Below, one piece after another: positions 1 to 64,000 of a DNA stretch of 64,000 nucleotides. A model generated the notes under the pieces. That model was not told the DNA's origin and did not search any database. It worked only from the letters and a program-made list of their open reading frames with translations. Within the stretch, counting starts at the first letter, position 1. Each line of letters begins with the position of its first letter. Where the stretch lies: contig CM082582.2 of assembly GCA_040954595.2 (NCBI GenBank), positions 2,278,303 to 2,342,302 on the forward strand. Reading direction: 5' to 3'. The DNA is from Balanoglossus misakiensis (Eukaryota > Animalia > Hemichordata). The position numbers and the translations under genes were made by a program.

Positions 1-864
1 ACAGAAACTCTCACATATGCCAATTCAAGAAAAACAATATATTGTCTCAAATATATACATTATGTTTCAACAGATATTGGCCCCCGAAATTACAAAAACC
101 ACCTATATATACACTTAAACACATTAATATCTCATAAATACATTTCAATTCATTGAACAGTTAATCAGTAAACATCAGGCATACCAATGACAATCACTGA
201 TAAGTGTGTGTAAGCAACACAAAGAAATTGACAGGACTGTCTTAAAGGGGAAAGTTACTGATGCATATGATGTGATTGCAATCAATACAGAACAATCGCC
301 ATAAAAATATACACAATGAATACAATGACAGTAATATACTAATTGTAATTATTGTCACTTTAAAGGGTCAAAATCACTGTTTGACTAATATGCACACAAA
401 TACATAGAATTGCAGAATAAACATACTCGGTATTTTCTAGTCTGTATGGAAATCACACAACAAAAACTACTTCTCCTATCAAACAAAATACCCCCCCCCC
501 CCTTAAAATCATAAACAACGACTTTGTCCCCTTATCCTACAGGACCTGCAACCACCCCCCCCCCCCCCCAATTAAGACTCTGATTAATATCACCTGTACA
601 GGCTCTTTGTCTTTATACTTGTCAGGTCTTCCTAATTCTTGTTTACTCCTGACATGTGAACAGGAGTAAAAAACGACACAGACCTGACCATGATAAAGAC
701 AGAGCATATCTTTACAGCTGCCATTAATCAGAGATTGAATTAAAACACAACAAATGTGGCCCCGTCACCATTAGATTGCCACACAATTTTTATTATCAGG
801 ACGGGTTTATTCTTTGGAATTATTTTGCTGTATATCACGTTTGTCTCAATGTTAGTGTCAGTAT

Positions 865-3800
865 TCAAATCTGAATGCGTATGGCTTCATGAAAACTAAA
901 GTATTTGGGTACAATCTCTACTGTGACATTTTCTATGCCTTTCACATATACATGGTCAATCAATGTACCAGCTTCTGTGGTTGCTCTATTAACACACTGC
1001 TTGAAACCACAGCATTGCATTAAATCCACAAGAGATGACGATGTGAATATGTTCTCATTGAAATCACCCATGATCACTATCCCACCATGGCGTTTACCCA
1101 TTTCATTCACTAAGAGAAGCAAGCTCTTCATGAATGTCTCCATTTTGTATGATGGTGGTCTGTAAACTACTGCTACTGTTACATTGATGTCTTCAACATA
1201 AAATGCCATATATTCTAGGTTAACAACAGGTAGATGCAAAATTTCAACGGTTCTGGGAATAGTACAGTACACTCCAACACCACCCCTATGTTGCGATTGC
1301 AAAGTTGCAGTATTGTTATTAAATTGATTATAGGATGAACTTCGAGGTTTGTGACTAAATACAAAACCACTGACTTCTAAATCAGATTCTATTGTTGTCT
1401 CTGATAGCCATGTTTCTGTCAAACAAATGAAGTCTGACTCCAAATATTCAGCACCACTGTGAATATCTTCAATGTGGTTTTGAACACCCTCAATATTATG
1501 CAGTATGAAAGTGCAAGCATGACTTGTCTGCAACTTTGTTTCACATGTATCAAGAAACTGTGGCATTTCTGCCAAAGCAGCCTGTATCTTTGGATTGCAA
1601 TAAATAGAAGATGTTTCAAATTCATCAATGACAAGACCTTCCAATGATGTCACTCGACTCAACGCAACATATGCCTGTCCTGGTGCAAACATCTTCTTTA
1701 AACTAACCACAGCTTTATCAACTGTCAATCCTTGTACCTTGTGCACTGTACATGCCCATGCTAGTTTCAGAGGAAACTGTCTCCTAATACCACCATTAAT
1801 TGCAACGGACAATTCCTGAGGTTCAATACGTGTGCTCCTTTCTGGTAACTGAACTACATTAGGTGTTTTCCTGCGCAACTTTTGCCCAACACTTACATTA
1901 TCAAACACCACATAAACAGCCGTTGGGAAAGTCCCAGATTCCTTCACTTCAATATGGCATACTGTTCCAAATACACCATTCACCAGCCCATCAGAAACAT
2001 CTATATTTTGTGTCAATTGAACTCGTGCATTAATGGCTAGAGTTACACTTTTAGGCAACATTGTCCTGTAGACTTTTGCGTGATGACCTTCCTTTCTTTC
2101 CAATTTCCCCGTAGTAGCATTTTTGATGAAATCTTCTGCTTCAATACACACAGGATCAGAACATAACGAATGAAGCATTGTAACATTGCATTTATTTACT
2201 TCTGCATTTGTACCAAAAATGTGAATTGCCTCAGAGGATTCACCAGTGACACATTTCTGAAACATTTCCAAGTCATTTGCTTCCAGTGCCTCTCCCTTCT
2301 TGTGAAGTCTTAGGCGATTCAGTGCTTCTGCAAAGCCACTATCCTTCTGTCTCATTATTTCAGTCAGCTCAACAATCTTGAAATTATCACTCCACAAACT
2401 AATTACATCATTGTCTATGCATAGTGGACTTCCTTTCACAGGCGGAAGTTGGTAAAAATCACCAACAGCAATGACACTTACATTTCCAAATGGTGCCTGA
2501 CTTGAGCGTTGTTTGAGTTGTCTTAATCTTCCATGAACGTAGTGCAATAACTTCTTGTCAACCATAGAAATTTCATCTATTATTAAAATTTCCACATTTC
2601 CAAGTTTTGAACGCAGACTGTTTATCTTTTCCTCATGCAGTGGCTGATATGGCAGCTTTGAGTCAACTGCTATTGAAAATGCATGGTGCAGTGTTTCTCC
2701 TTCAATATTAAAAGCAGCTACACCAGTTGGAGCAGTCAGCATTACAGAGACCTCATCTGGGGATGGCAATACACGAGCTAGAATTCGTTTGGCTTCATGA
2801 TACAACGTCTTGATCAAATGGCTTTTCCCAGTGCCAGCACCACCACTCACAAATAAATAAAAAGGCTCTGGATTCTTTCCATTACTTTTATCCAAACACC
2901 ACTGTCTCACACTATAGAAGATTTCTGCCTGTTTTTTGTTCAATGATCTACACATTGCTGCAATCTCTGCTCTTGATGTCGAAGTAGCAATCTCTACACT
3001 GCAATTACCTTGTGCTTTTGCCACCAAGTCTGGAATATCATCTGTTTCATCTCCATCATCATCGTCATTGCATTTTTTGCCTTCCTCAATACATTCCAAT
3101 CTGTCTAATTCATTTTCTGGGCAGATTTGTGCCCATGCATCTTCCAGTGGTTCATTATTCCCACCAAGGAATTCTTCAGCCATATCAACAGCATCAGCCT
3201 CTTTTTCATACAATGCTTTGTTCCTTTCCACTATGTCCTTCACTTTTTCTACAGATTCAGATCCACATTTCACAGCACCAACATGATAGAAATCCTCGTA
3301 GGATTCAAAACCTCTAGGTTTCAGTTGAGAATCAACCCGGTGTGGTAGAAAGAGTTCCAAGATACTACGATAATACTTCTCTGGATATTTTGTCACTGAG
3401 AATCTTGCATATCTGATGACAGCTGGTTCAGTTCGTGATCTCTTTTGCATATAGCCAATATCATTTTGTAACTTTACTAGTGGATTATGTCGTTTCTCAT
3501 CATTGACATTTACAACTTCTGCTTTTGAAACTATTCTGTATTCTGAGCAAAATGTAGCAAGACACATGCTATCAAAATCTATCCCATTTGGTCTGTTCTT
3601 GTATCTGTCAACGATACTGTGCATCCAGATGCTTTCCTCATCGACCTCATCACCCTTCATTTTGTTTCTTATTGTGGCAAATGGTAAACTCATTTTGATA
3701 GGATTCTCTCCAGTTGGAATAAACTGAACTTTTCGAGATGATTGCTTCAGTTTCAATCCACACACTCTATATACAGCTTCCTGGGCACTTACTTCTCTGT

Positions 3801-6800
3801 TGTGCAAATATACACTGCCCAACTGTTGCAATGCAGATTTAGCATCCATATTTCCTTCCTTGTTAGCTTCTCTCTGGGCGTGCTCCAGAAGTAAACCCAT
3901 CTCTCTTTCTGCCTTGGAAATGTATGATACAATATACACAACACATGCATAAGCATCAACAACAAACTGGATATCCATATTTGCATTCCAACAACGCAGA
4001 AGACAAGGATTGTATTGGTTTACCCACACATCATTAGGCTGACGTTTCATAACTATACTTGTCTTTTTTGAAACAATTGAATGTGCTCTCTCATAGGCTT
4101 CCTGGGATATACTAACTTCCTCAAATAAGTCATCTATGGTATCATACTCTTTCTCCTTGTCATTCATTGCCACCCAAACTTTCTCTAGAAGCGTTGTAGC
4201 CATCTTTTGCTCCACTGGTGAAACACTCAGCTCTGAAATGGCAATTTCAAATGCTTCGCGACTCTCTGCCTTTTCTAGATCTTCTGGTACTTTATTCACT
4301 ACACTGTCAACAGGGCGACATACAAATGTCTCTTTTGATGGTGGCCGTGGAAAATTAAATCTACATTTAGTATTTTTCTTCTTGCAAGATTTCGAATGAC
4401 GTGTGCTGTGTTTCTGAACTGACTTAACAATGTCATGCAATTCTTCATCATTGTCAGATGATGGCATTTCACACATTACATATGTGTCAACAAAATCAAC
4501 CACTTCATCATCAGAATCCTTGTCTACTCTGGGTGCATCTTCAACCCAAAATAAGCAGTGTGTGTGGGGTGACCCACGTTGTTGGAATTCTACTCGATAA
4601 AAGTAATCTTTGATTTTCCCAATAGGATTGGCTGGTGACATAATGACATCTTTCAGAAAACTTTGAAACCGATGATCAAACATTCTTGCAGCTGTTACTG
4701 GGTTACGCTTCAAAATACCACATTTCTCAGACCAATCAAGATCCTCTGCATTACGTGTATCACCTTCACCACGAAGTAATGTCTCGATTAGTTCTTTCCA
4801 TCGCAAATCAGCAGACGAAAATGAACAGAACCATGTTGGTATACCTAGCTGTCTGATCATCGCAAACAAATCTTTCTGTGTAGCTTGCCAGTAAGGGGGT
4901 GTCCCTCTGATAGGTTTCAAAAACTTGTAACCTTCATCACACTTCAAAATCTCTTGCAAAGATTCTCTGTCAGTCAAAACATCAGATGTTACTTTTTTCC
5001 CACAAGCATGAGCAGTTCCTTTTCTCAATGCAATAGACACATTAGATACAACCTGCTCAATTTCTGACAAATACTGTGAATAGAATATGTAGTCGGTATT
5101 TTGTGCAAACCTATTGCTTGCATTCATCAAACGACTTTGCAAGTATCGACCTATAGTAATTTTAATTTCTCTGTCATCATGAAATGTTGGTGACCCAGTT
5201 GGAAATAACACTGGAAAGCACTTGGCTTCATTGAATTTCTCCATCAAAACACTAACAGGTGCATTGCCTTCTGCAGGAGCAACAGAGATTATAGCATCAA
5301 AATGATAATCAAGAATATCTTGAGCTATATTGACTGGCTGAAAGCATGTGTCCATGAATATTCCGTTAGTATCCTTTTCAGGCTCATTTCCATCCTCTGT
5401 ATCTGATGACACATCATCATCAATATCTTTGAAATCTGAAGGTTCATCTTTTGTTTTTTCCAGACAATTTTCCCAATCCACATTGAATTTCACATCACTA
5501 TACCACATGTTATTTCTCTGTAAATAATCTAATGCATTCTGAATGTGGCTTTTAGTTACAAACTGATACTGATAAGAACCCTTGTAAGTCAATTTTCGCT
5601 TCAGTTTTACCTTTATCATTTGATCATCCAATTCACCTCGTGGCAAAATACTTGTAGCTTTCTCAATATTAGATGGCACACATACAACAGGTCCATGGAC
5701 ACCATTCTGCCCACCTTTTGGCAATGCAAGCATTTTCATAAACGGAATATGTAATGCAATCAGATGTTGTTCTAGAGAATTCAGGCATTCCAATTCACGA
5801 GGAATTGGGTTTACATGCAGATTGTTTGCAACAGCTTGAACTGGCATCTTTCCACGCAACAGTTTATTATCACATGTGTAACAAATCCACACCTTACTAC
5901 CTGCACTATTCTCAAGTGGGCACTCAACAGGACATAATAAACTACATTTATGTACATAATCTTCTCTAATGCAATTCTCAGCAATATCACAGGATGCCGT
6001 CTTAGTTGCATATTTATCTCTTTTGCAAAGAATTACTTGCTTTCTGAAAAGTCGCCTGTGGCAAACAGAACACACACAGTCTGGACCATTTGATACCTGA
6101 TTCCGGAAAGCAGCAATAACATGGCCTAAATTTCTCTTTCGAATTTTGTTCTGTTCTCTCTCTCTTCTCCTTCTTTCCAATACACTCTCTCTATAGTCCG
6201 GGTTTTGTTTGTACCTTTGTGAACACTGTCTCTGCTGATTTTCTCTGACCAGGGGAATTTGTCTATATTGTTCACAAAATTCTGATTTTTTCTTGTCACG
6301 AAATCCTTCATCGTGCTCATATTTGTGTGAAAATCTTGTTTTCTCAGATTGACGAAACAATTCGTCATGCTCATATTTCTCAGTGAATTTCACCTTCTTT
6401 GCTTCACGATACAGTGTGTCATGCTGGTACTTCTCGGACAACTTCGCCTTCTTTGCTTCACGGAACAAACTGTCATGCCGGTACTTCTCTGATGATTTCA
6501 CCTTCTTTGCCTCACGAAACAATGTGTCATGCCGGTACTTCTCTGATGATTTCACCTTCATTGCCTCACGAAACAATGCGTCATGCCGGTACTTCTCTGA
6601 TGATTTCACCTTCTTTGCCTCACGAAACAATGCGTCATGCTGGTACTTCTGTGAAAATTTCTGTTTCTTAACCTCTTTGTATGATATATCTTCATGGTAC
6701 CTTCTTTTCCTTTTCAGTTTCAGTTGCTCTCTGATTTCACAATTACTATGATACAACGCATGCTGTCTATCAGCCCTTCTGCTCTTTGTTTTAACATTTG

Positions 6801-8202
6801 CACTAGGTGCACTTTCCATACTTTGTTTGTGTTGATATTTCACTCTTTTCAGTTCTTTTCGAAGCCGTGTACTCATGCGCCTTTTCCTCTTAACTCCTGT
6901 TTCAATCCTCAGTGGCTGCAAATTGTCATTCACAATCTCTTTATTTGGACATTTCCTTTGTGAACAAGAAATCTCACTACTTGTGACAGATTTGCAGTTG
7001 TCAGTCACATTTACACTAGACAATTCTACATCACAATCAGTATGTGTGCAGTGACAGGTTTCCAAGTTAGGTGTTTTGACACACTCAACAACATCAAAAT
7101 GATTTTGATTCAGATGATAAATATAGATACCATCACCTCGACTGCAATTCCTCTCATTAAATTCAGTGCAAGGGTGTTTCCACCATCTGCCAATGCTATG
7201 GACATATATGTCTGTATTCAACAAGTTCGCTGCTGCGAAGATTTCAACTTCGGAACCCCAAATGTTAAGGCAATCCATTCTAGACTTTTTAATGTAGTCT
7301 GCAACTGATGTATATCCCATTGCCTTTATGAAATCTAAATATGCATTCTCATTGACTTTCAAGTGATTAACAATGGCTTTTCGCATCACTCTGTGATTTC
7401 TCTCACTTCCACTTACAGCATATGACAACGCCCGAAACAAACAGTTACCATCACCAACAATTGACTTTATTTTACAGGGTTCACCAGCTTCCGCACCCTC
7501 AAATCCATTTACACACTCAGTACTAGTTTCATTATGTAAGTGAAGTTTCTCACATAACTCATGCTGTATCACAGACGTAATTGGACAAAATAAATATTCA
7601 CTGGTTTCGGTACCAACATTATGTAAATCTTGTGAATCATTTCCAACACACTCTGTTTCTGTAACTCTTGCTATGTTCACATTATCGACTTCTCCCATCA
7701 CATAAGTCTCCTCAACTTCATGCTCAACAGTAATTCCTCTTTGATCACCTTCATCATGTGCAACATCACGTGCCATAGTGTTACTTACGTCCTCAAAATC
7801 TCCAACATGTTCACCATGACCCTGAATAACAGCATTATCAGATTTATTTTGCCAGTCATTTAGATCCCAAAGGACACCATCAGATTCATTTCGCAAGTCA
7901 TCTAGATCCCGAAGGACACCATAAGAGTTATTTTGCAAGTTATCATGATCCCGAAGGACACCATAAGAGTTATTTTGCAAGTTCTTAGCGTCCCGAAGGA
8001 CATCATTTCCAGATTTATTATCCAAGTTCATAAGGTCCCGAGGGACATAATTTTCAGATACATTTTCCACTGTAACAGTGTCATTTTGGTCAAACAGGAC
8101 AGATTGGCCCTGAGTGACAATTCCACTGGTTGGTGGGACACGACCCAAACCCAACCGCTTCTTCTGCACATCACTCTTCTTCCAGTACTTCTTACGAGGC
8201 AT
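865..8202 (-). CDS. Helentron RepHel polyprotein: OTU protease, Cys-rich region, Rep (HUH/Y2) endonuclease, Pif1-family helicase, C-terminal AP-endonuclease (EEP)
   Basis: Uninterrupted 2445-aa ORF. OTU motifs VGDGNCLFRALS, WGSEVEI, HFDVV. Rep motifs RVEFQQRGSPHTH and YIVSYISK. Helicase motifs GGAGTGKS, IIDEISMV, GDFYQLPPV, TVHKVQG, YVALSR. APE motifs LTETWL, VYRPP, GDFN, LIDHVY. Confidence 0.95.
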   Translation of the reverse strand: MPRKKYWKKSDVQKKRLGLGRVPPTSGIVTQGQSVLFDQNDTVTVENVSENYVPRDLMNLDNKSGNDVLRDAKNLQNNSYGVLRDHDNLQNNSYGVLRDLDDLRNESDGVLWDLNDWQNKSDNAVIQGHGEHVGDFEDVSNTMARDVAHDEGDQRGITVEHEVEETYVMGEVDNVNIARVTETECVGNDSQDLHNVGTETSEYLFCPITSVIQHELCEKLHLHNETSTECVNGFEGAEAGEPCKIKSIVGDGNCLFRALSYAVSGSERNHRVMRKAIVNHLKVNENAYLDFIKAMGYTSVADYIKKSRMDCLNIWGSEVEIFAAANLLNTDIYVHSIGRWWKHPCTEFNERNCSRGDGIYIYHLNQNHFDVVECVKTPNLETCHCTHTDCDVELSSVNVTDNCKSVTSSEISCSQRKCPNKEIVNDNLQPLRIETGVKRKRRMSTRLRKELKRVKYQHKQSMESAPSANVKTKSRRADRQHALYHSNCEIREQLKLKRKRRYHEDISYKEVKKQKFSQKYQHDALFREAKKVKSSEKYRHDALFREAMKVKSSEKYRHDTLFREAKKVKSSEKYRHDSLFREAKKAKLSEKYQHDTLYREAKKVKFTEKYEHDELFRQSEKTRFSHKYEHDEGFRDKKKSEFCEQYRQIPLVRENQQRQCSQRYKQNPDYRESVLERRRREREQNKIRKRNLGHVIAAFRNQVSNGPDCVCSVCHRRLFRKQVILCKRDKYATKTASCDIAENCIREDYVHKCSLLCPVECPLENSAGSKVWICYTCDNKLLRGKMPVQAVANNLHVNPIPRELECLNSLEQHLIALHIPFMKMLALPKGGQNGVHGPVVCVPSNIEKATSILPRGELDDQMIKVKLKRKLTYKGSYQYQFVTKSHIQNALDYLQRNNMWYSDVKFNVDWENCLEKTKDEPSDFKDIDDDVSSDTEDGNEPEKDTNGIFMDTCFQPVNIAQDILDYHFDAIISVAPAEGNAPVSVLMEKFNEAKCFPVLFPTGSPTFHDDREIKITIGRYLQSRLMNASNRFAQNTDYIFYSQYLSEIEQVVSNVSIALRKGTAHACGKKVTSDVLTDRESLQEILKCDEGYKFLKPIRGTPPYWQATQKDLFAMIRQLGIPTWFCSFSSADLRWKELIETLLRGEGDTRNAEDLDWSEKCGILKRNPVTAARMFDHRFQSFLKDVIMSPANPIGKIKDYFYRVEFQQRGSPHTHCLFWVEDAPRVDKDSDDEVVDFVDTYVMCEMPSSDNDEELHDIVKSVQKHSTRHSKSCKKKNTKCRFNFPRPPSKETFVCRPVDSVVNKVPEDLEKAESREAFEIAISELSVSPVEQKMATTLLEKVWVAMNDKEKEYDTIDDLFEEVSISQEAYERAHSIVSKKTSIVMKRQPNDVWVNQYNPCLLRCWNANMDIQFVVDAYACVVYIVSYISKAEREMGLLLEHAQREANKEGNMDAKSALQQLGSVYLHNREVSAQEAVYRVCGLKLKQSSRKVQFIPTGENPIKMSLPFATIRNKMKGDEVDEESIWMHSIVDRYKNRPNGIDFDSMCLATFCSEYRIVSKAEVVNVNDEKRHNPLVKLQNDIGYMQKRSRTEPAVIRYARFSVTKYPEKYYRSILELFLPHRVDSQLKPRGFESYEDFYHVGAVKCGSESVEKVKDIVERNKALYEKEADAVDMAEEFLGGNNEPLEDAWAQICPENELDRLECIEEGKKCNDDDDGDETDDIPDLVAKAQGNCSVEIATSTSRAEIAAMCRSLNKKQAEIFYSVRQWCLDKSNGKNPEPFYLFVSGGAGTGKSHLIKTLYHEAKRILARVLPSPDEVSVMLTAPTGVAAFNIEGETLHHAFSIAVDSKLPYQPLHEEKINSLRSKLGNVEILIIDEISMVDKKLLHYVHGRLRQLKQRSSQAPFGNVSVIAVGDFYQLPPVKGSPLCIDNDVISLWSDNFKIVELTEIMRQKDSGFAEALNRLRLHKKGEALEANDLEMFQKCVTGESSEAIHIFGTNAEVNKCNVTMLHSLCSDPVCIEAEDFIKNATTGKLERKEGHHAKVYRTMLPKSVTLAINARVQLTQNIDVSDGLVNGVFGTVCHIEVKESGTFPTAVYVVFDNVSVGQKLRRKTPNVVQLPERSTRIEPQELSVAINGGIRRQFPLKLAWACTVHKVQGLTVDKAVVSLKKMFAPGQAYVALSRVTSLEGLVIDEFETSSIYCNPKIQAALAEMPQFLDTCETKLQTSHACTFILHNIEGVQNHIEDIHSGAEYLESDFICLTETWLSETTIESDLEVSGFVFSHKPRSSSYNQFNNNTATLQSQHRGGVGVYCTIPRTVEILHLPVVNLEYMAFYVEDINVTVAVVYRPPSYKMETFMKSLLLLVNEMGKRHGGIVIMGDFNENIFTSSSLVDLMQCCGFKQCVNRATTEAGTLIDHVYVKGIENVTVEIVPKYFSFHEAIRIQI
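6380..6690 (-). repeat. In-frame 54-bp tandem repeat in the Helentron ORF (18-aa unit SSEKYRHDALFREAKKVK)
   Basis: Five to six copies visible in DNA and translation, with more degenerate copies following. Confidence 0.9.
7860..8050 (-). repeat. In-frame 42-bp tandem repeat at the Helentron N-terminus (14-aa unit NLQNNSYGVLRDxD)
   Basis: Repeated cccgaaggacaccataagagttattttgcaagt, about 4-5 units. Confidence 0.85.
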
Positions 8203-8824
8203 CTGAAAAATATTTCAACATGATTACCATCACCAAACAGAAGTTAACAACTCATTGCTGATCAAACTATCCACATTTTGCAGTGCCTTCCCCATTTTAG
8301 TGTCTGCGTTACTTGTCCTCATGTTTTTCCCACCATGCCATTGAAATTATACAGGCCTGTCCACAAATAGGATCAATAATACTGGTACAAAGGTGAAATA
8401 TACATCTTGAATAGCAGCTATGCTCACCACATTTCTGTACTGTTCGTGTACATCAAACTACACCTTAACTCAGGCATCATTACAGCTGCTACACAACATT
8501 TTTAATTCCATCCATATCCCAGGATATGATCAATCCTGGTACACAACCATACATACAGTACACAAGCTCTCGACCAGCTATGTTGACCACACCTCTACAA
8601 ACTACAACACACTTGAAATCATCTGCTATATCTACAACACTTACCGTCAAATATGTTGTGTCACCAAAAACTGGAAAACAAACCAAATAACCTTATTAGA
8701 AAAAAATGTACATGATACAGTGATTCAACAAAACATACACAAAATCCCCACAAAGTGTGAAACTTACACAACAAAGCTTTTCAGATTTAGTTGAAAATGC
8801 CCTTCAAATTTCCATGTATGTTAA

Positions 8825-9171
8825 AGGGACAAAGTCTCTCTCACGCTGCCCTTTTTCAATCAATTATGTTTGATACAAGACACTGTTTATGTTATTCTAC
8901 ATGTGGCTAAATAGTGAATCAACGTTCGACCACACACAACTTCCACCCCGTTTGTAGGATATGAGAGTCAAAATCTCGCCAAAATGAATAAATGCTAAAC
9001 ACTGAATATTCATTTTGGTGAGTTTTTCACTCCCGTGTCTACAAGTCGGATGGAATTTGTGTGTGGTCGAATGTTGAATCTCTTTATAATCGCATGTAAA
9101 ATAACACAAACGATGTCTTGTATCAAATATAATTAACGGAAAAAAGCCAGCGAGAGACAGACTTTGTCCCT
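8825..9171. mobile_element. Kolobok-like MITE inside the Helentron 5' region
   Basis: ttaa-AGGGACAAAGTC ... GACTTTGTCCCT-tcaa (TIRs with near-TTAA flanks). A partial copy of the same left end occurs at ~34150-34270. Confidence 0.7.
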
Positions 9172-9794
9172 TCAACAATATTATACATAGCTACAAATAC
9201 GATTATTAATCAACAAAACTGTCAGTGAACAAACATAACACATGCCACTTTCATAGCCAGCCCTCAACAGATTAATATCCTCTCACAACAGTCAAAACCA
9301 CAATTGTATTACTTCAATCAACCATCTCTACACATTCAAATCCAAATGTTTGTCACAATGACTGAAATGAATCAAATAAAATTGATGAACACAGGAATGC
9401 CTCCCTCATTTAAATAACAATACACCTTCAAATAAACACCAATCATGGCACATCATTTCACCAGTATTTCCAGCATTTTTAAAGTGTCAAACAACTTTTA
9501 ATATCACACAATATTCCAGAAAACAGCTCAAAATCACACCCTTAATCCCTTCAGGTCATGGTCAAAAACAATATCAAACACTCACCTTGAGACTGAGATA
9601 TATCTGTTCAGCGTAATCTGTTAACAGAATAGACAAAAATATTACAACTTATTCACTGTTTTCCTCAGATAAACCACAACAGAAAAATGTGCAAGCATGT
9701 GTATGTAAGTCACAAACATGTCAGTATAAAAATACACATACATCATTCAAAATAACTCATACAGAACAGTGTCCTTGTCCACATCGAATTCTTA

Positions 9795-10500
9795 ATTCAA
9801 TTATTGCGTAGGCTACTCTGCGAAATACATGGTCGCCGCCATATTGAATTGCACTTAACCTGTTTATGGGTGAAAATTAAACCCTAATGAAACTGACATC
9901 GCCTCTCGCATCATCAAAATCTCACTACCGCCGGTACTACAAGTACACAACCGCCACCATCCAGCTTTCCACTCATCCAAATCACCGATAAAGTGATTAA
10001 AATTTACACCACTTTTACGACTCAGACATGTCAGCATAAATTATTGCGTAAGCAACTCTGCAAAACACATGGTCGCCGCCATATTGTATTGGACTTGCCT
10101 CTGTACATGTCGACATAAAACCCTAATGACACTGACATCGCCTCCTATATCATGAAAAATCTCACTACCGCCGGATCAACTACAACTACACAACCGTCAC
10201 CATCCAGCTTTCCACTCATCCAAATCACCGACAAAATGATTAACATTTACACCACTTTTACAACTGAGACATGTCAGCATAAATTATTGCGTACGCTACT
10301 CTGCAAAACACACGGTCGCCGCCATATTGTATTGGACTTGCCTCTGTACGAGTGAAAATATAACTCAAATTCAACTGATATCGGCTCTCATATCATCAAA
10401 ATCACACTACCGCTAGATAAACTACAACTACACGATTGTCACCACCCAGGTTTCCACTCGTTAAAATCACCGATAAGGCGATTACTACCACTTTCAAAAC
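9795..10500. repeat. About three copies of a ~240-bp tandem repeat upstream of the Helentron ORF
   Basis: aattattgcgta...ggtcgccgccatattg recurs at ~9800, ~10040 and ~10283. Confidence 0.85.
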
Positions 10501-10792
10501 TTCGACATGTTAGCAAATTACACTCACCAGTAAATCAGCTGACCCCTACTGTAGACGTGTTTCCGTAATCACATTCGTTTTCGGATCCGTCAACCTGAAA
10601 GCTCTGTAGAACAGCTTCGGATTCAAGTGCACAGAGGTCAAACAGCCTCTTCCTGCACAAAGTTTTCACTAGTACAAGGTATATCAACGCATTACACAAA
10701 ATCGACCAAAATATTGCTTTGATGTTGAGCTAAGGTTTGTTGCTATGCGCTATTTTGGCTTGGGCCCGCCATTGCTGCTTGGCAGCTATATT

Positions 10793-12356
10793 CTTCTACT
10801 TCTTCTTCTTCTTGTGTCATTTTTTTGTCCAGCTAGATCTTGAAAACGGCTGAACCTACAAATCTCACATTTGGCACAATGGTGCAGGCCAATGAGAGCT
10901 AGTGCAGTACCCTTGTGAATGTTAAATTAGTCACGTGACCTGATGACCATATATGGGCAAAGTTTTCAATTCGACCTTATTTGCATATGAATGGAGATAT
11001 CAAAATTCTTTTAGCAACTTTTGCGGACCATGTGGCCAGGGTTCTACATGCCAAATGTCAAGGCCATTGGCCATTCCAATTTTGAGAAGAAGATTTTTAA
11101 GTATTATTTTTCATATTTTTTACCAAGCCATGGGCCTATACTTTCCATAGTAAAGCCATGACCACATATTATTTTGGATAAATATGCATACATATCTCAA
11201 AATCTGTCAGGCCAATCTTCTTCAACTTTGGTATGCAGCTAGCCTAGCATTTGTCAATAATTTTAAGCGAAAAAATATAGTATGAAAAATCGACCGATTT
11301 TTTTATATTAATTTTTTTATTAAATAATACCTTTACTTATACCTCTATGGATAAGCTATGTCCATGTCTTATTGTGGAATTCTGGTCTGTGCAATAGTCC
11401 TGTACAGTGACTGTCTATTGGTCGGTGAGCACAATGGCACCAAAATAAAAGGCACAATTTTAGGCTCACCTGTAACACCTGCTTAACTCATTAATTATGT
11501 GCATACCTAATTCTGGGCTAAATAAGAGGGCTAGAGGTTTCGTTCTTGTGGGACATGGACCAGTATAGGGTCAAAATTTCTTGCCCAAATTTTGGGTGAC
11601 CTCAGGTGACCTTTGACCTACTTTCCTATATCTTGGCATCCAGAGCAGGTACAGACTTGGCATTTGGAGGGTTGGGACTAAAATTGAAAAGGCAACACTG
11701 GGGGTCACCTGTGACACCTGCTTAACTCATTAATTATGTGCATACCTAATTCTGGGTTAACTAAGAGGGCTAGAGGTTTCGTTCTTGTGGGACATGGACC
11801 AGTATAGGGTCAAAATTTCTTGCCCAAATTTTGGGTGACCTCAGGTGACCTTTGACCTACTTTCCTATATCTCCGCATCCAGAGCAGGTACAGACTTGGC
11901 GTTTGGAGGGTTGGGACTAAAATTGAAAAGCCAAAATTGGGGTCACCTGTGACACCTGCTTATCTCATTAATTATGTGCATACCTAATTCCAGGCTAAGC
12001 AATAGGGCTAGAGGTTTGATTTATGCTGACCATGGACCAGTATGGGGTCAAAATTTTTTGCCCAAATTTTGGGTGACCTCAGGTGACCTTTGACCTACTT
12101 TACCATATCTCGGCATCCACAGCAGATACAGCCTTGGCATTTGGAGGGATGGAACTCCTGATGGAGCCTTACACTTTATCTCATTAATTATGCGCATACC
12201 TAATTGTAGGCGAACCAATAGGGCTAGAGATTTTGTTCTTGTGGGACACAGACCAGTATGGGGGTCAAAATTTCTTGCCCAAATTTCGGGTGACCTCTTC
12301 TGACCTTTGACCTTCGGCTTAAGCTTGGGCCCGTCATCGCTGCTTGCAGCTATATT
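10793..12356 (+). mobile_element. Non-autonomous Helentron (HINE/DINE-1-like) body, interrupted at its start by the autonomous element
   Basis: Starts in a (CTT)n tract, carries ~3.5 copies of the ~238-bp internal repeat, ends gcttgggcccgtcatcgctgcttgcagctatatt. Highly similar to 56.7-59.5 kb and to the reverse complement of 60055-61228. Confidence 0.85.
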
Positions 12357-13562
12357 TATTATTCTTCTTCTTCTTCTTCTTCTTCTTCCGAGAAATTCGG
12401 CCAGGTAGATCTGGAAAACCGCAGCACCTAGGGGGCTGAAACTTGGTAGGGTGATAGGGGCCAATGAGTAGACGTGCAGTGGCCCGTGAATATTTAATTA
12501 GTCATGTGACCTGGCGGCCATATTGGATTTCCTGAAAACCGTTAAATGAGTCCTTCTCAAAAACTACAAGGCCGATCGAGTTCAAATTTGGTGTGCAGGT
12601 AGCCTACCTTCTGTCCATCATTTTACCCCATTGAAATCATGACGTCACACATAAAGTTTTTTTGCTACAATTGTTTTTCTTAAAAAATACTTAAAACTTT
12701 AAAAATCTTCTTCTCCAGAACCAGCGGTTACCGAATCTCGGGATTTGGGATATGTGGTCACCTAACCTATGTCTATCAAGTTTGCGAAGCGCACTGTGAT
12801 TGGTCGATCATTATGGCGGCCATGTTGGATTTTCGGAAAACCATTGAAAAATGAAAATTCTGTTTTGTAGCCAAAATGTTGACAGCACGGAAATTCTTTT
12901 TTTGGATATGAGTCATCATATGACTGGAAGTTGTCACAATTTTTCGTGGCAATTTTCACATGACCTTTGACCCAGTTTTAAAAGAACTAATTATATATGC
13001 ATATTCCCCATACCTCCTCTTGTAAAAGCACCACATTCATGAATTTTTTGGACATGGGTACCAATGCTGCCAGGACATGACACAAATATTTTGGTAATTT
13101 TGGCAATGACCTTTGACCTATTTCTGCATATCTAATTCCATGCTACCCAATAGGGCTAGAGGTCTGGTATTGGTTGGACATGGCCCAGTCTGGGGTCAAA
13201 ATTGTATGCCCTAATTTTGGGTGACCTTGGGTGACCTTTGATCTACTTTCCCATATCTCAGCATCCAGAGCAGTTAGAGCCCTGGCTGTTATGGGTATTG
13301 AGCACATAATGGAGTCTTACACAAGACCTCATTAATTATGTGCATACCTAATTGCAGGCGAACCAATAGGGCTAGGGGTCTGGTTTTTTGTTGGATCTAG
13401 ACTAGTATGGGGTCCAATTTTTTTGCCCAAATTTGGGGTGACCTCAGGTGACCTTTGACCTACTTTCCCATGTCTCGGTATCCCCAGCAGATACAGCCGT
13501 GGAATTTGCTGGTCACCATGGGAACCGCTTGTGCCCCCCCAATGCTGCTTGCAGCTTTAATT
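12357..13562 (+). mobile_element. Second, more diverged non-autonomous Helentron body
   Basis: (TTA/CTT)n start, related internal repeat (tgacctttgacct, ctcattaattatgtgcatacctaatt), ends gcttgtgccc...gctgcttgcagctttaatt. Confidence 0.8.
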
Positions 13563-14810
13563 TACTTTCTCGTTGTGAGGAGTTTCTTACCTCTCATTAT
13601 TTACAATTTGGTTTCAAGCGAGAACATTCAACTGACCTGTGTTTATTTGCATTTAAAGAAATCATTAGCTACTACACCAGCAATGGAGGACCAGTGTTTA
13701 CTTGTTTTCTGGATGCTTCAAAAGCTTTTGACAGAGTTAATCACTTTAAACTGGTTAACAAGCTCATCGACAGGAATGTTCCCTTGTATGCTGTTCGAAT
13801 TTTATATTACTGGTACAGAAATCAATTGTTTACTGTGTTGTGGGGTAATGAAACCTCAGAGTTGTTTTCTGTTTCTAACGGTGTAAGACAAGGGGGAGTA
13901 CTCTCTCCCTATCTTTTTAATGTCTACATTGATGATCTTATCAATGCACTCTGTAAAGCCAAAGTTGGCTGTACCATGTGTGGTGTCAGCGCTAACACTT
14001 CAGGTTACGCTGACGACATGACTCTACTCAGTCCAAGTGTTAAGGGTCTACGCCGTCTTCTTAGAATTTGTGACATTTATGGCAAGGATTATGATATCAT
14101 TTATAATTCTAGTAAAACTGTGTGCATGCTTTTTAATGGGAAGAATATGAGCGTTCAAAGAATTCCTTCGGTTAAACTTAATGACATCACTTTGAAGTTT
14201 GTACCTGAACACACCTATCTGGGCCATGTAATATCTTGTGATGGTTGTGATAATGAAGATATTGAACGACAGAGAAGAGCATTTTGCGTTAGAGCAAACA
14301 TGCTATTGAGACATTTTCAACATTGTAGTCAAGATGTGAAGAAAGTTTTATTTTTGGCATATTGTAGTAATATTTACTGTTGCAGTTTGTGGGCATCCTT
14401 TAAAGTTAAACCGATGAAAAAATTTAAAACTATGTACAATAATGTTTGGAGAAGACTTCTCGGTCTTCCGCCATTTTGCAGTGCATCGGGTATGTTTGCT
14501 ACAAACCATGTATTGTCACTTGGTGAAGTTTTTAGACACAATATGTACAGTTTTAAGTGTAGACTCGAAAATTCTTCTAATGTTTTACTTGATGCGATCT
14601 GTTCATCAGATAGAGCGACTGACAGCATATTTTTCAAACATTGGCGAAAGCAATTGTATATCATGTAATTTTGCAGAGTTTTTTTTTGTGTGTGTGTGTC
14701 TCAGTTTCAGATTTTCCAGAGTATTTTCATTAGTGTTTTTTTTTCTTCTCTCTTTTGGGTATATGGACTTTTTTTAAAGTCTTAAATAAAGTATTATTAT
14801 TATTATTATT
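13563..14810 (+). mobile_element. Non-LTR retrotransposon 3' part (RT domain, 3'UTR, (TAT)n tail); clade uncertain (Proto2/RTE-X-like)
   Basis: QFGFK, FLDASKAFDRV, GVRQGGVLSPYLF and YADD in an open frame to 14668. aataaa plus (tat)n at ~14785-14810. The 5' end abuts the Helentron terminus. Confidence 0.9.
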
Positions 14811-15150
14811 AAGGGTTAAATTTGTATGACACTAATCATGATCAAACAAAGAGTGCACTTAACGGTTGACACAAGCACACCCCCTGTCAACAAATTTTCC
14901 AGCGTTATTTCTGGTTTCTGTATTAGTACTTGCTTTTCACATCCCATGGTTTATATGTTTAAGTCAATGATGCCCTCTATTTTTGATGAACCCTGGCATT
15001 GATAGGTTTTAAAGAATTTCTAGAAAACTTTCAGAACTCCTGTTGGTCTTTGGAAAGGTTTCATCAGTAATTGTTCTGTGATAAACATAATTGCAGTACT
15101 GTACTTTCTCCAAACTTTGCGAGAACATTTTCTTGTAGTATGACTTCATA

Positions 15151-15364
15151 CTGTAAAACAGGTTCTTTTCGCGACAGGAAATTTTCGCGATATCAAAAGA
15201 AGCAACTGTTATGCATGGATTAATTTTGGCTTTCTCGTATTTCACTAACTGCATTGTTATCTAAGAAAAAAAAACATTTTATGCGACTTTTGTATTTTCA
15301 CATTTTTGGGGGCTCTCGCATATTTCATGAAAATTTATTGCTCGCGAAATAACCTGTTTTACAG
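15151..15364. mobile_element. Tc1/mariner-type MITE
   Basis: ta-CTGTAAAACAGGTT ... AACCTGTTTTACAG-ta (TIR plus TA duplication). Confidence 0.8.
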
Positions 15365-15439
15365 TATCCTCCATGGATTTCTTAACCTACTGATCAAGTG
15401 GGGTAATGTCTTCAGCAACGATTTCTGTAATAAACTTAC

Positions 15440-15619
15440 CTCCCCAAGGTAGTGAAGGTATCTCATAGCTTTCTTTAGAAACTCTTCATCAATGAAACGA
15501 TCCAACTCTTTCACTCTTTCTATATATGTTTTCCATTTGATGACCGGGAAACTGCTCACAATCCATTTGCTTCTTCCATCAAGTATCTTAGCACACAACT
15601 TTGGTATGTATTCTTCTCT
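15440..15619 (-). CDS. Roco gene exon: start of COR domain (REEYIPKLC...AMRYLHYLGE)
   Basis: ttacag acceptor, gtaagt donor, 180 nt, phase 0-0. Confidence 0.85.
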
Positions 15620-17380
15620 CTGTAACATTAACACAGCGACATATACCAGGTTCATGTCCAGACAGGGTAAAATTCAAAACATTTCATAGACACTATTTGC
15701 CAATAGTAAACACAGAGCATTAATCCTTTAAGTCGCCTTGTGTACACACTCACAAACAATGGGTTGCGTAGAGGTGTTAATCCTTACACTGGCTCAGGTC
15801 TGACCAAAGCCGTCTCAAATCTGAGACGTTTCAGGACCACTTAAACCATTCACACATGATAATTTACGCCAGTATTTCATCTGAGATGTTTCAAAAACGT
15901 CTTAAACCCCGGTGCGGAAAGTCCTGGGGTTCGGATTAACGTGTGTTTGTATAGTTGTTTATTTGGGAGTGGTCGTCGTGCATATAATGACTGTGTAATT
16001 GCTCTCATGTACACAGAAAATAATTGAACACTTCACACTTCCACGCGATTGACAACTGTTTGAATGGCGTGGTTATTGTTTCCCAGGGACGCTTCTGAAA
16101 AGCACTGAAACCAGATTTCTCCCAAAATCATCGTTGTTTCATAAGCTCGTGTACTTTTTCGTCGATAACTTTATGTTGTGTGTGTTTATAAAGCCAACTA
16201 CTGTCGTTGTGTGGTGTAATTCTTTATGCTTGGACCTGTTTGGGCCGATTTTCATAGAGCCAAGATCGTTGGTGTTGTCTGTTGTCAGTCAAACGGCATT
16301 AAGATTCGCCACTGATTTGGGGGGTCTTTTATACCCCGCACCGGGGTTTAACGATGACCCCCATAATACTGTTGTTTGGTGAAATGAACATTCAGAAAAG
16401 CAACTCGAACAATACTGGCAACAGTGATATTCACCCTTTACAGACACAGCCCATTATTTAAAGTCTTGTTCTCACTAAAAGTTTGGACACCGGTGTTATG
16501 CCAGTGTTTACTCTCTGCAAACACAGGGGATTAGCCCACAGAATCTCCTTGCGTCCACACACTAAACTTTTGGCCACTGTTTTGAAATAAACACTGTCTA
16601 AATGGCCATGTTTAGCAACACGGCAACTAACAAAATTGAGGATGTCGAGGACATTACAGCAACATGTTGCAGTTTATATACCTGCATATACGTTCTAGAC
16701 GACTTTGTGACAGTTTTGATAATGTTTAGAAGTAAATGAATGTTAATCCATAAATGGAAAATGCCTCGGCTTTTTGGTGATCGAGAGAACCTTCTGAAAG
16801 TTGGTAGCAGACTGAAGTGTTGCAGACCTGGCAAACTGCGAATGGTTTGAAAACCACTCGCATCCAGTGTGATTGACTTAACAATGGAAACTGACCAAAG
16901 ACAATGGGCTATACCTAATAAACATACCCAAAAGTCACTGCAGGGTGGCGCTTTTGAACGGTGTTTGTTTATCTTTGCGTTCTCACTGATTATTTGCGTC
17001 GGAGCGCTGGCCCAGCACTGGCCCTGACCCACCACCCATCGCTGTCGCAAATTAACACCGGCCCAACACCGGTGTAAAGCGTTCTCACTTGTTTTTTTCC
17101 GTCGGTGTCAAATCTACACCGATGTAGCACCAGTGTAAACGTGCCAGTGAGAACGCCCTTTTAGACAGTTCTGATACCCGGTAAGTCAAAAGTATACAAC
17201 CTTGACTTATTTCCCACTGATAAGAGTTCTGTTATTACTATCTGATAGTTGGCTTTCTTGGACTCTATGCATTACATGAGAGTATTAAGGTGATGTAAAG
17301 CATGCCTTTGTCAAATATGGCCCTAATGAATTAACATGTTCAATCCAGTCACACATTGCAGAATATCTATAAAACCATAC

Positions 17381-17529
17381 CTTTGCACTTCGTAGACATT
17401 CACGCAATCTGTGCATATCATTATGCTGCGAGTTGTGACAATTCAGTATGAATGTCTCATCAAGAATATTCAGGTATTTGCCAAAGGTCTTCTGAGCTGT
17501 CTGGAGTATTTCCCTCATCACCAATTCAG
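17381..17529 (-). CDS. Roco gene exon: end of ROC domain (ELVMREIL...LNCHNSQHNDMHRLRECLRSAK)
   Basis: ttgatag acceptor, gtatgg donor, 149 nt, phase 1-0, compatible with both neighbours. Confidence 0.8.
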
Positions 17530-17890
17530 CTATCAAGAAAAAAGTAATGATCTCTTGATAGATTTTTATTTACAAAGTATGGACATATACACAGAAGAGG
17601 CCACTTTGGTGCTGTTTTGTATTTTTTGAAAGCATCCGGTGAAATTCTACATCAATCACACTATCTGAATAGGTAAAATGTTGAATAGTAATGAGATCTC
17701 CTTTTGCATAGGTTCAGATGTAGTATGGGTGTCCCTTTCGAACAGAACAGCCAAGAATCAGCAAAGGTAAAGACAGCGCCCAACACTACATCTGGTTTTA
17801 ATCAGATTGAGTATACTCCTACACCAGGCTCCCAATTGTGTGAATACCCTCGCTCTTGTCACCTTTTATCTAAACATGTACTGAACATAC

Positions 17891-18017
17891 CTTCTTTCTT
17901 GTGTTCAGCTTTCAACAAATCAGCCTTGCTTCCAATCAATATCACTTTTGGTTTACTCCCACCCTCATCCATATCTTGTGGTATGATTGCCTTAAGGAAT
18001 GCAAGCCATGATGTCAC
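17891..18017 (-). CDS. Roco gene exon with ROC G4 motif (VTSWLAFLK...KVILIGSKADLL)
   Basis: ttaatag acceptor, gtatgt donor, 127 nt, phase 0-1. Confidence 0.85.
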
Positions 18018-18322
18018 CTATTAAAGAAAGACATGAAGAAGAATATAAAGTCATCAATCATATTATATTCAATCAGTCCCTAAATCTGGATAAAAACAAA
18101 AAGAGATAAATGTTTCACAAATATATATACTGTGCCATTCATCTTTACTTTAATTTCATTCACAATATTGCACCACCTAATTCACTGATGCACTGCTTAG
18201 TAATAAAAAAAATATTGTAATATATGCACTGTGCCCTTTCTGAGTTTCATCTTTACCTTTATTCCATAATTGCCCAAAATATTAATATCACTTATCATCA
18301 GTAACAAAAAACAACGACCCAC

Positions 18323-18607
18323 CTCTTGTCTCTGCTGTTGCATAAGTTTTCTTGGTGTCCAAACTACATCCTGCTTGTCCTCAGCCATTTTGAAGACCAA
18401 TAAAACCACTGCATTCTCGACTCTTAGGAACATATTATGTGTGACATAGTATTCTGTTTGTCCTGCAAAGTCCCACACACTGAACTTGCCAATCTTGGGT
18501 ATGGATAATGTGGCTACATCTATGGCGGGTGTTGGTGTGTACTGCATGTTCCCTGGTAAAGGTGCTTTCTCTTCTGACCGTCGAGTCAATTTTGCTTGCA
18601 CAAAGTT
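18323..18607 (-). CDS. Roco gene exon with ROC G2/G3 motifs (YTPTPAIDV...FSVWDFAGQTEYYVTHNMFL)
   Basis: atgcag acceptor, gtgggt donor, 285 nt, phase 0-0. WDFAGQ..Y..TH..FL is the ROC signature. Confidence 0.9.
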
Positions 18608-19049
18608 CTGCATTGTAATATATGAACATAAGTGATGATTTTCTCACAATTTAGAGGTTGTAAACTTATAAACGGCAAGCGAGAGTATTTGATTCCGGAT
18701 ATAAGACCTCCCAGGTGAAACTTAGCATATTTGGTGGGAAATAATCACTGAGCGAGGCGAGGCGTTCTGTTCTATGTGTCCCATTTCGGTTATTTTTTAG
18801 TTATTCACTGTTCAGGGTTCAGGTCTTCTCGTTGAGGATATAAACCGCGACTCGGGCCAATCAGCAAGCTTGATTAATGCCAATCATATTGTAATAATAT
18901 AAAATATTTGGAGAATTGGTTGGTCAACAAAATATGTACCCTGATTTCCACTGAAATGTAGTCTTCATGAAAACTTTAATATTTGCACAAATCCTTCACT
19001 CCTCAAAAACAGCAATAATTGGCATTCATAATCAAAGATTTCTACACAC

Positions 19050-19178
19050 CCGCTGCAATGATTCTTTGAGTGTAGTTTTGCCATTCCCACCGTATCCAGC
19101 TAACACAATCTTTGTAGTATTACGTTTGACACCAGGTTGTCACATGAGTGCTGTGAATTCTTTTTGGCGGGAAAACAC
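19050..19178 (-). CDS. ROC P-loop exon, copy 1 (VFSRQKEFTALM*QPGVKRNTTKIVLAGYGGNGKTTLKESLQR)
   Basis: tgacag acceptor, gtgtgt donor, 129 nt, in-frame TGA at 19140-19142. Confidence 0.8.
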
Positions 19179-19900
19179 CTGTCAGAATTTGAACAGATAT
19201 GTTATGTGTTATATATATTGGGAATTTTTACACTCAATTTACATGCCTTTCAATTAAACACCATGTCTTCAAAGAAGTCACATGACATTTTGCTTCAGAA
19301 AAGATATTGATAAAAACGCTAGTATCAAAAAATATAATTTACATTGTTAACTACACTATTATGATGTGCTTATGATGTGGAAGCTATCATTAACACTATA
19401 GAAATAATGCATAGTTAAAGCCTCATGAGCTGCCAAATTTAACATATTTTTTCCATAACTTCTATTTGCATAAGTTTGTCATCTCTTTGTGACGCACACC
19501 TCGATAGTTGTGTACTCTTTGTGTATATTCAACATTGTTATTTTGCAAAATTTGAATTGAAGTCCGGACTAGAATTCATGAGTCAACAATAACAATGGTT
19601 GTTACAGAGACAGGCAATATACACAAGTTGAGTACTGGGCATATTAGCATGCAGTTTGGAGAAGAACATGAAATTGCATTTTGTACACAAAAGGAAAAAA
19701 ATATGGAAATAAAGCCAAAAGTTATAGGTAATGTCCCTTTAATGCCTTCCTAGCTGGCACAATAGAATAAGTATGTAGTTAAAAATTTATATGACAGTCT
19801 GGTTTTATGTTTTCCATGTTATAAATATAGAAGATAAATTCAAATACACTAGTGATATGATATGTTTTCATAGCCATTTATTATCAACATTACGACGTAC

Positions 19901-19960
19901 CTTATGATGGTTGATCAGGTCTCTTTTGTCATCTCTGTCATACACTGAGTTTATAACTGC
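19901..19960 (-). CDS. Linker exon, copy 1 (AVINSVYDRDDKRDLINHHK)
   Basis: atacag acceptor, gtacgt donor, 60 nt, phase 0-0. Confidence 0.65.
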
Positions 19961-20167
19961 CTGTATTTTCATTGATGAAAACAGAACATATATGATTGAT
20001 TATATTATACCAGTATATTGATGGTGTAAATCACGCTATTTTATTGGTCGAGACACGACACGTGACTGTGATATATTAGCCATATACCACAGTCATATAG
20101 CATAGTCAAAGAAAATGCCTTTTTAAAATGTTTTATGCAAAGTTTCAATATACTGGCATAATATAAT

Positions 20168-20313
20168 AGCAATAAAACACCCCCAGCCATGGTATACCAC
20201 TCGATTTTGACCAGTTCACGACATATACGCACTCGCTATTGCTCCTGCGTATATGTCGTGAACTGGTCAAAATCGAGTGCGTATATGTCGTGAACTGGGG
20301 GTGTTTTATTGCT
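20168..20313. repeat. Palindromic non-autonomous element (Crypton-like by architecture); duplicated at ~22370-22515
   Basis: cactcgattttgaccagttcacgacatatacgca / tgcgtatatgtcgtgaactggtcaaaatcgagtg arms around ctcgctattgctcc. Outer arms agcaataaaacaccccc / gggggtgttttattgct. Confidence 0.7.
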
Positions 20314-21251
20314 TAAATGAACTAGCTGTAAAGTACAGGATTATGACAATTATACCACACCATGCATATTATGGACACTATTGTTAAATAATTTTGGTAA
20401 AAAATAAATGGATTTAAATATCCATGTGTCAGGTGTGAGTTGCTGGTAAGCTTTATAAAACTGGTCAATGAGCATCTTTTAGAACAACAGAAAGAGCCAA
20501 TTGGTAAATAACTGAAATACAGCCAAATCTCACAGTCCAAATTGGCCAGTCAGAGTGACTTTCCTAAATTGGCCTTAATAGACAGGTGGCCTGTATATAC
20601 AAGTCAATAATTGCCCATGTTAACTGCACAGGGACTGTAACAAAGTGGCCACTATATAGAGGTGGTCGGTAACTGACACAATTTCACTGTTTTATCAAAA
20701 GTGAGTAACCTTGCCCTTTTAAATCTAACTCAATCTAACTGTACTGCATGTTCCCTGGTAAAGGTGCTTTCTCTTCTGACCGTCGAGTCAATTTTGCTTG
20801 CACAAAGTTCTGCATTGTAATATATGAACATAAGTGATGATTTTCTCACAATTTAGAGGTTGTAAACTTATAAACGGCAAGCGAGAGTATTTGATTCCGG
20901 ATATAAGACCTCCCAGGTGAAACTTAGCATATTTGGTGGGAAATAATCACTGAGCGAGGCGAGGCGTTCTGTTCTATGTGTCCCATTTCGGTTATTTTTT
21001 AGTTATTCACTGTTCAGGGTTCAGGTCTTCTCGTTGAGGATATAAACCGCGACTCGGGCCAATCAGCAAGCTTGATTAATGCCAATCATATTGTAATAAT
21101 ATAAAATATTTGGAGAATTGGTTGGTCAACAAAATATGTACCCTGATTTCCACTGAAATGTAGTCTTCATGAAAACTTTAATATTTGCACAAATCCTTCA
21201 CTCCTCAAAAACAGCAATAATTGGCATTCATAATCAAAGATTTCTACACAC

Positions 21252-21380
21252 CCGCTGCAATGATTCTTTGAGTGTAGTTTTGCCATTCCCACCGTATCCA
21301 GCTAACACAATCTTTGTAGTATTACGTTTGACACCAGGTTGTCACATGAGTGCTGTGAATTCTTTTTGGCGGGAAAACAC
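21252..21380 (-). CDS. ROC P-loop exon, copy 2
   Basis: Identical to 19050-19178, including the TGA at 21342-21344. Confidence 0.8.
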
Positions 21381-22102
21381 CTGTCAGAATTTGAACAGAT
21401 ATGTTATGTGTTATATATATTGGGAATTTTTACACTCAATTTACATGCCTTTCAATTAAACACCATGTCTTCAAAGAAGTCACATGACATTTTGCTTCAG
21501 AAAAGATATTGATAAAAACGCTAGTATCAAAAAATATAATTTACATTGTTAACTACACTATTATGATGTGCTTATGATGTGGAAGCTATCATTAACACTA
21601 TAGAAATAATGCATAGTTAAAGCCTCATGAGCTGCCAAATTTAACATATTTTTTCCATAACTTCTATTTGCATAAGTTTGTCATCTCTTTGTGACGCACA
21701 CCTCGATAGTTGTGTACTCTTTGTGTATATTCAACATTGTTATTTTGCAAAATTTGAATTGAAGTCCGGACTAGAATTCATGAGTCAACAATAACAATGG
21801 TTGTTACAGAGACAGGCAATATACACAAGTTGAGTACTGGGCATATTAGCATGCAGTTTGGAGAAGAACATGAAATTGCATTTTGTACACAAAAGGAAAA
21901 AAATATGGAAATAAAGCCAAAAGTTATAGGTAATGTCCCTTTAATGCCTTCCTAGCTGGCACAATAGAATAAGTATGTAGTTAAAAATTTATATGACAGT
22001 CTGGTTTTATGTTTTCCATGTTATAAATATAGAAGATAAATTCAAATACACTAGTGATATGATATGTTTTCATAGCCATTTATTATCAACATTACGACGT
22101 AC

Positions 22103-22162
22103 CTTATGATGGTTGATCAGGTCTCTTTTGTCATCTCTGTCATACACTGAGTTTATAACTGC
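22103..22162 (-). CDS. Linker exon, copy 2
   Basis: Identical to 19901-19960. Confidence 0.65.
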
Positions 22163-22942
22163 CTGTATTTTCATTGATGAAAACAGAACATATATGATTG
22201 ATTATATTATACCAGTATATTGATGGTGTAAATCACGCTATTTTATTGGTCGAGACACGACACGTGACTGTGATATATTAGCCATATACCACAGTCATAT
22301 AGCATAGTCAAAGAAAATGCCTTTTTAAAATGTTTTATGCAAAGTTTCAATATACTGGCATAATATAATAGCAATAAAACACCCCCAGCCATGGTATACC
22401 ACTCGATTTTGACCAGTTCACGACATATACGCACTCGCTATCGCTCCTGCGTATATGTCGTGAACTGGTCAAAATCGAGTGCGTATATGTCGTGAACTGG
22501 GGGTGTTTTATTGCTTAAATGAACTAGCTGTAAAGTACAGGATTATGACAATTATACCACACCATGCATATTATGGACACTATTGTTAAATAATTTTGGT
22601 AAAAAATAAATGGATTTAAATATCCATGTGTCAGGTGTGAGTTGCCGGTAAGCTTTATAAAACTGGTCAATGAGCATCTTTTAGAACAACAGAAAGAGCC
22701 AATTGGTAAATAACTGAAATACAGCCAAATCTCACAGTCCAAATTGGCCAGTCAGAGTGACTTTCCTAAATTGGCCTTAATAGACAGGTGGCCTGTATAT
22801 ACAAGTCAATAATTGCCCATGTTAACTGCACAGGGACTGTAACAAAGTGGCCACTATATAGAGGTGGTCGGTAACTGACACAATTTCACTGTTTTATCAA
22901 AAGTGAGTAACCTTGCCCTTTTAAATCTAACTCAATACTTGC

Positions 22943-23053
22943 CTGATATACTTTCTCATTGTCAAAATGATATTCCACAAAGGCTCTTGCAATATTGGTG
23001 CCTGCACCCCGCCCAGCCTTCCTTCCTGCCTCTTGACAAGGAGTCACTACGTT
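22943..23053 (-). CDS. Degenerate C-cap ankyrin/linker exon (NVVTPCQEAGRK...NEKVYQ), probable GC donor
   Basis: ttttcag acceptor. CAG|GCAAGT donor gives 111 nt, phase 0-0. Confidence 0.6.
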
Positions 23054-24109
23054 CTGAAAATGGATCACAAATTTTCATAGATGAATACATGCATCAGATG
23101 ATTGAGGCACGCACACCTATAAGTCAAATTTTAGGTCCTCCCAAACACTGAGATAATTTGCTCTTGAGTTCATAAAAATGCAACTTTGAGCTACATATTT
23201 TACAAAATTTTCTTATGTGGGAGGGGGACACCCCCTCGCACACCCCTCCCCCTCCATTCTTCGCCACATATCATTTATTCGCTGGTTTGTCTAGTGTACC
23301 ACGGCAGACTTCTACCCACCCTACTCCCGATGTTTACTTTGAGTGGAGTGGCAAAATTAAAATTTGTCCTGCCTAACATTGAGTTAATTTGCTTTAGAGT
23401 TCATTCTAATGCAACTTTGAGCACCGTATTTTACAACATTTTCTTAAATTTTCTATTGTATTGACTTGTCATTTTATTTTGTTCATATATTTTTTTTTGC
23501 AACGATATACTATTATATATACTTCAATTACTTTAAGAAATTTATAATTGAGGTGTGAGGAGCCTCATTCCCTTTATTGCATACAGTGTACATAGGATCA
23601 GCACGGCGAATGTTTTCAGCGGGGGGGGGGGGGGGGGGGGGTCATCATATTTTGGGTCTGTCAAAGGGGGGGTCATCATTTTTTGGTCCAGGGTGAAGGG
23701 GGGGTCGGCCTGATTTTGAAAATCGATGACCCAAACTTGCCCCCCCCCCCCAGCCGTAAAAACAGTCCCTAACGTGTATTCGATGCGAGCTGGAAGTCAA
23801 ATGAACGGTTACTCACGTTGGAACACCCATTCAAAATATGCAAATTAGGAAAAGACGCATATGCATTCTTTTCATCCCCAGAGACACACGCAGGAAATCA
23901 AGCAAGTGCGGCCACTAGCTGGAAGAGCTGAATTCAATGCATTGCCTTGTGATGTTCATGATACAGGGGGGTGATGATCAATGAATAGAACAACAATTGA
24001 TTGATTAACAAAGAAAGAAAGAAAGGAATGCAAATCGTTTCCACACCTGCCTGTATAACACCTGACCCGACAGAGTGAGCAGTTTTGATTCAAAGGACAA
24101 TGACAAAAT

Positions 24110-26935
24110 TATATGACATATGCTGCAAAATGCAAAGGGGTCACCTTTCTGTAAGTCATGAAGGAAGAGCATGAGAACAATGTCACAAAAATTGAAATGA
24201 AAAGTGTTTTCTTATACAAACAAACAAACAAACAAACAAATGAATAAATATATCCGCATTGATAGAATAAACCTGCAGAAGTCAGGTTGGTATTTACCTT
24301 GTTTTGTATGTTAGCATCAGCTTTGTGTTCCAATAACAATCTGACAAAGCCTTCACCATCATCCCTCCTTGCTGCATCATGCAAAGGGGTGTCTCCTGTC
24401 TATAAGTAATGAAGGAGGAGCATGAGAATAATGTCACAAAATTGAAATGTAATGTGAAATTTCCTTAAACAAAAAAAAACAACAAAAAAACCTTTCAATA
24501 CTTTCAGAATTAACCTGCAGAAGTCAGGTTGGTATTTACCTTGTTTTGTATGGTCACATCAGCTTTGTGTTCCAATAACAATCTGACATGGCCTTCACCA
24601 CCATCCCTCCTTGCTGCATCATGCGAAGGAGTGTCTCCATCCTGTAAGTAATGAAGGAGGAGCATGAGAATAATGTCACAAAAATTGAAATCTAATGTGA
24701 AATTTCCTTAAACAAACAAACAAACAAATAAATGAATAAATATATCCGCATTGATAGAATAAACCTGCTGAAGTCAGGTTGGTATTTACCTTGTTTTGTA
24801 TGTTAGCATCAGCTTTGTGTTCCAATAACAATCTGACAAGGCCTTCACCACCATCCCTCCTTGCTGCATCATGCGAAGGAGTGTCTCCATCCTGTAAGAA
24901 ATGAAGGAGGAGCATGAGAATAATGTCACAAAAATTGAAATCTAATGTGAAATTTCCTTAAACAAACAAACAAACAAACAAATAAATGAATAAATATATC
25001 CGCAGTGATAGAATAAACCTGCTGAAGTCAGGTTGGTATTTACCTTGTTTTGTATGTTAGCATCAGCTTTGTGTTCCAATAACAATCTGACAAGGCATTC
25101 ACCACCAACCCTCCTTGCTGCATAATGCAAAGGAGTGTCTCCATCCTGTAAGTAATGAAGGAGGAGCATGAGAATAATGTCACAAAAATTGAAATATTAT
25201 GTGAAATTTCTATAAACAAACAAACAAACAAATAAATGAATAAATATATCCGCATTGATAGAATAAACCTGCAGAAGTCAGGTTGGTATTTACCTTGTTT
25301 TGTATTGTCACATCAGCTTTGTGTTCCAATAACAATCTGACAAGGCCTTCACCACCAACCCTCCTTGCTGCATAATGCAAAGGAGTGTCTCCATCCTGTA
25401 AGTAATAAACGAGGAGCATGAGAATAATGTCACAAAAATTGAAATATAATGTGAAATTTCCTTAAACAAAAAAAAAAAACAAAAAAATATTTCAATACTT
25501 TCAGAATTAACCTGCAGAAGTCAGGTTGGTATTTACCTTGTTTTGTATGTTAGCATCAGCTTTGTGTTCCAATAACAATCTGACAAGGCCTTCACCACCA
25601 TCCCTCCTTGCTGCATCATGCGAAGGAGTGTCTCCATCCTATAAGTAATGAAGGAGGAGCATGAGAATAATGTCACAAAAGTTGAAATCTAATGTGAAAT
25701 TTCCTTAAACAAACAAACATACAAATAAATGAATAAATATATCCGCATTGATAGAATAAACCTGCTGAAGTCAGGTTGGTATTTACCTTGTTTTGTATGT
25801 TAGCATCAGCTTTGTGTTCCAATAACAATCTGACAAGGCCTTTGCCAACCCTCCTTGCTGCATAATGCAAAGGAGTGTCTCCATCCTGTAAGTAATGAAG
25901 GAGGAGCATGAGAATAATGTCACAAAATTGAAATATAATGTGAAATTTCCGTAAACGAACAAACAAACAAATAAATGAATAAATATATCCGCACTGATAG
26001 AATAAACCTGCAGCAGTCAGGTTGGTATTTACCTTGTTTTGTATGTAAACATCAGCTTTGTGTTCCAATAACAATCTGACAAGGCCTTCACCACCATCCC
26101 TCCTTGCTGCATCATGCAAAGGAGTGTCTCCCTCCTGTAAGTAATGAAGGAGGAGCATGAGAATAATGTTACAAAAATTGAAATCTAATGTGAAATTTCC
26201 TTAAACAAACAAACAAACAAACAAACAAATAAATGAATAAATATATCCGCATCAATAGAATAAACCTGCAGAAGTCAGGTTGGTATTTACCTTGTTTCGT
26301 ATGTTAGCATCAGCTTTGTGTTCCAATAACAATCTGACACGGCCTTCATCACGAAACCTTGCTGCATAATGCAAAAGGGTGTCTCCATCCTGTAAGTAAT
26401 GAAGGAGGAGCATGAGAATAATGTCACAAAAATAGAAATCTAATGTGAAATTTCCTTAAACAAACAAACAAATAAATGAATAAATATATCCGCATTGATA
26501 GAATTAACCTGCAGAAGTCAGGTTGGTCTTTACCTTGTTTTGTATGTTAGCATCAGCTTTGTGTTCCAATAACAATCTGACAAGGCCTTTGCCAACCCTC
26601 CTTGCTGCATAATGCAAAGGGGTGTCTCCTGTCTGTAAGTAATGAAGGAGGAGCATGAGAATAATGTCACAAAATTGAAATGTAATGTGAAATTTCCTTA
26701 ACCAAACAAACAAACAAACAAATAGACAAACACACAATAAAATGAATAAATATATCCGCATTGATAGAATTAACCTGCAGAAGTCAAGTTGGTATTTACC
26801 TCGTTTTGTATGGTCACATCAGCTTTGTGTTCCAATAACAATCTGACAAGGCCTTCACCACCATCCCTCCTTGCTGCATAATGCAAAGGGGTGTCTCCTG
26901 TCTGTAAGTAATGAAGGAGGAGCATGAGAATAATG
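24110..26935 (-). repeat. Tandem array of ~250-bp exon+intron units, one ankyrin repeat per exon (11 intact, 1 degenerate)
   Basis: Exons 24298-24399, 24540-24641, 24790-24891, 25044-25145, 25294-25395, 25537-25638, 25787-25885, 26033-26134, 26291-26389, 26534-26632, 26800-26901. All are 99/102 nt, bounded by ttayag and gtaaa, consensus xGDTPLHxAARRxGxEGLVRLLLEHKADxxIQNK. A truncated, frameshifted unit lies at ~24110-24148. Confidence 0.95.
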
Positions 26936-27066
26936 GCGCCATATTGGAGTGGACGTGTCAGCATCGTCTCCTGCCTGCTCGTATAACTTTTTCAAAATAT
27001 CCCGTTAAAACTTCAAGATTCACAGTAACTCCAAGTCTAAGCGAAGGGTAATATCAAACTACAAAG

Positions 27067-28260
27067 ATGGGTATCAGTTTGCAACTTTGGAGAGGACGCA
27101 TCGGCGGGTTTTCACAACCAAATTCCTGGAAGTGTGTCGAAAGTCATAGCGGTGACGTGTCGCAACGGACAAGGTATTCACGTTGGCCACCTGTTCTTGA
27201 CTATCTGTGCAGAACTACAGCAACAGTTTTCATTATTGAACTGACGTTGTTGGTTGGTTCTCTGCTATCTAAAATTGAAATGGACAACCTAGCCAGCTTT
27301 TCAACCAATGAAGATATCAACAGTTTTATGGAATACGAACATGTCATGGTTTTTGAACAGCGTATGGTTACCAATGCCGTTGCAACAGCAGGTCTGCAAG
27401 GCAACACAGTATTCGTACCCCTTCTTTTGACTTTGAGTGGAGACATTGAATTAAACCCAGGACCTCCAAAAGCGGTTAAGCAGGTAAAATTGACAGAATG
27501 TACTGGTACTCAAAGAGAACTCAGGTCAAATTCGACTCCAACAGTGAGCGAACCGGAGGCCCCAAAAGAAACCAGTCTAGCCGATGTCATACGCGAAATT
27601 CGAGAACTCAAAGTCGACCTGAAAACACAGATTGATACTTCGGTTCACGATGTTCATGATAGAGTTGACGAGTTGAAGGATGAAGTGAATCGTTTGCGGA
27701 GCGAACTGAGAGAAAATTACCAGGAAACTGCTCGATTAGCGGAAGAGAACAAGTATTTAAAAGACAATATAAGCACGGTGTTAAGGGAACTCGACGATGT
27801 CAAAGGTAGGATGAAACGGGATAATCTGTTATTCCACAATATCGAACAGTCGCCTAATGAAACTTGGGACGATACCGAAAACAAAGTGAAGACATTTTTG
27901 TCGGAGAAACTAGACCTAGATGGTAGCAGCTTTGAATTCGACGGGGTTCATCGTCTATCTAATGCGAAAGGTCATCCCCAGCCTATTGTTGCCAAATTCA
28001 CACGCTTTAAACAACGGGAACAAGTCTTACAGAAAGCACGAGGGAGTCTCAAGAACACAAACTTTCGGGTTTCCGAAGACTTTACTCCAAGGGTACGGGA
28101 GACTAGGAGGAAGCTTGGACAGTTTCTACAGAAAGCAAGAGAAGAAGGTAAACGCGCATTTTTGAATTATGACAAGCTAAAGATCGATGGAACTCTATAT
28201 ATTTTCGACGATTCGCTGAATGACATTCGCCCTTTCAACAGAAATCATCGCGATCGCTAG
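27067..28260 (+). CDS. LINE ORF1: N-terminal leader, 2A-like peptide, coiled coil, L1-ORF1p-like RRM/CTD
   Basis: LLLTLSGDIELNPGP, heptad region, NLLFHNIEQ, VHRL...PQPIVAKF, VSEDFT. Confidence 0.85.
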   Translation: MGISLQLWRGRIGGFSQPNSWKCVESHSGDVSQRTRYSRWPPVLDYLCRTTATVFIIELTLLVGSLLSKIEMDNLASFSTNEDINSFMEYEHVMVFEQRMVTNAVATAGLQGNTVFVPLLLTLSGDIELNPGPPKAVKQVKLTECTGTQRELRSNSTPTVSEPEAPKETSLADVIREIRELKVDLKTQIDTSVHDVHDRVDELKDEVNRLRSELRENYQETARLAEENKYLKDNISTVLRELDDVKGRMKRDNLLFHNIEQSPNETWDDTENKVKTFLSEKLDLDGSSFEFDGVHRLSNAKGHPQPIVAKFTRFKQREQVLQKARGSLKNTNFRVSEDFTPRVRETRRKLGQFLQKAREEGKRAFLNYDKLKIDGTLYIFDDSLNDIRPFNRNHRDR

Positions 28261-31200
28261 GGGTCAGGCCGAAGCCGCAATACACGGTATGATGCAGACA
28301 CGAGTAACACCAGCTTATATTCTGAACATGGCAAAGATACTGACACTCAGTTTATTTGCTGGAACATTAATGATTTAAAATCTAAATTTCTTGACGGCGG
28401 ATTTCATGTCTTTTTTGACAAAATCGGATTTTGGTGTAATTTGCCTGACGGAAACGTGGGCTTGTACTTCAGATCAGTTTTCTATTCCCAATTACACTTC
28501 TATCAACCTTGCTAGAAAAAAGATTATGCATTTAGGAAGATTTTCAGGGGGTATTTCAGTTTTTGTCAAGAACTCAATATGCAAAAGCTTCCAACAGCTG
28601 CCAAGTTTGTCCGAGGATTTTCTATGGGTAAAGCTGTTTCTCAAAGATAACTTTCAAATTAATTCATTGTTAATGTGTGTTGTCTACTTCTCACCAGAAG
28701 GGTCATCTCAATATGCAAATCCAGAAATGTTCCAATTGTTAGAAAATGAATTAGCAAAATATTCAACCATTCACGAAGGCTCGCCTGTAATTTTATGCGG
28801 CGATTTTAATGCCCGCACAGGCTGTGTCTCTGATACTATCGAATGGGATTCCAGGTGTTTGCCAGTGGATGACAGTGACGTAGATCCACCTTTGCCAATA
28901 CGAGAGTCAAGAGATTCATCAGTTAATGATTATGGTAAACGGTTACTGGATTTTTGTCACAGCACAAATTTTAAAATTGTTAATGGGAGATTTTTTAAGA
29001 ATCATGGAAGTGGTGAGTATACATTTCTTTCCAAAAGCGGGGGCAGTGTGATAGATTACCTTTTGTTATCTTGTCATGATCTTCACCTGTTAACAGATAT
29101 GTATATTGATTCTAGGGTTGAATCAGACCACCAACCACTGATATTTAAATTAGACCTGTCTCACCAAGAGAGAACAAGTCTTACGTCTGATTATAACAAT
29201 GTTAATAACTCTTCTATATTTACTTGTAAATGGGATAATAAGTTACTCAATGTAGTTAACAACTTTTGGAACAGCGCATCTTCAAACTCACATGTGTCTG
29301 AAATCAATGGGCTTCTCTCTTGAGGGGAAATAGACAATGCTGCGCTTTGTCTGAGGGATACAATTTGGAACTCACTTTCATGTATGAAAACAGGTGGCAT
29401 GGGTAGACGAGTGAAAAAGACGAATAATTGGTGGGATGATGAATGCCGTGAATTTAAAGCCAAAGTTAAGAATGTCCTTAGAAACCATAAATATAGTCCC
29501 ACCCCTATTTCATTCGGTGTCTATAAATCCATCCAGCGAGATTATCACAACCTGCTGAAAGAAAAGAAAAGGAACTATGATATATTGAAACAACGTAATT
29601 TTGCCGAAGCCGCCAAGGACCCGAATTCTAAGCGTTTTTGGTCCATGTTGAGACCTTATACCCCGGGTCCCCCTGATTCAATTACTGCTAAGGAATGGGT
29701 TGATTACTTTTCTGTTTTATTTAATACTCCTGGCAATTTACACGACGATTTCCAAGATTTTTATGTGGAAGTCGACGAGTTTGTAAACAATTCGTTTTCA
29801 TTTCATGATCCTGTATATACGGATGTAGGCACAGACGTTGATACCAGTGTTCTGGATAGTGAAATATCACTTGAAGAAATAGATTGTGCAATTAATAACC
29901 TGAAATTGGGTAAAGCTGCAGGCGTTGATGGCATACCTGCGGATTTCTTTAAGTATTCATGCCAAGAATTTAGATTAATTTTGTATAACTTTTTCAATAG
30001 TGTTCTCAACTCAGGTATTTTCCCAGAAGAGTGGGTTAAAGGTATGATTATCCCTCTTTTTAAGAAAGGGGTACATGACTCTGTGTGTAACTATAGGGGA
30101 ATAACTCTTCTTCCTATTATTGGTAAGATTTTTTGCAATATGATGTTCAAGCGTTTAAATGACTTTGTTGAACTTAATTCGCCAATCACTGAAGCTCAGG
30201 CTGGTTTTAGGAAGAACCGCAGCACAATTGACAACATTTTTATTTTGGATACTACAATATGGAAATACTTATCCAAACACAAATCACGTTTTTATGGTGC
30301 ATTCATTGATTTCGAGAAAGCTTTCGATAGAATTGATCACAACGACTTGTTTTATAAATTACTGAAACGTGAAATGAAGAGTAAAATGCTTATAGTGTTA
30401 AAATCTATGTACAAATCGGTGAAATCATGTGTACGAACACCACATGGGATTACAAACTTTTTCCAGTGTACTTATGGTGTGCAACAAGGATCTGTTTTGT
30501 CCCCATTATTATTTAATCTTTTCATCGATGATCTTGGCGAAACCCTCAAAAATGGCATGTTTAATGGTGTTTATGTAGGAATTTTGAAGCTCTTGTATCT
30601 TTGCTTTGCTGACGATTTAACAATTGTAAGTAATTCAGTAATTGGACTACAAAGACAGCTTAACAAATTGTGTATCTATTGTAACAGATTGAAACTAAAA
30701 GTTAATGGGTCCAAGACAAAAATTTTTGTCTTCAGGAGTGGGGGAAGGTTGAAAAATTACGAGAGATGGACATTGAATGGGGTCCAGGTTCAGACAGTAC
30801 CGTATTTTAACTACCTCGGTCTGACCTTGTCTTGTTCAGGAATCTGGACAAAGGCTCAAGAAATCCTTGCCAAACAAGGGAAAAAAGCTATGTACAATAT
30901 TAAAAGATATCTGAGTCAGTTTAAAAACATAGACATAGAGCTAGCTCTACGAATTTTCGACTGCAAAATTCTTCCAATACTTATGTACGGTAGTGAAGTA
31001 TGGGGTTTTCATGAGGGTAAGGATGTTGAAAAAATTCAAATAGATTTCTGTAAATATATACTCATGGTTAGTTCAAGGTCAACCAATTTAGCTGTCTTGG
31101 GTGAACTGGGCAGACAATCTTTGAAAACGCTTCGTCTACCACGCATTATTAAATACTGGGTAAAATTAATCCATAGCGAAAATTATAGATATACTAAGCA

Positions 31201-31804
31201 ATGTTATGACTACCAACGTGAAATGGCAGACAAAGGTTATAATTGTTGGGCCAAAAAGGTCAAAGACCTTTTATTTTATTTTGGTTTTGGTATTGCCTGG
31301 GAGTCACAGGCTGTGGGAAACGAGTGTCTTTTTCTTTCAAATTTTAAACAAAGATGCCTGGATATTGGTCAGCAGGTATGGCACAGTGAATTGGTCAATT
31401 CCACTAAGATGGATTCTTATCGTCTATTTAAAAATAATTTGTCTTTTGAAAAATATTTGAATTGTGTAAATATTGAGCTATTTAGAGTCACCCTTTGTAA
31501 ATTTAGAATTTCAAACCACAAACTTTTAATAGAGAGTGGCCGCTTTGAAGGGTTAACAAGAGATAACAGAATTTGTCAGTTTTGTACTTTACAGCAAGTT
31601 GAAACGGAATTTCACATTTGTCTTATTTGCCCCATCTACAAGGAATTAAGAACACGTTTTCTCTCACCATTCCACTATCAGCAACCCTCATTGAAGAAAT
31701 ACTCTAGCCTGTTAAACTCTCAAAACCTCCACACCTTAGTTAATCTGGCAAAGTTTATTTATTATAGTTTTAAGTTAAGAGATAATTTATTGCAGGACAC
31801 TTGA
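28261..31804 (+). pseudogene. LINE ORF2 (AP endonuclease, reverse transcriptase, C-terminal CCHC), with one frameshift near 28388 and one stop at 29321-29323
   Basis: CWNIN, CLTETW, GDFNAR, IDY, SDHQP, QAGFR, FIDFEKAFD, GVQQGSVLSP, FADD, CxxC...H...CP. ORFs 28391-29323 and 29384-31804 share one frame. Confidence 0.9.
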
Positions 31805-32093
31805 TCGCATACACGTCTATTTCTGTTTTGATGGCATTGTATCTATTATGTCAATGTAAGCCCCACTGCATGTCTGTATATTTATCAGTTTAATTATTGT
31901 ATGAAGGCCGGTGGCCTAAGATACTGAAATAAATATATATATATAATGTCACAAAATTGAAATGTAATGTGAAATTTCCTTAAACAAACAAACAAACTAA
32001 CAAACAAACAAACAAATAGACAAAGACACAAACAAATGAATAAATATATCCGCATTGATAGAATTAACCTGCAGACGTCATGTTGGTATTTAC

Positions 32094-32195
32094 CTTGTTT
32101 GGTATGGTCACATCAGCTTTGTGTTCCAATAACAATCTGACAAGGCCTTCACCACGACACCCTCTTACTGCATAATGCAAAGGGGTGTCTCCATT
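32094..32195 (-). CDS. Ankyrin cassette exon separated from the array by the LINE (NGDTPLHYAVRGCRGEGLVRLLLEHKADVTIPNK)
   Basis: Same splice signals and intron flanks as the array units, 102 nt. Confidence 0.9.
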
Positions 32196-35003
32196 CTGTA
32201 AGTAATGAAGGAGGAGCATGATGAGAATGTCAAGAAAAATGAAATGTAACATGAGGTTATTTTGTTAAAATGAACGATCGAACAAACACACAAACGACAA
32301 ATAATCGCAAACTCCCTTGTGGATAATATTAACCAACAGTAAATGGCATTTGAACAGAAACAGTATCGACTCTACACACAAGATGTGTAATTCAGTTTTA
32401 TACATGCATTTTAACGAGCTAAAAGAATTCTGACAAAATATCTGCCAGTTGATACAGAAAGAAAAGTTACTATAAATAATTCACAAACAAACTCAAATTT
32501 GACAACTTGCAAAACAGATAACATTACGGATAACCAATACACCAATTTTAAACTGAACTTTATTTATGATTTTCTATCAAAAAACTGACAGTGATGTGAT
32601 GTTAGTGAACATTTCCTGAATGGGACAAATTTATTTTTGCAACCTGCACAATATAGAAGAAGATTTAGCAAACAACTACAGTGACATTTAGTAGAATTGT
32701 CAGAAGAATTTTGAATAATCACATCTCATCTCCAATATGATGACAAATTTGAGATATGTAGAGATTTATGTGGAAACAGATCAAACATCTGAGCTAACCA
32801 AACTATGTTTATTTCCTGTAGGAGGGCATCAGACTGTTCTCAGCACAAAGTAGCCAAGCTGTGCAGACTGAACGATGTCGATCAAAGGGGAAATAACAGA
32901 GAAATTGTATGTGACAAGGGATAAATCAATCATCATTAAAATAAATTTCTACTGAGTGGTCCAACAATATCAAGTAGAGTTGTGCAATGGTGTCACTCGT
33001 TATTTGTAGAAATAGTGTTTAAATAAAAAAAACTTGAATTTCACCAAAAAAAAACCATCTGAAGAAAGTTAACACTGATTCCCTTTCTCCATCGCACTGC
33101 ATCAAAAAGTCTAATAACCAAAGAAAGACTTCAGTGGACACTGTGGCCAATGGGAATGTGTGGCAAACAAAATTAAATGCAATGAATGCAGTCATTCTTT
33201 TCATGTAATATAAAGAACAAACAAAATTATCAAAACTCTTCATAAGAGATAACATTGGAAGCCACAGTAGCACTAACTTTCAAGGACATTTGTGTAACCA
33301 TTCCAGCCGTGCCCCACACTAAAACAGAACAGATTGGACCAGTCACACTTCCCTTAATCCTATTGTTCCCAATGTTTATCTCATCAATATATCTATTGCA
33401 TGCTTTTAGCACCTTCTCTCAGGTTCTGGAACCTGGTTGGTTAAAACTTGCTGTTCTGGCCATCTTGATCACCCCCTTTGAAATGATTGGGTAAGTGACA
33501 GACAGTGATGAGAAGCTGAGGAGTGGAGCCGCACAGACCTCATGTTTTATAAGCTTGAGCTATTTCCAAGAGAAAGAGCAATCCAAATGCTGCCGCTGTG
33601 TTGCTCAGAATGATGAAAAAAATCATCCGACTGAACAATTTAATGTTAAAATGTAATATATTTTATAAAGTTTATAAAAGGTAAATTGGGTTGGCACTGT
33701 GCTATTCGGCCTGAAGTACAAGCTAAAACTGGCCGACTCCTCTCGGCACCGTCAACAAGCACCCCTGCCCCCAGCAAGTCCCCAACTTGACATGTGTGAT
33801 GTGACCATGGCTGCGCATCCGTCCTTCGGTCCTAAAAGTTGCCAAACAAACCCCTTTTTAAAACGGCCCCAATCAGAGCCGCAATGAAAACAAGTTCTTC
33901 TGGTAAAGTCTTACTCAAAATGTTGCTATGACTATAATTCTGACACAAAACTGAGCATGAGTGTGGACTGATTGCATAAACATATTTTGAAAGTACTTCC
34001 TGTAAAAAAGGGAGGAGGCTCCATAAACCAGACTATTTTTGTTTATGTACATGATATACTTGTGCGAGGGTTGTCAACTTGATAGCCATTCTCAAGATTT
34101 ACAATCATTATAAGAGTGTACGTATACAAGAAAAGTAAATTCCTGAATATTAAAGGGACAAAGTCTCTCTCTCTCTCGCTTCCCTTTTTCCATTAATTAT
34201 GTTTGATACAAGACACTGTTTATGTTATTCTACATGTGTATGTAGTGAATTAACGTTCGACCACACACAAATATGCAAAGGAGAATTTATTAATAAGCCA
34301 TACCCACCAAAATCTTATCAGATCTAGAACTTATCATAACAATGCTACATACAAAATTTCATATCATTGGATTCAATTTCTCTCAAGATATGAGTGGAAC
34401 AAAATCTGTCTACAGAAGGACAGACAGAAATCGCTGTGCCAATAATGAGATTATTATTTAAACCACAAAAGATTGACGATAAACAATGCAATAAACAACA
34501 ACATCCTTATGTTCAACAAGACAGTTTTTGGCAGATGCTGGAGACAATCCCCCTTTCTCATAACTCCAAATTGCTCACAGTGGAGATCAAATGTCTCAGA
34601 TATAGGAGAGACAATCACATCACCATAATGAATCAATACTTGCCTGTGTCTGGACAACACCTGGCCGAGAGGAAGTAGTTTTGATTCAAAGGACAGTGAC
34701 AAATTATATGGCACCTCCTTATGATGAATTGTATTAGGTACCAGACAGGAGTTGGCAGATGCTGGAGGCCGACAGACAATCACCCTATCTGATACGTTCT
34801 GTGATAGGATTGGCATGGACTGTCATCAGTCTATCTGTACAACACCTGACCAATGGAGGGAGTAGTTTTGATTCAAAGGGCAATGGACAAATATATACAT
34901 TGTATCCCAGACACAATTTACTAAGAAAACTACAGAGGAAATGGCACTATTGAGAAAGCTCATACTTTTAGAATTTACCTGCAGAAGTCAGGTTGGTATT
35001 TAC

Positions 35004-35105
35004 CTTGTTTTGTATGGTTACATCAGCTTTGTGTTCCAATAACAATCTGACACGGCCTTCACCAACATCCCTCCTTGCTGCAGAGTGCAAAGGGGTGTCT
35101 CCCCA
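35004..35105 (-). CDS. Ankyrin cassette exon (WGDTPLHSAARRDVGEGRVRLLLEHKADVTIQNK)
   Basis: ttacag/gtaaat, 102 nt, homologous intron flanks. Confidence 0.9.
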
Positions 35106-35274
35106 CTGTAAGTAATGAAGGAGGAGCATGAGAACTATGTCACAAAAATTAAACGTAATGTGTAATTTTCCTTAAACAAAAAACATACAAACAAACAAAC
35201 AAACAAACAAAAAATGAATGAATAAATCATTCCATACTGATAGATTAACCTGCAGAAGTCAAGTTGGTATTTAC

Positions 35275-35373
35275 CTGGGTTTGTATGGTAACATCAGCTT
35301 TGTGTTCCAATAACAATCTGACACAGCCTTCACCACCAAACCCTGCTGCATCATTCAAAGGGGTGACTCCATC
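35275..35373 (-). CDS. Ankyrin cassette exon (DGVTPLNDAAGFGGEGCVRLLLEHKADVTIQTQ)
   Basis: ttacag/gtaaat, 99 nt. Confidence 0.9.
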
Positions 35374-36195
35374 CTGTAAGTAATGAAGGAGAAGCATGGG
35401 AACAATGTCACAAAAATTGAAATGTAATATGAGGTTTCTTTAAACAAACAAACAAACAAACAAACCTACAAATAAATAAACAAATATCAAAAGTATCAGC
35501 CATATTGCAAAAAAACAAGCAAGAATGGCATACTGACTGATTTGAAAGGATAATGCACAGTCCTTCTACACACAAAATGAAAATTGCCGACTGTTAAAAT
35601 GAATACAGATCAAAGAATGACGGTGAAGAATCTCAATTGATTCTAACAGCGAGGAAAACGCTTTGACTGGTCATATAGTTTTTAACATTGGATGGTTTAG
35701 ACTCCATAGCTTAACTAAGGATGGAGGGGATCTGGAAGATTTAAAAAAAGATTGCCAGCAAAATTTCAGAGATGGCTTGAAAAAAAATAAAAATTTGTTA
35801 ACTTTGGTGAAACACAAAAAAATGCATCAAAATTTACTTTCTGGAACATATTTATTCATTCGGAACAAATGTGTCAAATACACTATGGTTCAACATCTTT
35901 GGCTAAATTGTAAAGATTGTTAAATTTAGAGTGCAATGTGTCCCACTGTCCTTCCTATGGCTGGATCCCAAGGGTATCATGGTTAGTAAAACTAAATCAG
36001 TATGGGTAATACTTTTTGGCCTTTCCCTCTTCTTGTTCAGGGTTAGCTTGTTTCTTCCCATTGAATTTGGATCATGCAAAGTAATTTTGGATGAAAATAA
36101 GAGTGTTGTAATTAGGTCTTTCTCAAAGGCATTTTTTTATTATCCAATTGTGTGGCCACATTATCCATAATAAAGTGATAAGTCAGTTCACGTAC

Positions 36196-36294
36196 CTCAT
36201 CCTTCGCATTGACATCTGCACCATGGCTAATCAACATCCTGACAGCATCCAATTTACCTTTGAAGGACGCTGCATGCAATGCTGTGGAATCATT
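36196..36294 (-). CDS. Unique ankyrin exon (NDSTALHAASFKGKLDAVRMLISHGADVNAKDE)
   Basis: ttccag/gtacgt, 99 nt, canonical ankyrin consensus. Confidence 0.9.
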
Positions 36295-36554
36295 CTGGAA
36301 TAAAGACGTTTAATGTTGGAATAAAAATGACATCACAAATCTGATACTTGCAATGTGAGTCAACTGCTTGATCTTTTGATGAGGAAACTCTAGGAATTTC
36401 ATCACAATGAGCTTCAGTCACTATTGTAATAATGGTTTTGATTACGATGGTGTGTTATTTCAGTAATAGACTGATATAGATTTGATTCTGAAAGATCATA
36501 ATAATAGTATTTTCTAAGGTTGAGTGACAATTCTCTATGACCAAAACACATGTA

Positions 36555-36724
36555 CAGTAAAACCCGTCTAATCCAAAGGGACAGAAGAAATTGTTCAGTT
36601 TACAGACGTTTCTGGTTTGTAAAGGTTCTTTTAACATGTGGTTCTATGTCAAGGGGACAGGAAAATGTGTTCATTATAGACAGTTTTCCAGATACGGCAT
36701 GTTCCATTTCGACAGGTATTACTG
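36555..36724. mobile_element. pogo/Tc1-type MITE
   Basis: ta-CAGTAAAACCCGTC ... GACAGGTATTACTG-ta. Related copy at 44123-44273. Confidence 0.7.
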
Positions 36725-37547
36725 TATGTGGTTGAACCACATTGAACCAAACTGTAGACTGATACCATGTTCACACTAGGTAAAACTGGAACTGTTGATG
36801 AAAAAGTCTGCACTGAATTGAGATTATTTATATTTGTGGGCTAGTGTAGTTCTGTTTTGCACAATCTAAATGTGGTGTTGTGATATCATTTTGGGAGTGT
36901 GTGGTATTTTGGAAGTTCATAGATATCTAGTTGATTCAGTGTTACTGTTGTGTGAAAAGCCAGTCACTCATAACCATTGAAATGTTTCTGAAACGTCTCT
37001 GCTCAAATGCCGGCATAAAATATTACATGTGAACAGTTGAAGTGGTCCTGGAACATTTCAGGGGTTCAGCTAGTGCTACTACAGTAACAGCATCAGGGGT
37101 GCTATAGAAAGCGGCGTGGCAAACTGCAATGATGTATTTGCAAACAGAATAGTGCGATGGACCTTGAAAAACACCCCAGTTGAGAATTAGTTCTTGCCAC
37201 AGAGAATTTGAAACACCATAGTTGACCCCTAAAAATACTGCTTGCAGCAGACCTCTCCGTGTCTGTAAGTTTATCTTTATGGAAGAATTGACATTAGGAA
37301 TATCTTGTTTGCACCAAGAATCCATTTTATTTCGACAAAATTCGTTATTTTAAAAATATATTTCTATTAAAAGTTGTTACTTACCAAAAACCCAGGCTGT
37401 CTATCGTTATTTTGTTGCACGTAATTGAAATACAGTTTCACACAATTTTTTTAAGTTCCTGCATGCACCGCATGTGAAAAATTAAATATCAAACGCTAGC
37501 CCTGAGCGATGACTCTGTATAAAACATTGGTCAATACGAACACTTAC

Positions 37548-37646
37548 CTGTCCTGGGTATTTACCCCTTGCATTGACATCATATCCATCAGCTATCAGCG
37601 ACTGAATCTTTGCAACATCACCCTTCACTGCGGCATTGATTAGATT
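37548..37646 (-). CDS. N-cap ankyrin exon (NLINAAVKGDVAKIQSLIADGYDVNARGKYPGQ)
   Basis: ttacag/gtaagt, 99 nt, phase 0-0. Confidence 0.85.
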
Positions 37647-40600
37647 CTGTAACATTCAACAATCAACATTTCTTTCATCAAAATATTCTCAAAATGCAAT
37701 CATAAACAGCAGTAATATAAAAGGAAAACATTGAAATCTTCATTAATGAAAAATTATGAAGCCAAAACATGATCATGTACGCCAATTTGAATACAAAATG
37801 ATGACATCATGTTGTGAGAAAACAAAGACAACACAATCACTCTTCTCCAAGACAAAGCAGCAAGATCTCCAAAGGGCAACAGGAAAACAGAAATACAAAA
37901 CCGGTGCTGGCACTCTCAGGGAAAATAGACATTGCCTGTCCATAACATTTCCAGGAATTTTCAACAACAAAAAGACAATTTGGATTCACCTCCTATTGAT
38001 GTGTTGGTACCCCCTGGAAATTTAATTGTCAAAGGGGCACCTGAGTGCCCTTGAAAATGATGTTACTCACATGTTGAAGATATAACATTCCCCCTTGCCA
38101 GAGTGGAATCACCCTCAAATATTCTGGCGAAGGGGGACATATACCCCCTGCTGATACCATCCTGAATAAAACACTGTCTGAATATATATATATATATATG
38201 GAAGAAAATGAGACAAAAGCCCCCTTAGCTCCTAATTTACAAAAACTGCGACAGTTAATGCCATAATACAAATATAAAGCAATAACAATGTTTCTAATAT
38301 AAAGAACTATGGTTTAGACACCCATCCGTATTTCAAATCTCATTTGAACATTGTCATGTTATAAGATGTACCATTTTTATCATTTTCAAAGACAGTGATG
38401 ATACCGAAAAGCGTCCCCTTCTCTGTGATAGTTTTGGGAACATGCATGGATAGCTATTGACCCTGAGTGTATCACCACCAGGGGAGGGTAGAAATTCACA
38501 ATCTTTCGACATTCATATATTTTCCTTTTGTCATTCTGTATACACTTTCCTTCTGTAGTTTTTCTCTAGCAATTTATGTTTTAAGTATGTGAGAAATAAC
38601 ACAATAGCTTAATTACAGACACAATAATTGGTGTTCAAGAATGTGGTCGAAAAACAATTTGTTTCACTAACAACAATGACATGAATAATTTTATATCATT
38701 GCTACAAAAATGCTGGGAGTTGTGATCGTGCCTGGGGAGTGATGACTGCTGACAGTCTAAAGCTTGAGTACCTGGGAAGGGTGCTAATTGCTCTGACTGA
38801 CTCGATAACTCTACAATTAATGTGGATTAATTAAATGTTGACAGAATGAAGAGTGCAGATATGAAGTCAAGTTTGGCCCACAAAACTTCAGTTATGTGTT
38901 CCACTATTTATGAAAAAGCAAATTAATTTAATAACTTCACATTGCAATAGTAAACCAAGTAGTCATTACCATCACATGAATGTCGCCAAAAACCAACATG
39001 AGAACGTGGAATGAGAATTGTGTAATATTAATTGCAGCTTCCGCAATATATTTTGTTTGACCCTTTATATTTACATTTTGTGCAGGGATTGTTTTGCCAT
39101 TTATGGCTGTGTACAATCGAATCTGCAAAACTGATAACAGTTTCATAAATACTCTGTGTGCCATCATGATTCTGACAAATAGATGCTTATTTTTCTTTGT
39201 AGTGCAGCTTGTATTTACTTATTGACTTTTATACAGATACAGTCTTCAAAATCAAATGATTAGCTAGACGACGCAATCCCAACAAAACTAACTTGCCAGT
39301 TGAACTCAAGACTGCAACATCGTGATATGGTGTAATTTGTGAATGAATTTCAAGGCAATGTTAATGACACAACAATGCAATGGCTTCCCCGGAAGATAAA
39401 GACCCACAGGTAAGTTACTTTTGAACTGAATTTACGCTGTCCGTCTCATCATGACCACCCATAATCTATCAACAGGTGTTTCAGAATAAATATCCGTCTG
39501 CTGAGATTTTTCTTGGTTCAAGTGGACTGAAACATTTGAACGACAAAATTTACAAATTACCACCCGGACAGAACGTGTCGCAGCAAAATTAAAGTTGTGA
39601 AAACTTGACAAATTGTCGATGAAATTCAACACTGCAGACAGCAACTTGTAGACACGGCAATATATGTGTGCTCACATTTGCATGTTAGCTCCAATTGCAA
39701 GTCAGCTCAAACCAGCTCTGTGCTATGCGCGTTTTGTACGCCTAAAATATTAGTCCATGAATCTGACTTGTTCTACAAGACATCAAATGACTGTCCAAAC
39801 ATCTGTGGAAAGGTGAATCAGTCAGTCAGTCTATCCGTCAGTTGTGAGTGGGGTGTCTGTGTTGGATCGAGAGACTGTGAGTGGGGCACACAACTTTTAA
39901 CAATGACATCATGGAAACTGTTTGTTGTTTGTGCTGGACGTACAAAGTTTTTACTAGTAATAAATTGCTCGTCATATTTTATTATCACAATCCAAAGTTT
40001 TCAATCTATGTCTGTATTACTGTATAGTCAATCATTCTCGAGTCTGATTAGCATCTCTTCAGTGGCTCACTCCACATAGATACCAATTACCATATCAACA
40101 GACAATGACCTTTCTGACCTGTGCGAGTTCATTCAAGGTGACACAATTGTCGATTGTAAGCGAACAGTGTTTCAGCCGCACTCAGTTTAATGTCATGCTA
40201 ACCTATGATCACTTGGCTATCAGGTTTTATTGGGCCAGTGGCATGCTTGATCTAGATGTTATTTTTGGAAGCAAAGTTGATGGCTAGATACTAGACTAGG
40301 ATAGTGCATGATCACATACACGCCAAGATGAATCATTATAAACACAGAAATCATAGTGTCCTTCATAGTTGCATAGGTGTATGCAGGGACAGTTAAATTC
40401 TCTTCATCTTAATTTCATTCAAAAGCCTTGAATGCTAAATTTTCATGTTGGGATCGGTACGTAACAGCTTGAAAATGTAATTCGCCCATGCAGTCAAATT
40501 TAGATAACAAGAAACAATGTTCTTTTTGTGTAGCCCTTATTAGAAAGGACAGGTATGGTCCCCTTTGGCCATAATGCCCTGACCATATCATCGATCGCCT

Positions 40601-40801
40601 CATGGTATCACACAAACAAACACACAAAATGTTGAGTGGTTTACGAGGGTACTCGTTCTAAGCTATTTTCTTCATGATGTTTAGAGATGGCAAAACGTTG
40701 ACAATAGCAAAGATGCTGAAAGCCAGTTACCAAACATTCTTTGAGAAATTGTGTTAAAGATGTATGATCAGTAAAATTGAACGTGTTGTTATTTCTCTTA
40801 A

Positions 40802-41596
40802 GATGGGTCCCTGGGATCTTTTTGCCCGTTGCTATGGGCCTTTATAGGACATTACACCCCGATTTGGACTAAGCCGTTTTCAGAGTCTAACAAGGGGCTG
40901 GTAACTAGTTGAAAATCTGCACGATTGTGAGCGCGCGCCCCCTGACGCCATTGATATGCAAATTAGCTAGGTCAAATTTCAAAAGCCTAAGGCTTTTTAT
41001 TCCGTGACCTCAAAAACGAACTTGATACGTATTCATTAGTTGCTTGAACCAGGGAAGATCGTGACGGATTTTGTTTTCGAATATTATCGTTGTATCCTAC
41101 GATTTCAGCATACCCGTACCACACCTGAAAAAGTCATCGATTTTGGGTGTTTTTGGACGCACTCTTCCACTGGTATCGCTTCTTAACACGACGAAAACCG
41201 AAAAAACGATCCGTCACACTATGCGGAAGTGCGTTCTCAACAAGCAGGTCAAATTTGGCTGGCCTACGTCGCCTGTGAAAAAAGCCTTAGGGATTTTTGT
41301 GAACGGTACAAAATCTCTGTGTACAAAACATTGGATTTTTAGCGTTCGATCCAGTTACTGTGGTTACAGGACGCGCACGCTATCGCTGACCGCTGCTTTG
41401 CCGTATTAGCGTGGCGGCCTATGGCCGGGCGGTAGCTGCCGTAAACATACTCAGACAGGGGGTGTGCACACAATCGTGCGTATTTTTAACTAGTTACAAG
41501 CCCCTTGTCGGACGTTCATAACGGTTTCGATCAAAATTGAGTGTAGTGTCCTATAAAGGCCCATAGCAACGAGCAAAAAGATCCCAGGGACCCATC
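40802..41596. mobile_element. Non-autonomous TTAA-specific DNA transposon (Kolobok-like)
   Basis: TTAA at 40798-40801 and 41597-41600. ~55-bp TIRs GATGGGTCCCTGGGATCTTTTTGC... / ...GCAAAAAGATCCCAGGGACCCATC, extending imperfectly further. Confidence 0.9.
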
Positions 41597-41629
41597 TTAA
41601 TTGTACATTTTTGGTTTCTCCTTAAATTA

Positions 41630-41984
41630 AATATGGCGTTTACTGTAATTTGAATCATGGGAAAAAAAGCGCCAGGACCAACTTCCGCCCACCATGGTGT
41701 GGGTGATACCATTCTCCGATTGGTGTCACTGGGCGACAGACTAGGTGTATTTTCATAGCTATTGTTTGTTCTTTGCATCAGTTGATAAACAATCATCAGC
41801 AAAGTCGAAAATTTGTCATCTATTGACAGTTTTCATGAGCTATAACCCATGAAAAATATGCAAATACGCTTAGCTTGTGATGCAGTGATACCAATCGGAA
41901 AATGGTATCACCCACACCAAGGTGGGCGGAAGTTGGTCCTGGCGCTTTTTTTCCCATGATTCAAATTACAGTAAACGCCATATT
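41630..41984. mobile_element. MITE with ~100-bp TIRs
   Basis: aatatggcgtttactgtaatttgaatcatggg...gtcactg / cagtgatacc...cccatgattcaaattacagtaaacgccatatt. Confidence 0.85.
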
Positions 41985-44122
41985 GGAAATTCTGCCAACT
42001 TTCCCTAGATTTTGTAAAAAATCGCGCGACCTATACATGGCGAATATGTTTTTTTTCTGAAAGAGTGACATCAAAGCTACCAAATTATGTAGAAATCTGC
42101 TACGCCTGATTTCCCCTTTAATAGGATAACATGGTGAAAGCAGGCGATCTGATGTCAGATGAAGCAAATTTTTCATGGTATTTTGGAGTTACTGAATGAA
42201 GCTAGACTTTGAGGATTATTTTTCAGATTTTAGGTTTGCATTTAAAAACAAAACACTTTGTTCTTTGTCCATGTAATGTCTTTAATCATTTTATATGTTT
42301 TAAATAAAATTACCTTTTAAGTGAATTTTATTATGTGAGCAGTTTTTTGTTGATGCACGATGGGAGGAAGTGTATCGGCTTGAAATATGCATTTACCGAT
42401 TTGTTGCTATTGATCTGCTTTGAAATGCAGTTGCATCTCAAAGCAGATTAATAGTAACAAATTTACAGCAAAGGTGAATAAGAAGGAAAGGTCAAATCCT
42501 GACAATGAAGGATGACCCCAGAATTGTGACCTTTGGGGTAATTTAAATATGACCCCAAAATTATTTTGCAAATATTTGCCAACAATGATGACATAATGTA
42601 TGGTAATTTCTGGAAGGGTCTGCGTTAAATATATGTAAAAATACCAGGAATGTGAACTCAACTATGCAAATGTAAATGTCTGTGATGATGATGTAACGTA
42701 TGCTAATAACACAGTCATGCAAATAGCAAGGAAGATATGTACTGAGAATGTGTACAAATACGTTGGAATGTTTATAGTGTGCACTTGATCTGCATTGGTC
42801 TGCGTTGTGCACACCCGTGATCTTCATAGATATACGTGCACGTATACTAACACATTGGTATGTTCCATATACGTGAATATACGTCACATATACGTGGTGC
42901 AGATTGTAGATGTACAACTGTGCAGACTATTGTATACTTGCGCATATTCCTAATCTACGTGTCCATATACGTGAAAATACTGAATGTATATCAACCTTTT
43001 TGCCCAGTGGGGGGTATTCCGAATGTGCCCTTCCTATGATAGCTGCAAAAATTGTAGCCTAGATGGGCTGGTTGATCAAGCCCGTCAGCGATCAACCAGC
43101 CCACCAAAGCTACAATTATTGGACCTATTCTTATGATAGCTGGATCCATAGGGTAAACTGTACAAAACAAATCATTGTCAGTATAAAATGTGGTAACTTT
43201 TGGCTTTTGTTTCTTCTCATTGAATTTCGACATCGCAAAGAAATTTTATATGTCAGTCAATACTTATAACATTGAAATATGCATGAAGTTGCACAGTTCA
43301 TATAAATATTACACCACTGGCTACTAAGCTATATCATGCCACTTTTATGACCCCTTTTGACCTCCTGATCCTGGAATTTTGTTGGTGTGAGTATACAATT
43401 TCGAGTTTACCAACCACGCTATTAAATCAATGCATTTTTTCTCATCCTTGAACAAAACTGTTAAACATTGCCTGTGTTAGAAAGATTAGCTGTTGTATTT
43501 AACATTGAATGATGAATGATGTCAAACCAACAAATCACCAGGATGTAAGGTCACACAGGGGTCATGAAAGAGGCCTGTAAGATACTCTTGTTCTCTGCCC
43601 ACTTTCTAACCCTGCTGTCACTACCAGCAGCAGGAATGGGACAGGGGTCCAGGCTATATCTATAGGGCTGTTTGCTAACATTAAGTGTGTTTACTTGAGT
43701 AAGTTGGGTACTATGATAGGAATTGTCACCATTACTGTAGGGGGAGACATGAGTCTACCTGGTTGATTTATATTTTACATGTTGTGCTTAGATTAATAGA
43801 AATAATTGATGCATGGTTACTTAGGAACACTTCCATAACTAGTCTGCATTTTGCCTCTGCCAAATAGTAAAGAAAAAAAAATCAGAGAATAGGCAGAGTA
43901 GAAACTAAGCTGCACTCCCCTAACAATAAAATGGTTTACCCGTAAGTCTAATGTGATGCATCGTGTCATTCAATTTGTGTCAATAAAATGGCAACCACTT
44001 CAGTGTTCAGTGCAAACAGTGTGTGACATACCTTTCCACCTGACCAAATCTATTAGAAACACATTTTTTGAAAAGAATTTGTTTTAAAGGGGCAGCTGCT
44101 ATGACATTTGGGATATTAACTA

Positions 44123-44273
44123 CAGTAAAACCTGTCTGAACAGAACACTGAAGGCACTGAAGAAATTGTAAAGGTTCTTTTAATATGTGATTCTATGTCG
44201 AAGGGACTGAAACGGTGTTCAGTATAGACAGGTTTCAAGATTAGACAGGGTTTGGTTTTGACAGGTTTTACTG
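44123..44273. mobile_element. pogo/Tc1-type MITE
   Basis: CAGTAAAACCTGTC ... GACAGGTTTTACTG. Interior resembles 36555-36724. Confidence 0.65.
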
Positions 44274-46596
44274 AAGGTTGAAAATTAATTCTATGTGGCC
44301 ACTGAAGTTTCTTGTGCTACTCCCAACAATATGTTGGAACCCACAATTTATGTATAAAATACCTTCCACTAAATATTCAAATGTCACCAAAAACATTTGA
44401 CTCTAAATAAATAAATAAACATATTCAATAAACACATATTTTGAAGACAAGTTGCATATTTGCTTGTAAAAGTAGTAAAATCTGTGATAGCATTACACAC
44501 CCACAGGCAATGTTGACAAGTGAAGTAAGGGTATATTAGCATGCTGTTTGGAGTTGTTTTTGTTGTTGTTGTTGTTCCTTTATTCCTCCTCGAAATGAGA
44601 AGAGTTACATCAACACATTAAATTACAGAGGTACTACTATACTAAATTATATAGGATGGCTTCCGACAAGAAGCATTTCACGGTACTAAATTCAGTTCGC
44701 AAGGCATATTTGTACAAGGTCCAGCACATTTTCTTGAAGAGTTGCTTGTTCACCAGACTCCTGGTAGTCAACCATGTAAATTCTATCTCCTAAAATATTA
44801 GCAATGAAGGCAAGATCATTTGAGTTGTAAATTGTTGTAGAAACAGTAATGCTCATTTTGTCGAAAAGACAGTTCCAAAAAGAGTCCCTTGCTGTTGTTG
44901 TATGACATTATGACATATTAAGATAGACCAATCTAAGTTGTAAAATAAAATCATGAAAATAATGCAAAAGTGGCATCTCTTGAGATTTTATGCAAGGGCA
45001 ATTGACACATGACCCACCACACACGTACTGATAAGAAAGGGAGTATATAAGAACCACGTTGGCAAACATTTTAAGGCAAATATTGACCAGCTGTCATAAA
45101 ACTGTCAGATATTTTATTGCTCTTATAGAGAATGGCCTTCACCTGTATCTGATTACATGTTGGAGTCAGTGAGACTCCATGTGTACCAGCCTCCAGTGTG
45201 TAATTGTTATCAGCACCGCTCAAGTTAATTCATACTTATTGTATTAAAACTTAAACGTTTACTATTGTTCCTATTAGCCAACATCGATTGAATTGTTATT
45301 AATATCAGCGTGTTCACACTCACTCATGTACTAAGTAAAGAAGTGTAAATGACATCCCTGTCCACACAAGACCACTATAAAAGTCATAAGTTTGACCTTC
45401 CATTAATTAGGTTTCTGTGACTATTCCCTAGGTATTGTTGTTTTTGATATTCTGATGGTTTAGTTTGAAGTTTATTGACATGCTGTCTGTTCAGCTTGAT
45501 ATGTACAGGTACATATCAGAAGCAATTTACTATGAGTCTAAAAGATTAAATACTGTTTGTTATATTGGCTTTACGGGTATAGACTTTGACAGAAACCACT
45601 CAACACACTTAATTTATAGCTCAGAATGTTTGTTTAGTCGCTAGCAAATAAATAACACTCCACCACAATCAAGTAACAAACAAGCAAACACTTTTCTACC
45701 AGATCGCGTTAAAGTCAGGAATTATCATGAGCTACAGTTTATACAGCTTTTTGGCAAATATTGTAGCAACCATGGTCCTTTTAGAGCGATAGTTTCTGAA
45801 TTGCCATAAGAGGCTGTGGTATATTTGCATGTTTTAATTATTAATCAGGCAATTCAAGCTTCCGGGACACAGTACCATTCAGCACATGCGTCTCATAAAT
45901 GTATGGACATGTAAATTTTAAGTGTTACTTTGCCATGCCGATTGGCATTATTTTTTCTACTGCAGATCGCTGCCCTGCGTGAGTGTTGGGTGATTGATGG
46001 TGATTCCCTCCGCCGTTTCGGCTTTTCGTGTAAATCACAGTCGAGGAGTTTACGTGTATTTAATGCATGTTCGCGTGTCCGCTTATTATCCAGAGACTTC
46101 AGTGGAGTCGCCTAGGTGTGACTGTCATAAGGATACCGCTCGAACAAGTATACAGTAAATCATGACATGTTGAGTAGATATTGTATTTCAAGAGATATAT
46201 TTTAGAAAATTGGGCCAATGTAGCCTCTACAGGCAGAATTGTGTGTATATTGGAGAGAAAAAAATCATTCAGACTATATTACAGTTCTGTATTCAAACCC
46301 ATGTCCACGATCCTATACATGCAGTGATAGGACAGGCATACATTTCAGGCTCTGTCACGTCACTGTGTCTACAGCACTTTATATAGCTATGTCAACCCAG
46401 CTGTCACATATATTGTGAATGGCTAACGCCATAACGGCATCATCCCTGTATTCTGACTATTCGTAATGGTAATAAAATAGTACTGAAATGACTGGTACGC
46501 CATACAGCATTACAATCAACAAAAAGTAAAAAAATAAATAAAAAAGTAAACAAAAAAAACCAGGAAAACATTTTTAAAATACCAATAAAATTATGA

Positions 46597-49500
46597 AACT
46601 ACTAGAAGGGGTAACGGCTGAGAAAGCGGGTAGAAAGACTTGCAAATTAGACTTAGGTGGCGCAGCTTCACCAGCAAACGTCTTCACCCAAGCGCCATTG
46701 GAATGCTAATCTCAACAACAGATTTTACCTCATTTCAAGCATCAAACTGAAAAAAAATAGCGTCAAGGACACTGTGGTCCCATTTGAGGATTATGCGGAA
46801 ACAGTGACACACCAGATAAAAATTACAGGTGACATTGCTATCAGATATGATCTCACCATATAGAAATATGGAATGTAAAAAAATTAATAAGGAACATGCC
46901 CAATAAACTGTCATGTGTCATGGCAGTCTTACAACTGATGCTAGAAAAAAAATTGACCAAAAATTGTCTGTACAAACACAAATGAGAAGAAACTTCTTTC
47001 AGTCAGCCCTGGAACAGATACATGTGTTATGAAATTATATCCTAAATTTCAAAGCAATCAGAGAAAAAACAAATTTCAAAGCAATCCAACAAGCAGTTTC
47101 ACAGAAAATATTTGTTCAAAAGTGGCAAAAACACAAATATGCAAATATCACCAAAATTTTGCAAATCTTACTTCAATCACTACAAGGAACATGCTGCAAA
47201 AGTTCAATGCAATATGACAAGCAGTTTCAGACAAAAAAATTGACAAAAATTGCAAAAGTTTCCCCGATAACACATTTATGCAGATATCAAATTTTTTTAC
47301 AGCATATTACTTAGGTTACCCCTACGAACATGCCTACCAAATTGCAAAGCCATCTGGCATGCGGTTTTAAGGAAAAAAAAATTGACCAAATATGGCAAAT
47401 ATTGCTCAAAATAATAAATATGCAAATTTTGCAACAATTTGAACAAAACTATGGTTACTCAGACAACCATTAGATAGATAGATAGATAGATAGTTTTATT
47501 TCACCAGAAAGATGCATTTTACATAACTGGTGCGGACCAGGGAAGTAGTTCTAGTGGAACTAGTCGTGTCCCTGGCCCTAAATACATACAAATCATTGAA
47601 ACAATTAATATAATTGCCAATTCATATCACAAAACAATAGTTGGTAGTCAAACAACGCGGTGACAAAGTAAACAGGTTTATAAAAGAGGTTAAATTAATC
47701 TATGCTCAACAGATACATTTTCAGAGAGCTTTTAAATAAGTTCCTTGATTTAATTGATTTTATTTGTGTAGGAATTTCATTCCAATGCTTGGCAATAGAA
47801 TAGTATAAATTATTTTGAGATGAAGTAAGTTTTACTTTGGGAAGCGTAAACTTATCAGTAGAGGCAAATCTTGTAAAATATTTGTGTGATACAAATGAAG
47901 CATAGCGATCTAGTGAGTGGGCGTAATGCCCTGCCTTTAGATCATACGCAAAAACACAAGTTTGAAATTTACAGAGTTTGTAAACATTAAGAATTCCAAG
48001 TTGCTGAAAAAGTGGTGCGCTATGTGTATTGGGGCTAGAAAATGTTATAAGTCTTACAAGTCTCTTTTGCAATTTGAAAATACAATCTAAATAGGTTTTA
48101 TACGCATTTCCCTATATTTCGATACAATACATTATATGGGGAAGGATAAGACAATTGTATAATAATAAAATTATAGACTTAGGGAGATCATGGCGTACAT
48201 ATGAAATAATACCGATTTTTTGGCTAACCTTCTTAAAGATAATGTTGATGTGAGACTTCCAGGATAATGATGAGTCAAGAGTAACTCCAAGATAAATAGC
48301 AGAAGAAACTTTATGTAATGGTAAATCAGAGACATATAAATCTCCCTCAGGCTTAAACTTCGCCTGGGCTGTTTTGAAAATAACATAGTTTGTTTTGTCA
48401 ATATTAATAGTAAGTTTATTTGACTTACACCAGGTCTGTACTTTAGTTAGCTCAACATTCAGAGTGGCAATATCAATTTTGTCCTGCTTATCTGAACAAA
48501 ATAAATTGGTATCGTCAGCAAATAACCTGAATTGAAAATAGTCTGAGGAACTGCAGATATCATTTATATATACTAAAAAAAGAAGTGGACCTAGAATTGA
48601 TCCCTGTGGAATCCCACAGGAGATCCTTTTCGCTTTTGAAGTGCAATCATTGACCTTGACATACTGCTGTCGGTCTTCTATATAAGTCTTAAACCAATTA
48701 AGTGTGGATCCCCTAATCCCATAGTGGCATAGCTTAGCTAACAAAATTGTGTGGTTAATCGTATCAAATGCCTTTTTAAAATCAATAAAGATACCAATGG
48801 TAACAAGACCGTTATCAATGTGCTTTGATATTTCAGTTGTGAGATCTGCTAAAGCTAACTTAGTACTATATTTCTTACGAAATCCATATTGGCTGTTAGT
48901 GAGAATATCAAATTTTTCGAAAAAAGAACACAGTTGCTTATTTACAATAGACTCATACAGCTTACTAAATATTGGCAAGACAGAGATAGGTCTGTAGTTT
49001 CCTATTTCATGAACACAGCCCTTTTTAAAAATTGGTGTTACTCTTGCCATTTTCAGTTTCTCTGGAAAAATACCCTGTGACAAGGAAATATTAACAATAT
49101 GAGCAAATGGTTCTGTAATATAATCAGCTGCTTCCTTTACAAGTTTTGGATATATTTCATCAAAACCAGCAGCTTTACAATGGTCTAATAAATTAATTTC
49201 TCTGAGTATATCACCAGAATGCACAGGATGGAAAAAGAAAGAATTAAAATGACGAATACCAAGGTAATCATTGAAATTAGTGCTACAATGTATTTGTGAT
49301 GCTAGATTTTGTCCAATGTTGACAAAAAAAGAATTAAAAGCGTCAGCTATATCAATATTTTAGGAAGCTTCATACTAAATTTCAAAGAAGTAAGCCCATC
49401 ACTTTGAGAAATGAAGACTTTTTATTGAATAACATGGAAAAATAAAAAAAAATGCATAAAAAATAGGAAATCGATAATATTAGCTCAAAACATACAGGAC

Positions 49501-49826
49501 TGTATGAGGTTGATATAAGGTACATGCATACCAATTTTCAAATCAATATGACCAGTGGTTGTTGAGTTACCGAGTTTTGTCACATTTTCCCAGCTAATTT
49601 GCATATTTTTGGCAATGACAACTTCATTTGAACAAACTCCCATCTACAGCCCTGCCTGCATCTACACACCAAATATCAAGGTCATACGCGCTGTGGTTTT
49701 CAAGTTGTTGATGTGGACGGACATACAGACATACATCCATCCATACATCCATCCATACATCCATCCATACATACAGACGCAATCAATCCCATAAGGTCCC
49801 ATGGTACATACCAATGGGACCTAAAA
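46597..49826. mobile_element. Older non-autonomous Helentron-like element interrupted by a LINE; left boundary approximate
   Basis: Degenerate internal repeats (aaatttcaaagcaatc, atatgcaaat), (CATC)n/acagac microsatellite at ~49720-49778, terminal hairpin aggtcccat...atgggacct followed by aaaaa. Confidence 0.55.
47471..49361 (-). mobile_element. 5'-truncated CR1/L2-group LINE (RT plus 3'UTR)
   Basis: ORFs 48112-49224 and 47695-48072 (QYGFR, FIDFKKAFDTINH, GIPQGSILGP, FADD), split by a small deletion. (TCTA)n tail at 47471-47493. Confidence 0.9.
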
Positions 49827-51021
49827 ACGTGATAGTGAAATGAAATTTGTCAAACTTGTGGTCATTTTATTTTATCAAATTTCTGCATTTTTATCTGATT
49901 GTGGTCTTACCTTCAAATCACTTGACAAGGTAGGCGACACAATGTTGCATGCTAGGAAGGTGACGATTTTTGACTAAGAGCAGTGTTATGTTAAGCTTAT
50001 TCCTATCTCAACTTATTCCAACACAATGTTCAATGAGAACTTTTAATTGTAACAACTGACATTTCACATCAAAAGCAACACTGTTCTGGAAATGACGACA
50101 ACTGTTATAAGAGGTTCATTTATGTATTTATGTATTTTGGACTGGAGACTGCTGTGCAAAATTCACCTCAATGGGCCTTAATATTAAATACACCATCAAA
50201 CACTGTGTGAAATAGCCTGAATCCACCAAGGATTGTTGTGGATTCTTTCGTGGATTCTTACAGAATCCAGTAGAATCCTGAGATATCCATCGTGGATACT
50301 CAGAGAATCCACATATAATCCAATAGTGGATTCTGTCAAATACGGAACACTTTCAGAATCCACAATAGAATCCTTTACAGTATTTCAGTGGATTCTCTGT
50401 AACAGTTCCCAGAGAAATCTTTGCTTGATTTTGATGGATTCTGCATGAGAGTAATAATCGTGGGGTTACGCCCATTCCCTCAAAATTTCCCATGTGACCT
50501 TGCAGCTAGAAAATGGCATTAAATATCACCGATATTTGCTGCCTTTAGTTTTAGAAAGAAAGCCACTATAATAATTGAGATATACGATCGGAATTTTGTT
50601 CAAGCGTGCTCTAGTCATGCTCTTTTGCATTGGACACGGAATGTGTAAATTCAGAACTTTTATTCCATTTACTGTTTTATTTCGATTAGGAGTACAATGG
50701 GACCTATTTGGGATGTAGTAATTTTAATTCATGTTTTATCTTTTTTATTAAGAAATGTATATGTTTGTGTTTGCAATTATGTTCGTGTTACACTAGGTTC
50801 CATGATTCATAATGTATTCCGGGCCGGGGCCATTGTTTCTGAGTTGTAATTGTGGTGATGGCAAACGCCTGTCTGCTTTTGAACTTTCACAGTTGAATGC
50901 TTCAATAATAAATTCCTGACTTTGGATGAACTTCTGTGCTTGAGTTTGTACTCCTTCCAGATGACTCATTCCCGTGGGGAAACAAATAAACATACATAAT
51001 GATTACCTTTTGTTATTATGC

Positions 51022-51108
51022 AATGCTTTAGCACCTCCAACTGGTCATGCCTTTTAGCACCTCCAACTGGACATGCCTTTTAGCACCTTCAACTGGACAT
51101 GCCTTTTA
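51022..51108. repeat. About three copies of a ~26-27-bp minisatellite
   Basis: atgccttttagcacctccaactggac repeated. Confidence 0.8.
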
Positions 51109-51476
51109 CACCTGGAACTACATTTATGTGGAATTGACTTTTGTTCTGATGGAGGTCTCATGTTCCATGGCTCTAGTCACTTCATGCATTTCAATACATT
51201 TTTGACAGGCGGATACAACTGGTCGAGAATTCTATGATCACAGTATTACATTGGTAAAGTAAATCTGATAAGTTCTAGAGAACAGAAAATTCCTCAAAGT
51301 TGTTTTGTTTTTCTGATGAGACGGTTGTTTTACCACACAAGCATTCAACCAGTTGAGGCTAGAGCATACTTTAGCAGGAAAAAATGTTACATATATTACC
51401 TTGTTATAACTCCTGGCAAGCATTGGATAATTGAACGGCTGTCCTGAGCTGGTGCGACTTGATGCGTTGTGCCACA

Positions 51477-54400
51477 GATGATGATGATGATAGATAGTTT
51501 ATTTCACCAGAAAGATGCATTTTACATAACTGGTGCGGACCAGGGAAGTAGTTCTAGTGGAACTAGTCGTGTCCCTGGCCCTAAATACATACAAATCATT
51601 GAAACAATTAATATAATTGCCAATTCATATCACAAAACAATAGTTGGTAGTCAAACAACGCGGTGACAAAGTAAACAGGTTTATAAAAGAGGTTAAATTA
51701 ATCTATGCTCAACAGATACATTTTCAGAGAGCTTTTAAATAAATTCCTTGATTGAATTGATTTTATTTGTGTAGGAATTTCATTCCAATGCTTGGCAATA
51801 GAATAGTATAAATTATTTTGAGATGAAGTAAGTTTTACTTTGGGAAGCGTAAACTTATCAGTAGAGGCAAATCTTGTAAAATATTTGTGTGATACAAATG
51901 AAGCATAGCGATCTAGTGAGTGGGCGTAATGCCCTGCCTTTAGATCATACGCAAAAACACAAGTTTGAAATTTACAGAGTTTGTAAACATTAAGAATTCC
52001 AAGTTGCTGAAAAAGTGGTGCACTATGTGTATTGGGGTTAGAAAATGTTATAAGTCTTACAAGTCTCTTTTGCAATTTGAAAATACAATCTAAATAGGTT
52101 TTATACGCATTTCCCCATATTTCGCTACAATACATTATATGGGGAAGGATAAGACAATTGTATAATAATAAAATTATAGACTTAGGGAGATAATGGCGTA
52201 CATATGAAATAATACCGATTTTTTGGCTAACCTTCTTTAAAATAATGTTGATGTGAGACTTCCAGGATAATGATGAGTCAAGAGTAACTCCAAGATAAAC
52301 AGCAGATGAAACATTTTGTATTGGTAAATCAGAGACATATAAATCCCCCTCAGGATTAAATTTTGCCTGGGCTGTTTTGAAAATAACATAGTTTGTTTTG
52401 TCAATATTAATAGTAAGTTTATTTGACTTACACCAGGTCTGTACTTTAGTTAGCTAAACATTCAGAGTGGCAAGATCGATTTTGTCCTGCTTATCTGAAC
52501 AAAATAAATTGGTATCATCTTCAAATAACCTGAATTGAAAATAGTCTGAGGACCTGCAGATATCATTTATATATACTAGAAAAAGAAGTGGACCTAGAAT
52601 TGATCCCTGTGGAATCCCACAGGAGATCCTTTTCACTTTTGAAGTATAATTATTGACCTTGACATACTGTTGTCGGTCTTCTATATAAGTCTTAAACCAA
52701 TTAAGTGTGGATCCCCTAATCCCATAGTGGCATAGCTTAGCTAACAAAATTGTGTGGTTAATCGTATCAAATGCCTTTTTAAAATCAATAAAGATACCAA
52801 AGGTAACAAGACCGTTATCAATGTGCTTTGATATTTCAGTTGTGAGATCTGCTAAAGCTAACTTAGTACTATATTTCTTACGAAATCCATATTGGCTGTT
52901 AGTGAGAATATCAAATTTTTCGAAAAAAGAACACAGTTGCTTATTTACAATAGACTCATACAGCTTACTAAAGATTGGCAAGACAGAGATAGGTCTGTAA
53001 TTTCCTATTTCATGAACACAACCCTTTTTAAAAATTGGTGTTACTCTTGCCATTTTCAGTTTCTCTGGAAAAATACCCTGTGGCAAGGAAATATTAACAA
53101 TATGAGCAAATGGTTCTGTAATATAATCAGCTGCTTCCTTTACAAGTTTTGGATATATTTCATCAAAACCAGCAGCTTTACAATGGTCTAATAAATTAAT
53201 TTCTCTGAGTATATCACCAGAATGCACAGGATGGAAAAAGAACGAATTAAAATGACGAATACCAAGGTAATCATTGAAATTAGTGCTACAATGTATTTGT
53301 GATGCTAGATTTTGTCCAATGTTGACAAAAAAAGAATTAAAAGCGTCAGCTATATCAATATTTTTAGTAACAAAATTCCCAGGGTTTTTGTCATCTTTTA
53401 TTTTTTGTGGAGCATTAACCTTTGAATTTTTGTTCAGGATTTCATTGATGACTTGCCATTTTTTGTGGTCCTTCCCAGAGGCTACAGACAGTTGCAATTT
53501 ATCACAAAAATACTTCTTTTTTGCTCGTCGCATCAGCTTTGTTAACAGGTTGCGATAAAGTTTGTACTCTTGATGAATAGATGAGCTTGCAGAATGGCGT
53601 TTTGTTTTGGAGAACATCTTATGCTTGTTTTTAATTGAGACCAGAAGTCCTTTTGTGATCCATGGTTTCCGTAAGCGCTTACGCTGGTTTGAACACCGTT
53701 TGACTGGCACGTGTCTTGTTGCCATATCATGAAACAATTTGTAAAAGGTATTATAGGCAACATTCGGATCATTAGAGTCGTAAACATCCTGCCAAGAAAT
53801 ATTTGCAAAGTCATTTTTATAAGAAACTGGATCAAATGAAGAAAAATCACACTTGAAATCAGTTGTTTCAACATTGAATACATGGCGTAAATCCTTAAAG
53901 ATGGCAAAGATGGGATAATGGTCACTTATATCAGTCTGTATTATAACACACCATGCAGCGAACCCTCGATCGTGATTCGTCAATACGACGTCACGTGACA
54001 TTAGTCATTTCGAACTGTTGCCTAGGGCATCAGTTCGATCGGTTTGGTGTGTTATAAAACACATGATGACTGACATATTCGGGCAACAGTGTATTTTTAA
54101 TGACCTCGGGACTGCCAGTCACACCAAAACAGTCTGTTTCCCTCGGGCTATGCCCTCGGGAAACAAGACTGTTTTAGTTGTGACTAGCAGCACCTCGGTC
54201 ATCAAAATACACTGTTGCCCTCATTGTCAGTCATCATGTGTATACTGTCTCACTTTCAATGAACTGGTCACGAAAATTTACATGACAATGATCTATTAAT
54301 GTGTAGCGATATATTCATTAAAGACAGTGTTATCGCCATCTATATTTATATTGAAATCCCCTAGTAAAACACATTTTTTGTTGGTAATGCGTAGATTATC

Positions 54401-55410
54401 AAGACAATCTGATAAACTGGTTAAAAATTCCTGAGTAGGTGTATTTGGTCTGCGATATATGACACCTATGATGACCTTGCTTTTTTCAAGTAGGATTTCA
54501 ACAAAAAGACATTCGCAATGTTGGAGAACAACTGAGTCTATTATAGAGTATGATAACGACTCGTGTAAATAGAGACCAACACCTCCTCCTCTGGAAACAG
54601 CTCTACATTTATGAACAAAGTTGTATGAAGGGAGGTTATATAATGATGCATCAACACCTGGGTCTAGCCATGTTTCACTGAGGGCAATGACAGAAAATTT
54701 GCATTTCAATAGCGACAGAACAACTGACAAGTCATCAAAGTGACGTCTGATCGATCTAATATTCAAATGAAGAGTTGAAAATGACTGCAGAGTCAGAAGG
54801 GAATCGTTTGCATTAAATTCGTCCAAAGTATAAGACTTACAATTATAGTTACTTTGCAAGAAGTGGTCTGTGGTTTCGCCGATGATGAGTTTGCTTGTAC
54901 ACTATGATGTAGTAGTTAAAGGACGCCTAGCAAATTTTGGGGAAACTTTCCTCATTCGGAATGTAGACAGTTGGTGACCCGTCGACTTTCTTTGTCAGGA
55001 TTTTTCCGTATTGCGTCCACAAGTATTTCCATCCATATTCTTTTCTTCTGGCATTTACCTTTGTGAATAAAGATCTTCGTCCTGGTGTCAGATTTTCGTT
55101 GATGTATATCTTGTTTTCTACTTGGTAGCCAATGTCCGATGTTTTGAAGCGAGACATATTTTTGCGTTGCTTGTAGACCGCGTCACGAATTTTTCTTCTG
55201 GTGAAACGCACATAATTGCGGCAGGAAACCGGGTATTGGTACCGTGGTCAATGTGTTCATTGCCGAGTGCTTGACGTTTCTTGATTCGATGTGACACGTC
55301 AATATCTGAACTGGTTATGTCTTTTTCTATGAGTTGGATGACTTTCAGGGCTACTGTATCAGTATTTTCATTTGGCAATTCTGGTATGCCTCTTATTTCA
55401 AGATACACCT
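51477..55410 (-). mobile_element. Near-full-length, degenerate CR1/L2-group LINE (ORF1 fragment plus APE-RT ORF2), same family as 47471-49361
   Basis: ORF1 pieces 54927-55408 (LEIRGIPE, DIDVSHR, IYINENLT). APE 54296-54859 (HLNIRS, LSETWL, GDFN). RT 52454-53940 with FADD changed to FEDD and a stop at 52454. 3'UTR essentially identical to the other copy. Confidence 0.9.
53945..54243. mobile_element. Palindromic non-autonomous insertion (Crypton-like by architecture) in the LINE endonuclease domain
   Basis: ~80-bp imperfect arms around ccctcgggctatgccctcggg. Removal rejoins TLIDHCHVN... to ...IQTDISDHYP. tata at both junctions. Confidence 0.7.
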
Positions 55411-56630
55411 ACGAACCTCTCAATTTAACCAAGCTATGCATTTCTCGACCAAGCATACAAAATTAAACAATATGCGTTGTAACACACCAAAGCGGTAGAG
55501 TCCAGGACTGAACCAAGAGCACAGAGAATTTAAATGTTTAAATCAATTACTACTTAGAGAGAAATCATGGCTTAATCTCAGTTCAAATTGCATATTAGTG
55601 CTGAACGTCCACTTTAGCTTAGACATCGCAACCATTAGCATGAAGCCCGAGTAATTAGTCAGCTATGTGAAAAATACAGTGTTTCAAACTTTTAAGATTT
55701 TTAAAATTTTGTTGGTGACCCTTCCATGTTGCTATGCTCAACTTCGCCTTTGAAACCCAAAATGCATAACGGCAACAGAATCCAATGGTTTGAATGATGG
55801 CTTCTCGCTCTTACTGTTAGACAGTAATACCGCAATGCATTGTGGTAACAGTATCCAGCGGTATCCACAAAGGATTCTGAAATGTATTCTCAAATACCAA
55901 AGATTTGTGGATACTGTGAGAATCCATTGTATATTCTTATGCTGGATACCATCTAGAGGATATCGAAGGATTCTCTGTGGATTCCATTGTATATTGTAAG
56001 AATCCATCAAAATGGATTCTGTTGTAACTCGATGGATACGGAACATTTCACACAGTGAAAACTTGTGCACATGTAAAGTGGGAAAGAATATTTTGACACA
56101 TGACTTATGGATATCATATGTATAAACTTGCAGCAAGTTATTTGTAATGTCAATGGAAGAAAGAACAGGACGAAGATACTTTAGCCATCGCCCAAGAAAT
56201 CTTATCATCTTACTGTTAAACACCGCATACCTAAATAGAGAATAATGTATATGTATTACACGAAAAATTAAACTGTATTTACTAAGTGAACATCTACAAG
56301 AAAAGTAATTGCTGTTAGAAATTAGCAAATGGTTATTTCGAGTATAACACGCAACCGGCCCGGGCGACGATGCATTTCAAGGCTCAGGTAGCCAGAGCCT
56401 ATCGCAACACAGTAAGTGCACGATATGTGCACACATGGATATTTCTCTGTCAATTAATGTGCAGTTGCGCTATATGCTAACAGAGAGGTCCCAAAATAGG
56501 CGGACATGATTTCAGAGATGCTAGTTCATTAAATCTTTATCGAAGCTTCTCCATGCAACTGGAAAACATCTTTGTTAGGGTTTCGAGACCCTCTGGTCTC
56601 GAAACCCTCTTGAAATCGTGTTGTTTTTTA

Positions 56631-59547
56631 TTAGGGCACAAGCCCAGCAGGCTTGTGCCCTATTGTTTTTACTGGAGTTTTTAGGGCCCAAGCCCAGCAG
56701 GCTTGGGCCCTATTGGTATTACTGGGGTTTTTCTTCTACTTCTTCTTCTTTTTCTTCTTCTGTCATTTTCTTTGGCGAGGTAGATCTGGAAAACTGCTAA
56801 ACCTACCAATTTCAAACTTGGCACAATGGTGCAGGCCAATGAGAGCTAGTGCAGTACCCTTGTGAATGTTTAATTAGTCACGTGACCTGATGACCATATA
56901 TGGGCAAAATTTTCAAATCCGCCTTATTTGCATATGAATGGAGATATCACAATTCTTTTAGCAACTTTTGCCGACCATGTGGTCAGTGTCCTACATGCCA
57001 AATGTCAAGGCCATTGGCCATGCCAATTTTGAGAAGAAGATTTTTAAGTATTATTTTCCATATTTTTTGACCAAGCCATGGGCCTATACTTTACATAGTA
57101 AAGCTATGACCACATATTATTTTGGATAAATATGCATACATATCTCAAAATCTGTTAGGCCGATCATCTCCAACTTTGGTGTGCAGCAAGCCTAGCATTT
57201 GTCAATAATTTTAAGCAGAAAAAAATAATATGAAAAATCGACAGATTTTTTTATATTAATTTGTTTATTAAATTTATACCTTTGCTTATACCTCTATGGT
57301 TAAGCTATGTCCATGTCTTATTGTGGAATTCTGGTCAGTGCGATAGTCCTGTACAGTGAGTGTCTATTGGTCAGTGAGCACAATGGCACCAAAATAAAAG
57401 GCAAAATTTTAGGCTCACCTGTAACACCTGCTTAACTCATTAATTATGTGCATACCTAATTCTGGGCTAACTAAGAGGGCTAGAGGTTTCGTTCTTGTGG
57501 GACATGGACCAGTACAGGGTCAAAATTTCTTGCCCAAATTTGGGGTGAACTCAGGTGACCTTTGACCTACTTTACCAGATCTTGGCATCGAGAGCAGGTA
57601 CAGACTTGGCGTTTGGAGGGTTGGGACTAAAATTGAAAAGCCAAATTGGGGGGTCACCTGTGACACCTGCCTACCTCATTAATTATGTGCATACCTAATT
57701 CCAGGCTAACCAATAGGGCTATAGGTTTGGTTTTTGATGAACATGGACCAGTATAGGGTCAAAATTTCTCGCCCAAATTTTGCATGACCTCAGGTGACCT
57801 TTGACCTTCTTTTCCATATCTTGGCATCCAGAGCAGATATGCTTATTGCTATGTTGCTATGTGTTATGTTGGCTTGGGCCCGCCATTGCTGCTTGCAGCT
57901 ATATTTCTTCTTCTTCTTCTTCTTCTTGTGCCGTTTTTTTCGTCAAGTACATCTTGAAAACGGCTGAACCTACAAATCTCAAACTTGGTACAATGGTGCA
58001 GGCCAATGAGAGCATGAGCTGTACCCTTGTGAATGTTTGATAAGTCATGTGACCTGATGACCATATATGGGCAAAATTTTCAAATTGGCCTTATTTGTAT
58101 ATGAATGGAGATATCAAAATTCTTTTAGCAACTTTTGCGGACCATGTGGTCAGTGTCCTACATGCCAAATGTCAAGGCCATTAGCCATGCCAATTTTGAG
58201 AAGAAGATTTTTAAGTATTATTTTTCATATTTTTTCACCAAGCCATTGGCCTATACTTTCCATAGTAAAGCTATGACCACATATTATTTTGGATAAATAT
58301 GCATACATATCTCAAAATCTGTTGGGCCGATCATCTCCAACTTTGGTGTGCAGCTAGTCTAGCATTTGTCAATAATTTTAAGCGGAAAAAAATAATATGA
58401 AAAATCGACCGATTTTTTTATATTAATTTTTTTATTAAATTTATACCTTTACTTATACCTCTATGGTTAAGCTATGTCCATGTCTTATTGTGGAATACTG
58501 GTCAGTGCAATAGTCCTGTACGGTGACTGTCTTTTGGTCAGTGAGCACAATGGCACCAAAATAAAAGGCACAATTTTAGGCTCACCTGTAACACCTGCTT
58601 AACTCATTAATTATGTGCATACCTAATTCTGGGCTAACTAAGAGGGCTAGAGGTTTCGTTCTTGTGGGACATGGACCAGTATAGGGTCAAAATTTCTTGC
58701 CCAAATTTGGGGTGACCTCAGGTGACCTTTGACCTACTTTCCTATATCTCGGCATCCAGAGCAGGTACAGACTTGGCGTTTGGAGGGTTGGGACTAAAAT
58801 TGAAAAGCCAAAATAGGGGTCACCTGTGACACCTGCATATCTCATTAATTATGTGCATACCTAATTCCAGGCTAACCAGTAGAGCTATAGGTTTGGTTTT
58901 TGTTGAACATGGACCATTATAGGGTCAAAATTTCTTGCCCAAATTTCGCATGACCTCAGGTGACCTTTGACCTACTTTACCATATCTTGGCATCCAGAGC
59001 AGGTACAGACTTGGCGTTTGGAGGGTTGGGATTAAAATTGAAAAGCCGAATTGGCGCTCACCTGTGTCACCTGCATATCTCATTAATTATGTGCATACCT
59101 AATTCCAGGCTAACCAATAGAGCTATAGGTTTGGTTTTTATTGAACATGGACCAGTATAGGGTCAAAATTTCTTGCCCAAATTTTGCATGACCTCAGGTG
59201 ACCTTTGACCTACTTTACCAGATCTCGGCATCCAGAGCAGGTACAGGCTTGGCGTTTGGAGGGTTGGGACTAAAATTGGAAAGCCAAATTGGGGGTCAGT
59301 TGTGACACCTGCCTACCTCATTAATTATGTGCATACCTAATTCCAGGCTAACCAATAGGGCCTTAGGTTTGGTTTTTGTTGAACATGGACCAGTATAGGG
59401 TCAACATTTCTTGCCCAAATTTTGCATGAACTCAGTTGACCTTTGACCTACTTTACCATATCTTGACATCCAGAGTAGATATGCTTATTGCTATGTTGCT
59501 ATGTGCTATGTTGGCTTGGGCCCGCTATTGCTGCTTGCAGCTATATT
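56631..59547 (+). mobile_element. Nested non-autonomous Helentron (element B)
   Basis: Left hairpin agggcacaagc-ccagcag-gcttgtgccct. Body resumes at ~57906. Right end gcttgggcccgctattgctgcttgcagctatatt. Confidence 0.8.
56681..57905 (+). mobile_element. Innermost complete non-autonomous Helentron (element A, ~1.2 kb)
   Basis: Left hairpin agggcccaagc-ccagcag-gcttgggccct, (CTT)n, two internal repeats, right end gcttgggcccgccattgctgcttgcagctatatt. Confidence 0.85.
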
Positions 59548-60054
59548 TATTATTATTATTATTATTATTCTTCTTCCCACTCTTAAAAACAGCCGCTATT
59601 CGAAGACCGTTGCACCCAATGACTTGAAATTTGGCTCATAGGTAAAACTCAAAGCAAGTAATTTTCTGATCATGTAACTATGGCAACAGGTCACATGACC
59701 TGGCAGCCATCTTGGATTGAAAGTTTAAAATTGATCTCATTTGCATAAAAAATGACGAATCAAAATTCTTTGAACAAACTTTGTGGACCATATGGCCAGG
59801 GTCCTATATGCAAAATTTCAATGTTCAAGTCTTTGCCGATTTTGAGGAGATGATTTTTAAAGCATTATTTTTCATATTTTTCAAGACCATTGGACCCAGC
59901 CTTAGGCCTATACTTTCCATAGTTAAGCTATGGCCACCTAGGATCTTAGATTTATGCCCAATATCTCAACATCCGCTGGGCTGATCAGCTTCAAATTTAT
60001 TGTGCAGCTAGCCTACCTTCCAACAATCAGTTCCAACTGGAAAAAATAATATGA

Positions 60055-61228
60055 AATATAGCTGCAAGCAGCGATGACGGGCCCAAGCTTAAGCCGAAGG
60101 TCAGAGGTCATAAGTGGTCACCCAAAATTTGGGCAAGAAATTTTGACCCCATACTGGTCCGTGTCCCACAAGAACAAAATCTCTAGCCCTATTGGTTCGC
60201 CTACAATTATGTATGTGCATAATTAATGAGGTAAAGTGTAAGGCTCCATCAGGAGTTCCATCCCTCCAAATGCCAAGGCTGTAGCTGCTGTGCATGCCGA
60301 GATATGATAAAGTAGGTCAAAGGTCACCTGAGGTCACCCAAAATTTGGGCAAGAAATTTTGACCCCATACTGGTCCATGTTCAACAAAAACCAAACCTAT
60401 AACCCTATTGGTTGGCCTGGAATTAGGTATGCACATAATTAATGAGATAAGCAGGTGTCACAGGTGACCCCCAATTTTGGCTTTTAAATTTTAGTCCCAA
60501 CCCTCCAAACGCCAAGTCTGTACCTTCTGTGGATGCCGAGATATATGAAAGTAGGTCAAAGGTCACCTGAGGTCACCCAAAATTTGGGCAATTTTTTTTT
60601 ACCCTATACTGGTCCATGTCCCACAAGCACAAAACCTCTAGCCCTATTAGTTAGCCCAGAATTAGGTATGCACATAATTAATGAGTTAAGCAGGTGTTAC
60701 AGGTGAGCCCAAAATTTTGCCTTTTATTTTGGTCCCATTTTGCTCACGGGCCAATAGAGAGTCACAGTATAGGACCATTGCACAGATGTGGACATAGCAT
60801 CATAGCTTAACTATAGAAAGTATAGGCCTATGGCTGGGTCCAAAAAATATGAAATATAATATTTACAAATCTTCTTCTCAAAATTGACTTGGCCCAGAGC
60901 CTTGAAATTTGGCATGTAGGACACTGACCATATGGTCCGCAAAATGATTTCACAGAATTTTGATATCGTCATTCATATGCAAATTAGGCCCATTTGAAAA
61001 CTTTGCCCATATATGGTCATCAGGTCACATGACTAATTAAACATTCACAGGGATACTGCACCAGCTCTCATAGGCCTGCACCATTGTGCCAAGTTTGAGA
61101 TTTGTAGGTTCAGCCGTTTTCAAGATCTACCTGAGCAAAAAAACTACACAAGAAAAAAAAAAAAAAAAAAAAGATGAAAAACCCCAGTAATACCAATAGG
61201 GCACAAGCCTGCTTGGCTTGTGCCCTAA
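60055..61228 (-). mobile_element. Inverted complete non-autonomous Helentron (element D)
   Basis: Both termini present in reverse. Removal restores aataatatgaaaaatcgaccg as seen uninterrupted at ~58392-58411. Confidence 0.85.
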
Positions 61229-61389
61229 AAATCGACCGATTTTTTTATATTAATTTTTTTATGAAATCTATACCTATACGTATTCCACTATAGTTAAGCT
61301 ATGGCCAAGTCGTTTTGTAGAATTGTGGTTGGTGCAATAGTCCTATCGGCCAGTGTGCAGCATAGGACCACAAAAAGAAGCCAAATTAA

Positions 61390-63690
61390 TTCAAGGGTCA
61401 CCTGTGACACCTGCCTAACTCATTAATTATGTGCATACCTAATTCGAGGCAAACCAATAGGGCTACAGGTCTGATTTTTGTTAGACATGGACCAGTATGG
61501 GGTCAAATTATCCCCCAAAATTTGGGGTGACCTTGAGTGACCTTTGACCTTCTTCCGCATATCTCGGCATCCAGAGCAGGTACAGCTTAGGTGTTTGGGT
61601 GGATGGTACCAAAATAAGAAGCCAAATTCAAGGGTCACCTGTGACACCTGCCTAACTCATTAATTATGTGCATACCTAATTCGAGGCAAACCAATAGGGC
61701 TACAGGTCTGATTTTTGTTAGACATGGACCAGTATGGGGTCAAATTATCCCCCAAAATTTGGGGTGACCTTGAGTGACCTTTGACCTTCTTCCGCATATC
61801 TCGGCATCCAGAGCAGGTACAGCTTAGGTGTTTGGGTGGATGGTACCAAAATAACAAGCCAAATTCAAGGGTCACCTGTGACACCTGCCTAACTCATTAA
61901 TTATGTGCATACCTAATTCCAGGCAAACCAATAGGGCTACAGGTCTGATTTTTGTTGGACATGAACCAGTATGGGGTCAAATTATCCCCCAAAATTTGGG
62001 GTGACCTTGAGTGACCTTTGACCTTCTTCCGCATATCTCGGCATCCAGAGCAGGTACAGCTTAGGTGTTTGGGTGGATGGTACCAAAATAAGAAGCCAAA
62101 TTCAAGGGTCACCTGTGACACCTGCCTAACTCATTAATTATGTGCATACCTAATTCCAGGCAAACCAATAGGGCTACAGGTCTGATTTTTGTTGGACATG
62201 AACCAGTATGGGGTCAAATTATCCCCCAAAATTTGGGGTGACCTTGGGTGACCTTTGACCTACTTCCTCATATCTCGGCATTTACAGCAGGTACAGCTTA
62301 GGTGTTTGGGTGGATGGTACCAAAATAAGAAGCCAAAATTTAGGGTCACCTGTGACACCTGCCTAACTCATTAATTATGTGCATACCTAATTCTAGGCGA
62401 ACCAAGGGGGCTACAGGTCTGGTGTTTGTTGGATATGTACCACTATGGGGTCAAATGTTTTTGCCCACATTTTGGGTGACCTTGGGTGACCTTTGACCTA
62501 CTTCCTCATATCGCGGCATCCAGAGCAGGTACAGCTTAGGTGTTTGGGTGGATGGTACCAAAATAAGAAGCCACAATTTAGGGTCACCTGTGACACCTGC
62601 ATAACTCATTAATTATGTGCAAACCTAATTCCAGCCAAACTAACAGGGCTACAGGTCTGATTTTTGTTGGACATGAACCAGTATGGGGTCAAATTATCCC
62701 CCAAAATTTGGGGTGACCTTGGGTGACCTTTGACCTACTTCCTCATATCTCGGCATTTACAGCAGGTACAGCTTAGGTGTTTGGGTGGATGGTACCAAAA
62801 TAAGAAGCCAAAATTTAGGGTCACCTGTGACACCTGCCTAACTCATTAATTATGTGCATACCTAATTCTAGGCGAACCAAGGGGGCTACAGGTCTGGTGT
62901 TTGTTGGATATGTACCACTATGGGGTCAAATGTTTTTGCCCACATTTTGGGTGACCTTGGGTGACCTTTGACCTACTTCCTCATATCGCGGCATCCAGAG
63001 CAGGTACAGCTTAGGTGTTTGGGTGGATGGTACCAAAATAAGAAGCCACAATTTAGGGTCACCTGTGACACCTGCATAACTCATTAATTATGTGCAAACC
63101 TAATTCCAGCCAAACTAACAGGGCTACAGGTCTTGTGTTTGTTGGATATGTACCACTAGGGGATCAAATTGTTTTGCCCAAATTTTGGGGTGACCTTGGG
63201 TGACCTTTGACCTACTTCCACATATCTCAGCATCTACAGCAGGTACAGCTTAGGTGTTTGGGTGGATGGAACCAAAATAAGAAGCCAAAATTTAGGGTCA
63301 CCTGTGACACCTGCCTTACTCATTAATTATGTGCATACCTAATTCCAGGCGAACTAACAGGACTACAGGTCTGGTGTTTGTTGGACATGGACCAGTATGG
63401 GGTCAAATTTCCCCCCCAAATTTCGGGTGACCTTGGGTGACCTTTGACCTACTTCCGCATATCTCGGCATCCACAGCAGGTACAGCTTAGGTGTTTGGGA
63501 GGATGGTACCAAAATAAGTAGCCAAAATTTAGGACCACCTGTGACACCTGCCTAACTATGTGCATAACTAAGTACACACAAACCAATAGGGCTAGATGTG
63601 TGGTTTTTATTGGACATGGACCAATATAGTGTCAAAGTTTTCTGCTCATATTTAGGGTGACCTCACATGACGTTTGACCAACTTTCCCAC
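61390..63690. repeat. 237-238-bp satellite array (~9.5 units) derived from the Helentron internal repeat
   Basis: gggtcacctgtgacacc recurs at ~61395, 61631, 61869, 62106, 62343, 62581, 62818, 63057, 63295 and, degenerate, at 63532. Confidence 0.95.
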
Positions 63691-64000
63691 ATCCTCCACC
63701 CTGACTAATTAAATATGCACATATCTATCTCCAGGCGAACCAATAGGGCTAGCAGTGTCTCGAAACCCGCTTATTGCTGTTCACAGCTATATTTGGCCTT
63801 GTAACTGTCATAAGTCGCTGGCTATGAAACAGACACTCTATTCGACAAAAGTGCATTTTCCGTCATTAATCTCTATAATAAAACTGGCACAACTATCTGT
63901 AACTTGTGACTATTTTGTCAGTTTTATTGTTCTGTGTGTAAACCATGGTTTCTTGTTCGGCTCCCTATATCAGGATTAGTATTTGTCTTCTCAACTCTAC

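Follow-up and report, generated by a model that had tools for sequence, protein, structure and literature searches.

A 64,000-nucleotide stretch of Balanoglossus misakiensis DNA, hereafter the window, carries on its minus strand a kinase-less gene of the ankyrin-Roc-COR (ANK-Roc-COR) kind, in which an array of near-identical ankyrin exons is followed by an in-frame stop at the entrance to the Roc domain. The gene belongs to a family whose other members include genes with homogenised arrays of their own. On the reading that we favour, with moderate confidence, its 14-unit array grew by unequal recombination within a family of likely sensors that combine a GTPase switch with a predicted death-fold output, and the window copy is a null allele or young pseudogene. 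Most of what is known of animal Roco proteins comes from LRRK2 and DAPK1; the members of the present family are likely to serve as fast-changing intracellular sensors.

The ankyrin part of the gene comprises 16 exons, two of them unique (U1 and U2) and 14 of them cassettes that run from 35373 to 24298 (Table 1). The earlier note on this DNA had described one repeat per symmetric exon of 99 or 102 nt, and coordinates, phases and splice sites agree with that description: all 16 exons are phase 0-0, and the cassettes, 102 nt long in 10 of 14 cases and 99 nt in the other 4, all have AG/GT sites. It had also described introns copied along with the cassettes, as well as unique exons on the N-terminal side and a cap exon, all of which we recovered, U1 ending at 37646 as claimed, though one base away from the frame that the note implied. 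Cassette exons share 83-100% DNA identity and the 11 exon-plus-intron units C11-C1 share 85-98%, with TRF reporting a 250-bp period at 24121-26723 (10.5 copies, score 4068). Since the introns were duplicated along with the exons, duplication at the DNA level is needed. Pfam Ank scores above its cut-off for C1 (34.4 bits) and U2 (40.2 bits); neither U1 nor the cap exon has a Pfam match, but both resemble the corresponding parts of Ptychodera relatives. None of 22 candidates for a start-codon exon upstream of U1 was convincing; in the nearest relatives the N-cap repeat begins 10-25 residues after the Met. The array is split by a 2.8-kb intron and by a 5-kb LINE, which ends 33 nt from the C11 acceptor, encodes a 402-aa ORF1 and an endonuclease and RT ORF with one in-frame stop, and is flanked by a 5-bp target duplication. 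The broken cassette C0, to which the note's lower coordinate (24110) belongs, retains its acceptor, is frameshifted by a 2-nt loss and is then fused to unrelated sequence like that at 34647-34713.

Table 1. Parts of the ANK-Roc-COR gene and associated elements, by position in the window.
Feature	Position	Strand	Description
U1	37548-37646	-	N-cap-like ankyrin exon, 99 nt, phase 0
U2	36196-36294	-	unique ankyrin exon, 99 nt
Cassette C14	35275-35373	-	
Cassette C13	35004-35105	-	
Cassette C12	32094-32195	-	
LINE retrotransposon	26935-31940	+	in C12-C11 intron, antisense to gene
Cassettes C11-C1	24298-26901	-	11 exon+intron units, ~250 bp each
C0	24110-24152	-	broken 15th cassette; acceptor + first third of exon
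Cap exon	22943-23053	-	111 nt, phase 0, GC donor
Tandem duplication, 2202 bp	18538-22941	.	2 mismatches in 2197 nt
Linker exon	22103-22162	-	60 nt; second copy 19901-19960
R1	21252-21380	-	P-loop exon, 129 nt, phase 0-0; second copy 19050-19178
R2	18323-18607	-	Roc switch I + G3 (DFAG)
R3	17891-18017	-	Roc G4 region
R4	17381-17529	-	end of Roc
R5	15440-15619	-	first 60 COR residues; last exon found

The Roc domain is confirmed: it exceeds the Pfam cut-off (PF08477, 33.4 bits versus 27), with motifs G1, G2, G3 and G4 present, and is followed directly by 60 residues matching the start of COR (profile E 2.6e-23), but the open frame into Roc is blocked by a TGA and the distal COR is absent from the window, with no match among its 2788 six-frame segments (best E 0.89). 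The gene's C-terminus, including any death domain, is likewise not in the window, and the rest of COR may lie beyond the window edge. The TGA falls at codon 13 of R1, ahead of the P-loop, and is the single stop in the gene model (codon 608 of 885), which without R1 is open for 842 codons. The tandem duplication takes in the linker exon, R1 and the 5' part of R2; both R1 copies carry the same stop, and the truncated R2 copy reads into a second one. Because the TGA precedes the P-loop, the copy as assembled cannot encode an intact switch, and it is likely to be non-functional.

The window gene is closest to 'DAPK1-like' ANK-Roc-COR proteins of Ptychodera flava that lack a kinase, with ~55% identity over 290 Roc-COR residues. 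The family ranges over hemichordates, echinoderms and amphioxus, with at least 16 gene models in P. flava, and no protein-kinase family was found in the 21 + 8 relatives scanned; for want of a kinase, DAPK1 orthology was rejected. In a quick, midpoint-rooted Roc-COR tree, which informs placement and not event order, the window sequence paired as sister with a clade of Ptychodera sequences (SH-aLRT 98), and all named rows of the larger clade that contains both are hemichordate. Exon R2 used as a query found no same-species homologue and none closer than 63%. Searched against PDB sequences, the family profile matched only ankyrin proteins among the 60 rows listed, and the relative P0143 has a fold like the Roc-COR of LRRK2 and CtRoco. 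CARD, Death, caspase or GT4 modules occur in 7 of 21 relatives, Pfam Death and CARD being found in more distant family members; the nearest relative has a six-helix C-terminal end with an Atlas TM of 0.56-0.60 to Death clusters, under the tool's bar, and lacks a Pfam Death match. By motif count the relatives have 1-16 repeats. Whether paralogues bear their own homogenised arrays had been put forward as a check, and at the protein level they do in other species: a median nearest-repeat identity of at least 0.85 was found in 7 of 39 rows with ANK and P-loop, representing six genes (Ptychodera, Glandiceps, Saccoglossus, Amphiura, Branchiostoma) that lie on separate branches and whose repeats group by gene.

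Several observations bear on how the array arose. C3 and C6 have identical exons with different introns after them. The four-gamete test fails for 33 of 78 site pairs (Rm 6); a distance-decay test gave no significant signal of recombination (p 0.15), which leaves room for homoplasy. The array might instead be a neutral, minisatellite-like amplification in an already dead gene with no receptor role, an explanation that we regard as unlikely. It would fit the stop, the broken cassette, the LINE insertion and the missing C-terminus, the similar divergence of exons and introns among cassettes (0.098 versus 0.114-0.118), and the core-damaging substitutions (TPSH in three cassettes, TLLH in one, and Arg, His or Cys at helix-2 position 19 in four). 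It would also fit a cassette pN/pS of 1.20 (95% CI 0.58-3.67) and 34 nonsynonymous versus 8 synonymous minimum changes (p 0.38), neither of which differs from neutrality. These values give no significant sign of diversifying selection on the cassettes, and DARPin-type positions are not the most variable ones in this gene (strict set: pN 0.16 versus pS 0.13, with positions 5, 13 and 14 nearly invariant). The surface set was more variable than other positions (p 0.017); surface variability is expected of ankyrin stacks in general. Against neutral amplification, the 14 cassettes contain no stop or frameshift, keep their splice sites, have exon indels of whole codons and share an invariant 32-nt run in helix 2 (0 of 100,000 permutations), indicating that the array has not decayed at random. 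Moreover, comparable arrays recur in other family members, and the variability profile of the window array matches that of intact relatives (rho 0.45, p 0.009). In those relatives (8 repeat sets from 7 relatives, picked for internal similarity), the positions that we take to form the binding face were more variable than the others (0.49 versus 0.19, p 6e-5).

Inclusion of every cassette at once keeps the frame open, and the all-phase-0-0 architecture permits the gain, loss or skipping of any of them without a frameshift, as had been claimed. Diversity could come mainly from combinatorial skipping of cassette exons in an intact allele, yielding many ankyrin stacks per gene, a scheme that we think distinctly unlikely. 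An amphioxus RefSeq isoform pair, one of five pairs compared, differs by exactly 99 residues, or three repeats, in the register of the window exon borders, and alternative splicing of repeat exons is reported for algal ROCO genes and NLRP3 (PMC11378527, PMC6642158). However, the amphioxus case is an automated gene model, two other pairs skip Roc exons in a manner resembling splicing noise, and in the window every cassette is bounded by equally strong splice sites and by short introns, and nothing points to mutual exclusion.

We give little credence to the idea that the duplication, the stop or the cassette count is an assembly error and the gene an ordinary intact paralogue. In its favour, contig depth in run X1, which is not a copy number, is not doubled over the duplicated block (909-991 inside versus 945-973 outside). 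Against it, 13 of the 14 cassettes are distinct in sequence, and are therefore neither collapsed nor invented copies; the TGA is a CpG-type change away from Arg, which is present in 3 of the 16 relatives listed, and a second CpG-type change is located in R5. The broken state assumed in the favoured reading also shows in a Met at a site that is Thr in 12 of 12 matched relatives; contigs of runs X1 and X2 have a Thr codon at this site, and an X1 contig ends one base short of the variable base of the TGA, a hint that the animal of these runs has a sounder version of the gene. These contigs derive from three runs of one sample and are short relative to the array, and the listed joints fall in other repeats. 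Least probable is a functional decoy in which R1 is skipped or translation ends there, so that the product would keep its ankyrin array, lack a working GTPase and compete with intact paralogues: a Ptychodera RefSeq isoform does lack exactly the 43-residue exon matching R1 and the window frame is open without it, but if the duplication is real, splicing would also have to leave out R1's second copy and the truncated copy of R2, and a stop so far upstream of later introns normally triggers transcript decay.

For the favoured reading, an array grown by unequal recombination in a sensor gene that has since broken, we infer a mechanism of five steps. Symmetric 250-bp units would mispair, with crossing-over and conversion altering repeat number and mixing variants without frameshift; the ankyrin concave face would bind a ligand; binding would alter the nucleotide or dimer state of Roc-COR; a C-terminal death-fold, CARD, caspase or glycosyltransferase module would relay the signal; and fast birth and death would leave broken copies such as the window gene.

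Parallels exist in several known systems. Brown algal LRR-ROCO candidate receptors (PMC3341825, PMC11378527) share with the window gene symmetric one-repeat exons ahead of Roc-COR, membership of an expanded family with many pseudogenes, and a repeat domain remodelled by recombination, probably so in the window gene. The window gene differs in being an animal gene, in having ankyrin repeats rather than LRRs and in its strong within-gene homogenisation, and no inverted (opposite-strand) cassette copies, intronic ones included, occur in the window, where one broken same-strand copy (C0) is present. Fungal NLRs with high internal conservation, including NACHT-ANK proteins, combine near-identical ankyrin repeats with an NTPase switch and cell-death-type effectors, and resemble the present family in the repeated evolution of gene-specific homogenisation and in their association with transposons (PMC4986451, PMC13449251). 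The window array has the ~85% repeat identity over at least 100 residues that characterises those NLRs: its 14 cassette repeats average 0.86 identity to the majority residue and 0.80 pairwise, by our own measure rather than T-REKS. In contrast to the fungal proteins, the switch is a Roc-COR GTPase and not a STAND (NACHT/NB-ARC) ATPase, the sensor is N-terminal, and each repeat has its own exon; of two features of the fungal genes, repeat-number polymorphism among individuals and positive selection on binding-face codons, the latter is not significant among the cassettes (pN/pS 1.2).

The DAPK1 group of Roco proteins (PMC6337361) shares the order ANK-Roc-COR, the lack of LRRs and a probable C-terminal death fold (seen in relatives, with an Atlas TM under the bar), whereas the present family lacks the kinase and calmodulin regions and is a multi-gene family with varying repeat number and C-terminal effectors. 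RefSeq 'DAPK1-like' entries of Ptychodera, Saccoglossus, Glandiceps, Branchiostoma and echinoderms are of the same ANK-Roc-COR kind as the window gene. Bacterial AP-GTPase (Roc-COR) counter-invader systems likewise join fast-evolving N-terminal repeats to Roc-COR and variable C-terminal effectors including GT4, but are prokaryotic, LRR-based and without exons (PMC8195603). In Dscam-type mutually exclusive arrays, docking/selector pairing forces the choice of one exon among many; the window cassettes can all be spliced in together without loss of frame, and the proteins of relatives bear many tandem repeats.

Taken with these parallels, the gene is probably best read as a Roco/ankyrin analogue of NLR sensors with high internal conservation, diversified by unequal recombination. 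This principle of diversification is already on record for LRR-ROCO genes of algae and ANK-NLR genes of fungi, and the idea is less new than first judged because fungal NLR ankyrin arrays with such properties have been described (PMC4986451). The literature searched contained no report of animal ankyrin-Roco arrays, a weak absence given that subscription papers fell outside its scope; our terms had zero matches in the main text of the genome papers on Asymmetron (PMC13012124) and on a brittle star (PMC11310086). More tentatively, acorn worms, echinoderms and amphioxus may possess an undescribed, NLR-parallel class of kinase-less ANK-Roc-COR receptors that signal through death-fold, caspase or glycosyltransferase modules. 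Their exon-per-repeat arrays would be homogenised time and again, and unequal recombination together with exon skipping would shuffle them into a natural repertoire resembling that of DARPins; the window locus would then be a member that exploded recently and has an intact sister allele or copy.

Because it is broken, the window locus is a poor model, and intact relatives would serve better, among them XP_070546714.1 of Ptychodera, XP_077996864.1 of Glandiceps and XP_078594975.1 of amphioxus. If the many marine deuterostome proteins entered in RefSeq as 'DAPK1-like' prove to be variable sensors, Roc-COR would be an NLR-like switch in animals, and the exon-per-repeat ankyrin array would be a diversifier open to direct testing.

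The cassette gene, a minus-strand ankyrin-Roc-COR (Roco) gene without a kinase, has the anatomy that the earlier note had described: 14 near-identical symmetric cassettes accompany two unique ankyrin exons, and the introns were duplicated together with the exons. Every ankyrin exon is phase 0-0, and the gene model contains 22 introns (21 GT-AG, one GC-AG). Cassette exons share 83-100% DNA identity, with 13 of the 14 distinct in sequence; their introns (140-169 nt) are mutual copies, and TRF reports a 250-bp period over the array. Vertebrate ankyrin genes, too, have one repeat per exon of 99 nt. The GC-AG intron adjoins the 3' side of the cap exon (22942, minus strand), and its GCAAGT donor looks strong. 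Several cassettes have an in-frame GT 84 nt inside (24540-35105, minus strand; a GTG/GTA valine codon); this GT might serve as an alternative donor, in which case the repeats would have 28 residues. In two Ptychodera isoform pairs, the missing segments are exactly the equivalents of R1, the P-loop exon (43 residues), and of R3+R4, in the rest of Roc (92 residues), and the borders of these segments are therefore independently confirmed.

Features of the cassette gene and neighbouring elements (window positions)
Feature	Position	Strand	Remarks
Unique ankyrin exons U1, U2	37548-37646, 36196-36294	-	5' of 14 cassettes
14 cassette exons	35373 to 24298	-	10 x 102 nt, 4 x 99 nt
C0, 15th cassette	3' of C1, the last cassette	-	acceptor present, first third frameshifted
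Cap exon, then 60-nt linker exon, then five Roc/COR exons	3' of C0	-	
Helitron ORF, intact, 2449 aa	868-8214	-	OTU protease, Rep, PIF1 helicase, endonuclease domains
243-bp tandem repeats	9799-10473		upstream of Helitron
LINE, nearly intact	26935-31940	+	within cassette array; ORF2 with one in-frame stop
54-codon ATG-to-stop ORF	44695-44856	-	upstream of cassette gene; protein-like composition
Element copies with internal 237-240-bp tandem repeats	10738-13500, 56600-63700		77-92% identity between sites
LINE reverse-transcriptase fragments, 98% identical pair	47485-49361, 51489-53364	-	
Palindromic MITE-like elements	8819-9177, 20168-20313, 22370-22515, 41630-41984, 54059-54241		

The LINE within the array ends 33 nt before an acceptor, so the splice signal of the next cassette is spared. 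The elements with 237-240-bp repeats are probably a non-autonomous transposon family. An endonuclease piece accompanies the reverse-transcriptase pair (47485-54901, minus strand), the Helitron ORF lies downstream of the final COR exon found, and the 71-aa frame at the 54-codon ORF had no Pfam match.

Across the cassette exons 32 of 102 sites vary, while a 32-nt run over helix 2 is invariant in all of them (0 of 100,000 permutations). Variability is concentrated at ankyrin positions 3, 10, 19 and 30-31 and at the helix 1-2 turn, where cassettes differ in length by one codon; surface-set positions vary more than the remaining positions (p 0.017), and the variability profile correlates with that of the relatives (rho 0.45, p 0.009). 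In eight repeat sets from seven relatives, variability is 0.49 at the binding face, which we take from DARPin and ankyrin work to be positions 2, 3, 5, 10, 13, 14 and 33, against 0.19 elsewhere. The pattern fits a frame that would be under constraint, with other sites free or mildly favoured to change. Several cassette substitutions alter core positions. The earlier note's diversifying receptor is unproven with regard to selection on these cassettes, since the confidence interval of pN/pS (1.20, CI 0.58-3.67) spans 1 and the minimum nonsynonymous to synonymous changes, 34:8, give p 0.38. Failures of the four-gamete test at 33 of 78 site pairs (Rm 6) are compatible with mixing between cassettes; a distance test for recombination among them was not significant (p 0.15). 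That the array was amplified neutrally within a dead gene we consider unlikely.

The earlier note had also proposed a count of paralogues with homogenised arrays of their own, and at the protein level, in other species, these exist. The comparison covered 39 protein records in which ankyrin motifs (1 to 16 each) occur together with a P-loop; seven of them, representing six genes in five genera, had a median nearest-repeat identity of 0.85 or more. The nearest repeat lay in the same gene for 14/14 window cassettes and, in relatives, for 15/15, 15/15, 12/12, 7/7, 6/6, 13/16, 6/7, 3/4 and 7/8 repeats; two short arrays gave 0/3 and 0/4. The genes with homogenised arrays occupy separate tree branches, from which it follows that homogenisation arose several times. 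In one of five isoform pairs, from automated models, the difference was exactly three repeats in register with the window exons; splicing as the principal diversifier is nonetheless rather improbable.

This copy is broken as assembled. The 885-codon model is interrupted once, by a TGA at codon 608 that precedes the P-loop by 15 codons, and a 2202-bp tandem duplication (2 mismatches) adds a second linker exon, a second R1 with the same stop and an R2 start that reads into a further stop. No COR or C-terminal exons were detected 3' of R5, the first 60 residues of COR (best E 0.89 for the profile of the missing 420 positions over 2788 window segments; a control profile recovered R1-R5). A LINE fragment, 240-bp repeats and the Helitron lie in the remaining 15 kb, and the rest of COR and the C-terminus may therefore lie beyond the window edge. 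Read evidence came from contigs of three DNA runs of one sample, possibly the source sample. Depth in run X1 was 909-991 over the duplicated block against 945-973 outside it, a contig depth that is not a copy number, and the absence of doubling puts the duplication in doubt. At position 15465, X1 and a second run, X2, carry G (Thr; the window encodes Met), and Thr occupies this residue in 12/12 matched relatives (19 examined); an X1 contig terminates at 21343, one base short of the stop-creating base. These are hints, not proof, of a sounder allele or copy in the sampled animal. Over 15320-22789, X1 depth was ~950 over the gene body against 30-45 for some contigs of other repeat copies, and the whole gene body may be multi-copy. 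That the lesions are assembly errors has a low probability, and a decoy role for this copy is very unlikely; these two and the splicing alternative are partly compatible with the main reading.

A protein search with R2 returned 142 matches (24 with E 1e-10 or better), the best ten including eight from Ptychodera flava and one from Saccoglossus; 19 of 20 further relatives were assigned to hemichordates, echinoderms and amphioxus. The best relative is ~55% identical to the window Roc-COR, which is sister to a Ptychodera clade in a quick tree (SH-aLRT 98); this placement makes an enteropneust origin of the DNA likely. Of 16 Ptychodera gene models seen, several are short or lack some domains, and part are possibly haplotigs. 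No protein-kinase family matched among 21 + 8 scanned relatives, and 7 of the 21 carry a CARD, Death, caspase or GT4 domain. The predicted structure of relative P0143 (pLDDT 81.5, pTM 0.79) resembles LRRK2 and Chlorobium Roco; a possible death-fold likeness of its last 115 residues is only a lead. The C-terminal modules of relatives P0031, P0032 and P0053 (amphioxus, brittle star), namely a GT4 'conflict' glycosyltransferase, CARD+caspase or CARD+Death+DUF4559, echo bacterial Roc-COR conflict systems.

In the parts of these sources available to us, brown algal one-LRR-per-exon ROCO genes show shuffling, splicing and abundant pseudogenes (PMC3341825, PMC11378527), and fungal NLRs show near-identical ANK repeats, repeat-number polymorphism and positive selection, high internal conservation being limited to 0.8% of metazoan ANK/TPR/WD repeats (PMC4986451). 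High internal repeat conservation is extended to ATPase-bearing proteins of all domains in PMC13449251, where the available text names Roco only in its reference list. Bacterial LRR-Roc-COR systems carry variable effectors (PMC8195603), NLRP3 LRR splicing is exon-modular (PMC6642158), molluscs and annelids have TIR-Roco and Roc-caspase proteins (PMC9334734, PMC11463336), and none of the three Roco groups in the available text of PMC6337361 is kinase-less with ankyrins only. Within the literature searched, no publication described Roco genes of animals that carry homogenised ankyrin arrays.

Duplication of the exon and intron as a unit, the stop, the family and the recurrent arrays in relatives are shown by the data. 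The joint reading, whose steps we infer and which we hold to be somewhat probable, is that unequal crossing-over and conversion would reshape the array, the ankyrin face would detect a ligand, Roc-COR would then act as a switch, a death-fold or enzyme domain would transmit the signal, and gene turnover would produce dead copies. Here an animal gene joins a Roco switch to an array of ankyrin cassettes, known parts in a new combination; the array is real and well formed, the relatives lend it useful support at the level of the family, and the gene is a candidate receptor.
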